Part shown: in pieces, positions 1 to 64,000 of the stretch
How positions within the stretch are numbered: the first letter of the stretch is position 1
How the letters are laid out: each line of letters begins with the position of its first letter
Made by a program: the position numbers and the translations under genes
DNA from: Naegleria gruberi
Taxonomy: Eukaryota
Reading direction: 5' to 3' (one strand)
Assembly (NCBI GenBank): GCA_000004985.1
Contig: GG738852.1
Length of the DNA: 64,000 nucleotides
Notes under the pieces: model-generated
The model's input: only the letters and a program-made list of their open reading frames with translations
The model's database searches: none
What the model was told of the DNA's origin: nothing

Positions 1-611
1 TTCAAGGAGGATTGGATGAGAGATTGAGAAAGATTTGTTTGGATGGTTTGATTAAAAGAAATTTACCTGGTTATGCTATTGGTGGATTGAGTGGAGGTGA
101 GGAAAAGGATAAATTTTGGCGTGTGGTTTCACTTTGTACAGATTATTTACCTGAAAATAAGCCACGTTATTGTATGGGTGTTGGTTATCCAGAAGATTTA
201 GTTGTTTGTGTTGCATTGGGTGTTGACATGTTTGATTGTGTCTACCCAAGTAGAACTGCAAGATTTGGTACAGCCCTAGTTCATGATGGTGGTACTATGA
301 AAGTTAAATCAAATGCATACAGAGATGACTTTACCTCTCTTGATCCTCAATTGGAAGAGTCATGCATGGTTGATGAATGCTATACGAGATCATTCTTACA
401 CAATTTGTGCAAGGTTGAACAAACTGGTTCTCAACTTCTTACCTATCACAATATTGCATTCCAAATGCACTTGATGAAACATGTGAGAGAGTCCATTGTT
501 GATGGTTCATTCGAAAAGTTTGTCAAGGACTTTATGTTCAACTATTTCCCAAAACAAAAATACCCAGAATGGATTGTTAACGCCCTCTCATCTGTTGGAA
601 TTAACTTATAA
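1..611 (+). CDS. QTRT1: Queuine tRNA-ribosyltransferase catalytic subunit, 3' partial (5' end lies outside the window)
   Basis: The ORF runs open from the window edge to the TAA at 609-611. The translation (…GGLDERLRKICLDGLIKRNLPGYAIGGLSGGE…PRYCMGVGYPEDLV…DMFDCVYPSRTARFG) matches the conserved C-terminal half of eukaryotic tRNA-guanine transglycosylase. Confidence 0.85.
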   Translation, partial: QGGLDERLRKICLDGLIKRNLPGYAIGGLSGGEEKDKFWRVVSLCTDYLPENKPRYCMGVGYPEDLVVCVALGVDMFDCVYPSRTARFGTALVHDGGTMKVKSNAYRDDFTSLDPQLEESCMVDECYTRSFLHNLCKVEQTGSQLLTYHNIAFQMHLMKHVRESIVDGSFEKFVKDFMFNYFPKQKYPEWIVNALSSVGINL

Positions 612-963
612 ACACTTTGCTACTATTTTACAATCTGTATCCTTGACAATATGACCAACACGCTGCAAAGCCACAGAAGACTGTGAACTTGTATGACTCA
701 TGAGGTTGTGCAAAAAACCCGCAAGTTCAAATCATCTGAACCTTACTGTAATTTCAACAAAAAAAACAACCAATAACGCATCCTTAATTTAATTCGAGTC
801 TAGGCAGCATTTGAACTAACAACTGTCTCAAAACAACATTTTATTAAGAATCTATAACTGTTTTCACAACATTATACGACCACTCCTCTTTAAAAGTGAA
901 GAGTAAGAATCCATCGGAAGCCTCATCATCTGGGGTCTCACTAACTGATAGTCAATCCATTGC

Positions 964-3900
964 CATGCCTTCGTCCGTAAAACCAGAAATGATCCAATCA
1001 CAACAACAATATTTACCTGGAGGTGAAGAAATTGAACTCCAACATGTGTACACACCCTCCAATAATCCAAGCAAATCTCCAAGAGATCGAAATGACAGTG
1101 TCGCTTCCCATACTTTTGTAAATAACAATATTCCCTCATCGGATGATTTAAGGGAAGAACAAGTTGTTGATTTTAAAAAGAAGGAAAAAAAGAAAGACAA
1201 GAAAAAGGAAAGCGAGAGTGGATCAGATTCTTCTGAAGACTCAAAATCCAGTAAATCCGATAAAAAGGCAGCAAAAAAGAAAAAGAAGAAACTAAGAAAG
1301 AAGGTTGCTAAGGGTTATGAATTCATGATTGGTTTTTTGGATGGTTTTGGAGAAAGTGTTGATGGACCAGTAAGTAGTAATAATTAGTATTATACTAATA
1401 CAAGAATGATCGTGCATCATGTAGGGTTTAAGAAAGAAGACTTTCATGGGTGCATTCCTTACAACAATAATGAGAATTGCATGTATAATTTTAATAGCAT
1501 ACAGATTGTATGTGTTAATCATTGATAACAAATCTCAATCAACTGGATCTATTATTAATATAAATTATGCCAAGACATCAAATGTGAGATATATGGATGT
1601 TCCAACATTGCAGTTGAGATTATCAAATAATATTACATTTTATGAGAATGAGGAGGATGGGCCATCTCTTCAAAGAATTGATATCTTTGATAATTATGGT
1701 TATGAAAAGACATATTCAACAAGAAGAGACATCAAAGATGTGCAAGTGCCTGTTCCAGTTACCAAGTCAATTTTTGGATCTAGTACTGTTAATTTGAATA
1801 GCTTTTATCCTTCAACTTCACCACCTTATCAAGCTGTTGAAGTGGAAAGAGCTGCCAATTCATCTGCAACATTGTTTGGAACTGAACAAAATACAATTTC
1901 AGTTCTCGCCAGTATGATTGATGACCCTCTCAAGATTATTTATTTGATGAATGGAGTTTTTGATACTAGTTATGGGAGTTTGGATTTTGTTAATCACACT
2001 GTTCATTTATATTTGAGATTTGTTGATGACATGACTCATATTAAACCTTGTCAACTGCATGTTGGATTGGTCAACTCTGGAGTTTTCAAATTGATTCAAG
2101 ATACCACTACTGAAGGAAAGAGTTATATTAAGAAGGAGTTACAAAGTGTGGATGAAATTTACATGACAACTGAGGATTCATTGTGGGATATTAATTTGAC
2201 AAAAACACAAGGGGAGGGAACCACATCTTCAATTTCGACTAATGGTTTACCTTATAACGTTCTCTACCTGTCAAACGAATTCACAACAAATGAATTATAC
2301 TCTTTCTTAAATAAGAAAGATATTGGGGGTCTGTCAAGAGATGTTTCAAAATTATTTGTCTCAAGAAACATGACAGCCTCTTCCTTCATGGATTGGTCTT
2401 TCTTGATCAGCTATGTCAATAACTTTTTGTACACTGAAAATACTCTTTTATGTGATGATTTTGAAACTACCGTTACAGATATTTCAACTCTATATGATAA
2501 GACTACCATGAGTGTTAAAGATTTATTCCCACAAGAAATTAGAGTAATTGCTGATCTTGTCGATGGAACAACCGAGACAATGTATGCTAGAGTTCCAACT
2601 GATTCATTCTCACCAAAGTCTTCAGATTTTTACCTTCTTCTCTTTGGTATTACTGGTAGGGCAGAAACTGTCAGAGTGAATAGTTTTCAGCTTGCCACTG
2701 GTGTAGGAACAAATAGATACAACTACATCAAGATGAGCATGAAACGATCAGGTAATAGACCAGTCAACTTTAAAAATGTAGAACCTCAAGACACAATATT
2801 TGCCTCTACAGTTATTAATTATAGTGCGGTTCAACTTCCAAATACTCTTCCTCAAAAGTGGATAAGTCAAGGATTGTGGAATTGCCCAACATCCAAGTAT
2901 GGTGATGGTTTTTGTGATTGTGAATGTGGCTTTGTCAACGATACGCTCACAGTAAGAGATATTGATTGTAACAATATGTTACCAACTCTCTTTAGTGGTA
3001 ATAACTTAATGACAAAATTCCACAAAACCTCATGTGCCAGCAAGGGACAATTTTGCTCCTCACAAGGAACGTGTTTAGAGGCAAATTATTTGAAATCAAG
3101 TAAGCCATGTTATCATAGAGCATCAGTTTTGGGAGATTCACAAATTATTGGATATTTTGGAAGTAATTCAGATTATAACAACTCTGGAGCATCTAAGAAA
3201 TGTGTTTCTTGTCTTGGCGATACATTCCTTTCAGAGAAATCATCCTTATCCATTTCAAAGAGTAAATACATGTGTCAAATCACACCTATTGGATACATAT
3301 TTGGAAAGGATTTCTTTTCAATGAATAGTACTGGTTTAATTAGTGTTTGGAAAGAAGCTCCAGGACACTTGTATGGAAAATGTCTCAATATTCCAATTAG
3401 AGTTAAGGTTGGTGAGCTAATGTTTCCAACTATCAATCCTGGTGAATATTACACTCTTCAAGTGGGTGACGCTTCATCCAATCAATACTCACAAACAGCA
3501 TATTTGGCTAGTGTTGGACCAACATCTCGATCAATCAAAAAGATTTCTCCAAAAGGAGATTTAATTGGTGAATCTCAATACGACTTTCAAACAGTGTGTG
3601 TCTCAACAACAGAACCATCTTTGAGTTTCCTTGAAATGGCTGGTTTTGGTCAAGTCATTTCTTCTGTGTCTGCCTATTCAAATATTATCATTGTTGATCC
3701 AGTAACTATTAATTCACCTGATCCTAACAATACTTTGAGTTTTATTGGTCGTTTCCCTACAGCAGGCGCTTTCAAGGCAACTTTTTATTCTGGAGATGGT
3801 TACTCTGAAGGGATTACTGATACAGTAACTCATCAACCAATCTCTGTTGATGTTCTGGGTGTAACTGATGTTAATGGATATCAAATATTACAATTGAAAG

Positions 3901-5678
3901 CTGCTCCTTCTTACTCTATTGGTTTAGCCTTCAACGTTTTACAATATGTTGATTCTGGAAGAACTATTGTTAATATTGAACAATTCAAACTCACCACCGA
4001 TCTCTCCAATTCTAACTTGATTAAGAGAGTGAACGATTGGAAGTCTCAACCGTCCAAATTTAAGCAACCAAGATTGTTGATCAGAAAATCTATCGATGAT
4101 TATACCTACCTTCAATATGTTTTAATTACAGATATCACCGAAATTTCTGTAATACCACTCAAATACAGAGTTTCTTTGAATTCCAAGGTTACAGAAGTGT
4201 TTGATGTTGGATCAGTGGTTGAATATACTGCTGATATGACAATTGGTTCTATCAGTATTCCAATAACGTTATCATCTTCCTATGACAGAAAGGAATTCCT
4301 TCCAGTAAATAGTGCACAAACAGTTGGTATTCCAACACCTAGTAGTCTCAGAGTTCAATATGCCATGTTTATTGTACCAAACAAGAAGAAATTCCCAAAT
4401 TTGGATTATTCTGAAACAAAGAGTAATCAACCAGATTACCAATCTCAAAATTTCCTTAATCTATGTCCTCGTGAATATGGGGTTGATAAGGTTTCAATTC
4501 CATATGATGGTGATATGTGGAAACATTTTTCTATTGATCCTTCAAGAGGTCACAATGTTGAATCATGCAAAATATCCAAGTGGACAACATCCTTTGTCAA
4601 TCAAGCATGTTCAGATGTAAAGAACTTACCAAAGAATCAATTTAACAAGAATTGTATCAAGCAAATGCCTCCAACGTACTCTCTCAAGTATGATCACGTT
4701 ATTCAATTGAACAATAAGTGGTCAAACCTTACTGACAGTGATGCGGCTGAAGTTTCAACAGGAGGAGCTAGTCTACCAGAATTCAAGTACACTTTCAAAC
4801 ATGTCTATACATTCCAACATGACAAGTATGCAGATGAGGTAGATTCTAGTTTTTCTACAGGAGCTCCAAAGACTGGAGACTTTACACAAAATATGTCCTC
4901 TATTTATTATAATGGTAAATTGAATTATCAAGGTAGATCAAAGGATGTTTTCCTTCCAGCCAATTCACCTATACTTGACATGGATGCATCCATTGAATTA
5001 TCTCCAAACTTTATTATTGATGTACTTAATCATTATGATGATTTGACAGTCAATTATGGATGGAATATTGTCTACGAATCAGGTACTTGGAAAAAGCTAA
5101 AAAACAAAACAATTGAAGCAATCCAAGAATTTGGAGATACAATCTTTGATGACATCAAGGTTGTTTGGGATCTTTCTTCTTTAGCAAAAGGTTCTAACAA
5201 TAATAAGCTCACTTTAACACCAGGTCATCAATATAACTTTTTTGCCTCCCTCAAGATTACAACCCTCTATTCAACAGATACTTTGGGAAATTCAGAAATT
5301 ACTCAAGTTAAGATTTTAATTCAGAGTACATCTGTTACTGAATATGCGTTAGATTTCTTAGATAGACAAAAGTGCATCCTGAACTTTGCTATTTCCTTTG
5401 ATTTACCTCAAAGTTATCAAGTATTTATTCAATCCGATTATACTATTCTCGCGTTTTTCACAGATGTTGGTGGGGCTATTGGAATTATTTCAATTGGAGC
5501 TATTGCTTTGGAGTTATGGCAGAGTTACATTAGGCAACCAGAAATGTTTTTACATGATGCTATTAAGGAAGAAAAGAAAAAGAGAAAGAATGCCAAAAAA
5601 GCTGCCCAAAAAGGAGTTGTGCCAGAGATTACCATACAAACCAATGTAGTTTCAACATTAGCTACAAATATCAATTAA
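964..5678 (+). CDS. Giant type-I-like membrane glycoprotein with an LNR (Lin-12/Notch-repeat)-like Cys/Asp module; a 2-exon model is proposed (964..1369, 1425..5678)
   Basis: The 1410-aa ORF 1446..5678 has an N-terminal hydrophobic segment (AFLTTIMRIACIILIAYRLYVLII), many N-x-S/T sites, an LNR-like motif (C-P-x4-GDGFCDCECGF-x-D-x6-DC), and a C-terminal TM plus a basic tail (KEEKKKRKNAKK). The upstream K/S-rich ORF (first ATG at 964) ends at a GTAAGT donor at 1370. The intron 1370..1424 ends in TAG and rejoins in frame (…DGP|GLRKKTFMGAF…). The joint is an inference; the two ORFs could instead be separate genes. Confidence 0.5.
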
Positions 5679-5688
5679 TAAATTATTT

Positions 5689-8122
5689 TTAATCACCAGA
5701 TTTTGCTTTTTTAAACAGCATGTCAGAGTTTTGTTTTGATGAACCCTTGTCGAGCGAATTAAGTGAATGCATGATAAAATCAAACATTACACTATCCCAC
5801 ACTTCGTCCACAAGTTTCATCTTTTCTTGAACAATGTATGTATGGTTGAGTACTGATTTGATGTATGGATTGATAATTCCAGAATATCTATCCAAAACGT
5901 TATTTGCTACAGGTATCGGTATTTGCTTGGCTACGGCTTGTCTTTTACCAAAAATCTTTTCTGAATTGGATTTATCAGTGGATGAAATGGGTTTTCCGTT
6001 CATTTCAACTAATTGTGGGAGAACATATATACAGTAGGGTTTTAAAATTCTTTTTAGGGAAGAGCAGACAGGGTTGTCTTTGAATGAAATCTTGGTCACT
6101 ACAAAATCTAACTTGGAGAGTAGTGATAATTGTTTCAGACTCGAAATGTTATTATTACTGAATGTCAAGCTTGAGGCCATTATCTTTTTTGTGAATAAGA
6201 ATGTTTCACAAATCTTTTCAAGTCCCAAATTATGAAAATGAACATTATAGTCTCCATAATTAATTGGTGTAATGAAAGGTTCTCCGTAAATATGAAGCAT
6301 TTCTCCTTCAATTTGTGTGTATGATGATATTGCAACTTCTGGCATGTGGTTTTCTTCCTTTTCCTTAGCAAATGCTGTTATTATGTCCAAGTTAGGAGTT
6401 GGAGGTGTAGGTGAAATATCTTGAGCATCTGGAGGATGAGAGCTTGCCAGATTAATTTCTATGTTTAGATCTTGCCCGTACTCCAAAGGACTTGGTATTA
6501 GGTCAGTGAAAGGGAATATTGAGGAAACATTAACATTGGCAAGATATTTGAGAGATACATCTCGTTCGGATTCAACAACTTTAGTCGAGTCCAGTATTAC
6601 TAATTTTCTCATTGATGCCAAAGTTATGACTCTATATTTTTGTCCTAGATTTTGTTGTAGAGGGTTATCATCCATAGACAGTTCTGTTAGAGATGTACTT
6701 CTGAGCACACTTTCAACAGAGGCAAACAGTTGAATATTATTCGAAGATAAGAATAGACGTTTTAAATTGGGAAGCTCATCTATTTCTTCTACTTTTTCAA
6801 TCTTTTAAATTTTAGTTTATGAGTCCAGTAAAAATTAACATACCATATTTTTCCTAAGGTTCAATTCATTCAAGGATTGTAATCCTCTAACATTTGAAAC
6901 ATTGGATATTAAATTTCCAGCTAAATTTAATACTCGAACCTCCTTCAAGGATGAAAGATTGGATATTTCCCTAATCTTATTTCCATGAAGATCCAATACA
7001 TCCAATTTGTGTAAATATTCCAACCCTTCAATTTTCTCGATCATGTTTTTCCCCAACATTAAAACTCTGAGAGATAATAAAGAATCCAAATTTGATATTT
7101 TCTTAATCTTATTTCCATATAAATCCAAAAATACCAAGCTCGTCAGATTATTTAAATTGCTTATACTTCTGATTTCGTTATATTGTAAATTCAATAATTT
7201 AAGATTTGTATCACCTGTAATGATTGGGCATTTTGTTAGATTTCTTCGATCAAGATTCAGCCTCTCGTTACTCACTGTTTCCTCAATTTTTGATTCCACA
7301 GTCTTTTCCTTCACCTGTGGAGTATTTTGAGACATTAGATAATTAATTTTTGGAGAGTTTCCTCTTGTAAATCTATTAGGAACTCTTTCATCTGGTTGAT
7401 TATTTCCATTCATCACGGCTGAATTTTGACCTTCTTGAGGTGTTGATGAATATTTAAAGTACATTATGTTGGAAGAATTATTTGAAGGAGAGGCAGAGAC
7501 GGCATTGGGACCATTTTGTAATCGGGGAGTAGTGGCACTTTGAGGTCTTTTGCCTCCCACGCTTGATGTTGTAGTTGTTGTCCTTTTAGAGGAAGCAACA
7601 AGTGTTGACCTCTTTGCTGTCACAGTATTTGAATTTGTTTGATTTTGAGGCGTTATATTTGAAGTAAAATTGGATGTAGGTGTTGAATGTATGCTTTTGA
7701 ATCGTCTGTGTTGATTGAAAAACTCTCTCTATTTTGTATTTGAAGGAATCAAAATCAAACATTTTTAAATACAAATCTATAAAACAACTTACTCCCAACG
7801 AATTCAATGCTGCTTTTCCATTATTATTATTAGTATTATTTGAAACTGAAAAGTATGGTCTTGTATTCGAATTTCCAGCAGTGACAAAAGTATTTGAATT
7901 ATTTCCCGATGATGTACTAGGCAATAGAGAAGTTCCTCCGAGAATACCCAGAGGTCCTTGTTGATTATTGTTCATCATATTGCTATTGAGGTTATTGCTG
8001 AATGGTCGAACTGATGAAGTTGTAAGGAAATTGGCGGAATTGTTTGATAGACTTTGAGCAACACTTTGGCTCATTTTTTTGTAGATGATGCTCAAGGAGG
8101 GAAAAAGAGCAGCAATTTGCAT
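5689..8122 (-). CDS. Leucine-rich-repeat (SDS22-like LRR + LRRcap) protein with an N/S-rich N-terminus; 3 exons (8122..7793, 7728..6844, 6801..5689)
   Basis: The three ORFs join through canonical introns: GTAAGT…ATAG at 7729..7792 (phase 0) and GTATGT…AAAAG at 6802..6843 (phase 0). LRR repeats read LxxLxLxxNxIxxIxxL (…LDLHGNKIREISNLSSLKEVRVLNLAGNLISNVSNV…). The start is at ATG 8122, or alternatively ATG 8074. Confidence 0.6.
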
Positions 8123-8291
8123 GAGCTCGTTTTTTTCCTTTTATGCCAGTCTTACTTTCCATACCAATGAACTTTTAATGAAGTCAATGCCCATCGCTTA
8201 ATTCCCAATATATTTGCTTTCTTTACATTTGCAAATAAGTTGTTTGTTTGACACTTACTATTGGGAATGAAAGAGAGAATTAATAGAAAAA
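8123..8291. promoter_or_regulatory. Short divergent intergenic region between the LRR gene (minus, ATG 8122) and the Zn-ribbon gene (plus, ATG 8292); presumed bidirectional promoter
   Basis: Positional inference only; 169 bp between two divergent start codons. Confidence 0.3.
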
Positions 8292-8636
8292 ATGTCTCAA
8301 ATCGTTCCATCTTCTTCCTCAAATAATTCATCGTCGCCGTGGTTGGTCACTACAGGAAGTGGTTTTGATAAATCAAGTGATATGACTGCTGTCATTCCTA
8401 TTAGCAATGATATTTACGAATTGGAAAAACAAAAAGTTAGATTTGTCTGTGAAAAGTGTAAAGGATCGGAATATAGATTGGGAGAGGTTAGAAGTTGTGG
8501 TTCTCTGATGGCCAAAATATTCAATGTACAAAATAGAAGATTCATCACTGTGACTTGTTCAACTTGTGGGCATACACAATTCTTTGAATCGACGCAATCT
8601 GCTCTGGCTAATATTTTGGATATTCTCATCAGATAG
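8292..8636 (+). CDS. Small Zn-ribbon protein with two CxxC pairs, resembling the prokaryotic COG3478/DUF2082 'predicted nucleic-acid-binding Zn-ribbon' family
   Basis: The 114-aa ORF shows C-E-K-C-K-G-S…GEVRSCG…KIFNVQNRRFITVTCSTCGHTQFF…ANILDIL. This matches the family pattern C-x-x-C-G…G…FDVQN…F…V-x-C-x-x-C-G-Y/H-T-E/Q-F…NILD, which I recalled from memory and did not search. Confidence 0.5.
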   Translation: MSQIVPSSSSNNSSSPWLVTTGSGFDKSSDMTAVIPISNDIYELEKQKVRFVCEKCKGSEYRLGEVRSCGSLMAKIFNVQNRRFITVTCSTCGHTQFFESTQSALANILDILIR

Positions 8637-9024
8637 ATGAAATTATTATGATTGAATAATATTGGAAATTGACTATATTACAACAACATAGAAAGAGATT
8701 AATTTCAAGAACATTGGCCATTTGATGAAATTTGTATTGTTGTTTAACATTAAGTTGAGTATTTGATTGGTTGATGAAATATTGACTTGCTTTCCCGCTC
8801 TCAACACCTCACAACAAATCAATATCATTCTTAAAATAAACGTAGAGTATTCGAATTTGATTAGCTTGGTGACAAATTTTCATCATCAATAATCCATCAT
8901 TAGAACTGATTGTAAGAGTGTTCATCACAACATTGATCTCGTCAAAGTTTCCAACCAAGCAGAGAAGATTTTGCACATCAAAAAAATTTTACTCAAGGTA
9001 ATCATCCTACTTGCTTGATAAGAT

Positions 9025-10900
9025 ATGTCTGCCTACTTGGTTTATCCTCCTTCAAATAATTATTATTCATATCAAACACAAGCTTATCCATCTTCTTATG
9101 GTAATCAATACTATGAAAACAATACTAATCGTGGTTCTCCACAGCAGTGGATGATGAATCAATATGGTGGTGTAGTTTCTGATCGGTATCATCAAAACTC
9201 TCAACCATCACATCATACACAACAACAACACACAGCTATATCTTCCGATTATAATTCTTTCATCTCCATTGACTATTATAATGAAGAGGACTTGGAGAGA
9301 GACAATACCTCACAACATAGTAGCAAAACAAGTACATTATGTTGCTACAACTACTCAACAAGCAAATCTTTCCAGACAAAGACACAACAGACAACCTTCA
9401 CATGATTCCTCTGTCATGTCCACAGCCTCTGTGGCATCTTCGGTAAGATCATCAAGGCAACCACAACCAACAACAGCCCAAATACAACAACAGGCACAAT
9501 TTGTAAATAACACAAGAGCAAGCCCAATTGCTTCCATCTCTAACCAAAATTATAATAATAATTATCACAATAATTATCAGTTTCCAACTAGTAATAATAA
9601 TAATAGCTATAGTAATAATAATAATAATTATAATTACAACACCACAAACATAAATTATAGTAAACCTAACAACCTTCAACAAGTAATACCACCACCACAA
9701 ACAAACTATGTACAACAACAACAAATACCACCTCTCTCATTTGCTAATGCAACAAATCATATCACTCATCAAACTTACTCCTCCTTGGAAACAGACTCTT
9801 CTGTTGATATTTGTACAGTAAAGGATGATCATATTTGGATGATTGATAATTTAGTAACTATTGAAGAAGCAGAACAATTAATCGATATCTATCAAGATAT
9901 TTCAAGAAGAACTCAAGAAGCCTTAATACAACAACAAATTCTCCAACAACAACGACGAAATGCCATGTCTGTCAAGTCCATGAGAAGAGGAACCTACTCT
10001 ACTTATGGTGATGAAATGCTAGGTACTCCTTCAGTTATTTCTTCCTCCCAACACAACACAATATCAGACAGAATTCAACATATAGATTATACAAATGACG
10101 AGTTTGCCAACTTTATATTTGAACAATTAAAGGATGTTCTACCACCAGACCAATCCAAGTTGTATGGTGAAAAAGTTGGCAAAACATTCGAATTGAGTGG
10201 AATTTATGAAAAATTCACAGTTTATGAACTAAGGCCTGGTGAAAAAATTGAAAAATCCAAAGGTGAAGACAAGTGTAGAATAATAGAAGTGGAATCTGAT
10301 AATTTAAACAATAAGCTCACTAATGAGCAATACCATGAAAAGAGTTTTTTGACATGTTTAATTTGCTTGAAAGGAGTTGTTGACTACAATGAGCCAAAAC
10401 AACCTAACGGACAACAGTTATTTGGTGTAAATTTCTATGACATGTCTAAGGAAAGACCAGAACATTTCATTGTTTTAGACCACGTTGGCAAGAGCTGCCT
10501 TTTCAGTAATAACACACAATTATTTGAAGTGGTTGAAAATCATGGAACAGAGAATGTTTATTTATTGGCTGTTAATGTAATGTATAGGTCTGTTATTACA
10601 AATTCTCCACTCAGAGCTAATTCTCTAACCAACCAAACTGAGGACAGAGAAAGATCACTCTCAGTATCTTCTACTGCTAGTAATATCTCAATTGATGATA
10701 ATGAAAACATGCACCAATACAGAGAAATACTGCAACAACAACAACAGAAAAAGTCAAACGGGGGAGGTAAATATTTAATGTGGGCCTTTGGAACGAGTTT
10801 CATAGTGTTGACAAGTTTCTTCCTTCAAACTGGAATTAAAGTCAACAAGCCAATCATTTCCAAACTCTTGTCAATACTATCCAAACAATTAAATATATAA
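9025..10900 (+). CDS. Q/N/Y-rich low-complexity protein with a conserved-looking C-terminal domain and a C-terminal TM; frame change near 9330-9365
   Basis: Two overlapping ORFs (9025..9405 and 9269..10900) have the same prion-like composition. They can be joined by a 31-nt GT…AG segment at 9332..9362 (weak GTACAT donor), or a frameshift may be present. The C-terminal part (…KLYGEKVGKTFELSGIYEKFTVYELRPGEK…FYDMSKERPEHFIVLDHVGK…) is followed by a hydrophobic tail (MWAFGTSFIVLTSFFLQTGI). Confidence 0.45.
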
Positions 10901-11014
10901 TTAAATTTACTTTATTCTCCAAATTGCACAATGATCTCAATAATTATTATCTTCGTTGATTCAAAACAAACTTGAAAATGCACAACGGAAAATGCATAAT
11001 ACTTTGCAAAAAAA

Positions 11015-14000
11015 ATGAGAAACCTCCAATTAATTCATCATCAAGAAATTTCTCTTGTTGAAGCTCTGATTGCCAACAATGATGAAGTTGTTTCTTGTAC
11101 CTCCACCGACAGTGATGTCTTGTTCGGATTATCAAAGAATGGTATTCTCTTTCAAGTGGATATTAAAGAGGGTGCTATAGTAAAGACGGTTAATCTTGGA
11201 GATATTGATGGAATTACACCACAAGCAGAAATGATTGATATTCAATATGTTGCAGAATTGGAATCACTTATTATTATTTCTCAATTTGATATTATTACTT
11301 TTAATATTTCTAATGATACTAGTGAAATTACAGCTTCTATTGAAGAGGGTATCAACGCAATGTCTTGGAGTCCTGATCAAGAAATTGTCATCTTCTCAAC
11401 AGGTAATGGAAATTTACTTACCATGTCCAAACATTTTGAAACTCTCACAGAAGCTCCTTCCGATTTAATACCAACAAAATCCAATACTAGTACAAATACT
11501 GCTGTTAAACAACAAGCAAAACTTACAGAGGAAGTTTCCTCTCGTTTCATAAATAGACCTTTACCAGTTGAAATTAGTTGGAGAAATGATGGTCAATACT
11601 TTGTTTTAAATAGTATGGATCCATCCGATGGAAAGAGATGGTTAAGAGTTTGGGAAAGAAATGGAAATTTAGTTTCAAAGTCGGAACCAATTGATGGTTT
11701 ATTGGGTAATGTTGTTCATTATAGACCTGATGGTAGTATTATTGGTACACACCAATACCATCCTGGTAAAAAGGAAACTACTATTGCTTTCTTTGAAAGA
11801 AATGGTTTGCAACATTATGATTTTGTTTTAGAAAAGGGAATGAGTGATATTTATTCACTTCAATGGAATTCCACTTCAGATGTTTTGTGTGTCACATTCA
11901 AATCAGCTAGTAGAGAAAATACAGTCCTTGTTCAATTGTGGTACAGAGGAAATTATCATTGGTATCTCAAACAAGAATATTCATTCAATGAAAGTGAACA
12001 AGCTCCAACTCATATTACTTGGGATTCAGAATCAGCATATAGACTTCACATTTTCTGTAAGAATGCTAATTATTATTGTTATGATTTATGCTGGGATCAC
12101 AACATGTCACATGGAATGACATCAGAAAATCCATGTTTCATGGCCGTGATTAATGGATTGAAATTGAATTTGACACCACTCAGATATGCTGTCATTCCTC
12201 CTCCAATGTGTGCTGAAAGTATTACATTTGATTTACCAATTAATTGTGTTTCATTCAGTGATTCTTCAAGATGTCTTGCTCAGTTATCTGATGGATCATT
12301 CCACCTCTATCAATTTTCCACCTCTAACAAACCACCAAAATTTGGTTTACCACCAAGCAAACTAGGATCTATCAAACCACTTTCAAATAATCCAGTTAGA
12401 CTTTTGACCATGATTAATGAGAATACTTTCTGTTTTGTTCCACTTACAATTCCAGGTAAATCAGATGCCTTGGTTATTTGTACTATTAATGAAGATTTCA
12501 CGTGTGAAACAAGAGAAGTCTCCTATCCTGAATCCATTCTCAGAATTGCTTACCATTCATATACCGGTAATTTGTTCATTGAAGGAGAATCTGGTGCTCT
12601 CTTTAAACAAAAGATTAATGAAGATATTCCAGAAGAATTAGAAGAAAGATTCGAATATCCATGTCAAATTATTGCTCCAACCATGATGGGCGAGGAAGAA
12701 GTTGTTGTTGGTTTGAATCATAGAGGTATTTTATTTATTGGTTCACACAATGTTGTTTCCAATTGTTCCTCATTCTCTCTCACTGATCAATTCTTACTTT
12801 TCACAACCATGTCACACAAGTTGAGAATTATCAATCTCCATCTTTCAGTTTATGATGCTGTTGATATTGCTGCTAGTGGCCCAACTTCAAAGTACGATGA
12901 AACCTTTAGAGAAATTGAAAGAGGTGCCAGATTAGTTTGTGCAGTTCCATCAGATCTTAACGTTATTCTTCAAATGCCAAGAGGTAACTTGGAAGGTATT
13001 ACCCCTAAGGCTCTTGTACTCTCTAGAGTTAGATCATTATTGAATAACTTTGAATATGGAAAGGCTGTTGTTGCAACTAGAAAGTACAGAATTGATATGA
13101 ATATTATTTATGACCACAACCCAGAATCATTCATTAACAATGCAAAGAAGTTCGTTGAAGATGTTGATAATGCAGACTATATCAACTTGTTCATTTCAAC
13201 CTTGACCAATGAAGACATTACCAAGACTAAATTTGCTGGTTATCATTCTGATGGTAAAACAGTAAAGGGCGAACATCAAACCACAATCACTGAAGTTAAC
13301 AAGATTAACAGAATTTGCGACAAGCTCAGAGAAGTCCTTAATGAAGTTGATAAGAAGAAGTTTATTTCCTCTATTCTGACAACCTATGCTAAATATCAAG
13401 CACCAATGTTAGAAGAAGCTTTGCAATTAATTAGAGAGCTCAAAGCTGCTAATGAAAGAAAGCATTCAGAAGCTGATGAAGCTTTGAGTTATTTGGTATT
13501 CTTGATTGATGTCAATATTCTTTATGATATTGCTTTGGGAATGTACGACTTTGATTTAGTTTTGATGGTTGCTCAAAAATCTCAAAAGGATCCAAAAGAG
13601 TACCTTCCATTCTTGGCTAATCTCAAGAAAATGGAACAATATTATAGACAATACAGTATAGATATGCATCTGTCAAGATTTGAAAAGGCTTTGGAAAATA
13701 TTTCCAAGGCAGGTGCTGAACATTTCCCTGAAGCTGTTGCTCTCATTAGAGAAAAGGGTCTCTTTAAATTGGGTATGCAATTATATGAAAGTGACAAGGA
13801 TAAGCTTTTAGTTATTTTTGAAGCTTATGGTGATTATTTGGTTTCTGTTGGCAATCACAAACAAGCTGCCTTCTCTTTCCTCAAATGCAAAAAGTTCGAA
13901 AAGGCTCAACAATCATTCTTGGAAGCTGGTGAATATGAATTTGTATTCTCACTTACCAAAACTTTGAATCAACAAGCTCAAGACATTAAGAAGATTGCTA

Positions 14001-14830
14001 AGAGTGCTATGATTATCATGGAAGCTAAGAAGAACTATATTGCCTCCTCAAATATTTGTCGTGATTACCTCAATGATAATGAAGAGGCTGTTCTTAGATT
14101 GGTTGCTGGTAAGGAATGGAAGGAAGCAATCAGAGTTGCCATTTCAACTGGAAGAAGCGATCTTATTGAAACCCACATCAAACAAGGAGTTTTTGATTCT
14201 GCTAAGGAAATTACCAATGACTTGGCCGAAAATGAGACTAAATTGTCCAAATATATTAGTCGTCTTAAGGAATTGAGAGAGGAAAAGGAAAGAATATTGA
14301 GAGAACAATTATTATTACAACAACATAATGATGGAGAATTTGGTGAAGATATGCCACACAATTTTGATGCTCTCTCAGAGGCTAGTAGTATGCAAAGTGG
14401 TATCAGTGGTTATTCTGGTGTCTCAGTTTTATCTACAAGATCATCTGTTTCATCAGTCGTTTCAAAGAGAACAATTTCAAGAAAGAAGAAGAATAGAGAA
14501 AAACTGAAGAAGGGTTCACCATTTGAAGAAGGTACTTTGGTTTCAAGAATTGAATCCCTTATACCATCATCAGTGTCTATTTCTTCCGTTTCTTCACTTT
14601 TGGAAGTTCTTATTTACTTTGACAAATTCGAGGAGGCTAAAGCTTTACAAGTTGGTCTCGAAACCCTTATCAAGACTTGTCGTGACAATGCCGAATTGAT
14701 TGAAGAACCATTCCAACCTCCACAAATTGAAAATGAACCAGTTCCTCCAACAAGATATCCAAGAAAAGTTGCTGAAATTATTGGTGGTGATTTGGACAAG
14801 TTATCTTGGAAATTGAATTTACTTGAATAA
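11015..14830 (+). CDS. ELP1: Elongator complex subunit 1 (ELP1/IKI3)
   Basis: The 1271-aa intronless ORF has an N-terminus MRNLQL, AMSWSPDQE and GNYHWYLKQ blocks characteristic of ELP1 WD propellers, and a C-terminal basic patch RKKKNREKLKKGSPFEEGTLV matching the IKI3 C-terminal region. Confidence 0.9.
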   Translation: MRNLQLIHHQEISLVEALIANNDEVVSCTSTDSDVLFGLSKNGILFQVDIKEGAIVKTVNLGDIDGITPQAEMIDIQYVAELESLIIISQFDIITFNISNDTSEITASIEEGINAMSWSPDQEIVIFSTGNGNLLTMSKHFETLTEAPSDLIPTKSNTSTNTAVKQQAKLTEEVSSRFINRPLPVEISWRNDGQYFVLNSMDPSDGKRWLRVWERNGNLVSKSEPIDGLLGNVVHYRPDGSIIGTHQYHPGKKETTIAFFERNGLQHYDFVLEKGMSDIYSLQWNSTSDVLCVTFKSASRENTVLVQLWYRGNYHWYLKQEYSFNESEQAPTHITWDSESAYRLHIFCKNANYYCYDLCWDHNMSHGMTSENPCFMAVINGLKLNLTPLRYAVIPPPMCAESITFDLPINCVSFSDSSRCLAQLSDGSFHLYQFSTSNKPPKFGLPPSKLGSIKPLSNNPVRLLTMINENTFCFVPLTIPGKSDALVICTINEDFTCETREVSYPESILRIAYHSYTGNLFIEGESGALFKQKINEDIPEELEERFEYPCQIIAPTMMGEEEVVVGLNHRGILFIGSHNVVSNCSSFSLTDQFLLFTTMSHKLRIINLHLSVYDAVDIAASGPTSKYDETFREIERGARLVCAVPSDLNVILQMPRGNLEGITPKALVLSRVRSLLNNFEYGKAVVATRKYRIDMNIIYDHNPESFINNAKKFVEDVDNADYINLFISTLTNEDITKTKFAGYHSDGKTVKGEHQTTITEVNKINRICDKLREVLNEVDKKKFISSILTTYAKYQAPMLEEALQLIRELKAANERKHSEADEALSYLVFLIDVNILYDIALGMYDFDLVLMVAQKSQKDPKEYLPFLANLKKMEQYYRQYSIDMHLSRFEKALENISKAGAEHFPEAVALIREKGLFKLGMQLYESDKDKLLVIFEAYGDYLVSVGNHKQAAFSFLKCKKFEKAQQSFLEAGEYEFVFSLTKTLNQQAQDIKKIAKSAMIIMEAKKNYIASSNICRDYLNDNEEAVLRLVAGKEWKEAIRVAISTGRSDLIETHIKQGVFDSAKEITNDLAENETKLSKYISRLKELREEKERILREQLLLQQHNDGEFGEDMPHNFDALSEASSMQSGISGYSGVSVLSTRSSVSSVVSKRTISRKKKNREKLKKGSPFEEGTLVSRIESLIPSSVSISSVSSLLEVLIYFDKFEEAKALQVGLETLIKTCRDNAELIEEPFQPPQIENEPVPPTRYPRKVAEIIGGDLDKLSWKLNLLE

Positions 14831-14842
14831 AGATCTTATTTA

Positions 14843-17221
14843 TTATCTTCTCTGATTGTAAATAGTTTCAATAGTTTCGTTAAATCGTTCTCTTGCATTT
14901 CGTCCAAGTTGCGTATCAATCTTTTCTATTGCCTCCTTGGTTTCTTTCTTTAATTGTTCTGTTTGAGCAAGCAAATAGTCTGCATTTTTCATATACTCTG
15001 TTTCTACAAGGGAAGTCAATTTCTTATATTCTTCAATTTCTGCAATGTGGATATTTTTCTTATTAAGCAATGCAGTGTCAACATTTGCTTCTTTCAACTT
15101 TTCCAGTTTTGATTTGATCTTGGAGTTTTTAAGAATGTTTCTTAGTGCCTTTTCAATTGTTTCTGTTTGGGAGGGACCAACATCTTCTTCTCTATTGACC
15201 TTGTCTGAATTTTCTGTATCAACTTTGGTTGATTTTATAGTGTCTCTCATTAATGTGGAAGCAAGAGTACTCATTAAATTGTCATCAAAATCACTTGGCA
15301 ATAATAAGCTTCCTCTGGAAAAGTTGAGAGAATTCCTTGTGGAGATGGCAAGTTGCATTTCCAATTTTCTTCTAACAGCCTCAGAAGAAAATGGCATATT
15401 ATCAATATCAATACCAATTCGTTGCAGATAGTCTTGGTAGGTTTCTTGGCTTCCAATTGTGGATACACTAATATTATCATCATAGTCAACCTGATGAATG
15501 TCTTCTTCTTTTGGATCCTCTCTCCCAATATGTATCACTCGTTCTTCATAGTAAGGTATTTCAACTGGTGTCATATCAATGGTTGATTCTGGTTGTTTTG
15601 GACTATCCTTCTTCCTCAAATCATCAATATAAATAATTTTATCCAAGTACACGGGAGGGACGTAAGGTTTGTGAAGAGTTTCTTCTGGTTGTTCTTCTTT
15701 CTTTTCTTCTCCTAGAATTATCACCCTCTCTTCGAATGGTGGTGGTTTTGGTTCTTCATCCTCAATAACCGGCTCTGATTTCACAACAGTTTCTATCTTT
15801 GCAGGTAAAATCTCGACGGGTTTCTTTGGTTCTGCTTTTTTAGGAGTTTCTTCAATTATTCTTTTTGGGATGGCTGGCTCGACTGGTTTCTCAAGTTGTG
15901 GTATTAATTCCTTGGCAATAGATTCTTTCTGTATTGGATATGATTGTTCAGTAACAGAATGGATAGGCATATTGGCAATGGATTGTTGAACTGGTTGAAT
16001 TTTAGTGTTGGAATAGGTCAAAATTGTTGGTTTGTCTGAAATTGTTACTGATTTTCTCAATGAATTTGAAAGGGTAGTTGGCATGTAATCTTCCAATTCA
16101 TAGACAATATGAACTTCATTGGATTTGGGTATTTTCTGCTCATTGGAATTGAAGAGAGGAATGTTGCTTACGTTATGAATTGGAATATCAGCCTGAAAAG
16201 CAGGAATTTGGGAAGAAGCAGCTTGTGGTGGCTTTTCTGGAAATAGATTTGTATTGTTTAAAATGGCAATGTCTAGAAGAGAGTTATCATTCCCCTCGCG
16301 CTCTTGCTTTTCAAGAATTTGAAAATATGTTTCCAGGTCAATAATCCTAGAATGCAAATGCCCCGAATGTCTAAAGGCATCGAATAGGTGATCCTTACAA
16401 TCCTTTGGTTCCTCCTTCTTTGGTTCAATTTTTACAGGTGGGGATGTTTGTTTTGTTTGGATTGGTTTTTCTTGTGTTTTTAAATCAATTTGAACACCCT
16501 TATCACTGGTGTCAATTATTGAAGATTCCTCAACTGTTGACTCCTCAACATATGTTGGTAATATTTGCTTTTGATTGTACTGTGGAAAGTTTGATTTCAA
16601 AAGTTGAATAGAAATATTGTCAGCAACAGAGTTTTCTTTCGAATCGAATCGTTTGTAGAGTAGCCTTTGCTTTTTCTTTTGATCTTTTTTGAGATCTTCT
16701 GTTTGAATAATATTATGTGAAGGATTGAATGGATCCAATAATAGTTTTTCTCTGTTTTTTGATTTCTTTTCCTTCTTTTTGAGTTTTCCATCTGGGTTCA
16801 ATAACTTAGGTTGTGGTGGAGGTACGTAAGGATGATAGGGATGATAAGGAACTTGTTGATGTTGAGGGAATGGGAAAGGGACTGGATGGAAGGGGATCTG
16901 ATTATTAGTATGATAGTACAAATCTTGATGTAAACGATGAGTATCCCTATCTAAATACTCATCGGAAGGTACTTCACGATCAGTGATTGTACGGTTAGGG
17001 TTGAGAAGAACACTTTCATCATATCTGGATTGTCTAGGAGGGGGTGGAGGTCGATTAATGTATGGATTATTTACATGATGATGAGGTGGATAAATATTTG
17101 GTAATTGTGGTTGGTGAGGATAATAAGGTGGTAATTGTTGTTGAGTAGGTCTTTGAAAAGGTCTTCTATCTTGAATCCGAAGCAGTCTTACACCAGCTTC
17201 ACTATCTGCCACACCCAACAT
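14843..17221 (-). CDS. Proline/histidine-rich N-terminus, lysine-rich coiled-coil protein (792 aa), function unknown
   Basis: A long uninterrupted ORF with ATG at 17221 has a PPYYPHQPQLP/PYHPYHPYVPPPQP N-terminus, KKKEKK patches, and a C-terminal heptad-rich segment. No recognisable catalytic motifs. Confidence 0.55.
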   Translation of the reverse strand: MLGVADSEAGVRLLRIQDRRPFQRPTQQQLPPYYPHQPQLPNIYPPHHHVNNPYINRPPPPPRQSRYDESVLLNPNRTITDREVPSDEYLDRDTHRLHQDLYYHTNNQIPFHPVPFPFPQHQQVPYHPYHPYVPPPQPKLLNPDGKLKKKEKKSKNREKLLLDPFNPSHNIIQTEDLKKDQKKKQRLLYKRFDSKENSVADNISIQLLKSNFPQYNQKQILPTYVEESTVEESSIIDTSDKGVQIDLKTQEKPIQTKQTSPPVKIEPKKEEPKDCKDHLFDAFRHSGHLHSRIIDLETYFQILEKQEREGNDNSLLDIAILNNTNLFPEKPPQAASSQIPAFQADIPIHNVSNIPLFNSNEQKIPKSNEVHIVYELEDYMPTTLSNSLRKSVTISDKPTILTYSNTKIQPVQQSIANMPIHSVTEQSYPIQKESIAKELIPQLEKPVEPAIPKRIIEETPKKAEPKKPVEILPAKIETVVKSEPVIEDEEPKPPPFEERVIILGEEKKEEQPEETLHKPYVPPVYLDKIIYIDDLRKKDSPKQPESTIDMTPVEIPYYEERVIHIGREDPKEEDIHQVDYDDNISVSTIGSQETYQDYLQRIGIDIDNMPFSSEAVRRKLEMQLAISTRNSLNFSRGSLLLPSDFDDNLMSTLASTLMRDTIKSTKVDTENSDKVNREEDVGPSQTETIEKALRNILKNSKIKSKLEKLKEANVDTALLNKKNIHIAEIEEYKKLTSLVETEYMKNADYLLAQTEQLKKETKEAIEKIDTQLGRNARERFNETIETIYNQRR

Positions 17222-17455
17222 TGAAGAATTATTCAGATGAGCAGTGGTGTATTCTTCAAATATATATTCTATAAACTTTGATGATGAATTACAAGTATTG
17301 TTGTTTTAATAACCATTAATTTTTTTTTGTACTCAAAATGGCGGGAAGTTTTCAAAGTTTTAAGAAATAATGTTATTCCTACGAATATTTTCTATGAGAT
17401 ATTCATTAGCTTTCAATGTAGAGTCGATGAATTGGATAAGCAGTATTGATTTTTC

Positions 17456-17806
17456 CTATTTCCACTCACGTTCTTCTAGTTTTGCTCTTTCTGAGAGTAA
17501 ACTTTCCGATCTCAAATTAAAAACATCCAGCGTATAAACAATAGCCAATGTCAAGACTAAACCAAAACCTAAATAATAATTTTGAGCGAAAAATCTCATG
17601 GAACCTCGCAAGATATTTGCCAAAATTTCTGTGAATGACTTGTTGGCATACTGGATGGAGTCCTTTTTCTTTTCCTTCAAGGAATCGGATTCATCATCAG
17701 GTTTGTTCATGGCATTGACTCTTTTACGAATGGATTCTGCCTTTTCAGCTCTTGATAATTCCTCTTGCTCTTTACTATTATTGTGTGTAATTAATATATT
17801 CTTCAA
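17456..17806 (-). CDS. Small single-TM (tail-anchor-like) protein, unknown; 5' end uncertain
   Basis: The 116-aa ORF has a charged N-region followed by a hydrophobic helix (YYLGFGLVLTLAIVYTL). It begins at an alternative (TTG) codon directly after an AATAG acceptor-like site, so an upstream exon is likely but could not be phased. Confidence 0.35.
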   Translation of the reverse strand: MKNILITHNNSKEQEELSRAEKAESIRKRVNAMNKPDDESDSLKEKKKDSIQYANKSFTEILANILRGSMRFFAQNYYLGFGLVLTLAIVYTLDVFNLRSESLLSERAKLEEREWK

Positions 17807-18250
17807 CTATTTACTAATTTTAAAAACATACTCTCCTCTCAAAAGTGAATATCTTCGTTCCGTAATGCTATTTATATTATTTTTGATTGGATTTTGTTGA
17901 GGGATTAATTTCCGAAGGTTTAAAACATTTCCGAATTGAATATTAAATGATTTAGTCGACCTAGAAATAAGCCCTTGATGTTTTAACATTTTTTTAAAAT
18001 TAATATTGAATAAAAATAAAATCATTTATTTATTGAATTCAATTCTTTTCTTTCATTTTTTAAATAATTATTAATAAATTACAATAAGTTAAAACTAATT
18101 GTCATAAAATAGGAGATATCGTTGATTTTCATCACAGCATAGGTAATATGGATCACCTTCTCAAATCAGGATACAGAAACAAAAACAGAAGAGAAAATAA
18201 ATTATTTTTAAAAAAAATGAAACGTTCACCCAATCCAGAGGGAAACAACA

Positions 18251-20501
18251 ATGAGTAATAAACGTTTCCTCACCATCAGCATCAGCAACATCTCATACAG
18301 TTCCAAATTATGGAACACCAACCTCGGAAGGAAATCAACAATTTAGAAGTGTTTATGGACATGAATCACCAAGCCCTTCCTTTAACAAACCAGGAAGAAA
18401 ACTAAAACTTCACGAATTTGCTGGTGTACAACAATTGGATGAGGGTGATGTTGAATTGGGTGACAATAATACATCCTTTGAAAAACAAAGACATATTCAT
18501 CATGGTACTGACGACTATGAATATACAGCCACACAAGGTGATTCTCATGTAATCACAATTGGAGGCAATGATGATGTTAGTGAAATGGTAGTTGATCACA
18601 ATGGTTCATTCTTTGCAAGAGAGGATGATTATAGGCCTCAACACGGTCTCTACATGTCAGCAGGTAATACTTCTGCATCTTCAATAGATTCGATAGCAAG
18701 TTTTGCCAGTTCTACAGATTTGGATGCTTTAGCAATTTTGAATGACGAAGATATTAAAGGTTTTGTTGCCGAACAATTAGTACCAATCGGAGAAAAACAA
18801 ACAATAGTAGATAGTATCAAACATAGTCATTCACATCTTCGTCCAGCTCTCAATGTAAAAAATCCACAAGGACATCACCATGAAATGATGAATCAATACG
18901 ATCAACAACCAATTGAACCAAGTAATAAGGGTGAGGAAAAAATGGGACTTGTTTCTGCAGCTTCTTCATTCAAAGAAAAGGTAGTAGATTTATTCTCTGC
19001 TGCCAAAACAAGAATCATGCAAAAGGATCAACCAGTTCTTCTACCATCACAAAAAAGAAAACTCAGAGGATGGTTTATGAAAAAGTACAAGAGAGCAAGA
19101 AAAAAGGAGGCTGCTCTTGAAGAAGAAGAAGAAGAAGAGGAGGAGGAAGAAAAGAAACCATCTGATAAAGGAATAATAGAAAAAATTATTAGTTGTTTTA
19201 GATCTGAAAGATCTGAAAGCAGAGTTTTATATACTGAATTGAGTGAAGAAGACAAGATGAAGGTACAATCTTTAATTTTGGATTTAGGGTATGCTCTGAC
19301 TCTTTATGGTATCAGTGCTAACAGAACTGAATATCACTTGACACTTGTCTGTACCTATTTTGGTATAGATGCTTATTTCAATATTACACCAGTTGGTATT
19401 TGGTTTGCTTTTGGTCAAAAGATGAGAGAAGCAGAAAATAGAACATTTTATGTTAAGGTTGAAACACAAATGTTGAACTTGGACAAACTTTCCAAGTTAG
19501 ATAATGTTGCCATGAATATTGCTCGTGGTCGTTTGGGAGTTGACGAAGCAAGAAAAGAAATTGCTAGAATTGTTTCTGCTCCAAATGTATATGAACATCC
19601 AGTTTTCCACATTTTCATGCACTTTATATGTCCAGGTCTTTTTGGCCTATTGTGGAGTGGTAACGTGGCTGAGCTATTAACTTGTCTTTCATCTGGTTTG
19701 GCTATTGCATTAATGCAAATGTTCTTCCAGAGGTTTGCATTTTATAGGAATGTCCAACAAATTATGGCTACAGTTACTGCTGGTATTGTTGGTATAATTA
19801 TGAAAGCTATATTTTATGGAAAATTTGAAGTTTCTGTTTCTTTGGTTGCATTGGCTGCAACGTGGCAATTTTTACCTGGTCAACCTATGGCTGTTGCTTG
19901 TTACGAAATTGCTACTGGTGCTTTATTGAGTGGTATTTGTCGTTTTGTTGTCTCTTTTGTGGTTATCCTAAAATTAGGTTTTGGCTTCCTCATTACTAAT
20001 GTCATTGTTACTAACATTCCTCATTTGGGAGAAAGTGAAATCAACCCGCCAGAAAGAGAAGCCATTCCACTGTGGTTCAGATTCATTATCATGATTGGAT
20101 TGGCCCTTAATATTGTATTTACCAGAAGAGTTCCAAAACATGCATTCTCAATCATTTACATTACCTTGTCTACTGTTAGTGCCCACATTGTTGCCTTCTA
20201 TCTTTCGAGTGTCATGCACAACACTGAAGCAGGTACAATTATTGGTGGTATCTTGATTGGTATTATGGGTAATATTTTCACACTCATTTCCAAAAAGCCG
20301 TCCATTATGGTCGTTGGTATTGGTGCTCTTCTTTTAGGTCCTGGTTCAATGTCTTTCAGAGGTATTGCTGCCTTTGTTTTCAAGGAAACAACAGAGGGTT
20401 TGAATTTGTTATTTGAAATTTTCTGGGTTGGTTTGGCTCTCTTCTTTGGTTTCACAGTTGCTAATATTGTCGTTCCAATCAAACAAAACATTAACGTTTA
20501 A
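18251..20501 (+). CDS. ThrE/DUF1212 family (putative threonine/serine exporter; yeast Prm10-like) multi-pass membrane protein; 5' structure uncertain
   Basis: The region …LNLDKLSKLDNVAMNIARGRLGVDEARKEIARI… and the flanking ≥8 TM helices match the ThrE N- and C-domains. The long ORF frame is open from 18255 but has no in-frame ATG before 18435. ATG 18251 can be joined by a tiny GTAATA…CAG intron (18255..18279 or ..18285). Confidence 0.6.
19119..19153 (+). repeat. (GAA/GAG)n trinucleotide repeat encoding a poly-Glu run inside the ThrE-family gene
   Basis: The sequence gaagaagaagaagaagaggaggaggaagaa is directly visible. Confidence 0.8.
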
Positions 20502-20710
20502 GCAGCTAACTAGTTGGTAAAGTTGCTTCTAAGATTTTAATTTATTCGAGTTTATTAAAACAAATTTTTATTTCAAACTAGTTCAATATGCTACATGTAC
20601 CCTTACAAGATCAAACTTTTAACACAACATTGAAAAATTCGTAAAAATTAAAAGCCTTTATAAAAATGAATAGCAAAAAAATTATTTGCAAAATATTATT
20701 ATTATAAAAA

Positions 20711-21814
20711 ATGCTCAAACGCGCTACCCGTCAATTACTTGTTCGTCCATCATCAACACACCTCAAGTTTATTCAACCAGCATCCGGTTATCATGTCTCT
20801 TTGAATAACAACATTGGTTCCATATTCGATGTTAAGGACTCCAACGACAATGATATTTTCAAATCTCTTACTCAAGCCTTTGAAGAGGACAATAACAACA
20901 ACAACAAGCGCCCAAATAAGAAACAACAACAACAACCACAAAAGGATTCATCATCTGTTCTCATGAGAAGTATTTTCGAAGAATTGAAGAGCACTGACTC
21001 TAACACATCATCACAAAAAGCAACACCTACCACTACCGATGCCTCCAAGTTTGCTTTTGATACATTCTTGTTTGGTGATACCAAGATGGATACCTTGACT
21101 CTTCAATCAGCCACACAAACTGGAGCTTCTAAACAATCTCAAGAGTCCTATTATTTGGGACAAAAAGTTGTTCATGAAGATCCTATTACATTTGAAGTTT
21201 TTGTTGAAGGTCAAGTTAAATTAATTTCTAAAGCTCTCCAAAGAGTTTCAAGTGAACGTGTCGATACATTGTCGAAGGAAACCAGTAAAATGGTGCAATT
21301 ATTGAGAACCGAACAAGCCAAGCTTGAAGATGTTGAATCAACTTTCCTTTCAATTGAAAAGCCAACAGCAGCTGATTTTTCATTGATGGCTAAGGCCTAT
21401 TCCAAAGATATTAGTACTCGTATTGGTGTCAATAACACATACAAGCAATTACATGATCCACAAGCATTTGGTACCATACTCTTACAAACCTATGCTAAAT
21501 TGGGTCAAAAGGATAACATGAATCAAATTTTGGAACACGTCAGCAAGGACTCTTTGGTTTATATCTCTTTACTTAAGAATTTGAAGGAAATGAGAGCCTC
21601 GTTCGATTTGTTGAAGAACTTTTATGATTCAATTCCAGAAAATATGAAGGAAGAAGGATCATTCATTAGAGAAACTTTGAAGAGAGAAGAAAAGGTCAAT
21701 GACATGGAAAATATTCTGTTGAAGGAAGGTGCTCCAATTCAAGGTACTTACTTTAATGCTTTTGTTACCCCAATTTTGGGTTACAATAGGCCACATCCAC
21801 CAGAACACAAATAA
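20711..21814 (+). CDS. Hypothetical protein with a mitochondrial-presequence-like N-terminus (MLKRATRQLLVRPSS)
   Basis: A 367-aa ORF with a clean ATG. It has an N-rich linker and then a globular-looking C-terminal half. No recognised motif. Confidence 0.5.
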   Translation: MLKRATRQLLVRPSSTHLKFIQPASGYHVSLNNNIGSIFDVKDSNDNDIFKSLTQAFEEDNNNNNKRPNKKQQQQPQKDSSSVLMRSIFEELKSTDSNTSSQKATPTTTDASKFAFDTFLFGDTKMDTLTLQSATQTGASKQSQESYYLGQKVVHEDPITFEVFVEGQVKLISKALQRVSSERVDTLSKETSKMVQLLRTEQAKLEDVESTFLSIEKPTAADFSLMAKAYSKDISTRIGVNNTYKQLHDPQAFGTILLQTYAKLGQKDNMNQILEHVSKDSLVYISLLKNLKEMRASFDLLKNFYDSIPENMKEEGSFIRETLKREEKVNDMENILLKEGAPIQGTYFNAFVTPILGYNRPHPPEHK

Positions 21815-22078
21815 ACCATACACAACCACGGTAAAACACATTAAAATAAAGGAACTATTATCACAATTGGATTATTCATTTTTCTGATTTGAGTTATTAA
21901 TATAACAGAGATTCTGATATTCTATAACAACCAACTTTCCCGCTCAATGTACTGAAAGCATTACGATTTTGTGGTTGAGGTGTTTCTCAACTTTAAAAAA
22001 AAATATTAAAAAGCCGTGAGAAAGCTTTTGTATTACTTATCTAAATAACCTCTTCGGCTTTGTATAATTGATATCAAA

Positions 22079-24448
22079 ATGCCTCCAGCAACAGCTGTTT
22101 CAGCAAAAACAGAATCTGTGAGGGTCTGTGTCAGATGTAGGCCATTCAACACAAGAGAAACGGAAAGGAAATCCAAAAAATGTGTGGAAATAGATAAAAA
22201 CGCAAACCAGGTTATTTTAACAAAGAATGAAAATGAACCTCCAAAACCTCCATTCACCTTTGATGCTGTTTTTGACATGGAGTAAGTAGTAATTGAAATT
22301 GGCAGAATACTTAATTAAAATAGTGCAACACAGGGTGAAGTCTTTCAAGCAACTGCAAAACCGATCGTTGAGAGCGTCATGGATGGTTATAATGGAACAG
22401 TATTTTGTTATGGTCAAACAGGAAGTGGTACGTACTATTTAATTTAATACACTAATTTACTAATTTAATATTACAGGTAAGACACACACGTAAGTTTCTA
22501 ATAGTGAATTGAGGATTTAAATGAAAACAATAGTATGGAAGGTAAACCTGAACCATTGGAATTGAGAGGTCTTATTTTTAACTCAGTTTGTAGAGTATTT
22601 GAACTTATTGATGATGCACCAAAGAATATCACATACCTTGTAAATATATCAATGATCGAAATTTACAATGAAGAAATCAGAGATTTGCTAGTTCCTAAAT
22701 CTGAAGTTGGAAAAAAGCTCGATTTGAAAGAAACAAAGGACGGTATTACACTCAATGCCTCCTCAGTGTTGGTAAAAGAATTAAAGGAGGTCAATAAGAT
22801 TTTAGCTATCGGTTCTAAAAATAGAGTTAAGGGAGAAACTAATATGAATAAGGACTCAAGTAGATCTCACTCTATTTTCATGATCACAATTGATATGTTG
22901 GACGACACCAAACAAGAGAAGAAAGGTAAATTGAAACAAGGTAAATTGAACTTGGTAGATCTTGCTGGTTCTGAAAGAGCTGAAAAAACAGGTGCCACTG
23001 GTGACAGATTGAAGGAAGGTTGTAAAATTAACTTGTCTCTCAGTGCTCTTGGTAACGTTATTTCAGCTCTCGTTGAAGGTAAAGGAAAACACGTTCCATA
23101 CAGAGATTCCAAACTTACAAGACTTTTACAAGATTCACTTGGTGGTAATACAAAAACTGTAATGGTTGCAAACTTTTCACCAGCAGATTTCAACTATGAA
23201 GAAACTTTGTCCACATTGAGATATGCTGACAGAGCCAAACATATCCAAAACAAACCAAGAATCAATGAAGATCCAAAGGATGCTCTTCTTAGACAATTAC
23301 AAGAACAAATTGAGGCTTTGAGAGCTCAATTAACACAATCACAAGCTGTCTCTGCATCTTCAATGGTGGTGGGAAGCTCAACTACCACTGTTATTGTTAA
23401 CGATGCAAATGACAAACAAATCAACTTATCTTCGGCAGCTGTTAACGAAGAGCAATTACACAAACTCAAAGAAGAAAAGGAAAAGGAGAAACAACAAATT
23501 ATCGAGGCTATGAAGCAAAAATCAGACGAAGAAAAGAAGGGTTTGGTTGAGCAACAAAAGAGAATTGAAGAAGAAAAAGCTAAAATCGAACATGAACTTA
23601 AAATTCGTCATGATGCTCTTGAGCAAGAACGAAAGAATAAGGAAAAGATTCAAAACAAGCTTATGGAGCTCCAATCCAAATTGGTGCATGGTGGTCAGCT
23701 AGAACAAGTCAATGCTGAACAAAGAGAACAAATTTTAAAGCAAAAACAAGAAATTGAAGATAAGGAACGTGTAGCTATGCAATTAAAGAGAGAAATGGAA
23801 GAACAACAAGAAAAGAATATCATGATGGAAGAAAGATACAGCAGTATTCAAGAAGAAGTTCAGGTTAAGACTAAAAAGCTCAAAAAATTGTGGTCCAAGT
23901 TTGAAGCAGCAAAAGCTGAAATTTCGGATCTCCAAAAAGAATTCCAACAAGAAAGAGAAGATTACCTGTATACTATCAGACAACTTGAAAGAGATCTAAA
24001 GTTGAGAATGAAGATTATGGAACATTTCATTCCTCCTGAAGAGGTCAAGAAGATTGAGGAGAGGGCTGTCTGGGTTGATGAAGAAGATGAATGGAAGATT
24101 CAATCAGTTTTTTTGGCTGGTAATCATCAACGAAAAGGAAGACCTATTTCAGCTTCAGGACTAAAGAGAGCTGTAGCTTACTCTGTTATTGGAAACTCTA
24201 ATCCAAGATATAAGAGTGAAAATGTTATAGACCTCTCAATGGAAATGCCAGAAAGAACAACAGAAGACTACCGTTTCGCAAACGAACAACCACAAGTCCA
24301 CACAAGCTATGAATCCCAAGACTCTAACGCATCAATGAGAAAATCGAGACCTTCTTCATCTAATCCAGCTAAAACAAGCAGGCCAAAAACAGATAAATCA
24401 GATTCTGGTCAACCTTTCCCTGCCTCCAGAGGGTTAGTGAGGAAATAA
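22079..24448 (+). CDS. Kinesin-2 family motor subunit (KIF3/KRP85-like); 4 exons 22079..22281, 22324..22427, 22477..22489, 22534..24448
   Basis: The motor domain carries the P-loop [28 protein letters not shown] and [19 protein letters not shown]. The neck [29 protein letters not shown] is the kinesin-2 signature, and a coiled-coil stalk follows. Introns are GTAAGT…ATAG (42 nt), GTACGT…ACAG (49 nt) and GTAAGT…ATAG (44 nt), and the phases close exactly. Confidence 0.85.
22477..22489 (+). other. 13-nt microexon (GTAAGACACACAC) of the kinesin-2 gene encoding part of the P-loop (G-K-T-H-T)
   Basis: This exon is required to obtain the invariant GSGKTHTMEG Walker-A sequence. It is flanked by an AG acceptor (22475-76) and a GTAAGT donor (22490). 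Confidence 0.75.
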
Positions 24449-24490
24449 AGATTTTGTAAATACCTAATAAAATTATAATTAGATTAAAAA

Positions 24491-25747
24491 ATGAAACAAC
24501 TGTTGCTCGCGGTTGCTCTTGTTAAACCTCCCAAAAATATAGCATTTGAATACGATCCAAATCAACATGCAACCTTCTCGGATCTTGCCAAATATTTGAA
24601 TATTGCTTTCGAATTAAAAAGATTGGCATGCATCGGAGTAACCTATGTGGATAATGATAAAGATACAATCACTGTTTCCAGTGATGAAGAATGGGCTCTT
24701 GCTCTAGAAACCTCAACAACATGTGGAAATAACAAATTTGAACTTGTAATGATTACTCGAGTAAAATCCGATGATGAAAGACGAATGGAAAAGGAAAATA
24801 AGAGACAAGAAAAATTAAAAGAAAAACAAACGAAAAAACTGGAAAAGATTCAGCACAAATTGGAAAGAAAAGAAAGAAAAATTATGGACAAGATTAGTAA
24901 ACATCATGTTATGGAAGGTTTTGGAGGATCATCACCAATTGCTCTTGAAGGTACACCTCCTTCTGTTATGGTAGCAAGTCCAATACAGTTGACAAGTGGT
25001 TCTGAACCAAGTGCACCACCTCTTCCTCCAAAGCTTACTAGGAAAGTGGAAAAACTTGCCAAAAAGATGGATAAGATACAAGAACGGCTAGAAGACAAAC
25101 AAGCCAAAATGGTAAAGAGAGAAATGAAACAGAAAGCTCAAACAGAGCACAAAAATATACTCAAAGATGAAAATGAAAAGCTTGCACGAGATGATATTGA
25201 ACTATACGATGCTACCACACAAGAATTTCAACATAATTTGCCTCAGCACATACAGTACATTTACATCGATGCCAATAACATGTTGTACATTACATATGCA
25301 TTGAGAACAATAGTATTATTCAATAAGGACAAGGCTAAGGGAGAAAATCTCTTAATTTACATTGCCAAACTTTTCCAAGGTCATTTACAAGTAATGCTAG
25401 GTAGACCCAATATTCGTTTCCACATTTGCTTTGATTCCTCCACAACAAACAATGGAATGTTGAATGGAGATGACACATTTGTTGTGTCGTCAGCACAGGA
25501 TTTTGGATTTGAAATTGCAGATGATATGCTTGCTGATTTGGCAAACAAACAGAATATTGCTGGGAATGCGGAGAGTTGTTTGTTTGTTACTAGTGATCGT
25601 GGATTGAGAAAGAGACTGAAAGAAATGAATGCTCAATGTGTTGGATCAGGTCAATGGCTCAAATTTTGCTATTTTCACCTGTGTGGAGAAACAGCCAATA
25701 TAGATATAAATCAGTGGATGATGCAATTACAAAGTGAAATGCAATAA
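24491..25747 (+). CDS. PB1-domain protein with a C-terminal NYN/PIN-like (YacP-type) nuclease-like region
   Basis: The N-terminus …CIGVTYVDNDKDTITVSSDEEWALALE… is the PB1 OPCA-like motif. A K/E-rich coiled coil lies in the middle. The C-terminus …IQYIYIDANNMLYI…FVVSSAQDF…CLFVTSDRGLRKRL… resembles NYN domains (inference). Confidence 0.5.
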   Translation: MKQLLLAVALVKPPKNIAFEYDPNQHATFSDLAKYLNIAFELKRLACIGVTYVDNDKDTITVSSDEEWALALETSTTCGNNKFELVMITRVKSDDERRMEKENKRQEKLKEKQTKKLEKIQHKLERKERKIMDKISKHHVMEGFGGSSPIALEGTPPSVMVASPIQLTSGSEPSAPPLPPKLTRKVEKLAKKMDKIQERLEDKQAKMVKREMKQKAQTEHKNILKDENEKLARDDIELYDATTQEFQHNLPQHIQYIYIDANNMLYITYALRTIVLFNKDKAKGENLLIYIAKLFQGHLQVMLGRPNIRFHICFDSSTTNNGMLNGDDTFVVSSAQDFGFEIADDMLADLANKQNIAGNAESCLFVTSDRGLRKRLKEMNAQCVGSGQWLKFCYFHLCGETANIDINQWMMQLQSEMQ

Positions 25748-25751
25748 ATAT

Positions 25752-27017
25752 TTATTTACTTCTTGATTGAGGTCTACTTGGAGGATTATTGACAGGTAAT
25801 TTAGGTGAATTTAGAGTAATGTCTTCAGTTGCCTTAACCTTACTTTCCACTACTGAAACCTTCTCTTCAATTTTGGTCATTACCTCATGTTTCAAATATT
25901 CGGCAATTTCCTTCAAATTTTCATCAGTCAATTTGGGAGCGTTTCTTTCAGCCTTTTCTCTCTCATACCTTTCACGAGCTTCATGTTCGAGACGAATACG
26001 TTCCTGTTCTTCTTCCTCGCGTTTCTTTTGCTCAGCCTCTTCCTTTGCTTTCTTTTCGTCTTCTTTCTTTTGCGTATAGGCAGCTTCTTGAAGCATGGAT
26101 GAAAGAGGATAGACACATTCAAGCATGATTGTATCCACATCCACTTGATAAAGTGATTCCCTTAATGGTTGTTCCTCCTCGAATATATATCTATACAGGT
26201 TGTAGTGTTGAACAACAGTTTTTAAAATGAAATCAATAATGACTGCAACGTCATCAATATTGAATAAAGGGATCTTGCTTCTATATTCATCTTTTCTTTG
26301 TTTTTCAACTCTAGCTCTTTCAATGGCTTGTTGTTGCTCCTCCTCTTGTCTTCTCTTTTCTTCTTCTTCCTCTTCTTTTGAGAGTTGTTTTTTCTTTGTT
26401 GAGGCTGATGAGGAAGGTTTCTTTTTCTTATCCTTTTCTTGTTTGGATTTTTCCTCTTCCAACCTTTTTTCTTCATCTATAATTTGCTTTTCAATTTCGA
26501 CCAATGTCTCTTCTGAAAGAGGCTTGCTCATTTCAAATAATGTTGTCCTTGCAAATTCTTGCATTTCAACTTCTGTTGGAAATTGAGGAGAATTATTTTC
26601 AGATTGGAGTATTCCTTTCCTTAATATTTCCAATAATTTTACAAGCTCCAATGTTTGTCTTGTTGAAAATGAATGCTCCTTACAAAATGCAATAATATTA
26701 CAAAACCAATCCAACAATATTGATGATCTTAATTTTACAAGATAATCCGTAACTCCCAACGCTTTACTAAAATGTTCCAACAAATCCACTTCATTCATTT
26801 CCAAACAACCATTAATAAACATGTAATCTGATAGTGGTACAAAATTAGGTATGACAATATCCTTTTCAAAGTGAGAAATCATCTCCTCTCGACTTGTAAA
26901 CCCTCCCATTGCCACATTTTGTTGACTATTTCCTCTCACTGTATGTGGTGCAATATTCTTAGTAGGCGATAGCAAGGATGTTACGCTCGATCGGGTACTC
27001 TTAGCTGATTGAGACAT
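25752..27017 (-). CDS. Conserved-looking coiled-coil protein with E/K/R-rich charged repeats (possibly ciliary), unknown
   Basis: The 421-aa ORF has a structured N-terminal ~140 aa, then EEEKSKQEKDKKKK…EEEEQERIRLEHEARERYEREKAER charged helices. Confidence 0.5.
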   Translation of the reverse strand: MSQSAKSTRSSVTSLLSPTKNIAPHTVRGNSQQNVAMGGFTSREEMISHFEKDIVIPNFVPLSDYMFINGCLEMNEVDLLEHFSKALGVTDYLVKLRSSILLDWFCNIIAFCKEHSFSTRQTLELVKLLEILRKGILQSENNSPQFPTEVEMQEFARTTLFEMSKPLSEETLVEIEKQIIDEEKRLEEEKSKQEKDKKKKPSSSASTKKKQLSKEEEEEEKRRQEEEQQQAIERARVEKQRKDEYRSKIPLFNIDDVAVIIDFILKTVVQHYNLYRYIFEEEQPLRESLYQVDVDTIMLECVYPLSSMLQEAAYTQKKEDEKKAKEEAEQKKREEEEQERIRLEHEARERYEREKAERNAPKLTDENLKEIAEYLKHEVMTKIEEKVSVVESKVKATEDITLNSPKLPVNNPPSRPQSRSK

Positions 27018-27162
27018 TTTTTTGTAGTTTTGCTTGGCGCCAAAAACTAAAATTAGTGTTTGTCATGAAATAAGAATATTGGTGGCCATCTATCAAACTT
27101 TCAGCAGATCGCACACCTTCAAGGAATGGATATTAAAAAATTGAATTAAAATCAAATTCTGA

Positions 27163-28290
27163 ATGTCTGCATCGGAATTGAAAAATTCTCATCACAGAAG
27201 GGATGAATCTCCTCCTTTCATTCGAATTTCAACCACACCTCCCTCACCTAACACTGCTGCTGCGGCCTATAATAATATTTTGAATCGTTCCAATTCCTCC
27301 AATAATAATAATAATCAAAATTCTAATAATGCAAGTGGTAATATTGGAGGTGAATTTGATGTTAATCATTTACACTCTCCTGAAGATCTACAACCAAAAC
27401 GGATACCTCAGGAGCATCACTTTAGAATAGATTCCAAGACGAGAAATTTACACCATCAATCGAGAGTATTTAGTCCATTAATTCCTCCAGTTTTTAGAGA
27501 GGTTTCATCATGGTCTTCGTTTATTATTCAAGCCATGTTTGGATTAGTTTCAGCATGGTTGATAGTTGATTGGATTTTATTTCCATCCTCTATGAGAGGA
27601 TATGAAAATTCGAAAGAATCTAATTTAGAACACACAACAGAGGAAGAAGAGACAAAATTGCTTCTCAGAAAATCTTTCGAATGGGTCATAATTTTTCATG
27701 TACTGATTGAAAGTTTATTGAATTGTTTAATGCCCACTCTATTAAGGTTTACACTTGCTGAGCATACATTCAGAAATTTGAAGAGCAACATTGTAAACAC
27801 GAATCAATTTTTGAGTTTTCAATACCCAAGGACAATTATACAAATTTTTCTTCGTCCATTTTGGATATTCTACTGTTTGTTGGCGATGCCAGTGGAAAGT
27901 GGAAGCCTATTAAGGATGATTGTATTTCTAATTGCATCTATCGTGGGATTTTATGATGTGCAACAGTTTTCAAGATCGGTCCTCTATCTTCAATACAAAT
28001 CGGACGAGATTTCCAAGTTTATTTATGTGGATGTTGAATATAAGGAGAATTGCAAAGAATCACCACTAAAATCAACATTAATTTTGACAACTTTACTGCC
28101 ATTACTCTTGATTGTACAAGTTTTGAGTTTACTTTCCATTAAGAATATTATAATATTTGGATTTTCTTGTGTTGCATTTATTGGTGTAGATAATTCTAAA
28201 AGTTGGCCAGAGGCTATTAGGTACAATATCAGATATCTTGCATATGGTATTTCTCAAATTGGATTGATTTGGGCTATACACCAACTCTAA
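27163..28290 (+). CDS. Multi-pass membrane protein with an N-rich N-terminus, unknown
   Basis: The 375-aa ORF has at least 5 hydrophobic helices (e.g. AMFGLVSAWLIVDWILF, IVFLIASIVGFY, LILTTLLPLLLIVQVLSLLSI). Confidence 0.45.
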   Translation: MSASELKNSHHRRDESPPFIRISTTPPSPNTAAAAYNNILNRSNSSNNNNNQNSNNASGNIGGEFDVNHLHSPEDLQPKRIPQEHHFRIDSKTRNLHHQSRVFSPLIPPVFREVSSWSSFIIQAMFGLVSAWLIVDWILFPSSMRGYENSKESNLEHTTEEEETKLLLRKSFEWVIIFHVLIESLLNCLMPTLLRFTLAEHTFRNLKSNIVNTNQFLSFQYPRTIIQIFLRPFWIFYCLLAMPVESGSLLRMIVFLIASIVGFYDVQQFSRSVLYLQYKSDEISKFIYVDVEYKENCKESPLKSTLILTTLLPLLLIVQVLSLLSIKNIIIFGFSCVAFIGVDNSKSWPEAIRYNIRYLAYGISQIGLIWAIHQL

Positions 28291-28502
28291 ACCCTACTCA
28301 TACATATGTGATCTTATACACAGCTATAATTGGCCATATGCGTTAAAATATCCTCATTTAACACTGAAATAACAAATTGCTATTACGCTGCAATATTTGC
28401 CTATGTAAATTTTGTTCCTATTAACAGACCACTTTTTTACAGTCGGTATCTTATGTTAATTATCAATATTTGGAGGCTTTTCTTTAATGAGAACTTGCAT
28501 GT

Positions 28503-29570
28503 TTATTTCACTCGAATCATTTGCTTGGATGGTTCATCCAATTCCTTAGACTTGAGACGATTTGGAGTAGAATGCATTTGTATTTTTTGGAAGAGAGGAG
28601 GTAAACTGGCCTGTGACATCATGATGGCAGCACTCGATGCTGCCTGTTTCTTTTTCAATTCCAAAGTCTTTTTCTTTTTCTCTCTCTTTTCTCTTTTAGC
28701 CAATCTCATTTCACTATCTATTGATCGAATGGTGAGAGAGTTTGATGGACTCATATATTCATGAGGGGAAGCTGGAGGTGTCACAAGAATTTGCAATTCA
28801 TCCATGTCTTTTGATTCACTCACAAAACATGTAATGGAGTTTCGTTTAGAAACTTGTCTAGTATCAGAATTGATTGAATCAATTGGGACAGATTGTGACC
28901 TAGATCTAAAATTTTCCACACTCTCAACTCTTCGTATTGGTATAGATGGAGAAGGTACTGGATTGAATGAAGAAAAATCAGTTGTAGATGTACAGTGATG
29001 AGAAGGAGATACTTGATTTCCTTTTGGAGGTGGTGGAGTGGTTTGTGCTGATGAATTTTTCAGTACACTAGTCAGTAAGCTTGGTCTTTGTCGAGGAGGT
29101 GTTGAAAATAATAGTGGAGATGAATTGGAATGTGTTGGTGAGGGTGGGGAATCTTGCCTGTGCAATTTTTGATAGCTGGTGCTTTTTTTAGGAGGTGGTG
29201 AATTGGTGTTAGCCTCTTCCCGGTTGTTGGATGATGTGCTATCCATCACTAAGGATCGAGTCTTTTTGAGAGAACCTCTCCTACTTCCCAAAGATCCATT
29301 ATAATTGCTCGAGTAGAACCACACAGGAAGCTCCCTATCGAACATGTATTCGCTGCTCGTATAGAGAACCTCATCTGCATTATCATCCTCTTCATCGGGC
29401 ACTGTACTATTAGGAGGAGGAAGAGGTGTAAATGATTTCCTTAAAGAATTATTGGATGATTTTGGAGAGGATTGTTGGGAAACCATTGTTGATTGGGAAT
29501 TAGTCGATGACATTTGGTATTTATCTGCTTGGGATGACCCTTTGTTCATTACAGAATTTGAGCCGCCCAT
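28503..29570 (-). CDS. S/P/T-rich low-complexity protein with an N-terminal Met-Gly (possible N-myristoylation) start
   Basis: The 355-aa ORF begins MGGSNSVMNKGSS and has a C-terminal basic coiled patch (RLAKREKREKKKKTLELKKK). Confidence 0.45.
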   Translation of the reverse strand: MGGSNSVMNKGSSQADKYQMSSTNSQSTMVSQQSSPKSSNNSLRKSFTPLPPPNSTVPDEEDDNADEVLYTSSEYMFDRELPVWFYSSNYNGSLGSRRGSLKKTRSLVMDSTSSNNREEANTNSPPPKKSTSYQKLHRQDSPPSPTHSNSSPLLFSTPPRQRPSLLTSVLKNSSAQTTPPPPKGNQVSPSHHCTSTTDFSSFNPVPSPSIPIRRVESVENFRSRSQSVPIDSINSDTRQVSKRNSITCFVSESKDMDELQILVTPPASPHEYMSPSNSLTIRSIDSEMRLAKREKREKKKKTLELKKKQAASSAAIMMSQASLPPLFQKIQMHSTPNRLKSKELDEPSKQMIRVK

Positions 29571-31133
29571 ATTTCTTAAGGATTGTTGAGAAGGTATTAT
29601 TTAGTAGCGTAGTAGCAGTTGTGAAATAATGTTATAACATGTATGTGTAGAGTTATGAATGTGAAACACACAAATAATTAGTATTGATATCAATCTTAAA
29701 CAAAGCTCCGTTTCCTACCAAAATAGATCAGCCATTCAGTGGTTAGGTTAATTGCCTTAGTGACTGTTGCTAATGGTCGCACAGTATGTGATTGTCGTGA
29801 GCTAGTATTAGGTGGGGCAGTGTTATCTTGCCAATCAATGTTGTTGCAATCTTTTTGTTTTTTCTCCTCTTGGATAGCTGTATCTTCCCAAATAAAAATG
29901 TTGGGTTTTACTGTACTGTAATCAAAAGTTTTTCAATCGTCCGCTCAACATCGCTCACCACGCAACAAAGTTTGAGGCATGATATCGATGCCTGTTGTTT
30001 GGGTGCCTTATTAAATACTTTGAACAAACAGAAATCCATTTTAGGTTGTTTAAATATGCCATTTGTTAAGGAGATCAGAGTGTTAAGAATAAGATGAACA
30101 AGTGAAAATACAATTGTCCTCAGAAAATACCGTTGATACTTTGATCATTGTCATCAAAAATCTGAAAACATTGAGGAATATTGAGGAAGACGATATTAAG
30201 GACCTGTATGAATGGAATGATGAAGGTAATCATCTTTACTGTTATCCTATTTGGGCAAGGTTTACCAATTCTTACAATGGTCCTTTGGTAAACTAAGGAT
30301 GCTTATTCCAAAAATTTTGAGTCATGTTCATGACCAAACAGCCAGTTTCAGCGACATTGTTATGTGGTCTCTACTACGTACCTAAAAAGGACATATACTA
30401 TAATGCTGCTTATGCAGTGTGCTGATGGATTTATACAATGTATAAGATGATCTTGGTTATGGACTTGGGTCGACCTTGTTAATGAGTAACCCTGGTAATT
30501 TTACAGACCAGGAGTAAGTTTACTAGTTGGAATGGATTTTTATGCTGCATAGTATCGCTAAACCTTTTCCAATAATCATTGCAACACTTAATAAATATAA
30601 ATTAGTAAAATAAGTGTTATTTAGCATGCGCTGCAGACAGTTCTTTACAAGAATACACTATTTTCTAAACATTGAATCTGTCCTACTGAACGATTTCAAA
30701 TAATTAAAAGTTGAACAGTTATTGAGATTAGCTCACTTTCTCAAAATTTCTTTCGAACAGTATTCTTCTTTATTAGATCCATTTCAATAGTTTATGAATT
30801 ATCCATTCTTTCTCACAAATACACATTCTATTATCCAGTTACCAAAACCTTTCTCAATAGATCGCATTCAAATGTCGTTCCTTTTATCTAAAGTCTTGAC
30901 AATCGTCCTCAAATGTATGAATTGGAACGTTCTAAGAGGAGACGTTATTTTTAAAGGGCCGAACTGATTTTTCTTCGTTTTTCTGTTGCCGTCTTCTAAT
31001 TCATTTTTAAAAAATTCATCATCCTATTCTACCGCGCCTCTTTCTTTGCCACCACAACAAGAAAAACGATTTTTGATTTTGGTATTGACAAGAAATTTTA
31101 ATAATAGGGAAGAGTTTTTGAAGAATATATATA

Positions 31134-32396
31134 ATGCCAGAAGAAGTTAAAAAGTCTAAAAAGCCAAGAGGTTTGTTTTATTTATATTGTTGTGATGATT
31201 CTAAAGAGAATATTTAAATCGTTAATACGCTGCTGAAATTGATGACCACATCATAATATTATTATTAATTTGGATGGAATTTTGATTATTATTTTGCGGA
31301 AAATCTACACCAATGTTTGCCCATCAATTACTTCTTATCAAATTATTGATACAATTAATTACTTACTACAACAACAAATTATCGAAAAACAATAGATTTG
31401 GCTTTTACTCAACAAAAGTTACCAGCTTGGCAACCAATCCTTTCACCTCCTTGGGTGATTATGTGTTTTGTTGTCATTACTATTGTTTTTATTCCAATAG
31501 GTGTGGCAATTCTCGTAACTACACAAAACGTACAAGAATATAGAGAAAGATACGACCAAGATTGTACTCTTGACTATACACCATCAAATCTTCCAGGTAG
31601 AGGACCATATTGTGAAAGTGTAACATCTATCACTGTTACTAAGAGAATGGAACCACCAATTTATATGTATTATAGTTTGGAAAACTTTTATCAAAACCAT
31701 CGTCGTTATACTCAATCACGTTCGGATTCTCAATTAGCTGGTGACAATACGATAACACCAACAAGTGCCAACTCTGATTGTTATCCTATTGTCTTTTATG
31801 GTCCAGATCAAGCTAACTTGACTGGTCTTTCTACAAATGCCAACATGACTTATAGTCCTTGTGGTTTGATTGCTTGGAGTATGTTCAACGATACTATCAG
31901 TTTGTATGGTCCAAATAATTCTTTGGTTTGTGATGGTCTTCGTCACTCTGAAGTTTCAAATTGTACCAAGAAGGGTATTGCTTGGTCTTCTGATGTTGAC
32001 ATTAAATTCAGACCACCAAAGAGTCCAGTTTTTAACAGAATTACTCCAACTGAATATTATGGTGAACCAGGTCACTTGTTACCTTCTGTCACTGATGAAG
32101 ATTTCATTGTTTGGATGAGAACTGCTGCTCTCCCAACATTCCGTAAATTATATCGTATCATTAATGTTCCTCTTGAGGCTGGTACTTATTCATTCAAGAT
32201 TCAACAACGTTTCAATGTTTCTACATTTGAAGGAAAGAAGTATGTTGTCATTACAAACAACAGTTGGATTGGTGGACGTAATATGTTCTTGGCTATTGCT
32301 TATTTGGTTGTTGGTGGATTAAGCTTTATTTTGGCTTGTATCTTTGCCATTGGTGCTATTATTCAAAAGATTAGACACAAACAAACTAGTGCTTAA
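31134..32396 (+). CDS. CDC50: CDC50/LEM3 (TMEM30) family, P4-ATPase flippase beta-subunit; 2 exons 31134..31170, 31396..32396
   Basis: Exon 2 gives …AFTQQKLPAWQPILSPPWVIMCFVVITIVFIPIGVAIL… (the family N-terminal motif plus TM1), a large ectodomain with conserved Cys, and a C-terminal TM. An in-frame N-terminus MPEEVKKSKKPR is supplied by a 37-nt exon joined through a 225-nt intron (GTTTGT donor, phase 1), giving KPRDLAFTQQKLPAWQP. Confidence 0.75.
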
Positions 32397-32511
32397 ATTA
32401 AATAATATTTCTTTATTTTTATTGGTGACATTTTGGTTGACTAAGGAAATTTCCCTCCAAAATATTTACATTGATCGTTTTTAAAATGTGTTAAACTAAA
32501 GTGATTGTTGT

Positions 32512-33525
32512 ATGGAGGAAAAAGTTAAAAACAACAAAAAAATGGTTGAAATTACAGAATTATTACTCAGGAAGAGATCGGAACACAATGAAGGGCAATT
32601 ATCAAACCTAAAGGAAATAACACTCCACCAATTTGAAATTGAATCCATCAATGAAGTATTAGGGATATATTGTAGGGAATTACAAATTCTCTACTTGCAA
32701 AATAACTTAATAAGAGTTATACAAAATTTACATCACCTCAAAGATTTGAGGTATTTGAATTTAGCTGTAAATAATATAACATCAATTAGTGGATTGGGAT
32801 CGAATGAACATTTGGAAAAATTAGATTTGACAGCTAACTTTGTTTGGGACTTGTTGAGTGTTGAATCATTGAGAGAGAATTATAAGTTAAGGGAGATGCA
32901 CTTGTTGGGAAATCCGTGCACTACCTTTGAGAATTATAGACTCTTTGTTATTGGTGCTGTTCCTAGTTTGCAAATTCTTGATGGTGAGCGAGTGGCAAAG
33001 AGTGAGAGAATTCTTGCTGAGCAATTAAAGGAACAAATCAAGAAATCTATTGAGGAGGAACAATCAAGAATCAATGTGGCAGATATTCAGGAAAATATTG
33101 AGCAACGTGACCAAGACAAGAAGGAAATGGCCGAACATAAGAATGCAAAGGAGAAGGCTCAAGAAAAGAACTTGGATGGAATCAATGAAGTGGATGGATT
33201 AGGACTTGGAAAGAGAGTTTCTCTCACTCCAGAAGAAGAGATTGAAAAGTATGGCAAAGTCATGCAAAAGAATGAAGGAAAATGGGCATTTAAATTATTG
33301 CAGGAGAAGGATCATTATGTGTTGGATATTCCAGCTGGAAAATACATGTCACTGAGCTATGTTGACATTGATGTTCAACCAACCTTTGTTCGTGTTACCA
33401 TCAAGGGTAAAGTTTTACAATTGAGATTTGATAGGGAGGTCAACTCTTCCAACGCATCAGCCCAACGATCCACCACAACAGGTAATATTGTAATCAAAAT
33501 TCCCTACTCAACTCTCAATCCTTAA
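32512..33525 (+). CDS. DNAAF11: tilB/LRRC6 (Seahorse; dynein axonemal assembly factor 11): LRR + LRRcap + C-terminal CS (p23-like) domain
   Basis: …LLRKRSEHNEGQLSNLKEITLHQFEIESINEVLGIYCRELQILYLQNNLI…LDLTANFV…MHLLGNPC… matches the LRRC6 N-terminus almost block for block. The C-terminal YMSLSYVDIDVQPTFVRVTIKGKVLQLRF…QRSTTTGNIVIKIP matches the CS domain of tilB. Confidence 0.85.
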   Translation: MEEKVKNNKKMVEITELLLRKRSEHNEGQLSNLKEITLHQFEIESINEVLGIYCRELQILYLQNNLIRVIQNLHHLKDLRYLNLAVNNITSISGLGSNEHLEKLDLTANFVWDLLSVESLRENYKLREMHLLGNPCTTFENYRLFVIGAVPSLQILDGERVAKSERILAEQLKEQIKKSIEEEQSRINVADIQENIEQRDQDKKEMAEHKNAKEKAQEKNLDGINEVDGLGLGKRVSLTPEEEIEKYGKVMQKNEGKWAFKLLQEKDHYVLDIPAGKYMSLSYVDIDVQPTFVRVTIKGKVLQLRFDREVNSSNASAQRSTTTGNIVIKIPYSTLNP

Positions 33526-33675
33526 TTATTTCAAACTTTCTCTATTGAAAAGTATTACTATTAGAAAAACACGTATCTTTCACCACTGAAAATGAAATAA
33601 TAAATACTTTAAAGCACCATTATTATTGAATCTCTATACTTGATTGTTTATTACAAATAAACATTTCATAAAAAA

Positions 33676-34951
33676 ATGCGTAAACGATTGGGTTCGGTAA
33701 CAAGTAGAATTTTAGATCTAGGTAAGGAGAGAAGAGAGTTGTTTTATAATTTATTGAATATATAAGAAACAACACTTTTGTGTGGTCAAACATTTACTTT
33801 TAAACATTTCAAACCGAGCAATTCATTTGTCGGAGTTTTTGGAAATAATGTTATCGAGTTGACAAGTAATCATCAGGAGAATGATAATTTTATTTATTAT
33901 AGAAAATTAAATCCCATCAATATTAAAGCTAGCAGCAGTAGCAGTACTGATGAATCGAATGGTTCTTCATCAGCAAGTGATTCATTTGATGAAAAGGAAG
34001 TGGAACAATTAATTTCCGATTATTTTCAAATTGATAATTATGATATTGAAGAGTTGCATGAACATTTTGCCAAAGTTGACCCAGACTTGTTTGGGAAAAT
34101 TGTAAAATATTATTGTGGATGGAGATTATTGAAAATGGAACCACTGGAGACTTTGTTTTCCTTTATTTGTAGTTCGAATAATAATGTTTCAAGAATTACC
34201 AAAATGGTTCAGGTATTGTGTGAAGAGTATGGAGAGTGTTTGGGAGAATTTACTATTGATGATGGTGTGACAACATTTCCAATGTACAAGTTTCCAACAT
34301 TGGAACAATTAGAGGAATGCACTGAAAAGGAGTTAAAGTATGTTTTAAATTTCAGGTTAGTGAAATAATATTAATGAAATATTCAGAAAGCATAATTTTG
34401 GATATAGAGCCAAGTACATTGTTCAAACTGTTGAGAAATTAAAGGAGAAACCAGAAAAATACCTCTACACTCTCAGAGATAAAGAAAAGTATCCAACCAG
34501 CTTGGACGTATTGAATGAGTTGAAACAATTTTCTGGGGTTGGTATGAAGGTTGCTTCCTGCGTTGCATTATATAGCATGGATTGTCATGATTGCGTTCCA
34601 ACAGATGTCCACATTCTTAGAATTGCCAGAAATTGCTATCCATCAATGAAAACTATCATTTCGAAAAAGAAGAAATCACTCACTGAAAAGGAAATTCAAA
34701 AAGTTATGAAAGAGTTTGTAAATATATTTGGAGAATATGCTGGATTGGCGCAACTTATTCTATATGGAAGCCAATTATCTCAATTCAAAACTCGTATTCC
34801 GGCTGATGTTAGAGAAACACTCATTACCAAAGAGGAAGAAAGTGATGATGAGGATAAGGATTCTAATGAGGAATCATCAGCAGAAGAGGAGGAAGAAAAG
34901 CCAATCGTACAAGAAAAAAAGAAGAGGCGAGTTGTTAGAAGAAATAAATAA
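33676..34951 (+). CDS. OGG1: 8-oxoguanine DNA glycosylase/AP lyase OGG1; 3 exons 33676..33721, 33767..34355, 34387..34951
   Basis: …LLCGQTFTFKH… (GQSFRW block), ETLFSFICSSNNNVSRITKMVQVLCEEYGE, FGYRAKYIVQTVEKL, and the HhH-GPD motif LKQFSGVGMKVASCVALYSMDCHDCVPTDVHILRIA with the catalytic K and D all match OGG1. Introns are GTAAGG…ATAAG (45 nt, phase 1) and GTTAGT…TTCAG (31 nt, phase 2). Confidence 0.85.
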
Positions 34952-34953
34952 TT

Positions 34954-35880
34954 TTAAAGGTAAATAAAGTTAGGACTTGGCTCATTGGTCTTTAACCAAT
35001 TGAAATCATGAACTCTATTCCACTTATTCTTGTTATCATCCTCCACAACCATATCACAAGATTTGAGTTGAGTATCCAATCCTTCATATTCGAGGGAATA
35101 TCTTCCAAATTGTAAGCCAGAACAATTTTCAATAATTGGATTATTCTTTGGACAAATAAGGAATTCACATCCAGTACTGTCATGTATTCTCAATTGCCAA
35201 CAAGCAAGCTGGAATTTACAATTTTGACATTTGGAAAGGAAGATGGCACCATTCACAGGTCCTAATTCAATAGTACAATCCACAAGATTTGATATATACA
35301 CAGCGCCAATAATATGCCTTATTCTGACATGATTTTGATTTCCATTACAAATGGCAAAGCTTTCATTTTCCTTAGTTGGGGCAACTTCATGGATATAACC
35401 TGAAGGTACCCTACTCAGATCAACAACTGTCTTGTTAGTCTCCAACTTGATAGATGGAGTTTCCTCAACTACTACGTTTTGAGTTTCCTTCTTTTGAAGT
35501 GATTCAGAACTTGGTGCCTTCTTTTTGAATGAAAATACCTTTTTATCCTTCTTTAATTCTTCCTGGATTTTTTTAATCTTTTCATCTGCCTTTCGGACGT
35601 CATAGTTTGGCAGATAGTGCACATGTTGGTTTAAAAATTGTTGCAATTCAGAGGCTTGTTTTTGTTGACTAATTAATTCATTAAAAGCATTCCAAAAGAC
35701 TGTTGGATTTTCCTTAACCTCTTGATTTCTCTTATTTTTCATTTCTTCATTTCTCTTTTCCATCCTCTCAAGGAATTGCTTCCTCTTGGCTTCTTGTATA
35801 TAATTTAAACTTGGTGTAGTGTTATCTTGATTCAGTGATGTATCATCGGAATTTGTTGTATCAACAGTTGATGGAATCAT
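34954..35880 (-). CDS. TBCC: Tubulin-folding cofactor C (TBCC)
   Basis: An N-terminal coiled coil is followed by a C-terminal CARP/TBCC beta-helix: VYISNLVDCTIELGPVNGAIFLSKCQNCKFQLACWQLRIHDSTGCEFLICP…NKWNRVHDFNWL. The ATG is at 35880; upstream in frame there is only a TTG. Confidence 0.8.
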   Translation of the reverse strand: MIPSTVDTTNSDDTSLNQDNTTPSLNYIQEAKRKQFLERMEKRNEEMKNKRNQEVKENPTVFWNAFNELISQQKQASELQQFLNQHVHYLPNYDVRKADEKIKKIQEELKKDKKVFSFKKKAPSSESLQKKETQNVVVEETPSIKLETNKTVVDLSRVPSGYIHEVAPTKENESFAICNGNQNHVRIRHIIGAVYISNLVDCTIELGPVNGAIFLSKCQNCKFQLACWQLRIHDSTGCEFLICPKNNPIIENCSGLQFGRYSLEYEGLDTQLKSCDMVVEDDNKNKWNRVHDFNWLKTNEPSPNFIYL

Positions 35881-36048
35881 TTTTTTTGTTTTTTGTATTT
35901 TCTTGAAGTGCAAATATTTGGCGGGAAAACAAATTGAAATATTTATTTAATGATCAAATAATTTAATTTCGAAATATTCCAATAATAGAGAATAGCTCAT
36001 CATTGTTATAATTAATAAATAAAATAATTAAATAATTGTATTAAATAA

Positions 36049-36666
36049 TTAAGCAATGGTGGCATAATTCTTCCAAAATTCAACAGAATCCATATATTTG
36101 GTTCTTTCTAATGGTACTCCACTACCTCCTTCTTCTTTTCCTAAAGCATTTCTCATCATTGTGATTGGAGTCATTGGAAGTTCATAATCAACGTCTTGTG
36201 ACTTAACAGAAATGATTCCCCATTCACAATCAGTAATTTCAGGTCTCTTTTCATAATCGGAAACTTCTTGCATTGCTTCAGATTCCTTCAATATTTGTTC
36301 TTTAGAGTAGAGAATAATATCCAAATATTTAGAGTCCTTGATTTGATCCTTTACTAAATCGTAAGGGAAATATCTACAGAGGACTGGTAATTCCGATTCT
36401 TTTCTTTGTTGATATTCTGTTCGGAGCAAATGTTCATTATCTTTGGTAATTTCCAAGAAACTTTGTTTACATCCTGCAAAATTAGGAACAAATAAATGTT
36501 TACAAAATGGTGCATAACCATCCTTCAATTGATAATCTCCAGAGCTCCAAATTTTGTTGATTTGTTCTTCAAAAGATTGGACAGAAATTGGAATTTGGGT
36601 GCCTCCTTTGTATCCTTGTTGGAATTGACGAACGGCGAAAGAGTCAATGTAAGTAAGTAATTTCAT
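36049..36666 (-). CDS. Conserved hypothetical protein (205 aa), unknown function
   Basis: A clean ORF with ATG and a non-repetitive composition (…DGYAPFCKHLFVPNFAGCKQSF…). I could not assign a family. Confidence 0.45.
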   Translation of the reverse strand: MKLLTYIDSFAVRQFQQGYKGGTQIPISVQSFEEQINKIWSSGDYQLKDGYAPFCKHLFVPNFAGCKQSFLEITKDNEHLLRTEYQQRKESELPVLCRYFPYDLVKDQIKDSKYLDIILYSKEQILKESEAMQEVSDYEKRPEITDCEWGIISVKSQDVDYELPMTPITMMRNALGKEEGGSGVPLERTKYMDSVEFWKNYATIA

Positions 36667-36732
36667 TTTTTATTTACATTTTTCAAAATCAAATTAAAAG
36701 CAACCAATTCAGCTTAGGAAACTAAAACGAAT

Positions 36733-39700
36733 TTACATTTTTCTTCTTTCAACCACTGCAAAACTTGGGAATGATCTCTTCTTTAAACGTTCCAATTCTT
36801 CTGTGAGAATGTCGAGTTCTCGTTTTTGATCACGTGACAAATCTTGAAGTTTTCTTTCCCATCTAATTTCGGTCATACGCTTATCAGCAGCTTCTTTTTC
36901 TTTGGTGGCTGATTGAATTTGGTTGAGTTGAGCTCTTTCTTCAACAACTTGTTCGAAAATCTTGATTTGTCGAATGAGGTTAGTATTTTCTTCATATCTA
37001 ACATGCATTAAATCTTCCATCTTTTTAAGGATTCTCTTCTTTTCTTCGAGGGCAGTTTCAAGAGCAGCCTTAACATTTTCAATTTGTTTTTGGAGTTTAG
37101 CTCTTTCCATCTTTTTCTTCTCCTCTGTTCCTCCTCCACTCTTGATAATTTCTTGCATTTCCTTCTTTACTTTAAGCATTTGAAGCCTCTTGAATTTAAT
37201 TATCATTTCTTCAGTATCAAAAGCAATGAGGTCATTTTCCCATTGAATCTTTCTAATCTTCTTCTTTAAATCTTTCATCTTTGTCAATTGTTTAACAATT
37301 TCTTGACCCTGTTGTCTAATATTAGAGTTATGATCTTCAACAGTTGATCTAAATATAAGAATGGCATCAGAATAGTCAGTAACTACAGCTGCTTGTTCAA
37401 CTTCCACTTGACCTTGCTTGAATCTGAAAATCTTATCCATATTGTAAGACTCGGTTACAATCTTATCTCTGAACTTTGTCAGTTCAGTCATTTCCAAACT
37501 CATTATTGCATCCAAATCCTTATCTTCTTTGGTCAACTTGTCGAGACGGACTCTCATTTCGTCAAGTCTTTGTTGAGAATCTCTTACACTATTGTCCATT
37601 ACTACCTTTGCCTCTCTTATTTCCCAAAATCTTGCCCATAATTCATCATCAGCAATGTAGATTGGTCTTGATTTTTCTTCATCGAGAGGATCTTCTGGAG
37701 GAGCATTCTTTGCTTCTTCTGTTGCGTCTACATCAGCAAATGGATCTACAGAATTCAAAGCTAGGTCAATATTATCTTGATTTGTTTGAGGTTTAGATCT
37801 TGTTCTGAAAATCTTGTAAAGTTTTTCGAACATTTCACCAATTTTCATATTTGCTGCATGTTGCAACTTTTGGAATTCCATATTCATACTTGATTGAGTT
37901 TTTTGTTGCATCATCTTTTTACACATTTGTGAGAGAGCCTGTTGATTCGCTGGATAGAATACTTGAAGAATATCTCTTTGGAATTGAGTTTTGAACGATC
38001 TTTCCATTTGACGATCTTCTAGTATTATCTTTTCATGTTCAACCTTTTCAAGTTCAAACCTTTTGTGGTATTCCTGGACAGCACTAGAAGATTGAGCCTT
38101 CTTATTCTTCAATTCTTCTAAAATCTTTTCTAATTGCTTTTCTGCCTTTTCAAATTCTTCGTGTTGGATGATTGATTGAGAAAGTTTTACCATTTGGAGT
38201 TCAATTTCAAAAAGTGATTGGTCTGTTGATTGCTTTTTCAAGAATAGAATCTTCAAGTTTGTATCGAATTCTTGACAAAGATCAGCTATTTGTTGTTTGG
38301 CATTGTTGAGCTTGGCCTCCAATTGTTTAACCTTCTTAATACGCTCTTCTTCCTTTTGTTTCATTAAAGCTTCATATTCCTTGAGTTCTTTCATTTCTTG
38401 CTCTGTTAACTCAGATCTTTCCTTTCCCATTGCAGCTGGGACAGGTATTTCTTCTTCTTTAGTTTCGTGAGTGTCAAGATCTAATTTACCATCCATCATC
38501 ATTTGCAAGGCTCTTTGTGCTGTGTCCTTATCTTGCATTTTTGATGGATCTGATGCCTTTTGATTATCTTGCTTTTTAGACTTGTCGTCTGATCTCACAA
38601 ATTTAGTCTTTGGAAGCTCATCTTCGCTTACTTGGAGAATGTATTGTTCTGGCTTCTCTTGAGGTTTGAGTTTTACATCGAATATTTCAACAGGGATTGG
38701 TGTACCTGAACATCTGTTCAAATCTTTAGAAATGTCTAGAATTTTCTCGTTCATACTTTCAATCTTTCTGATAATTTGAGTCTTTTCTTCTCTCACCGTC
38801 TTAAATTCTCCATTAAATTGTCTTTTCATCTTGTCCACTTTTTCTTGAAGAAGGAAAATTTGGGTAACTTTTCTTTGTCTTGTGTATAGATCGGTATATG
38901 GATATAAAAGACCATCAAGATCGAGAATAAGGTTCTTTCTGATATTTTCCTTTGTTTTTCTTAATTCAGATTCATCCTCACTTCTGTTCTCTGAAATTTC
39001 ACTTGTTCTCGAGTTGGTTCTCTTGTTCGATTTTTCTTCATATTCTTCCTCATCTGGAACACCACCTTCGATATCGTTGGTAATGTATTCCTTTCTTCTG
39101 TTTACCAATGATATTTCTTCCATTCTTCTCATGAATGCAATCTTTTCAAGAATAACTTCTCTCTTTGGATCTCTCTTTCTAATCACATAATTTGGAACTT
39201 CCAGAAGAATTCCTTCCTTTTGGTATTCGGAAGCCATCTTGAAAGCAATAATAGTGGTTGCATGTTCTTCCATAGAGTCCCAACATTCCTTTTTGATTTT
39301 CTTTGCCAAGATGTCCTTCTTTACATTTTCTACACGCATAACTTCCTTTAGTTTCTCACATTCCTTTTCACCTTCTCTCTCCAGCATCTTTTTGTAATCT
39401 TCATCAATTATAAATTCGCTTTCAGATAATCTTTCATCCTCTGGAGCATTATCATTTTCAGCCTTAATTTCAAAAAATAGTTTTCTCAACTCGTCTATTT
39501 GAGAGAAAGCTTGCTCCTTCTTGGTTTCTTTCATCATTTGTTCAACCTTATTTTGATTGTCAGTCTTAATTTCCAAAATTGTTTTAAAATCTGGAGACTC
39601 TGATGTTGTCGAACACTTATCTTTTGGTTGAACTTTTGGAATGGCCATAACAAAACTGTTAGTGTTCATGTTTTCGGAAGGATCTAAGGAATAAACACAT

Positions 39701-42073
39701 ATACTTCCGTCATAGCCTGACGAGAAAATCGTAGTGGAATCGTATGAAAATGAAATACTTGAAACACCACCATTCATAGAATTGTGTAAATAGTATGATT
39801 CTGAGGCTCCTTCTTCTTCGTTCTGCTCAAAGAAGTTAGTATGTGCTATTCTGATTGAAACTACACCATCCTTTGCTCCAGTACATAGGTATCTTCCACA
39901 AGAACTCAAAACTACCCAAGCACCAGTTTTATAGTGGCACAAAGTTTCACTACTTGGAGTTACTACATTGTTACTCATTCCAGATTGTCTATCTTCAACG
40001 TTGAGATCGTAAATTTTGATTGTTTTGTCTTGTGACAAGGTGTAAATATGATTTGGATCGCTGCAATGATTGTCAATTACTCAAATGATACTAAAAACTT
40101 ACTCTTTGAAAGGAGCCATTCCGTAACATGGGTAATCCAGTTTCCACATATCTTTAGTAATATTTGTTAGTAAGATAACTTCTTCATATGTTACAGGAGG
40201 CTCTACAAGATACAAATCACCAACCTCAGTGGCCACATACAGAGATGTTTCATTAGACCAAGCGAGGGTTGAAATGTTGTGGTTAAATTTACAGAATCCA
40301 ATCAAGGACAAAAATTCATCATCATCTTCCATTGCCAAGTCAACGACAATATCCTCATTATTATTCTCAATCTCTGCATTACCCAAACGGAGGAATCCAA
40401 GAGTGGAATCGGCAAATGAGACGGCAACAAGTGTTCCATTTTTGCCTCCAATTTTAATGCTCGTAATAGCAGATGTCCTTAATCTGTGTGAATAAATTGC
40501 AATAGGTTGGTGTTTTTCATCAAATTCAAAGACTCTCAAAAAACCAATGGAAGAACCAACAAATAGCAGACCATTAGAGTATTGACCACATGAGAATAGT
40601 GCATTGAACTTTCTCTTGGCAATCAATGTATTGGTTTTGTAATTCCACACTCTAATAGTTCCATCCATACCATGACTCACAACAATGGATTTGTTTGTCT
40701 CTCCAGAGTCTTGTGGTTCCAATTGGTAAACACCTGTAACAGCTCCAATATGAGAATCGTAAACCTAAATAAATTGTCAAGAATAAATTCCATAATATAC
40801 TTACGTAACTCATGGATATTTCGTTCTTCATCAATTCCATATCAGTGATTGTATCTGTTTCGAATCCCTTAATATACACTCTAAAAATGGATCCATCCAC
40901 AGTGCCAGCTATTATATATTTGAAATTTCCTGAAATACAAACAGAAGAAATATCACCCAGTTTGTTGTTCAATGTTACAACTCTGGATGATATTCTTTCC
41001 TCATCATCAAATTTTTGTCCAGCATTATTAATTGTTGACATACGATAAACTTTCAAACATCCTTGATGTAATCCAGCAATACATGAGTGTCTACAAACTG
41101 CTATATTATACATTGCATCTCTAGAATCGTCTAAATCCAAAATAATACCATTTGAGTGAATATTTTCAAATCTTAAAAAGTCTCCATCATTCGTCACACA
41201 TAAAATGTCATTATTGACTCCCCATTCATGCCTATATAATTCTGTTGTTTTGATTTTTTCGTAAATGTTTTCTGAAACCTTCGGTTCTCTGGAAAATAAA
41301 GGTTAAAACAATTGAAATATTTTAGAAGAAACATACACTGGTATGATATCATATCCATCAACTATTGGATTTACCAGCCAGAATGCAAGATGAGCAAATC
41401 CACTCGAACATATTTGTAACTTGTTTCTTGGATTGAAACTGGCATACTTTGTAGTATTTGGTACTTGGGTTTGAATCAGACTTGAAAGTATATGTTAGCT
41501 CAGAATAATTTGAAGAAACCTACATCCTACTAGAGGCCCAATCCCAAACTGTGAGTTGATGGTCAGGAACTCCACTTAATGACAAAAGAAAACTACCATC
41601 CCTAGAGAAATCCAAATCCAAATAGTCAATTACTGATCCACCAGATAAAACTTTTAAAACCTCAAAAGTATTCAAATCATAAACTCTAATTTTTGGATGG
41701 GAATACGTATCTGCAACTGCAAAGACTCTTCTTTTCTTGTTGAAGGCAATTGCACTAATTCCTGCTGTGAGGTATAACTGTTTTGTAGTTGCCACAGATT
41801 GTCTCAAATCAAATGAGTCTTGTACAGATTTATCCTCACTAATATAGATATCGGGAACAAAGTAGTGTTCCTCCTTTGTTTCAATATTAATAAATCTCAC
41901 TCCCCTTCCACAAATAAATGCAATCCTTTGATCGTCCACTGAGTGAATCTTCCTTCCATCGTAACCGTAGGAAGATCTTGTTGTATTAAAGTACGCTCCA
42001 AGTTAGACTGATGATAGATAATAAATTATTGCACTTACATCATCTCACTGCTGATAAAGTCTTGGTTAGGCAT
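36733..42073 (-). CDS. CFAP43/CFAP44-like ciliary protein (N-terminal WD40 propellers + ~1000-aa coiled-coil tail); 6 exons 42073..42039, 41976..41524, 41480..41337, 41288..40805, 40764..40103, 40060..36733
   Basis: Four consecutive minus-strand ORFs with WD-repeat character (…GHxxxVxxIxF…D…IxVWD…) and the 1101-aa coiled-coil ORF join through canonical short introns: GTAAGT/GTAGGT/GTATGT donors, 40-62 nt, all phases closing, about 1700 aa in total. The WD-propeller + long coiled-coil architecture and size match CFAP43/44 (an inference; not alignable by eye). The acceptor of intron 1 is ambiguous (41977 or 41953). Confidence 0.5.
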
Positions 42074-42135
42074 TTTTTTTGTAGTTTGAAATGAATTTTG
42101 GCGCCAAAAGACGGTTCAAAGTAAGTTTGTTAAAC

Positions 42136-44643
42136 TTACATAAACTCGTTTATTAGGCCAGAGAATTCTGATGGTTGAGAGCTATTTGTAATAAATTCAT
42201 AATTGGTCCAATCATCCTCATCAGCATATAAATTCTTTACAGAATTGAGCTTTTTCATAAGATAGAAATCTTCATGAATATCAGATTCATTTGGGACAAT
42301 GTTAAGTTTGTGACTATAAACATTCTTAGGTATTGGACTTATCAATGGTGTGCTTAGGATATTTAGGTCGGGTGTTTGTTTCTTAGTGATCGTCGTAGAC
42401 TTTGGTGTGGTGGTTTTACTCTTTGGTGTTGAGGTGGTAGTTTTTGTTGGACTCATCTCGCTTGGTTTTTTCATTCTTTCCTCAATAATTTGAACAATGT
42501 CTCCATTAGTTGCAGATTTAGAAATGGATTTGAGGTTATATCTCCTTCTGCGGAAAATACTAGGTCTTGATTTTGTCACTCTATTCTTCCAATTTTTTCT
42601 TTCAGAGTAATCATAAAATTCTCTGGTTTTTTTACAACCTAGCAATACTGTGTTATTCTCCCTAATGTCATGCACAAATCCACGAGCCTTCCTTAAAGCA
42701 TCCCTTATTGCCTTTTCCAATGCTGCTTTTGATATTTCGTTGCTTTCTGGTTGCATTTCTGATTTGTTTGATGATTCTACATTATTGGATTCATCGTCCT
42801 CATCTGTCTCTTCTGATAATGACTTGGAATCACTCACCACTGTTACCTCTTTACCCTCTGGACTTTGCACTTTGCTCATATTAATATCAGCAATTATCGA
42901 GTCTTGTCTTTTTTTCTCCTCTTCCAAGTTGCTTTGGTGAGATACATTATGATGAATTTGAGAATGGTTTGGCATTAATACTTCATTTGTAACATTGACA
43001 GGCTCAGGATATTGTGGTGGGAATTTTTGTAGTAATACCTCATTTGTGACATTAACAGGCATTGGATCACTAGGATAGCATTGTGGAGGCACACAATATT
43101 GAGGTGGGAAATTAGTGCCACTAATATCATTTTGGATATCTGAATCGAAACGATTACGCATAAAGCTGCCATTGTTATTAGTGTTTGAGGTTGTAGTGAT
43201 AGCGGGAGGAGGAATCATCACTGGTACAGTAACGAGAGGTGTACCCCAAGCTTGCTCAATTGAACTAGTGTTAATCTGTGCAGACATGTTTTGATTTACA
43301 TGGTGACCTACAAGATTATATGTTGGGGGAGTATTATGGATTTGACTTGGTGGATTAAGTGAGGGTGAGAGTTGACTGCATGGATCCAAAACTGGTTGTT
43401 GGTGTTGTTGGTCAGAAATATGTATAGTTTGTGATTTAGGAGTAGACATGTTGAACGAAGAGGACAAAACTACAGGAGGATTGGATGGAGTTCTTTGAGG
43501 GGAAAATTGGGAGATATTTGTTTGTTGAGCTGGTGGGGGTTGAAGTAATGGAGGTGTAGCAATATTTGATGAGTGGAAGGAAGTTGAAATTCGAGAGCTG
43601 TTCATCGATGTGTTCACAAAGTTTGAAGGAGGTGGCATTAAGCGATCATCTGAGGAAATATTTCCTCTGAGTGATGTAGGTTGTATCAACTGAGATTGGT
43701 GGGTTTGAGGAATTGGTTGATTGGTTGTCTTAATTGGATCAACATATTGCTCTGTTTGGCAATATTGAGATCCAGTAAAGGTAGATTGTGGAGCTTGAAG
43801 AATTGATGTTTGAGTACTCTGACAAAACATTTGTTGAGATGAGCTTGTACTAGATGGTTTGATTTCTTCTACTTTCATGTGTTTGAGTAATTTTGCAGTT
43901 TGGGTAGGGAATTTCATATTGTTATTGTTTGATTGAGCAACAGAGGAAAATCGTTGTCTAAATGCCTTATTGATAGCATCAGCAACATCTTTCTCATTCT
44001 CAGCAGGTTTGTTCACAGGCTTTGAGAATTGTGACCGTATCCTTGAAAGTTGTGACAGTGATCTCTGAGTATTAACATCGTCTTCATTATTATTTCTAGT
44101 AATCCTATTTACAACAGTTGAGGAAGATGTAAAGCCATACTGTTGTGAAGGATTGTAACTGTGTGAAGAGAGAAAATTAGGTGTCCTAACTCCACCAACT
44201 GCAGTATAAGTAGTAATCGAACTAGAGAAGGGTTGGTGGGGTGTTTGATGTTGAAAATTGGTTTCAACATTAGGATAGTATGATTGTGATGATGGTGTCT
44301 GATAGTTAGAAACCTGCTGAGGACGAGCAGCAAGAGTTTGATATCTTACTGTTGAACTGCTGCTTTGGTATGGTGTTTGATAATTGTTTGTAGGAGGGAG
44401 TTGCTTTTGTGGTATGGTTTGCTGTTGGTGAATTTGTTGTGATGGTGATGTGATTTGCTGACGAGGATGAAATTGTTGTTGCTGTGGATAGTTATTGTAA
44501 TAATATTGTTGTTGTTGATGATTCTGATATGGTTGATAGTTTGAATTTTGTACTACATTCCTTGTGTGCAATGGTTGTGTTTGCATGCTACCTTGTTGTG
44601 TCGGGATGAAGTATTTGTGTTGTGGCGGTTGGAAAGACATCAT
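42136..44643 (-). CDS. Q/N/P/S/T-rich low-complexity protein (835 aa) with a short basic C-terminal globular region
   Basis: A long ORF from an ATG. Codon usage matches neighbouring genes. The C-terminus reads …AIRDALRKARGFVHDIRENNTVLLGCKKTREFYDY…. Confidence 0.45.
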   Translation of the reverse strand: MMSFQPPQHKYFIPTQQGSMQTQPLHTRNVVQNSNYQPYQNHQQQQYYYNNYPQQQQFHPRQQITSPSQQIHQQQTIPQKQLPPTNNYQTPYQSSSSTVRYQTLAARPQQVSNYQTPSSQSYYPNVETNFQHQTPHQPFSSSITTYTAVGGVRTPNFLSSHSYNPSQQYGFTSSSTVVNRITRNNNEDDVNTQRSLSQLSRIRSQFSKPVNKPAENEKDVADAINKAFRQRFSSVAQSNNNNMKFPTQTAKLLKHMKVEEIKPSSTSSSQQMFCQSTQTSILQAPQSTFTGSQYCQTEQYVDPIKTTNQPIPQTHQSQLIQPTSLRGNISSDDRLMPPPSNFVNTSMNSSRISTSFHSSNIATPPLLQPPPAQQTNISQFSPQRTPSNPPVVLSSSFNMSTPKSQTIHISDQQHQQPVLDPCSQLSPSLNPPSQIHNTPPTYNLVGHHVNQNMSAQINTSSIEQAWGTPLVTVPVMIPPPAITTTSNTNNNGSFMRNRFDSDIQNDISGTNFPPQYCVPPQCYPSDPMPVNVTNEVLLQKFPPQYPEPVNVTNEVLMPNHSQIHHNVSHQSNLEEEKKRQDSIIADINMSKVQSPEGKEVTVVSDSKSLSEETDEDDESNNVESSNKSEMQPESNEISKAALEKAIRDALRKARGFVHDIRENNTVLLGCKKTREFYDYSERKNWKNRVTKSRPSIFRRRRYNLKSISKSATNGDIVQIIEERMKKPSEMSPTKTTTSTPKSKTTTPKSTTITKKQTPDLNILSTPLISPIPKNVYSHKLNIVPNESDIHEDFYLMKKLNSVKNLYADEDDWTNYEFITNSSQPSEFSGLINEFM

Positions 44644-53948: not shown

Positions 53949-55553
53949 TTATTCTTCATCTTCATCATCGTCTTGATCGTCAATATCTTTTTCATAGTCC
54001 TCATCAACTTCAATATCATCACCTTCTTCATCATCGTCAATCATTTCATTCAAATCCAAATCTCCTTCAAACATTTCATCATTTTCATCGGCATCTTCAT
54101 CTACATCTTCGTCAACTTGTTCATCATCGTCCACTAAGAGTTCACTATCCTTTTCGAGGGTTTCTTGGAATTTTTGTAAAAAGTCATTCTTTTGTTTTTC
54201 AACTTTATCCTCCTTTTCCTTCTTCTTTCTTTGGACATTTTCTTCTTGTTGCTTCCTACGTTCTTCCTTAAGTTTCTTCTTTTCATCTCTTTCCTTCTTT
54301 TCAGCTTCCTTAATATCAGCTGGTTTATCTTCAAAGAGAGCGTGATAAATAGTTTCTCCTGTGAAAACACCTTCAACTACCTTTCTCAATTTAAGTGTCA
54401 ATCTAGGTCCAATTTCTTCTAAACGAACCTTGACTTTAGATCTAGAGTTGGCTTCAAAGTTATCATCTACTTCAACAGCTTCAGCTTGGAATTTGTTGTC
54501 AGAGTTGGCAGCCTTAGCAGCAACTACTTCATTCCTAGAGTTGAGAGCCATGAATTCCTTATTTGCAGCAGCTTCCTTTTCTTTATAATATAAGAGGGAC
54601 TTTTCTTTGAGAGCAATATCAGCTTCAAGAGAAACATATGGATCTGAAAGATCTTCAATCTTTTCAGCCTTTTTGATTTTTTCTTCAGCTTTGCTACCAA
54701 GTTTTTGTTTCATATCCTTTCTTTGTTTGTAAAGTTCTTGAAGTTCTTCCTTAACTTTATCCAATTTCTTTTTAAATTCGCTCACTTTCTTGGCAGCATT
54801 CTTCTTCAATGTATTTAATCTGAATGGAGTAATGACATCAGATGTCTTTTTGATACCATAATGTCTCATTTCTATTGTTTCATCATCTTCGTCATAGTTA
54901 AACAAAACAACTCTCTTCACATGAGCAAGTTTGAAGGATTTAACATCTACAGGAGGGAACATATTTTGGAATGTGAGTGACATCAATTGAATGTGACTCT
55001 CACTGGAAGTAAAATTGTTAAGAATACAGATGGCAGGATCTTTAAAGAAGGTTGCTTCATCACAAGAAATTTGATGGTTCAGTTCCTTTAAAAAGAAGCT
55101 TCTCAAAGTTTTCATTGTGCAATAATTTTGAATTTCAAATGTAAGTGTTGGTCCATTAGGAAGTCTACAAATATTCAAACTTGTTAAACTAACACTTGAC
55201 GTCAGTGTTACGAGATGAGTAACGTGTGCTTGCTTTGAAAATTCAACATAATCCACAACTTTAGCCTTTCCAGAATCATTCAAATCCTTGGCTGTGTATG
55301 GAAGCATAATTTTTCTCATATCGGCACACAAATTTCTCAAAGGCTCTGGTTTATATTTACCTCTAACAACAATAATTGAACGTGGCACAGAAGCAATTTC
55401 GGCTTCCTTCAATTCCTCCTTCTTTTGTTTAGCACTCTTTCTAATTTCATCACTAAAGTGTTCCTTTGATTTGTTGTCGACTTTTGTTCTCTTCTCGCTT
55501 CTTGTAAGATCGGCGAATGCACGTTGATCACCCTTTTTTCTCTTGTGAGTCAT
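53949..55553 (-). CDS. PPAN: Brix-domain ribosome biogenesis protein (SSF1/PPAN-like) with an acidic C-terminal tail
   Basis: MTHKRKKG…VPRSIIVVRGK…RKIMLPYTA…THLVTLTSS…ICRLPNGPTLTFEIQNY… is the Brix/σ70-like fold of Ssf1/Peter Pan. A poly-D/E tail follows. The ATG is at 55553. Confidence 0.7.
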   Translation of the reverse strand: MTHKRKKGDQRAFADLTRSEKRTKVDNKSKEHFSDEIRKSAKQKKEELKEAEIASVPRSIIVVRGKYKPEPLRNLCADMRKIMLPYTAKDLNDSGKAKVVDYVEFSKQAHVTHLVTLTSSVSLTSLNICRLPNGPTLTFEIQNYCTMKTLRSFFLKELNHQISCDEATFFKDPAICILNNFTSSESHIQLMSLTFQNMFPPVDVKSFKLAHVKRVVLFNYDEDDETIEMRHYGIKKTSDVITPFRLNTLKKNAAKKVSEFKKKLDKVKEELQELYKQRKDMKQKLGSKAEEKIKKAEKIEDLSDPYVSLEADIALKEKSLLYYKEKEAAANKEFMALNSRNEVVAAKAANSDNKFQAEAVEVDDNFEANSRSKVKVRLEEIGPRLTLKLRKVVEGVFTGETIYHALFEDKPADIKEAEKKERDEKKKLKEERRKQQEENVQRKKKEKEDKVEKQKNDFLQKFQETLEKDSELLVDDDEQVDEDVDEDADENDEMFEGDLDLNEMIDDDEEGDDIEVDEDYEKDIDDQDDDEDEE

Positions 55554-55972
55554 TTTTTTTTGAATTGAATAAATTTTTAAAAACTTCAAACATCTTTAGC
55601 ATTAATTTTTTTTCAGGAGTTCAACACAAGAGAAGAATTTTCCATTATCTTATGCATCAATGAGTGATGGACCACAACAAATTATATTTGAGTAATAATT
55701 GATTTATTTGATTTAAAGAAATAGTAAAATAATTTCAAGTTGGATTGATGAGTGCCTGACTATGTGAGTGGCAATTGTTTAAATAGTTGACCAAATCATT
55801 GTTCAACATTGAATTTCTTCCTTTTTTAAAATATCAAATTGGAAATATTAGAGTGTCTTTTTACAATGGAAAGTATCATGTTCATATAAAGACAATTACC
55901 TTTTCAATATAATAGTAATTTGATTCTAATTGAAAATTCTCAATCACCTCCACATCTTTAATATAAAAAACA

Positions 55973-56446
55973 ATGAATTGCAACCGTCATCGTCGTTATC
56001 ATTCAAAACAGCAACAACCACTACTACTTACAACCATTATAGCAGCAGTATTGATTATCTTTGCATGGTTACAAGCTTCCAGGGCCTTGGATTTGGGTCA
56101 AAGTGTGGACAATCAATTGGTTAGACCAGGAGGAAAGTTTCCAATGACAAATCAAACTCTCATTGAAGAATTATCCAATTTTATAGTTTCCAATTCTTCA
56201 CTCAATCAAATTTGTTCAGTGCAACGTGTTATTAATCCTCAACAACAAATTGTAGCTGGAACCATGTACTATATGACTATCCAAGTTTCCAGAATCAAAC
56301 CAGGAAGTGGATATACAACTGCTCAATGTGGTACAGTCAATCCTGCCAATTTGGAAGTAGTTTGTGAGGAAGTTAAAATTTTCAAACCACTCAACTCAAA
56401 CACTTATCAAATTAAGAATGAAACTATTGTAACTTGTCCACCTTAA
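55973..56446 (+). CDS. Cystatin-family cysteine-protease inhibitor with an N-terminal signal-anchor
   Basis: It carries the conserved Q-x-V-x-G reactive site (QQIVAGTMYYMTIQV), the N-terminal G, a C-terminal Cys pair, and an N-terminal hydrophobic stretch LLLTTIIAAVLIIFAWL. Confidence 0.6.
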   Translation: MNCNRHRRYHSKQQQPLLLTTIIAAVLIIFAWLQASRALDLGQSVDNQLVRPGGKFPMTNQTLIEELSNFIVSNSSLNQICSVQRVINPQQQIVAGTMYYMTIQVSRIKPGSGYTTAQCGTVNPANLEVVCEEVKIFKPLNSNTYQIKNETIVTCPP

Positions 56447-56750
56447 ACCATTTGAAATATTGTAATACAATAAACAGTGTGAGATTTCAAACAACTTGAA
56501 CCATTCGAATGAACTCTGATGTATTTTTACAAAACTTGTTCATCCACTGATATGAACCACATTTCAATCAACCTGGAAGAATTTAAAATCAAACTCTTCC
56601 AAACAATCAAAAAAAATACAACACTCCCAACCACATGAATTCATTCTCAAATCTAACATAATCATCTCAACATCAACACAACATTGAAAATCACCCTCAT
56701 TATCATCAACACCCAAGTTATAACTTTTCAAGAAAAAATTGAAGAAAAAA

Positions 56751-59444
56751 ATGTTGAATCCCTTTCAACAGTTGCCTCACTATCCACAACCAACCACTCA
56801 ACAACAAGATAATAACAATTCAATTACAATGTCAACAACAAGTGGTGGAAAAACACACCAAGAAATGTTACAACTCGGAACAAATTCTAGTAGTTCTACT
56901 CTTCAGTCTGGTATAAATAATGCATTCCGAAAGAATGCCAGCAATAATAATAATAATGGAGGAGGGAGTAGATGTTTTTCTCCACTCTCACCTATTGGAT
57001 ATACAATGAATAGTGCTAGTAGTGGTAGTAATTATGCAACCAATGGAGGAAACCAATCTCCATTTGATATTGCAAATAATATGGATTCAATATTTCCGAC
57101 CTTTCCCAATGAAGAAAGTCGTTTGCCAAAGGTAAAGAATTTGCTAGGTGTTCCAACACCTCGTTTTTGTGCATACATGTTGAGAGGATTGCATGAATTG
57201 TACACTCCTATTGGTCCTAATATTTGTGGCTGGAATTTGTTGGATTCTAATTGGTCATTGAATGAATTGGACCAAATGGTAATGGAAAATGTCAAGTGTG
57301 GAAGTGATTTCAATAATAGATTTTTGAATTTTACTGCACATTCCAATTTAATTACAGTTTTGCAGCAAAATCCAAAATATAGTAATTTTATTGCCAGTGC
57401 ATGTTACTCAGGAGAGTTGAAAATTTGGAAATTCAATGAATCATTCAATGTTCTCAATATGGAAGCGAATGAAAATCCTTTTGAATGCATGCAAACAATT
57501 CAAATTCCAAACTCTTTCAGATGCCAATGTGGATTTTGGAGTGCAGACGGCTCTAAATTTGTAATATGTACAGAGGGATACGGAGGTAGAATTACAGTCT
57601 TTGATTTTAATCCAAAAACCCTAAATATGAGTATAATCGACCAATCAGCTGGGTTCTATCAGATGGCCTCATTCATTCGACCACTGAATGGAGATAGTGC
57701 TGGTAGATATTTCATCTTTGCACTTGAACAAGTTAAACAAAAGAAGGAATGCGGAGTTTCTCTCTCACTTTTCGAAATTGAAAATGGTACCAGATTGAAT
57801 CACATAGATACAAAACCACTCAATTCCAGTGGACCATTGAGTACAACACTCGAATGCAATAGTAATGAAAATTTACTAGCAGTAGCTTTCCAAGATAGAA
57901 GTGTAAAAATTTATGGAATTGATGACAAGATGGATATTAAGGAGTTTTGTTCATTCACGGCCATTGGTAGAGGCACTATTTTCATGATGCAATTCAATTC
58001 ACGTGACGAATTGAGTTTCCACAATTGTGAGAAAAAGACAATTGATATTTATCAGATACAGAGGGTGAATTCAGGAGAAGACTTTTTCGAATCCAAATTA
58101 ATTTCTCAACACTCATTGAATTCTTCTGCAATTTCCCTTTACTTTTTCAAATGGTTGGGTGATAGTTTAATATGGACTTACATTGATTCTGAATTCTCAC
58201 TCGTAAAGGTTAAGAGACAAGAGTCTGAACTAGCAATCAAACCTGGAAAGAAAGTGACTTCCATAAGATATCACGATTTAACATGTTGTGGTATTGACTT
58301 TTCACCTGATGGTGAGTTTTTAGTGACTGGTGACTTTGTAGGTCAAGTCATGTTATGGAAAACCAATGGAAATTCACACATACCAATAATGTCTAGTTTT
58401 GTTCCTGGATCTGTGAGAGCAATTTGTTGCAAGTGGCATGAAAATAGTTGGAACGATTCTGAAATTGATGAGAATATGAATTCTAGAATTTTATCTGTAT
58501 TCATTGGATCTCTAGATAAGAATGTACATTGTTGGAATATTGATTTGGATAAGATGGAGACCATTGATGATCCTTATAACAATATCAAATTTTCTCTCAC
58601 ATCCGATATTGTTTGTTTGAGATGGTGTAATGGAAAATGTCCAAGACTTTTGGCATGTGGCAGTAGTAATGGTATGCTATGTGTTATGGAAGACAACTCG
58701 AGAGAATCTCCAATTCTAAAGATTAAATTGGCAATCATTGCACACAAACCAATATTTGGAAATAAGGACACTAGGTTTGGATCAATATCGAAATTCAGTG
58801 AAATTTGGTCCGTTTGCTTTTCACCTTGCAATCAATATGTTGTCACTTGCAGTGAAGATCAAACAACAAGAATTTTCGATCTATATGGAACACAACTTCA
58901 TTCCCTCACTGGTCACACAACTGCTGTTACATCAGTAGAGTGGAAATATATTAAGGGAATTGGTGAGTTGATAGTGACATGTGCAGACGATAGAACTGTC
59001 ATGGTGTGGCGATTGAATACTCAATATGCAGATAAGGATAAACATTACCATCACTACCACCAATTATACGAATTGGAAAAGCAACAAGGACAAAAAGCTT
59101 TAGAGGAACAAGAAGATGACTTTGATAAACAGGAACGTCACTCCATGGATAGATGGGGTCTGTATCATGTCTTTAGAACTGATGATCAGTACGGATTAGA
59201 TTGGCACACTCTGACCTATCTCCAAATTGAACCAAGAGGTACTCGTCTCAGTGTTTCCACTCAAAATGGATATGTCTTTGTTTGGGATTTGAGATTTAGA
59301 AAATTAGTGAGTTTTGGTAAGGGACATCAAGGTTCAATTGAAGGTCTCAAATGGATTACTCACATGAATGAGAATGGCATCTCCAATCTGTTGGCAACCT
59401 GTAGCAGTGATTGTACCATTAATATTTTCGAAATGCACTACTAA
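56751..59444 (+). CDS. WD40-repeat protein (about 898 aa) with an N/S-rich N-terminus, unassigned
   Basis: Repeated …GH…V.S(V/C).(W/F)…D…(I/V)WD/N motifs (e.g. VTCSEDQTTRIFDLYG, HSLTGHTTAVTSVEW, TCADDRTVMVWRL, TCSSDCTINIFEM). Confidence 0.6.
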   Translation: MLNPFQQLPHYPQPTTQQQDNNNSITMSTTSGGKTHQEMLQLGTNSSSSTLQSGINNAFRKNASNNNNNGGGSRCFSPLSPIGYTMNSASSGSNYATNGGNQSPFDIANNMDSIFPTFPNEESRLPKVKNLLGVPTPRFCAYMLRGLHELYTPIGPNICGWNLLDSNWSLNELDQMVMENVKCGSDFNNRFLNFTAHSNLITVLQQNPKYSNFIASACYSGELKIWKFNESFNVLNMEANENPFECMQTIQIPNSFRCQCGFWSADGSKFVICTEGYGGRITVFDFNPKTLNMSIIDQSAGFYQMASFIRPLNGDSAGRYFIFALEQVKQKKECGVSLSLFEIENGTRLNHIDTKPLNSSGPLSTTLECNSNENLLAVAFQDRSVKIYGIDDKMDIKEFCSFTAIGRGTIFMMQFNSRDELSFHNCEKKTIDIYQIQRVNSGEDFFESKLISQHSLNSSAISLYFFKWLGDSLIWTYIDSEFSLVKVKRQESELAIKPGKKVTSIRYHDLTCCGIDFSPDGEFLVTGDFVGQVMLWKTNGNSHIPIMSSFVPGSVRAICCKWHENSWNDSEIDENMNSRILSVFIGSLDKNVHCWNIDLDKMETIDDPYNNIKFSLTSDIVCLRWCNGKCPRLLACGSSNGMLCVMEDNSRESPILKIKLAIIAHKPIFGNKDTRFGSISKFSEIWSVCFSPCNQYVVTCSEDQTTRIFDLYGTQLHSLTGHTTAVTSVEWKYIKGIGELIVTCADDRTVMVWRLNTQYADKDKHYHHYHQLYELEKQQGQKALEEQEDDFDKQERHSMDRWGLYHVFRTDDQYGLDWHTLTYLQIEPRGTRLSVSTQNGYVFVWDLRFRKLVSFGKGHQGSIEGLKWITHMNENGISNLLATCSSDCTINIFEMHY

Positions 59445-59555
59445 ATAGCAACTACTAGGATATTAATTATAAAACTCGAGTACTGTTTGGATTTTTTGTT
59501 TTCAATTCTTTTTCTGTATTTTAAACTGACCATTTAAAATATCAAACAATAAAAA

Positions 59556-60220
59556 ATGGTAGTTCACTCGATATACGTGCTGAACAAGGCTGGTGGTTTG
59601 ATTTATCAAAGGGTAAGTGGTGATGATCAACATGTTGATCAAGAAAAATTATAATTAATTGGATCGGAATGACGTGATCACGATGTGATGTTGCGGATTT
59701 AAATATTAAATTTTAATAGGATTTTGGAAAATTCTCAGAGTTTGTAAAAATTGAAAAGGAGAATGTTGAATTATTAAAAACAAATCCAACAGGTGTGATT
59801 CCACAAAACAAATATGATGGAAAATTTATTAAACCTTTCGGAAATCAATATTTGACATTGGCATCAACATTTCACGGGCTTCATGCCATTTCAAAAGAAT
59901 TAATTCCACCACATGCACGTGTTAATCCAGAAGAGGAAAATGGTGGTATTGAAGTACTTGATTGTGGAACTTACAAATTATTTTGCCATGCTGCAACAAC
60001 AGGAACTAAATTCTTTTATTTATTTGATGCCAAGAAATTCTCCAATGATGGTGTCAGTACCATGGAAGATTGTTGTAAATGGGTTTACCAATGTTATGTA
60101 GATTATGTAATGAAGAATCCTTTTTATGAATTGGAAATGCCAATCAAATGTTCTCTATTTGATGAACATTTAGATAAATACATGACAAATTTGAACTCGA
60201 CCCTCAAGAAGGCACCATAA
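59556..60220 (+). CDS. TRAPPC4: TRAPP complex subunit 4 (synbindin/Trs23); 2 exons 59556..59612, 59720..60220
   Basis: Exon 1 MVVHSIYVLNKAGGLIYQR matches MAIFSVYVVNKAGGLIYQ. Exon 2 …NQYLTLASTFHGLHAIS…GGIEVLDCGTYKLFCHAATTGTKFFYL…KNPFYELEMPIKCSLFDEHL matches the synbindin longin core. The intron is GTAAGT…AATAG, 107 nt, phase 0. Confidence 0.85.
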
Positions 60221-60272
60221 TTTTACATTATCTCATAATTTATTGTATAAATGTTTAAAATTGTAAAAATCT

Positions 60273-60943
60273 TTAAAGCATAACAATATCACCAGGTTTC
60301 AACTTGGTTTTTTCTTGTTTTTTCTTTTCAATTTGCTTTCTTCTAGCTTCATCTACTTTTGATGTAAATTCATACCATGTACTCATATCATCTGCTGTTT
60401 TAGATTCCCTCTTCCTTTCTTCTTTCTTCTCTTTAGGTGTCACTGATGCAATATTGTTTTGTATAATTTCAAGAATTTCTAAAATTTGATCTTCAGAATA
60501 TCTAGATTCACAATTTTCAATAATCTTTGATAAATATTAAATATATTTTAGTATTAGAAGATAACTCACAGAGTGAATTTCCACAAGTGATGATGGTGGA
60601 CTATTAATTACTAACATCTTTTCCGATCGTGTCAATGAGAATGGTCCCAAATCCTTTAATAAATTCCTAATAGATTCCTCATTTTGATTGTTAACTTTAG
60701 TTTGTTTATCAAAATAATATAATAATCTACATTGAAAATCTAGCAGTGGATCCCTAAATCTTTTAAAATTTGATTCCCGAACTCCTAGTTTTTCTTTTCT
60801 ATTTTCAAAATGTTGTTCAACAATTTCTTTCACTTCAAAATTTGTCAATGGATATTCTTCGACTTTTAATCTGTTATTTATTTATGTTCCGAAATTATTG
60901 TTATTATTTTATTCCTCTCTGGTGCTGCTACGTACACTTTCAT
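60273..60943 (-). CDS. RPC9: Rpb4/RPC9-family RNA polymerase subunit (most like Pol III RPC9/CGRP-RCP); 3 exons 60943..60936, 60870..60570, 60524..60273
   Basis: …LTNFEVKEIVEQHFENRKE…FSLTRSEKMLVINSPPSSLVEIHS|IIENCESRYSEDQILEILEIIQNNI… matches the RPC9 blocks (LSNYEV…LTKAEKLQLLN…VEIQ…EERLTEEQIE). Introns are GTACGT…AACAG (65 nt) and GTGAGT…CAAAG (45 nt). An 8-nt first exon ATGAAAGT is inferred. Confidence 0.6.
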
Positions 60944-61284
60944 TTTTTATTTGAATTTATAAAATTCAAAAATAACGTTAAATTAAAGTTTAATATTGAA
61001 ATTGCACAATTTACAACAACATTGCCAAGTGATTGGTGCTAATAGAGAAATGAATGGAATTACAATTTTATTTGGGAATTTACCAATGAATAATTGGATA
61101 ATCCCATAAATCGATTAGCCCATTGCTAATTTCGTCTCCGATTTGAGTTGTTAGTTGTTGTTCAATCATGTAAATGATTGTAGGATGGTTGTCCTAATGA
61201 TTTACAAGGAATTCATAAGATAAGGATAAATTCCAAAGAGTTCTTCTTTTGAAATTCAATCTGAATTAAATTCAATTCACCTTT

Positions 61285-62060
61285 TTAATTGTATCTGTAC
61301 TTTTCAACCATGAGTTTGGCAATTGCAGAGTCACTAGATGTTAAATAGTAATTACTATCCTTGAGACATGTTGAAATAATGTCATCAAATTTAATATCTT
61401 CACAATCCAAGCCAGAGTGACCTTGTTGACCACAATTAAAACAAAACTTCTTGTTCGAAAATGATTTGTAACTCGATGAACAATTCTATATATCGGATTA
61501 TTGTTAGCAACAGTTAGATAAATTACAATTAAATATTAAAATTTGATAAAACTTACCAAATGTCCCTTCTCCCCACAAACGAAACAAGTAACATCGGCAG
61601 GAATGTCATCTTTTGTGATAATATATTGTTTCATTGGACATTTGGATTGCAAGTGTCCTTTCTTCGAGCACCATTCACAAACAATTGCAGTAGCAGCCTT
61701 GTGAGGACAATTATCAACTTTATGCTTGTTCAAACAAATTGGGCAATAATTACTCGTACACCTAGTTTCATCGTGGTCACCTCCACAAGTTTTACATACA
61801 AATTCATATTCACTCTTTGATCCGCACTGAAGAGTTAAATCCATTCTCAAATTTTCATCGGTTGGTGTATTGTTATTTTCTTCCGAAGATGATTCACTAC
61901 TATCATCATTAATTTCCAAGATGGGTATTTGAAGTGATGATTGTTCCTTCTTGGACTTTCCATTTTCCACCTTTTTCGATTTTTCAATCTTTTGTTTTAA
62001 TTGTTCAAAGGCTCGAGAGGTTTTTGTTGACGATGCTACTGCTTGTTTCTTTTTGGCCAT
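61285..62060 (-). CDS. CCHC zinc-knuckle protein (≥3 knuckles); 2 exons 62060..61557, 61485..61285
   Basis: C-x2-C-x4-H-x4-C units are present (CKTCGGDHDETRC, CEWCSKKGHLQSKC, CFVCGEKGHL|…, CFNCGQQGHSGLDC). The intron is GTAAGT…TATAG, 71 nt, phase 0. Confidence 0.6.
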
Positions 62061-62142
62061 TTTTTTTCAAGTATTTTTTTGATTTTCGTTTCAAGATTGA
62101 AATGAATGGTTGTTATTGATACAATTAATTTATTGTGCCATA

Positions 62143-63798
62143 TCAGACCAAAACAATTTCCAGCCAAGGGATTGATTGTGCCATTTTTACAATCGATTCA
62201 GAAAGCTTATTGTCAGAAATGTCCAATTTTTTCAAACTGAAAAGTTGAGATCGAGATCTGCTTATTGAAATAATTGATTCCTCTCCAATCTTGTTATCAG
62301 CAATAACTAATTCTTCTAATTTTCCAAAATATTGACCTTTGCAAATGTATTGCACTCCAGAATTTTCCAAATTATTGCAAGTCAATTCAAGTATTTTAAG
62401 ATTTTTAAAATTTGGAGAGTTGGCTAGCGCTTTTGCTCCCTCTTCACCAATATGATTCGATCCCAAATGAATTTTTGTAATACTTTTCAAGTAAGGGCTC
62501 TGACTTAATACTTGGCATCCCTTGTCTCCAATAAAGTTGTGACTCCAATTGAGAGTGTGAATATTGATGAGGTATGGCAATTCAGAAATCATATTAATAC
62601 CTTCCACCCCTTTCAGGGTCATGTTTAACAGTTTGATATTTTTCATATTGAGTCCATTAAATACAATATTTGCATGTTCCGCGGTGAAATATCTACAACT
62701 ACAATTTAAATCTGTCACCTTCGATAGAATAGTGCTGGAAACAACCCTTTCAAAACCCTCCTTTTGAACATTATTAGTACTGATATCTAATACAGTAAGG
62801 TTTCTCAAATATTCGCTTTGTGAAATTTCCACAGCAGCTTTATCACTAATTCCAGTTTTTGAAACGTCTAGTACTCTTAAATTTGACATGTTCGGACTTT
62901 GTACTAAATCTATTATTGCTGCATCACCTGCATTATTCCCATAGAGAGCCAAGGTTTTCAGATTCTTAATGTAAGGACTGTGAGCTAGTGCAGTAACTCC
63001 TATCCCTCCAATTTCATTAATGTCAAGAGAGATGTTGGTCAGATTGCTCATATTTTCACTATTGGCTAGTGATGTTAGACCCTCGGTCCTAAAAAATGTT
63101 CGATAACAATTCAATTCTGTCAGATTCTTAATATATAAGCTCTCAGATAGGGATTTTGCTCCAGCTTGAGTCACATTGTTCTTTGAAATGTCCAAATAGG
63201 TAAGGCCGGACAGAAAGGGGCTATTGGCTATTGATCTAATTGCTTCATCTCCAAACTCATTATTATAAATATCCAGATGGGTCAATTTGCTTAAATATTT
63301 ACAATTAGCCAATTTTGAAACTCCTTTATCAGTTAAATAATTCCCATACAAATCCAAATGTGTTAAATTTTGAAATATATCAGATTGAGTGAAGCCTTCA
63401 ATTCCTTCATCTCCTATCTTGTTACAAAATAATATCAAAGTTTTCAAATTTTGCAAGTTTGAACATTTGGCTAATTCGATCAATCCTGCATTATCTAATT
63501 TGGCACTTGGAGCAGCATATCTAAAACTTAGAAACGTCAAATTATTTAAATATTTTGAATTTGATTCTGATATTGATTTAACCAAATCCCTTCCCTTGAT
63601 CAATCGCTTTTTTATCCAAGTCAATTTAATATTTGTTGCCTCCCTTTGCCACTGCTTTGAAATTAGAATACACGATGAAAGAACATCCTTTGAATCAAGA
63701 AATGCCATGATTGAGAAACAAATATCATCTGGCAAATCAGTATGGCTATGGGTACTATGGGATCGGGTAGACTTTTTAAGAAACGAAAGCAGAGGCAT
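62143..63798 (-). CDS. F-box / leucine-rich-repeat (RNI-like LRR) protein
   Basis: N-terminal F-box LPDDICFSIMAFLDSKDVLSSCILISKQW, then about 16 RNI-type LRRs (…L.L.SN.IGDEG…L..L.L..N.I…). Confidence 0.7.
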   Translation of the reverse strand: MPLLSFLKKSTRSHSTHSHTDLPDDICFSIMAFLDSKDVLSSCILISKQWQREATNIKLTWIKKRLIKGRDLVKSISESNSKYLNNLTFLSFRYAAPSAKLDNAGLIELAKCSNLQNLKTLILFCNKIGDEGIEGFTQSDIFQNLTHLDLYGNYLTDKGVSKLANCKYLSKLTHLDIYNNEFGDEAIRSIANSPFLSGLTYLDISKNNVTQAGAKSLSESLYIKNLTELNCYRTFFRTEGLTSLANSENMSNLTNISLDINEIGGIGVTALAHSPYIKNLKTLALYGNNAGDAAIIDLVQSPNMSNLRVLDVSKTGISDKAAVEISQSEYLRNLTVLDISTNNVQKEGFERVVSSTILSKVTDLNCSCRYFTAEHANIVFNGLNMKNIKLLNMTLKGVEGINMISELPYLINIHTLNWSHNFIGDKGCQVLSQSPYLKSITKIHLGSNHIGEEGAKALANSPNFKNLKILELTCNNLENSGVQYICKGQYFGKLEELVIADNKIGEESIISISRSRSQLFSLKKLDISDNKLSESIVKMAQSIPWLEIVLV

Positions 63799-64000
63799 GG
63801 TATGATATTTTTTTCAACTTGGTTTAAAGTTCATATTTCCAAAGTTGTTTTTACAAAGGTTATGGAATTATTTAATTTCATGAACAATTTAAAAAACATT
63901 TGCAAATTACAAAGTTAATATCTCAATAAAATAATCAAATTATTCAGAAGTCAATAATTATTGGAAAAAATGACTAAAACTGCCAAACACAAGTTTATGT

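What the first reader, a model, noticed from the sequence alone, without database searches (positions are those of the whole stretch)
964..5678. Giant glycoprotein with an LNR (Notch/Lin-12-repeat)-like module and a possible cytoplasmic K-rich N-terminal exon
The C-x-x-x-x-x-GDGFCDCECGF…D…DC motif matches the Ca2+-binding LNR consensus (C…C…G.CD..CN…C..DG.DC), a module tied to regulated proteolysis in Notch and PAPP-A. A single copy sits in a 1400-aa ectodomain that has a C-terminal TM and a basic tail. An upstream 135-codon K/S-rich ORF splices in frame via GTAAGT…TAG (1370..1424), which would give the protein a two-TM topology.
Basis: partly seen in the sequence, partly recalled or inferred. 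Interest (0 to 1): 0.5.

Follow-up and report, generated by a model that had tools for sequence, protein, structure and literature searches.

The report
Giant two-pass channel-like membrane glycoprotein
This Naegleria gruberi gene encodes a 1,552-residue membrane glycoprotein that crosses the membrane twice and belongs to an unnamed, ancient protist family whose membrane-proximal core looks like that of ENaC/ASIC and PAC ion channels; the proposed Notch-type LNR module is not supported.

Summary
The sequence observations hold. The public N. gruberi model uses this intron, N. lovaniensis has one at the same site, and in Willaertia the region is one continuous exon. The family's most conserved motif (LDxYG-x5-P-x4-KT-xx-G) straddles the junction. 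All relatives show two hydrophobic segments, basic tails and a ~1,300-aa Cys/N-glycan-rich loop.

The LNR reading fails. There is no Pfam PF00066 hit, no Notch or PAPP-A hit, and hhalign gives 0.5% probability. The motif is a family-specific five-Cys element, W.C..Y..DG.CDC.CG..DPDC, usually present twice. In Naegleria there is one copy with a 7-residue insertion.

The parts
965..1369 (+). Exon 1: 135 codons. It encodes the cytoplasmic N-terminal tail (K/S-rich, a predicted basic helix) and the first half of the conserved juxtamembrane motif (…FLDGFGESVDGP).
   Evidence: Identical to the N-terminus of the public model P0001. The orthologous sequence in Willaertia is contiguous with TM1. D126, G129 and P135 are near-invariant in the family. 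The AF2 helix at model residues 10-30 corresponds to protein residues 105-125.
1370..1424 (+). Intron: 55 nt, GTAAGT…TACTAAT…TAG, phase 0.
   Evidence: N. lovaniensis has an intron at the same codon position (GESIDGP|G). Willaertia has none there.
1425..5678 (+). Exon 2: 1,417 codons plus the stop at 5676..5678. The spliced product is 1,552 aa.
1337..1451 (+). Conserved cytoplasmic juxtamembrane motif LDxYG-x5-P-x4-KT-xx-G (protein residues 125-144), interrupted by the intron. It resembles ERGIC_N.
   Evidence: Conservation. Pfam ERGIC_N gives sub-threshold hits in 9 of 21 relatives. hhalign gives prob 52-59%, score 37 against a shuffle maximum of 19.
1443..1523 (+). TM1 (protein residues 142-168, FMGAFLTTIMRIACIILIAYRLYVLII).
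   Evidence: Hydropathy peak 2.29. AF2 helix at model residues 47-73.
1527..2789 (+). N-domain of the loop (protein ~170-590). It is conserved family-wide (DVPTLQL, GPSLQRI, H.V.L..RF, KPCQLQ, YVNNF).
   Evidence: AF2 pLDDT is mostly 80-96.
2877..2969 (+). It is the family motif W.C..Y..DG.CDC.CG..DPDC with a 7-residue insertion.
   Evidence: LNR tests are negative. AF2 pLDDT is 83-87, and 66 in the insertion.
2883..3383 (+). Cys-rich region (protein 622-788; 12 of the 21 loop Cys).
   Evidence: Cys positions. Family coverage.
3417..4259 (+). Variable middle region (protein ~800-1080). It is built of β-barrel and β-sandwich modules, and the relative P0009 lacks it.
4287..5444 (+). C-domain (protein ~1090-1475; motifs LCP, C..MPPT, NNKW, FQHD, L.PGY, STSV). 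It ends in long β-hairpins that run straight into TM2.
   Evidence: In the AF2 model of P0009, strands 862-929 lead into helix 933-960. hhalign to DEG/ENaC β12-TM2.
5445..5519 (+). TM2 (protein 1476-1500, ILAFFTDVGGAIGIISIGAIALELW), rich in small residues.
   Evidence: Hydropathy. G1484, G1493, L1497 and Q1501 are conserved. It aligns with ASIC/ENaC TM2.
5520..5675 (+). Cytoplasmic basic C-terminal tail (QSYIRQPEMFLHDAIKEEKKKRKNAKK…), read straight through.
   Evidence: Orthologs support read-through, so the 22-nt 'intron' 5546..5567 of the public model looks like an artefact.

Best explanation
Window 965..5678 is one two-exon Naegleria gruberi gene for a 1,552-aa membrane glycoprotein that crosses the membrane twice. 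Both termini are cytoplasmic, and a loop of about 1,300 aa faces outside (or the lumen).

It belongs to an old, patchily kept, unnamed eukaryotic family with a fixed layout: a basic tail, the motif LDxYG…P…KT..G, TM1, an N-domain, a five-Cys acidic motif, variable β-modules, a C-domain, TM2 and a basic tail.

In the models, the N- and C-domains pack into one body. Its membrane-proximal strands continue directly into the TM helices. This is the 'β-domain flanked by two TM helices' plan of the trimeric channels PAC/TMEM206 and DEG/ENaC/ASIC, which the Erv41/46 luminal domain also resembles.

My best reading is that the protein assembles through this core into an oligomer, probably a trimer, at the cell surface. 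There it would act as a channel or channel-like sensor. The large decorated ectodomain, including the probably Ca2+-binding Cys/Asp motif, would receive the stimulus, and the Gly-rich TM2 would transmit or conduct it.

Shown: gene structure, family membership, hydropathy, predicted fold similarity, and sequence similarity at the two ends. Inferred: topology orientation, oligomeric state, location, Ca2+ binding, and any ion conduction.
For: Gene and topology:
- The spliced model equals the public protein P0001 except at its C-terminus.
- The intron position is conserved in N. lovaniensis, and the exon is continuous in Willaertia.
- There are exactly two hydropathy peaks in Ng1 and P0004. P0002 has two extra above-threshold peaks (871-889, 1063-1081) and P0003 has overlapping windows at TM2.
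- Tails are basic and Cys-free, while the loop has 21 Cys and 14 sequons.

Family:
- An HMM search of 1.84 billion representatives gives 110 hits. Their architecture is collinear.
- Named members come from N. fowleri, Cyanophora, Paratrimastix, Rigifila, Mantamonas, Vitrella, Amoebophrya, Cladocopium, Picozoa and Chlorokybus.
- None has a Pfam domain.

Fold:
- AF2 of relative P0009 gives pLDDT 77 and pTM 0.73. AF2 of the window protein, residues 96-1295, gives pLDDT 81 and pTM 0.71.
- In Foldseek against the PDB, ranks 1-20 are all PAC/TMEM206/ASOR (E 5e-5 to 8.5e-3; prob 0.95-1.00 for ranks 1-19, 0.77 for rank 20). Ranks 21-50 are all ASIC1 or P2X.
- PAC, ASIC and ENaC are described as sharing a 12-stranded β-domain between two TM helices without sequence homology (bioRxiv 10.1101/2020.11.05.369835).

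Sequence:
- The last strands plus TM2 against a DEG/ENaC β12-TM2 alignment give hhalign prob 77%, E 2e-5, score 31.5. The maximum of 100 local shuffles is 19.2.
- A PDB-wide hmmsearch with the same profile returns only DEG/ENaC chains, in the same register.
- The N-terminal motif plus TM1 against ERGIC1-3/Erv41/46 score 37. The maximum of 60 shuffles is 19, and the reversed control scores 13.
Against: - No curated channel profile is reached. Pfam ASC hits 1 of 21 members at E 0.13, and there is no TMEM206 hit.
- The PDB hmmsearch E-values are only 0.4-0.65. The N-terminal profile draws generic TM noise at similar E-values.
- The DEG/ENaC hallmarks (pre-TM1 HG motif, G/S-x-S filter) are not present, and the N-terminus does not match DEG/ENaC.
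- The window model that lacks the last strands and TM2 gives no channel hits.
- The N-terminal similarity points to cargo receptors (Erv41/46), not channels.
- Oligomer state, localisation and conductance were not testable. An ectodomain three times larger than that of any known member could serve adhesion or binding only.
Confidence: 0.4

Rival explanations
1. The protein is a giant, divergent member of the Erv41/Erv46 (ERGIC1-3) family. It would be a two-pass receptor of the secretory pathway whose luminal domain binds cargo, perhaps in a pH-, Ca2+- or redox-dependent way through its Cys-rich insert, rather than a channel.
For: - This is the strongest of the order-dependent sequence signals. 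ERGIC_N is the top Pfam family for the N-terminal segments (9 of 21 members, best E 1.2e-3, collinear from profile position 2).
- hhalign gives prob 52-59%, and score 37 against a shuffle maximum of 19.
- The topology is the same: two TM segments with both ends cytosolic.
- There is precedent for a Cys-rich insertion in the luminal sandwich that binds cargo (Erv46; PMC7001479).
- There is also precedent for a foreign domain fused into the scaffold (PDI-C; PMC4729789).
Against: - All ERGIC_N hits are below the gathering score (12-15 bits against 27).
- COPIIcoated_ERV never hits, and the C-terminal profile does not match the ERGIC C-terminus (score 14.9, within the null).
- The tails are long (141 and 52 aa), not short. 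They end …TLATNIN, without the KKxx or di-hydrophobic signals described for Erv46/Erv41.
- Erv41p is absent from the Foldseek top 50.
- The family is lost in many lineages, unlike the core ERGIC machinery.
Confidence: 0.2
2. The protein is a surface adhesion, matrix or ligand-binding glycoprotein. It would merely be anchored by two TM helices, and the resemblance to channels and to Erv41 would be a generic β-sandwich-next-to-membrane geometry with no transport function.
For: - The ectodomain is dominated by β-sandwich and β-barrel modules of the kind found in carbohydrate-active enzymes' accessory domains, GOLD domains, the SID1 ectodomain and phage tail proteins.
- It carries many sequons and Cys.
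- The middle region is variable and dispensable, and Amoebophrya members expand to 3,600-3,850 aa.
- The fold-search scores are modest.
Against: - The most conserved parts of the family are not in the outer ectodomain. They are the cytoplasmic juxtamembrane motif, TM2 and the membrane-proximal strands. This is unexpected for a simple anchor.
- The Foldseek top 50 contains only trimeric two-TM channels.
- The β12-TM2 match to DEG/ENaC depends on residue order.
Confidence: 0.25
3. It proposes a Notch/PAPP-A-type LNR module that shields a cleavage site, making this a receptor controlled by regulated proteolysis.
For: There is a partial pattern match: Y.DG.CD..C … D.DC, with acidic residues in the places where LNRs bind Ca2+. 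The LNR consensus and its 1-5, 2-4, 3-6 disulfide pattern are from my own knowledge. The Notch1 LNR sequence I used was verified against 3I08/3ETO.
Against: - There is no PF00066 hit in any of 39 motif copies at E<=10.
- A PDB profile search finds no Notch or PAPP-A chain.
- hhalign gives probability 0.5%.
- The motif has five Cys and lacks the LNR Cys1 and Cys5 positions.
- There is no heterodimerisation-like domain or protease site, and no homolog carries other Notch features.
Confidence: 0.04

Closest known systems
PAC / TMEM206 / ASOR proton-activated chloride channel
   Different: No sequence similarity was detected. The loop here is about 1,300 aa against about 210 aa, with Cys-rich and multi-β-module insertions. 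TM-scores are low. Trimer formation and conductance are unknown.
DEG/ENaC/ASIC channels (Pfam ASC, PF00858)
   Different: The Pfam ASC profile is not reached. The pre-TM1 region is LDxYG…KT..G, not the HG motif. There is no G/S-x-S filter in register and no thumb or finger equivalents were recognised. The N-terminal profile does not match. Distribution is among protists, not Metazoa.
Erv41/Erv46 – ERGIC1/2/3 cargo receptors (Pfam ERGIC_N + COPIIcoated_ERV)
   Different: There is no COPIIcoated_ERV match, and the C-terminal half does not match. The tails are long and lack the known sorting signals. The protein is about four times larger, and its distribution is patchy rather than universal.
LNR (Lin-12/Notch repeat, PF00066)
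   Same: A short, Cys- and Asp-rich element poor in secondary structure, containing DG.CD..C and D.DC. It plausibly binds Ca2+.
   Different: It has five Cys, not six, and the loop carrying Cys5 is absent (Cys1 too). It fails the Pfam, PDB-profile and hhalign tests. It never occurs in the tandem or HD-domain context of Notch or PAPP-A.

Membership tests
LNR / Notch domain (PF00066) | Match to the curated Pfam profile | tested here: not met
   No hit on the whole protein, on the 56-aa and 164-aa segments at E<=10, or on 39 motif copies from relatives.
LNR / Notch domain (PF00066) | Six Cys in the spacing C..C…G.CD..CN…C..DG.DC (disulfides 1-5, 2-4, 3-6; from my own knowledge) | tested here: not met
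   The motif has five Cys (W.C … CDC.C … D.DC). The positions of Cys1 and Cys5 are missing in all 39 copies.
LNR / Notch domain (PF00066) | Profile-profile or structure-database similarity to solved LNRs | tested here: not met
   hhalign against Notch1/2 LNR modules gives prob 0.5% over 10 columns. A PDB profile search returns no Notch or PAPP-A chain.
LNR / Notch domain (PF00066) | Ca2+ coordination by conserved Asp/Asn | not testable with these tools
   Invariant or near-invariant Asp residues (DG, CDC, D.DC) sit at comparable positions. No binding assay or coordinates were available.
DEG/ENaC/ASIC (PF00858 ASC) | Two TM segments, cytosolic termini, large extracellular loop | tested here: met
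   Hydropathy shows two clear peaks in Ng1 and P0004; P0002 has two extra above-threshold peaks. Tails are basic and Cys-free, and the loop is Cys- and sequon-rich. AF2 predicts TM helices. Orientation is inferred from the positive-inside rule.
DEG/ENaC/ASIC (PF00858 ASC) | Match to the curated Pfam profile | tested here: not met
   No ASC hit on the protein or its end segments. One of 21 C-terminal segments hits at E 0.13.
DEG/ENaC/ASIC (PF00858 ASC) | β12–TM2 signature (…LLxDxGGQxGLxxGxS…) | tested here: inconclusive
   hhalign gives prob 77%, E 2e-5, score 31.5 against a shuffle maximum of 19.2. DEG/ENaC chains are the only PDB hits, but at E 0.4-0.65. D.GG..G is kept, but the G-x-S is not in register.
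DEG/ENaC/ASIC (PF00858 ASC) | Pre-TM1 His-Gly motif and post-TM1 FPAVT.C | tested here: not met
   The family has LDxYG…KT..G and D[VL]P[TA]L instead. hhalign of the N-terminal profile against ASIC1/αENaC N-termini gives prob 0.1%.
DEG/ENaC/ASIC and PAC/TMEM206 | Trimeric assembly with a central pore lined by TM2 | not testable with these tools
   Only monomer predictions were possible.
PAC/TMEM206 | Fold: β-domain flanked by two TM helices | tested here: met
PAC/TMEM206 | Sequence similarity to the family | tested here: not met
   No Pfam TMEM206 hit in any scan. No PAC chain appears in the PDB sequence searches.
Erv41/Erv46–ERGIC | ERGIC_N (PF13850): cytosolic FDAYPK…T..GG motif plus TM1 | tested here: inconclusive
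   Nine of 21 relatives hit, best E 1.2e-3, all below the 27-bit cut-off. The window protein's own segment does not hit. hhalign gives prob 52-59%, score 37 against a shuffle maximum of 19.
Erv41/Erv46–ERGIC | COPIIcoated_ERV (PF07970) luminal domain plus TM2 | tested here: not met
Erv41/Erv46–ERGIC | Short cytosolic tails with COPII/COPI sorting signals | tested here: not met
   The tails are 141 and 52 aa. The C-terminus is …VSTLATNIN, with no KKxx. Signals are as described in PMC7001479.

The most novel reading that the evidence does not exclude
This unnamed family would be a LECA-age branch of the 'two TM helices plus β-domain' superfamily that still carries sequence relics of both ERGIC/Erv41-46 (N-terminal motif plus TM1) and DEG/ENaC (β12-TM2). 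Under this reading it links trimeric ENaC/ASIC/PAC-type channels to the ER-Golgi cargo receptors. It would also supply the missing pre-metazoan relatives of DEG/ENaC channels. Its members would form ligand-, Ca2+- or mechano-gated channels on the surface of free-living protists, including the pathogen N. fowleri.
Probability: 0.15. Interest if true: 0.85.

Novelty: new variant of a known kind. Interest (0 to 1): 0.6.

Why it matters
DEG/ENaC/ASIC and PAC channels are treated as structurally alike but unrelated in sequence, and essentially as animal inventions. [quoted passage not shown]

A large family spread over at least five eukaryotic supergroups, with the same core plan and order-dependent sequence similarity to ERGIC_N at one end and to DEG/ENaC β12–TM2 at the other, would make the origin of these channels testable. 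It would also give protists, including N. fowleri, a new candidate class of surface channel or sensor.

Practically, the work also fixes the gene model. The 5' exon is real, and the annotated 3' micro-intron is probably wrong. It also defines a new Cys/Asp motif (W.C..Y..DG.CDC.CG..DPDC) and a conserved cytoplasmic motif suitable for a Pfam-type family definition.

Tried and rejected
- Pfam on the whole protein, on pieces and on eight distant relatives gave no family above threshold.
- PDB sequence searches with the 3-sequence and 75-sequence profiles gave nothing meaningful.
- The search for homologous proteins found only the Naegleria/Willaertia proteins, even with a 16-sequence alignment. 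Its word index appears dominated by the first sequence or by low-complexity words. The wider family came only from the exhaustive HMM search.
- The afdb50 fold library was not available, so I could not see ERGIC3 or full-length family models in AFDB.
- The look-up of encoding contigs had no record for the paralog P0004.
- Literature searches for Naegleria plus ENaC/degenerin, two-TM proteins, and ERGIC_N found nothing about this family.
- The LNR hypothesis was rejected after three independent negative tests.
- A direct ERGIC to DEG/ENaC profile link was tested and not found.
- The match of 'CIKQMPPT' to ASIC 'CVCEMPCN' is collinear but not significant (E 0.21), so I treat it as a lead only.
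Full report
**Organism and locus.** The window is Naegleria gruberi. My spliced translation of 965..1369 plus 1425..5675 is 99% identical to the public 'predicted protein [Naegleria gruberi]' P0001. The window is 33-36% G+C and is packed with long ORFs. Upstream lies the 3' end of a queuine tRNA-ribosyltransferase gene. Downstream, on the other strand, lies an LRR gene.

**Checking the observation.**
- The 1,410-codon ORF 1446..5678 exists.
- The upstream ORF's first ATG is at 965, one base later than reported, and 135 codons run to 1369.
- The 55-nt intron 1370..1424 begins GTAAGT, contains TACTAAT and ends TAG. It joins …FGESVDGP to GLRKKTFMGA… in frame.

Four independent lines show the join is real:
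- The public model uses it.
- The N. lovaniensis ortholog has an intron at the same codon.
- The Willaertia magna ortholog encodes the K-rich tail, the motif and TM1 in one uninterrupted exon.
- The most conserved residues of the whole family lie on both sides of the junction: D126 (24/24), G129 (22/24), P135 (25/27) | K140, T141, G144 (28/28).

The C-terminus of the public model, by contrast, depends on a 22-nt 'intron' (5546..5567) that shifts the frame. Orthologs from N. lovaniensis, N. fowleri and Willaertia all keep the read-through sequence EMF[LI]..A…K…K. I therefore take the plain ORF end, which gives 1,552 aa.

**Topology.**
- Kyte-Doolittle scans give exactly two TM-grade peaks in the window protein (residues 150-168 and 1476-1494) and in its paralog P0004. 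N. lovaniensis P0002 shows two additional above-threshold peaks (871-889, 1063-1081).
- AF2 predicts helices at both TM positions.
- The N-tail (141 aa, 26 K, no Cys) and the C-tail (52 aa, 8 K + 2 R, no Cys) flank a loop of about 1,307 aa with 21 Cys and 14 sequons.
- An N-in/C-in orientation with an exoplasmic loop is therefore well supported. The orientation itself is inferred from the positive-inside rule.

**The 'LNR'.** The stretch WNCPTSKYGDGFCDCECGFVNDTLTVRDIDC is real and invariant in the close orthologs, but it is not an LNR by any test I could run:
- Pfam PF00066 does not hit the protein, the isolated segment at E<=10, or any of 39 copies of the motif from relatives.
- A profile of the motif finds no Notch or PAPP-A chain in the PDB.
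- hhalign against Notch1/Notch2 LNR modules gives 0.5% probability with only 'CG..DPDC' against 'C.WDG.DC' aligned. The Notch1 sequence I used was verified as 100% identical to 3I08/3ETO.

Distant relatives show what the motif really is. It is a compact five-Cys element, W-x-C-x(3-4)-[YFW]-x(1-3)-DG-x(0-1)-C-[DH]-C-x-C-G-x-x-D-P-D-C, usually present twice about 400 residues apart. The Naegleria/Willaertia clade has lost the second copy and carries a 7-residue insertion in the first. The motif shares DG.CD..C and D.DC with LNRs but lacks the positions of LNR Cys1 and Cys5. A Ca2+-binding knot is a reasonable guess but is untested.

**The family.** Word-indexed searches found only N. lovaniensis (53% identity), Willaertia (42%) and an N. 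gruberi paralog (35%). An exhaustive HMM search of 1.84 billion representatives with a 4-sequence profile found 110 proteins (46 at E<=1e-10). Named sources are:
- N. fowleri
- Cyanophora paradoxa
- Paratrimastix pyriformis
- Rigifila and Mantamonas
- Vitrella and Amoebophrya (3,600-3,850 aa)
- Cladocopium
- Picozoa
- Chlorokybus

The rest are metagenomic. All are 'hypothetical', and none has a Pfam domain.

The layout is collinear everywhere:
1. A tail.
2. LDxYG…P…KT..G.
3. TM1.
4. An N-domain.
5. The Cys motif and Cys-rich region.
6. A variable middle, which relative P0009 lacks.
7. Usually a second Cys motif.
8. A C-domain (LCP, C..MPPT, NNKW, FQHD, L.PGY, STSV).
9. A Gly-rich TM2.
10. A basic tail.

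**Fold.**
- With a 75-sequence alignment, AF2 models relative P0009 (N-domain, Cys region, C-domain and TM2 in 1,008 aa) at mean pLDDT 77 and pTM 0.73. Long β-hairpins lead directly into the TM2 helix.
- The window protein, residues 96-1295, is modelled at pLDDT 81 and pTM 0.71.
- Foldseek of the P0009 model against the PDB returns PAC/TMEM206/ASOR at ranks 1-20 (E 5e-5 to 8.5e-3, probability up to 1.00). Ranks 21-50 contain only ASIC1 and P2X receptors. These are the three known classes of trimeric two-TM channels. TM-scores are low, 0.19-0.27 on the target.

**Sequence-level leads.** There are two, and they point to different families.

*N-terminus: ERGIC_N.*
- Among Pfam families, ERGIC_N is by far the commonest hit of the N-terminal segments (9 of 21 relatives, best E 1.2e-3). 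The hits are collinear from the start of the profile and all lie below the gathering score.
- hhalign against ERGIC1/2/3 plus Erv41/46 gives probability 52-59%. I recalled these sequences from memory, and Pfam validated them.
- The hhalign score is 37.2. The maximum over 60 local column shuffles is 19.1, and the reversed control scores 12.9.

*C-terminus: DEG/ENaC.*
- The last strands plus TM2 align in register with DEG/ENaC β12-TM2. Against ASIC1 alone, P is 6.5e-4 to 1e-3. The score is 30.0 against a shuffle maximum of 27.2, so this test is marginal.
- Against a four-sequence DEG/ENaC alignment, probability is 77%, E is 2e-5 and the score is 31.5. The maximum over 100 shuffles is 19.2.
- A PDB-wide hmmsearch with the same profile returns four sequences, all DEG/ENaC (ASIC2 and BRTNaC1), but at E 0.4-0.65.
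- As a caution, the N-terminal profile pulls generic TM helices from the PDB at similar E-values.

*Cross-checks.* The C-terminal profile does not match ERGIC. The N-terminal profile does not match DEG/ENaC. ERGIC and DEG/ENaC profiles do not match each other.

**Interpretation.** The secure part is that this is a real two-exon gene for a two-pass glycoprotein of a new, ancient, patchily retained eukaryotic family. Its conserved core is a β-domain clamped between two TM helices. I rank three functional readings.

- *(a) Oligomeric surface channel or channel-like sensor on the PAC/ASIC plan, about 0.4.* This is favoured by the fold searches and the β12-TM2 similarity. The family's strongest conservation lies in the juxtamembrane motif, the membrane-proximal strands and TM2, not in the outer ectodomain. 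The family also has a protist-only, loss-prone distribution.
- *(b) Non-conducting surface binding or adhesion protein, about 0.25.*
- *(c) Giant Erv41/46-like luminal receptor, about 0.2.* This is favoured by the ERGIC_N signal, the Erv41p hit and the precedent of a cargo-binding Cys-rich insert in Erv46 (PMC7001479). The long tails without known sorting signals and the absent COPIIcoated_ERV match count against it.

The Notch-like proteolysis idea is essentially excluded.

**Novelty and interest.** No paper or curated model covers this family. I class it as a new variant of a known kind, the two-TM plus β-domain architecture. It is not a member of DEG/ENaC, PAC or ERGIC, because each family's defining profile was tested and not met.

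Interest is moderate to high (0.6). If the dual similarity reflects common descent, the family bears directly on where ENaC/ASIC/PAC-type channels came from. However, function, oligomeric state and localisation remain inferred, and the statistics are suggestive rather than decisive.

Noticed in passing
window 5546..5567: The public N. gruberi gene model removes a 22-nt 'intron' here and ends in a shifted frame (…EMKKRKRERMPKKLPKKELCQRLPYKPM). Orthologs from N. lovaniensis, N. fowleri and Willaertia all support the unspliced end (…EMFLHDAIKEEKKKRK…). The annotated C-terminus is probably an artefact.
   Followed up: yes
window 12..611 (+): The 3' part of a queuine tRNA-ribosyltransferase gene (Pfam TGT, E 5.6e-63). 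It runs off the left end of the window.
   Followed up: partly
window 5689..7623 (-): Two adjacent ORFs (339 and 262 aa) with LRR_4, LRR_8 and LRR_9 hits. They are probably exons of one leucine-rich-repeat gene convergent with the gene studied.
   Followed up: no
L001 6001..10856 (N. lovaniensis) and L002 3001..7519 (Willaertia magna): Intron turnover among orthologs. N. lovaniensis has two extra introns, one inside the Cys motif (KYG|DGF) and one inside TM2 (LLVE|LWQ). Willaertia lacks the 5' intron and has a different one further upstream.
   Followed up: partly
P0040 (metagenomic relative), residues ~430-470: Besides two copies of the family motif, it carries a stretch that reads like a canonical LNR (GNGVCDFASPANLLGECGYDGGDC). 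Pfam gives no hit at E<=0.1.
   Followed up: partly
window ~4650..4680 (protein NCIKQMPPT, ORF residues ~1069-1077): The family-wide motif C-[IV]-x-[EQ]-M-P-P-T aligns with the ASIC 'CVCEMPCN' end of the thumb, collinear with the TM2 match. The alignment is not significant (hhalign E 0.21).
   Followed up: partly
P0019, P0020 (Amoebophrya), 3,851 and 3,612 aa: Syndinian parasites carry members more than twice as long, with about 1,000-aa insertions between the conserved blocks. No Pfam domain was found in them.
   Followed up: no
whole window: ARAGORN found no tRNA genes in the 64 kb. There are 24 ORFs of 250 aa or more on both strands, a gene-dense and intron-poor arrangement typical of N. 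gruberi.
   Followed up: no

What the first reader, a model, noticed from the sequence alone, without database searches (positions are those of the whole stretch)
36733..42073. Six-exon, roughly 1700-aa WD40 + coiled-coil gene reconstructed on the minus strand; candidate CFAP43/CFAP44 orthologue
Four separate WD-repeat ORFs (41520..41939, 40652..41197, 40099..40722, plus a 48-codon exon at 41337..41480 absent from the ORF track) and the 1101-aa coiled-coil ORF link through five in-phase canonical introns. Two WD propellers followed by a ~1000-aa coiled coil of this total size is the CFAP43/44 architecture, and those proteins tether axonemal dyneins. The gene would be fragmented or missed without splicing.
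Basis: partly seen in the sequence, partly recalled or inferred. Interest (0 to 1): 0.65.

Follow-up and report, generated by a model that had tools for sequence, protein, structure and literature searches.

The report
Unannotated Naegleria gruberi CFAP43 flagellar gene
This is the Naegleria gruberi copy of CFAP43, a conserved flagellar protein that helps tether an inner dynein motor to the axoneme; the six-exon gene is real and ordinary in kind, but it seems to be missing from this organism's public gene set.

Summary
On the minus strand, six exons (42073-42039, 41976-41524, 41480-41337, 41288-40805, 40764-40103, 40060-36733) joined by five GT..AG introns of 40-62 nt give one open 5106-nt CDS of 1701 aa. 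The product aligns end to end, with no gap at any splice junction, with the 1710-aa Naegleria lovaniensis protein that UniProt names CFAP43 (67% identity). All five intron positions and phases are shared with N. fowleri and N. lovaniensis. That homology settles the intron-1 ambiguity: the acceptor AG ends at 41977.

It is CFAP43, not CFAP44. Pfam CC_Cfap43 scores E=1.5e-92. Solved Chlamydomonas FAP43 and mammalian CFAP43 score 1e-75 to 1e-58, whereas CFAP44 scores only 1e-15 to 1e-18, through the propellers alone.

The window is N. gruberi NEG-M. The genes flanking 36667-44860 carry consecutive GenBank, RefSeq, UniProt and EukProt accessions, and three homology searches returned no N. gruberi protein. 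The gene therefore appears to be unannotated publicly.

The biology is ordinary: a motile flagellate is expected to have the tether/tether-head subunit. The practical value is an annotation fix.

A side observation: an E2F-like palindrome (TTTGGCGCCAAA) lies in the CFAP43 promoter. It is conserved in N. fowleri and shared with neighbouring flagellar or microtubule genes.

The parts
36733..42073 (-). Complete CFAP43 coding region (ATG at 42073, stop codon 36735-36733), 1701 aa after splicing
42039..42073 (-). Exon 1 (35 nt; MPNQDFISSEM + 2 nt, phase 2)
   Evidence: The same short first exon, ending ...GAGATGAT|GTAAGT, is present in N. fowleri and N. lovaniensis.
41977..42038 (-). Intron 1 (62 nt, GTAAGT..CAAG, CTAAC branch-like motif)
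   Evidence: The acceptor at 41977 is chosen over 41953 because ISSYGYDGR aligns with ICSNGYGGK of the orthologues.
41524..41976 (-). Exon 2 (453 nt), start of the first beta-propeller
41481..41523 (-). Intron 2 (43 nt, GTAGGT..AG, phase 2)
   Evidence: Same position and phase in N. fowleri and N. lovaniensis.
41337..41480 (-). Exon 3 (144 nt, 48 codons), not visible as an ORF
   Evidence: Aligns with human CFAP43 residues ~150-183 (SFNPxNxxQLC motif) and with N. lovaniensis.
41289..41336 (-). Intron 3 (48 nt, GTATGT..AG, phase 2)
40805..41288 (-). Exon 4 (484 nt), rest of the first propeller
40765..40804 (-). Intron 4 (40 nt, GTAAGT..AG, phase 0)
40103..40764 (-). Exon 5 (662 nt), most of the second beta-propeller
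40061..40102 (-). Intron 5 (42 nt, GTAAGT..AG, phase 2), joining the WD ORFs to the 1101-aa ORF
   Evidence: Propeller Pfam hits (residues 519-736, 531-728) span this junction at residue 593.
36733..40060 (-). Exon 6 (3328 nt). It encodes the last blades of propeller 2 (to about residue 735, about 39634), then the CFAP43 helical/coiled-coil region (residues ~755-1701, about 39576-36736), then the stop.
   Evidence: (CC_Cfap43 755-1290 plus a second stretch)
42097..42108 (.). Palindromic E2F-consensus-like element TTTGGCGCCAAA, 24-35 nt upstream of the ATG, in the 62-nt intergenic spacer. A candidate proximal promoter element; its function is inferred, not shown.
   Evidence: 5 matches in the window against 0.02 expected. 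Conserved upstream of N. fowleri CFAP43 and half-conserved in N. lovaniensis.
42076..42086 (-). AACTACAAAAA element directly before the ATG, conserved with the orthologous promoters and with the CLAMP-domain gene promoter. Possibly an initiator or 5'UTR element.

Best explanation
[quoted passage not shown] Shown here: a six-exon, 1701-aa gene. It encodes an N-terminal pair of WD40 beta-propellers (about residues 16-735) and a roughly 950-aa helical/coiled-coil region that matches the CFAP43-specific Pfam family and the solved CFAP43 chains along its whole length. Inferred from what is established for the family: the protein is made when the amoeba differentiates into a flagellate. Its C-terminal helices pair with CFAP44, form the stellate hub, and run as a coiled coil along the A-tubule to the inner junction. 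The propeller end belongs to the tether head, which holds the motor domain of inner dynein arm f/I1 and so restrains and regulates that dynein and helps dock inner arms d and g.
For: The gene model is supported (in-frame GT..AG splicing, one stop). One search shows 67% identity over 1712 columns to the 1710-aa N. lovaniensis CFAP43, with no gap at any junction. Searches show all five intron positions and phases conserved in two sister species. Family assignment: Pfam CC_Cfap43 scores 1.5e-92, with EML-type tandem propeller hits at 85-345 and 396-736. Against the PDB, FAP43 chain 8glv_Dp scores 1.2e-75 and CFAP43 chains 8j07_i6, 9d2f_Y and 9fqr_H8 score 2e-68 to 1e-58, whereas CFAP44 scores at best 5e-18 and only over residues ~75-200. 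An exhaustive HMMER search with exon 6 found 219 cluster representatives at E<1e-30, typically 1500-1800 aa and matched over their C-terminal ~1100 aa. All six top hits tested carry CC_Cfap43, and four of them also pass CFAP43_N (one of these WD40_CFAP43 too). The N-terminal 760 aa aligns over residues ~10-720 with the N-termini of those proteins (E 1e-30 to 1e-107). A profile of the model plus 11 relatives matches human CFAP43 residues 18-1662 of 1665 in one stretch (E=1.8e-282). The mechanism comes from the literature. [quoted passage not shown] Cryo-EM shows that each protein has an N-terminal pair of propellers, a helical stellate region and a microtubule-bound coiled coil ending at the inner junction (PMC10266980). 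The genomic context fits a flagellar gene: DNAAF11-like, C1a-32/CLAMP and tubulin cofactor C genes lie within 16 kb.
Against: There is no transcript or protein evidence for this locus, so the exon boundaries, the start codon and expression during differentiation rest on homology and conserved intron positions. The Pfam CFAP43_N model is below threshold (14.1 bits against a cutoff of 27.1), so the N-terminal assignment relies on pairwise and profile alignments. I could not predict the structure, because the tool refuses spliced sequences. I did not check whether N. gruberi encodes the obligate partner CFAP44 or the I1/f dynein. No experiment on the T/TH complex exists for any heterolobosean.
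Confidence: 0.93

Rival explanations
1. It is the CFAP44 (FAP44) orthologue, the other T/TH subunit, which has the same overall architecture.
For: CFAP44 chains are significant hits (5e-18 to 6e-15; 1e-115 to 1e-83 with the family profile), and the two families are structurally similar (PMC10266980).
Against: The CFAP44 matches cover only the propeller region (query 73-201; profile positions 7-558). CFAP43 matches cover the whole length and score 50 or more orders of magnitude better. The CFAP43-specific coiled-coil Pfam family scores 311.6 bits. UniProt names the 67%-identical N. lovaniensis protein CFAP43.
Confidence: 0.02
2. The WD ORFs and the 1101-aa ORF are two adjacent genes, a WD protein and a coiled-coil protein, rather than one.
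For: N. fowleri is annotated as two adjacent models, 1212 aa and 485 aa. No transcript data are available here.
Against: The N. fowleri split lies elsewhere, at about residue 1210, and coincides with a 1-nt frame change after an A6 run, typical of an assembly or annotation artefact. In this window the 42-nt intron 5 is canonical, in phase, and conserved in position in two other species. The second propeller's Pfam hits span that junction. N. lovaniensis has one 1710-aa model, and the arrangement is colinear with solved CFAP43. The 1101-aa ORF has no ATG before codon 21 and would begin in the middle of a propeller.
Confidence: 0.02
3. It belongs to another axonemal WD-plus-coiled-coil family (CFAP57/WDR65, CFAP251, EML-like) or is a lineage-specific paralogue with a different role.
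For: Generic propeller Pfam families (EML, WDR3, THOC3 and others) hit the N-terminus. FAP57 and CFAP57 chains appear among weaker PDB hits.
Against: All those hits are below their curated cutoffs and limited to the propellers. CFAP57, CFAP251 and CFAP52 score 1e-42 or worse against 1e-282 for CFAP43 with the profile. Only one Naegleria cluster was found by homology.
Confidence: 0.02
4. It is a decaying or unexpressed gene copy, which would explain its absence from the annotation.
For: No public gene model seems to exist for it.
Against: The 1701-codon frame is intact, all splice sites are canonical, identity to orthologues is 62-67% with invariant family residues kept, and the promoter elements are conserved. 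The neighbouring 835-aa ORF is unannotated as well, which points to an annotation gap rather than gene decay.
Confidence: 0.02

Closest known systems
Naegleria lovaniensis C9374_014626 (XP_044553218.1, UniRef name 'Cilia- and flagella-associated protein 43', 1710 aa) and N. fowleri FDP41_009221 + FDP41_009220
   Same: 67% (N. lovaniensis) and about 62% (N. fowleri) identity, end-to-end colinearity, and identical positions and phases for all five introns.
   Different: Different chromosomal neighbours: G-alpha upstream and a 132-134-aa gene downstream in the sister species, against a Q-rich ORF and a DUF3228 gene here. The N. fowleri gene is split into two models by a 1-nt frame change. The N. 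gruberi gene has no public model.
Chlamydomonas FAP43 (PDB 8glv chain Dp) and mammalian CFAP43 (8j07_i6, 9d2f_Y, 9fqr_H8)
   Same: [quoted passage not shown] Matches run along the whole chain. In those organisms the protein is the T/TH subunit that pairs with CFAP44 (PMC5921572, PMC10266980).
   Different: Only about 25-30% identity. The Pfam CFAP43_N model is not reached. Chlamydomonas FAP43 is 250 aa longer. No functional data exist for Naegleria.
CFAP44 / FAP44
   Same: A structurally similar paralogous partner with the same propeller-propeller-coiled-coil plan. The propeller regions are detectably homologous.
   Different: No match to the coiled-coil part. CFAP44 is the subunit whose propellers contact the f-alpha motor (PMC10266980).
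FAP244 (green-algal duplicate of FAP43)
   Same: Falls in the FAP43 clade and has the same domain plan (PMC5921572).
   Different: Reported as restricted to green algae. No second Naegleria copy was found in the searches run here.

Membership tests
CFAP43 / FAP43 | CFAP43-specific C-terminal helical/coiled-coil region (Pfam PF25828 CC_Cfap43) | tested here: met
   E=1.5e-92, 311.6 bits against a curated cutoff of 27, two stretches from residue 755 onward.
CFAP43 / FAP43 | N-terminal pair of WD40 beta-propellers | tested here: met
   Tested at sequence level only. Beta-prop_EML hits 85-345, Beta-prop_EML_2 and other propeller hits fall at 396-736, and WD40 hits 689-717. Residues 10-720 align with the N-termini of family members.
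CFAP43 / FAP43 | Pfam PF23185 CFAP43_N above its gathering score | tested here: not met
   14.1 bits against a cutoff of 27.1 (E=0.026). Close family members that align with this N-terminus do pass, so this reflects divergence and is not evidence of a different fold.
CFAP43 / FAP43 | End-to-end colinearity with experimentally solved CFAP43 chains, and a better match to CFAP43 than to CFAP44 | tested here: met
   With phmmer, FAP43 scores 1.2e-75 and CFAP43 2e-68, against 5e-18 or worse for CFAP44. The profile matches 8j07_i6 residues 18-1662 of 1665 at E=1.8e-282, against 2.5e-115 for CFAP44 in the propellers only.
CFAP43 / FAP43 | Placement in the CFAP43 clade of a CFAP43/CFAP44 phylogeny | not tested
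   No tree was built. The assignment rests on score differences and on the domain-specific Pfam family.
Tether/tether-head complex of inner dynein arm f/I1 | Partner CFAP44 and I1/f dynein encoded in the same genome | not tested
Tether/tether-head complex of inner dynein arm f/I1 | Axonemal localisation, heterodimerisation with CFAP44 and a motility phenotype on loss | not testable with these tools
   Needs tagging, proteomics or knock-down in Naegleria flagellates. Known for Tetrahymena and Chlamydomonas (PMC5921572, PMC5921573, PMC6208767).
CFAP44 / FAP44 | Homology over the C-terminal coiled coil to CFAP44 | tested here: not met
   CFAP44 matches stop within the propeller region.

The most novel reading that the evidence does not exclude
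Beyond the annotation gap, the CFAP43 promoter carries a perfect palindromic E2F-type site (TTTGGCGCCAAA) followed by AACTACAAAAA. The pair is conserved upstream of N. fowleri CFAP43 and half-conserved in N. lovaniensis. The same TTTSSCGCCAA element sits 17-82 nt upstream of the start codons of three other minus-strand genes in this window: a C1a-32/CLAMP gene, tubulin cofactor C, and the unannotated Q-rich ORF. The most novel reading not excluded is that an E2F/DP-type factor drives part of the flagellar and microtubule gene programme during Naegleria's amoeba-to-flagellate switch. A 2025 review states that this organism lacks RFX, FOXJ1 and XAP5 and that its cilia-gene transcription factors are unknown. 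Such a role would echo the E2F4/5-MCIDAS control of multiciliogenesis in vertebrates.
Probability: 0.15. Interest if true: 0.6.

Novelty: new member of a known kind. Interest (0 to 1): 0.2.

Why it matters
CFAP43 is a well-studied axonemal protein. Its loss causes sperm flagellar malformation and hydrocephalus in humans (listed), and finding it in a flagellate is expected. The practical value is curation. N. gruberi NEG-M is a standard reference species in phylogenetic profiling of ciliary genes and in reconstructions of the ancestral eukaryotic cilium. A missing model makes CFAP43, and hence the T/TH complex, look absent from it. It also removes the gene from studies of Naegleria differentiation that quantify expression against the published gene models. 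[quoted passage not shown] Others have already had to repair 68 N. gruberi models by hand. The model given here can be added directly. The shared promoter element gives a cheap, testable lead on how Naegleria switches on flagellar genes.

Tried and rejected
- The alternative intron-1 acceptor at 41953 (a 1694-aa product) was rejected because it deletes residues conserved in both sister species.
- CFAP44, CFAP57, CFAP251 and EML assignments were rejected on score and coverage.
- The two-gene reading was rejected.
It was run on the contiguous exon-6 translation instead.
- Structure prediction and fold search were not run. The predictor carries the same restriction to sequences found exactly in the window, and the N. 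fowleri protein exceeds its 1200-aa limit.
- The look-up of encoding contigs has no record of N. gruberi genes, so the public annotation could not be read directly. It was reconstructed from exact-sequence look-ups and accession order.
- Exact look-ups of several possible partial models of exon 6 and of the Q-rich ORF found nothing.
- Literature searches for Naegleria with CFAP43 or FAP43 gave only incidental mentions.
- Supplements or full texts of the Naegleria differentiation expression papers are not held.
- AACTACAAAAA with one mismatch is not enriched on its own (10 matches against 6.2 expected). Only its exact copies next to the E2F-like site are notable.
- There is no synteny between N. 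gruberi and the other two species around this gene.
Full report
**1. What is in the sequence**

The window is AT-rich (34% GC) and densely packed with long ORFs on both strands. It has no N in it.

Exact-sequence look-ups identify it as Naegleria gruberi strain NEG-M:
- ORF 11015-14830 is EFC48004 / XP_002680748 (ELP1).
- ORF 25752-27017 is EFC48179.
- ORF 28503-29570 is EFC48180.
- ORF 34954-35880 is EFC48181 (tubulin binding cofactor C).
- ORF 36049-36666 is EFC48182.
- ORF 44861-46195 is EFC48183.

All lie on one 938,756-bp contig.

**2. The observation**

I read the minus strand and spliced it in a script.

| Exon | Coordinates | Following intron |
|---|---|---|
| 1 | 42073-42039 | 62 nt |
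| 2 | 41976-41524 | 43 nt |
| 3 | 41480-41337 | 48 nt |
| 4 | 41288-40805 | 40 nt |
| 5 | 40764-40103 | 42 nt |
| 6 | 40060-36733 | none |

- The exons give a 5106-nt CDS with a single terminal stop, so 1701 aa.
- Every intron starts with GTAAGT, GTAGGT or GTATGT and ends in AG.
- A stop-free run of 1101 codons at this composition has a probability of about 1e-36.

The decisive support is comparative:
- The spliced product aligns with the 1710-aa N. lovaniensis protein C9374_014626 at 67% identity (1146/1712, 25 gap positions in all). There is no gap at any of the five junctions, which fall at residues 12, 163, 211, 372/373 and 593.
- In the genomic DNA of N. fowleri (L001) and N. lovaniensis (L002), introns lie at exactly the same five codon positions and in the same phases.
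The acceptor AG ending at 41977 gives ...ISSEMISSYGYDGRKIH, matching ...ISSEMICSNGYGGKRIH in both sister species. The 41953 alternative deletes these conserved residues.
- The ATG at 42073 is also the conserved start: M, five residues, then ISSEM in all three species.

**3. What it is**

Several lines assign the protein to CFAP43:
- Pfam gives CC_Cfap43 (PF25828) at E=1.5e-92, 311.6 bits against a cutoff of 27. It also gives sub-threshold tandem-propeller families over residues 85-345 and 396-736, and a WD40 repeat at 689-717.
- Against all PDB chains, the best hits are Chlamydomonas FAP43 (8glv_Dp, 1.2e-75) and human, mouse and bovine CFAP43 (2e-68 to 1e-58). The matched stretches run from the N-terminus (residues 16-48 and 86-199) through the coiled coil to the C-terminus.
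- CFAP44 chains reach only 5e-18 to 6e-15, and only over residues ~73-201.
- An exhaustive HMMER search of 1.84 billion cluster representatives with the exon-6 translation found 219 proteins at E<1e-30. Most are 1500-1800 aa and match over their C-terminal ~1100 residues.
- All six top hits I scanned carry CC_Cfap43, and four of them also pass CFAP43_N (one of these WD40_CFAP43 too).
- The N-terminal 760 aa of the model aligns across residues ~10-720 with the N-termini of those proteins (E 1e-30 to 1e-107).
- A profile built from the model plus 11 relatives (A1) matches human CFAP43 in one stretch, profile positions 5-1579 to residues 18-1662 of 1665, at E=1.8e-282. CFAP44 gets 2.5e-115 in the propellers only, and CFAP57, CFAP52 and CFAP251 get 1e-42 or weaker.

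The gene is therefore the CFAP43 orthologue, not CFAP44.

One membership feature fails. Pfam CFAP43_N scores 14.1 bits against a cutoff of 27.1. I read this as divergence, given the alignments above.

Its first ~140 residues complete the second propeller.

**4. How it most likely works**

This section is inferred from the family.
- In Tetrahymena and Chlamydomonas, FAP43 and FAP44 form the heterodimeric tether/tether-head complex. They dimerise and anchor to the doublet through their C-terminal coiled coils. The complex is needed for positional stability of the I1/f dynein motor domains and for normal motility (PMC5921572; abstract of PMC5921573).
- Cryo-EM of the Chlamydomonas axoneme shows that each protein has an N-terminal pair of propellers, a helical 'stellate' hub and a microtubule-bound coiled coil ending at the inner junction. 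The coiled coil also takes part in docking inner arms g and d (PMC10266980).
- Naegleria builds 9+2 flagella de novo on differentiation, with coordinated transcription of cilia genes (PMC12183034). The most likely role here is therefore the same structural and regulatory tether, expressed during the amoeba-to-flagellate switch.
- Shown here: gene structure, family, architecture and colinearity. Inferred: expression, the partner protein, localisation and the effect on dynein f.

**5. Annotation status**

- The 1701-aa product is not in the 15-billion-sequence collection.
- Three homology searches, with the full length, the N-terminal 756 aa and the C-terminal 368 aa, returned no N. gruberi protein or near-identical fragment. 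N. gruberi proteins of neighbouring genes are present in the same collection (against 36, 43).
- The flanking genes carry consecutive identifiers in four resources. DUF3228 (36049-36666) is EFC48182, XP_002680926, D2V4Y1 and EukProt P012997. NAEGRDRAFT_57153 (44861-46195) is EFC48183, XP_002680927, D2V4Y2 and P012998.
- UniProt numbers here follow contig position across both strands: ELP1 is D2V4X0 although its EFC number is 175 lower. So no model on either strand appears to exist in 36667-44860.

That interval holds both CFAP43 and an 835-aa Q-rich ORF (42136-44643). This is an inference from accession order plus negative searches. JGI's non-catalogue models or later annotations could still contain the gene. 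Others have reported having to fix 68 N. gruberi models by hand.

In N. fowleri the gene is split into FDP41_009221 (1212 aa) and FDP41_009220 (485 aa) at a 1-nt frame change after an A6 run.

**6. Rivals**

- CFAP44 is rejected on coverage and score.
- Two separate genes is rejected. Intron 5 is canonical, in phase and positionally conserved. The propeller hits span it. The orthologue is a single model. The coiled-coil ORF has no plausible start of its own.
- Another WD-plus-coiled-coil family is rejected on score.
- A pseudogene is unlikely, given the intact frame and conserved residues, splice sites and promoter.

**7. Novelty and score**

The family, its structure and its function are known, and the orthologue in a sister species is already named CFAP43. 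This is a new, apparently unannotated member of a known kind. A specialist would not be surprised by its existence. The value is a corrected gene model for a reference protist, so interest is 0.2.

**8. Things seen in passing**

*Flagellar and microtubule neighbours.* Several such genes lie close by:
- a CLAMP/C1a-32 domain gene (25752-27017);
- a DNAAF11/LRRC6-like gene (32512-33525);
- tubulin cofactor C (34954-35880);
- a DUF3228 gene (36049-36666).

*An E2F-like promoter element.* Comparing their 5' regions revealed TTTSSCGCCAA.
- It gives five matches at four sites in the window, against 0.02 expected.
- Each site lies 17-82 nt upstream of a minus-strand start codon: CFAP43 (42097-42108, a perfect palindrome TTTGGCGCCAAA), the CLAMP gene (27034-27044), TBCC (35918-35928) and the Q-rich ORF (44715-44725).
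- In the CFAP43 and CLAMP promoters it is followed by AACTACAAAAA.
- Upstream of N. fowleri CFAP43 the same pair is present: TTTTGGCGCCAAAATAAACTACAAAAAAA.
- In N. lovaniensis only CCCCGCCAAAAAAACTACAAAAAAA remains.
- A second site is conserved before a Kelch-repeat gene in both sister species.

The 2025 review states that Naegleria lacks RFX, FOXJ1 and XAP5 and that its cilia-gene regulators are unknown. A quick literature search found nothing linking E2F sites to Naegleria flagellar genes. This is a lead only. Four sites in one window cannot establish a regulon, and E2F-type sites could equally mark cell-cycle genes.

Noticed in passing
window 42097-42108, 27034-27044, 35918-35928, 44715-44725 (and 32450-32460 with one mismatch); L001 9932-9943 and 18666-18677; L002 ~5940-5965 and 14462-14473: An E2F-consensus-like element, TTTSSCGCCAA (palindromic TTTGGCGCCAAA at CFAP43), lies 17-82 nt upstream of the start codons of CFAP43, a CLAMP/C1a-32 gene, tubulin cofactor C and an unannotated Q-rich ORF. 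It gives 5 matches against 0.02 expected. It is conserved upstream of N. fowleri CFAP43, half-conserved in N. lovaniensis, and also conserved before a Kelch-repeat gene in both sister species. It may be a promoter element of a co-regulated (flagellar?) gene set in an organism whose cilia-gene transcription factors are unknown.
   Followed up: partly
window 36667-44860: No public N. gruberi gene model seems to exist in this 8.2-kb interval. The flanking genes have consecutive GenBank, RefSeq, UniProt and EukProt accessions (EFC48182/D2V4Y1 and EFC48183/D2V4Y2). Both CFAP43 and the 835-aa ORF are affected.
   Followed up: partly
window 42136-44643 (-): An 835-aa Q/N/S/P-rich ORF with no Pfam hit ends 62 nt upstream of the CFAP43 ATG. 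The exact sequence and three shorter ATG variants are not in the protein collection. It has its own E2F-like site 72-82 nt upstream. Function unknown.
   Followed up: partly
window 22535-36666: Flagellum- and microtubule-related genes are locally concentrated next to CFAP43: a kinesin motor (22535-24448), a CLAMP/C1a-32 domain gene (25752-27017), DNAAF11/LRRC6-like (32512-33525), tubulin cofactor C (34954-35880) and DUF3228 (36049-36666). Whether this exceeds chance for the genome was not tested.
   Followed up: no
L001 (N. fowleri VFQX01000068.1) ~13931-13976: N. fowleri CFAP43 is annotated as two genes (FDP41_009221, 1212 aa; FDP41_009220, 485 aa, 'DUF4201'). A 1-nt frame change right after an A6 run (TTCTTGAAAAAAGCAAGCAAGTGA) creates a premature stop. 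This is probably a homopolymer assembly error rather than a real split.
   Followed up: partly
window 42074-42135 and 36667-36732: The intergenic spacers are extremely short. There are 62 nt between the stop of the upstream ORF and the CFAP43 ATG, and 66 nt between the CFAP43 stop and the ATG of the DUF3228 gene. Promoter, UTRs and terminator signals must be packed into these spacers or overlap neighbouring coding sequence.
   Followed up: no
window 56739-59444 (+) and 5689-7623 (-): Other multi-ORF candidates probably also need splicing: a 901-aa WD40-rich ORF, and two adjacent LRR ORFs (LRR_9/LRR_4) that may be exons of one gene. Not examined.
   Followed up: no

What the first reader, a model, noticed from the sequence alone, without database searches (positions are those of the whole stretch)
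60273..60943. Rpb4/RPC9-family gene with an inferred 8-nt first exon (ATGAAAGT)
The main exon lacks any in-frame ATG and begins immediately after an AACAG acceptor. The only upstream ATG that splices in phase is 60943, followed two codons later by a GTACGT donor. GTACGT is a donor type used elsewhere in this window, at 22428 and 49003. A start-codon microexon of 8 nt would be a striking gene-structure feature.
Basis: inference. Interest (0 to 1): 0.5.

Follow-up and report, generated by a model that had tools for sequence, protein, structure and literature searches.

The report
Naegleria RPC9 gene, 8-base coding first exon
The Naegleria gruberi gene for a small RNA polymerase III subunit (RPC9) almost certainly has only its start codon plus five bases ahead of a 65-base intron; this gene appears to be missing from the protein collections searched, but the layout is ordinary for RPC9 genes, being shared with sister amoebae and a fish.

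Summary
On the minus strand, ATGAAAGT (60943-60936) is followed by a GTACGT donor. A 65-nt intron ends in AACAG at 60871. Splicing joins the ATG in frame to a 301-nt exon, and a second 45-nt intron leads to the last exon. The 186-aa product (MKVLKVEEYPLTNFEV...) is RPC9, the RNA polymerase III stalk subunit (Pfam RNA_pol_Rpb4, E=1e-18). Yeast and fission-yeast RPC9 also begin MKVL.

The window is Naegleria gruberi. The same 8-nt coding first exon occurs in N. fowleri, N. lovaniensis, Willaertia magna and a metagenomic relative. Their introns differ in length (52-219 nt) and share little sequence. A paddlefish RPC9 gene splits at the same base (ATGGAAGT|GTGAGC). Twenty-seven probably fungal metagenome loci split two bases earlier (ATGGAG|GT).

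- The exon is 5'UTR plus 8 coding bases, not a physical 8-nt microexon.
- Exon 2 does contain an in-frame ATG, at codon 85.
- Other in-phase ATG/GT pairs exist upstream, but none has a consensus donor.

No N. gruberi RPC9 protein is in the collections searched, so the gene looks unannotated there. No transcript data were available. Verdict: real, correctly interpreted, ordinary for this family; low to moderate interest.

The parts
60936..60943 (-). Coding part of exon 1: ATGAAAGT (Met, Lys and the first two bases of Val3). The exon also includes a 5'UTR of unknown length.
   Evidence: Sequence. An in-frame TAA lies two codons upstream. Exon 1 is ATGAAAGT in N. fowleri and ATGAAAAT in N. lovaniensis, W. 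magna and L004, always 8 nt. This is the only in-phase ATG with a GTRNGT donor in the 413 nt upstream of the acceptor; 2.1% of shuffles give one.
60871..60935 (-). Intron 1: 65 nt, phase 2 (inside codon 3), GTACGT...AACAG.
   Evidence: It contains the TAA (60884-60882) that closes the exon-2 frame. The first AG downstream of the putative branch site is the proposed acceptor. The orthologous introns (52, 66, 211 and 219 nt) sit at the same base and align poorly.
60900..60906 (-). Putative branch-point motif TAATAAC, with the branch A at about 60901, 30 nt upstream of the 3' splice site.
   Evidence: Inference from the sequence only, by analogy with yTAAy motifs in the other short introns read here. 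Not tested.
60570..60870 (-). Exon 2: 301 nt, from the last base of codon 3 through Ser103 (…LVEIHS).
   Evidence: It is exactly 301 nt in N. gruberi, N. fowleri, N. lovaniensis and L004. Third-codon-position differences dominate (44 against 22 and 10 for N. gruberi versus N. fowleri). The first in-frame ATG is codon 85 (60617-60615).
60525..60569 (-). Intron 2: 45 nt, phase 0, GTGAGT...CAAAG.
   Evidence: The position after EIHS is conserved in all five heterolobosean loci, which have GTATGT donors there.
60273..60524 (-). Exon 3: 252 nt including the TAA stop at 60275-60273. It encodes the end of the Rpb4-like domain and a Lys/Glu-rich tail.
60944..61283 (-). Upstream spacer that should hold the promoter and 5'UTR. 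It ends in the A-rich stretch TCAAATAAAAA just before the ATG.
   Evidence: TCAAATAAA(AA)ATGAAA is also present in L004 and W. magna. No AG occurs in the roughly 60 nt before the ATG, read by eye. The transcription start is unknown.

Best explanation
This is the Naegleria gruberi gene for RPC9 (yeast Rpc17/C17, human CRCP/POLR3I), the Rpb4-like subunit of the RNA polymerase III stalk. It has three coding exons on the minus strand.

The proposed mechanism is as follows.
- Transcription starts somewhere in the roughly 340-nt spacer upstream of 60943. This step is inferred.
- Exon 1 is the 5'UTR plus ATGAAAGT.
- A U2-type spliceosome removes the 65-nt GTACGT...AACAG intron and joins GT to A at 60870. 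That completes Val3 and places the ATG in frame with the 301-nt exon 2.
- A second, 45-nt intron is removed before exon 3.
- The product is a 186-aa protein beginning MKVLKVEEYPLTNFEV.

Splicing is obligatory. The unspliced RNA would read MKVYVAAPERNKIITIISEHK and then stop, and exon 2 has no start codon of its own before codon 85.

A start-proximal intron is a family trait of RPC9 genes rather than a Naegleria oddity. The split falls at the same base in Willaertia and in a vertebrate, and two bases earlier in probably fungal loci.
For: **Organism.** A window ORF is 100% identical over 444 aa to N. gruberi NAEGRDRAFT_57153.

**Family.** Pfam RNA_pol_Rpb4 E=1.1e-18. Solved-structure hits are RPC9 of yeast, human and S. 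pombe at about 1e-9, against archaeal Rpo4 at only 0.056.

**Junction, comparative evidence.**
- N. fowleri ATGAAAGT|GTAGGT, 219-nt intron.
- N. lovaniensis ATGAAAAT|GTAGGT, 211-nt intron.
- Metagenome contig L004 ATGAAAAT|GTAGGT, 52-nt intron.
- W. magna ATGAAAAT|GTAAGT, 66-nt intron.
- The annotated gene spans of the three named species equal CDS plus these two introns exactly.
- The introns align poorly apart from the splice signals.

**Coding constraint.** It runs from the first codon of exon 2, shown by an excess of third-position and synonymous differences.

**N-terminus.** S. pombe Rpc9 aligns from residue 1, MKVLEARDAYLTNAEV. S. cerevisiae Rpc17 begins MKVLEERNAF. Of 138 new RPC9 representatives, 80 begin M[KERQ][VIL].

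**Chance.** 2.1% of shuffles give any in-phase consensus donor.

**Wider family.** Paddlefish has ATGGAAGT|GTGAGC...TTTTTCAG|GAAGGAT, giving MEV|KDTN. Twenty-seven metagenome loci have ATGGAG|GT...AG|GTN.
Against: - No RNA evidence was available for N. gruberi: no cDNA, EST or RNA-seq could be queried.
- The transcription start is unknown, so the true size of exon 1 is unknown.
- The branch-site match (TAATAAC) is weak and inferred.
- A TATAAAT lies only about 15-21 nt before the ATG. If it were a functional TATA box, the start site could fall at or beyond the ATG. Such strings are common by chance in sequence with about 30% G+C.
- The N. fowleri, N. lovaniensis and W. magna models are annotation-pipeline predictions. 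I did not establish whether transcripts back them at this locus.
Confidence: 0.92

Rival explanations
1. There is no coding upstream exon. Translation starts inside exon 2, either at a non-AUG codon near its 5' end or at Met88 (ATG 60617-60615).
For: Exon 2 does contain an in-frame ATG at codon 85. No transcript data exclude this.
Against: - A start at Met88 would delete about half of the Rpb4-like domain, which Pfam matches over residues 11-126.
- Codons 4-87 are under purifying selection across four loci.
- The MK[VI] tripeptide and its donor are conserved in five heterolobosean loci.
- MKVL matches the true N-terminus of yeast and S. pombe RPC9.
Confidence: 0.03
2. A different upstream ATG and donor supply the first exon, for example ATG 61022 with GTAAAT at 61014 or GTTGTA at 61017, or ATG 61107 with GTAATT at 61063.
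For: These pairs splice in phase to 60870 without a stop.
Against: - None has G at +5 and T at +6. All 12 other heterolobosean introns read here have both.
- They would give N-termini (MLLLKV…, MGLSNYSLV…) with no counterpart in any orthologue.
- They are not conserved, and they would have to skip a consensus donor placed closer to the acceptor.
Confidence: 0.02
3. The locus is a decaying or silent copy, which would explain its absence from the protein collections, and the apparent splice signals are relics.
For: No N. gruberi RPC9 protein was found in the 5.8-billion-cluster or 15-billion-sequence collections.
Against: - The spliced frame is intact over 186 codons, with both introns at the conserved positions.
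- The substitution pattern against the orthologues is that of a constrained coding sequence.
- RPC9 is a core Pol III subunit, and no other N. gruberi copy turned up in the protein searches.
- A gene caller missing an 8-nt coding first exon is a simpler reason for the absence.
Confidence: 0.02

Closest known systems
RPC9 genes of Naegleria fowleri (FDP41_010280), N. lovaniensis (C9374_008830) and Willaertia magna (ABK040_011906)
   Same: Orthologues at 49-64% amino-acid identity. All have an 8-nt coding first exon (ATGAAAGT or ATGAAAAT), a phase-2 intron in codon 3 and a second intron after EIHS. Exon 2 is 301 nt in the two Naegleria species. Their deposited annotations already model this structure.
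   Different: The donor is GTACGT here, against GTAGGT or GTAAGT. Intron 1 is 65 nt here, against 219, 211 and 66 nt. The C-terminal tail differs in length and sequence. The N. gruberi gene itself has no protein entry in the collections searched.
Vertebrate RPC9 gene (CRCP/POLR3I), read directly in paddlefish Polyodon spathula
   Same: Exon 1 carries exactly 8 coding nt (ATGGAAGT). The intron interrupts codon 3 (Val) after its second base, the same position and phase as in Naegleria. Other vertebrate gene models begin 'FCRKDANAAML' or 'FSRKDGNAALL', which fits read-through of the 3' end of that intron.
   Different: The intron is 784 nt and has a long pyrimidine tract. A further intron follows after SNYE. 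Protein identity is only about 28%. Whether the shared position is inherited or convergent was not resolved.
RPC9 loci from soil and root metagenomes, probably fungal
   Same: They have a start-proximal intron with a tiny coding first exon, and the product again begins M-E-[VI].
   Different: The coding first exon is 6 nt (ATGGAG or ATGAAG) and the intron is phase 0, between codons 2 and 3. That is two bases 5' of the Naegleria position. Introns are 47-65 nt, and one has a GC donor (L056). 'Fungal' is a guess from the best-matching queries, which include proteins of Jimgerdemannia, Lunasporangiospora and Neolecta.
Start-codon introns described by Nielsen and Wernersson 2006 (PMC1626468)
   Same: This is a known class: an excess of introns at the very start of the CDS in short, lysine-rich, conserved proteins across vertebrates, arthropods, fungi and plants (abstract).
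   Different: That class is phase 0, directly after the ATG. The intron here is phase 2, after 8 nt. RPC9 is not a ribosomal protein.
Schizosaccharomyces cryophilus Rpc17
   Same: Orthologue with an MKIL N-terminus and the same domain.
   Different: Intronless: the 390-nt gene span equals 129 codons plus the stop.

Membership tests
RPC9 / Rpc17 / CRCP (Pol III stalk subunit, Rpb4-like) | Rpb4-type domain (Pfam PF03874) above the curated cut-off | tested here: met
   68 bits against a cut-off of 25.6, E=1.1e-18, residues 11-126.
RPC9 / Rpc17 / CRCP (Pol III stalk subunit, Rpb4-like) | Closer to the Pol III paralogue than to Rpb4, Rpa14 or archaeal Rpo4 | tested here: met
   Solved-structure hits are RPC9 of S. 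cerevisiae, human and S. pombe (E 8e-10 to 6e-9). Archaeal Rpo4 scores 0.056, and no Rpb4 chain appears below E=1. The closest homologues are named RPC9 by UniRef.
RPC9 / Rpc17 / CRCP (Pol III stalk subunit, Rpb4-like) | Family-typical N-terminus M-[KE]-[VI] followed by an L[ST]N[YF]EV motif | tested here: met
   The product begins MKVLKVEEYPLTNFEV. This compares with S. pombe MKVLEARDAYLTNAEV, S. cerevisiae MKVLEERNAFLSDYEV and 80 of 138 representatives.
RPC9 / Rpc17 / CRCP (Pol III stalk subunit, Rpb4-like) | Forms the stalk heterodimer with RPC8 (C25) in Pol III | not testable with these tools
   Needs biochemistry or a co-fold. Not attempted.
U2-type spliceosomal GT-AG intron | GT...AG boundaries with a 5' splice site matching the local consensus (G at +5, T at +6) | tested here: met
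   The intron runs GTACGT...AACAG. All other heterolobosean RPC9 introns and the two kinesin introns in the window fit GTRNGT.
U2-type spliceosomal GT-AG intron | Recognisable branch site 15-40 nt upstream of the acceptor | tested here: inconclusive
   TAATAAC lies 30 nt upstream. That is a weak match, and no Naegleria branch-site consensus was available.
U2-type spliceosomal GT-AG intron | Position conserved in orthologues while the intron sequence and length are free to vary | tested here: met
   Five heterolobosean loci share the same base, with introns of 52-219 nt that align poorly.
U2-type spliceosomal GT-AG intron | Removed from the mature mRNA | not testable with these tools
   No N. 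gruberi transcript data were reachable. The spliced protein is absent from the collections, which include run assemblies.
Microexon in the strict sense (very short internal exon flanked by two introns) | The exon is bounded by an acceptor on its 5' side, so the whole exon is only a few nt long | tested here: not met
   No AG occurs in the roughly 60 nt before the ATG (read by eye), so the exon must extend upstream as 5'UTR. Only its coding part is 8 nt. By contrast, a true 13-nt internal microexon sits at 22477-22489.

The most novel reading that the evidence does not exclude
The phase-2 intron after base 8 of RPC9 could be an ancestral eukaryotic intron. On this reading it was retained at the same base in Heterolobosea and vertebrates, shifted by two bases or regained at the built-in ATG-GAG|GT protosplice site in fungi, and lost in fission yeast. 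It might persist because obligatory splicing next to the start codon is used to control the dosage of this Pol III stalk subunit: retention gives a 21-codon dead-end ORF.
Probability: 0.25. Interest if true: 0.4.

Novelty: new member of a known kind. Interest (0 to 1): 0.25.

Why it matters
**Practical.** N. gruberi appears to lack an annotated RPC9, a core Pol III subunit. The likely reason is that a gene caller could not model a start codon stranded on 8 coding bases. Inventories of 'missing' polymerase subunits in this reference excavate should take that into account, and the coordinates given here allow the model to be added.

**Conceptual.** The gain is small. Start-proximal introns are a known class. 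Csuros et al. 2011 (PMC3174169) already report that 30-50% of N. gruberi intron positions are shared with other supergroups. An RPC9 intron position shared with a vertebrate is therefore one more example, not a surprise.

Tried and rejected
**Look-ups of N. gruberi gene positions.**
- Three unspliced N. gruberi ORFs, and the N. gruberi protein P0005 itself, are not in that index. The N. gruberi annotation around the locus therefore could not be inspected directly.

**Metagenome scans.**
- A scan with a broad RPC9 alignment failed because no stretch was conserved enough.
- A scan with the heterolobosean alignment found nothing.
- A third alignment, of fungal and animal representatives, worked.

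**Other dead ends.**
- The look-up of primate RPC9 isoform X2 was not on record, so paddlefish was used instead.
- Rfam scans of the locus and of the long N. fowleri intron found no credible RNA family. The only hit was an 18-bit SCARNA7 match against a 65-bit threshold, inside a coding exon. A hosted snoRNA is therefore not supported.
- Aligning the four Naegleria-type copies of intron 1 showed only splice signals and a few short shared strings.
- A window-wide scan for other very short first coding exons gave only unverified or false candidates. For example 'MAPFK' at 40119 is internal to a multi-exon WD-repeat gene. I make no claim about how common the feature is in N. gruberi.
- The Fritz-Laylin 2010 genome paper is not held, so no published N. 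gruberi splice-site consensus could be cited.
- Structure prediction was not run, because the domain assignment was already unambiguous.

Full report
**1. What is in the sequence**

Read on the minus strand, the region contains ...TTCAAATAAAAA ATGAAAGT GTACGTAGCAGC...AAATAACAG ATTAAAAGTCGAAGAATATCC....

- The ATG is at 60943-60941.
- The donor GTACGT starts at 60935.
- The intron is 65 nt (60935-60871).
- Exon 2 starts at 60870.

Joining ATGAAAGT to ATTAAAAGTC gives ATG AAA GTA TTA AAA GTC, which reads M K V L K V. Exon 2 is 301 nt (60870-60570). A second intron of 45 nt, GTGAGT...CAAAG (60569-60525), follows. Exon 3 runs to the TAA at 60275-60273. The spliced CDS is 561 nt and encodes 186 aa.

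The frame of exon 2 is closed by a TAA inside intron 1 (60884-60882). Its first in-frame ATG is codon 85 (60617-60615). In the frame of the 60943 ATG a TAA lies two codons upstream. Without splicing, the ATG opens only a 21-codon ORF, MKVYVAAPERNKIITIISEHK*.

**2. Is it more than chance?**

If any GT may serve as a donor, five other upstream ATG/GT pairs also splice in phase to 60870. None of those pairs has G at +5 and T at +6.

If the donor must match GTRNGT, the real 413-nt upstream stretch has exactly one in-phase candidate, the proposed one. Only 2.1% of 5000 dinucleotide-preserving shuffles yield any.

**3. What the gene is, and in which organism**

The product matches Pfam RNA_pol_Rpb4 (68 bits, E=1.1e-18). 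Among solved structures it matches RPC9 of S. cerevisiae, human and S. pombe (E about 1e-9). Archaeal Rpo4 is a marginal hit and Rpb4 does not appear. It is therefore the Pol III stalk subunit RPC9 (C17, CRCP).

A neighbouring window ORF is 100% identical over 444 aa to N. gruberi NAEGRDRAFT_57153. The window is Naegleria gruberi.

Neighbours of the gene:
- A convergent Sybindin-like TRAPP subunit ORF (59795-60220, plus strand) ends 52 nt from the RPC9 stop.
- A CCHC zinc-knuckle protein lies upstream on the same strand.

**4. Comparative test of the junction**

The closest proteins are N. fowleri FDP41_010280 and N. lovaniensis C9374_008830, at 63-64% identity in the multiple alignment. They begin MKVLKVDEYPL and MKILKVDEYPL. 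A profile search added Willaertia magna ABK040_011906, which begins MKILKTEEFSL.

| Locus | Exon 1 and donor | Intron 1 |
|---|---|---|
| N. fowleri | ATGAAAGT\|GTAGGT | 219 nt |
| N. lovaniensis | ATGAAAAT\|GTAGGT | 211 nt |
| W. magna | ATGAAAAT\|GTAAGT | 66 nt |
| Metagenome contig L004 (a further relative) | ATGAAAAT\|GTAGGT | 52 nt |

For the three annotated species, the gene span equals CDS plus these two introns exactly. Their deposited models therefore already contain the 8-nt coding exon.

Further points from the comparison:
- Exon 2 is 301 nt in N. gruberi, N. fowleri, N. lovaniensis and L004.
- In each of them the first in-frame Met of exon 2 is codon 85, and the exon-2 frame has no in-frame ATG upstream of the acceptor.
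- Differences between species pile up at third codon positions (44 against 22 and 10 for N. gruberi versus N. fowleri). Synonymous changes outnumber replacements in N. gruberi versus N. fowleri and N. lovaniensis from the first codons of exon 2.
- The introns themselves align poorly.

This is the pattern expected of a real, conserved splice junction.

**5. The N-terminus it creates**

S. pombe Rpc9 aligns to the model from residue 1: MKVLEARDAYLTNAEV against MKVLKVEEYPLTNFEV. S. cerevisiae Rpc17 begins MKVLEERNAFLSDYEV.

A profile search of 1.84 billion representatives found 1890 relatives. Of the 138 new ones listed, 80 begin M[KERQ][VIL]. The three residues supplied by the tiny exon are thus the canonical start of the family.

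**6. Beyond Heterolobosea**

- *Paddlefish.* In RPC9 (P0097, L009) the CDS starts ATGGAAGT|GTGAGC. A 784-nt intron ends TTTTTCAG. Exon 2 starts GAAGGATACG, giving M E V|K D T N. This is the same 8 nt, codon and phase as in Naegleria.
- *Other vertebrates.* Several listed gene models start at profile position 4 or begin 'FCRKDANAAML'. That is what reading through the end of this intron would give.
- *S. cryophilus.* Rpc17 is intronless.
- *Metagenome loci.* A scan returned 80 eukaryotic RPC9 loci, of which 79 gave an N-terminal match and could be classified:
  - 51 have a contiguous ATG-x-V. They are either intronless there or are cDNA-derived.
  - 27 have ATGGAG|GT (or ATGAAG or ATGCAG), then 47-65 nt, then AG|GTN. 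That is a 6-nt coding first exon with a phase-0 intron, two bases 5' of the Naegleria site.
  - One (L039) looks like the 8-nt type (ATGGAGAT|GTAATG) by eye. The script picked a different, weaker candidate for it.
- *Taxonomy of the 27 loci.* Their best-matching queries include proteins of early-diverging fungi and of Neolecta. They are probably fungal, but that is a guess.

The family consensus ATG-GAG-GTN contains an AG|GT protosplice site. Both ancient inheritance with a small shift and repeated gain are therefore plausible, and I could not decide between them. Csuros et al. 2011 report that 30-50% of N. gruberi intron positions are shared with other supergroups (PMC3174169). A shared position is thus unremarkable.

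**7. Corrections to the interpretation**

The feature is not an 8-nt exon. It is a first exon whose coding part is 8 nt. No AG occurs in the roughly 60 nt before the ATG (read by eye), so no acceptor can bound it there. The 5'UTR, of unknown length, belongs to the exon.

Very short first coding exons are a described class. Nielsen and Wernersson 2006 found an excess of phase-0 introns right after the ATG in short, lysine-rich, conserved proteins (PMC1626468).

**8. Annotation status**

Three searches failed to find an N. gruberi RPC9:
- the single-sequence search;
- the profile search;
- an exact look-up of the predicted protein, and of a Met88-start variant, among about 15 billion sequences.

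N. gruberi proteins are in that collection. The gene therefore appears to be unannotated in N. gruberi, most simply because of the stranded start codon. I could not view the N. gruberi gene table directly.

**9. What is shown and what is inferred**

Shown:
- the sequence features and phase;
- the family assignment;
- conservation of the exon-intron structure in five heterolobosean loci and one vertebrate;
- coding constraint on exon 2;
- the N-terminal match to solved RPC9 proteins.

Inferred:
- that the junction is used in N. gruberi mRNA;
- the branch site (TAATAAC, 60906-60900);
- the transcription start;
- any regulatory role of the intron.

**10. Verdict**

The structure is ordinary for RPC9 genes and already modelled in sister species. 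The new elements are an apparently missing gene model in N. gruberi and a modest note on intron-position conservation. Interest 0.25.

Noticed in passing
window 22428-22533 (+): A true 13-nt internal microexon, GTAAGACACACAC (22477-22489), sits in a kinesin gene. It is flanked by a 49-nt GTACGT...ACAG intron and a 44-nt GTAAGT...ATAG intron. Splicing rebuilds the P-loop GQTGSGKTHTMEG. The spliced translation hits the Pfam Kinesin motor domain at E=4e-106.
   Followed up: partly
L046-L089 (metagenome loci), e.g. L055 616-687: Twenty-seven RPC9 loci, probably fungal, have a 6-nt coding first exon (ATGGAG|GT...) with a 47-65-nt phase-0 intron. L056 appears to use a GC donor (ATGGAG|GCAAGC). L039 may be an 8-nt phase-2 case (ATGGAGAT|GTAATG) from an unidentified eukaryote.
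   Followed up: partly
proteins P0141, P0152, P0150, P0144 and others: Many vertebrate RPC9 entries in public collections begin with translated intron (FCRKD..., FSRKD...), with alternative N-terminal extensions, or at the internal Met of MLSNYEV. The tiny first coding exon seems to be mis-modelled often there too.
   Followed up: no
window 60885-60893 (-); L001 about 3195-3205; L004 about 63-72; L002 about 3201-3210: A short string, (C)TTCGGAA(C/T), recurs near the 3' end of intron 1 in N. gruberi, N. fowleri and L004 (CTCGGAAT). N. lovaniensis has CTTCCGGAC. N. gruberi also shares AATAATAACAAT with N. lovaniensis and AACAATAATTT with N. fowleri. These could be chance matches in AT-rich sequence or small conserved intron elements.
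   Followed up: no
window 59795-60220 (+): A Sybindin-like TRAPP subunit ORF (Pfam Sybindin E=6e-29) converges on RPC9 and ends 52 nt from its stop. The ORF as listed starts with GTG and matches the profile only from position 30, so it probably has its own upstream coding exon.
   Followed up: no
window about 39960-40820 (-): The 1101-aa ORF (36733-40038) seems to be the last part of a multi-exon WD-repeat gene with 40-42-nt GTAAGT introns, with candidate donors at 40804 and 40102. The 'MAPFK' at 40119 is internal, not a start.
   Followed up: no
This was read by eye only, and the gene was not identified.
   Followed up: no
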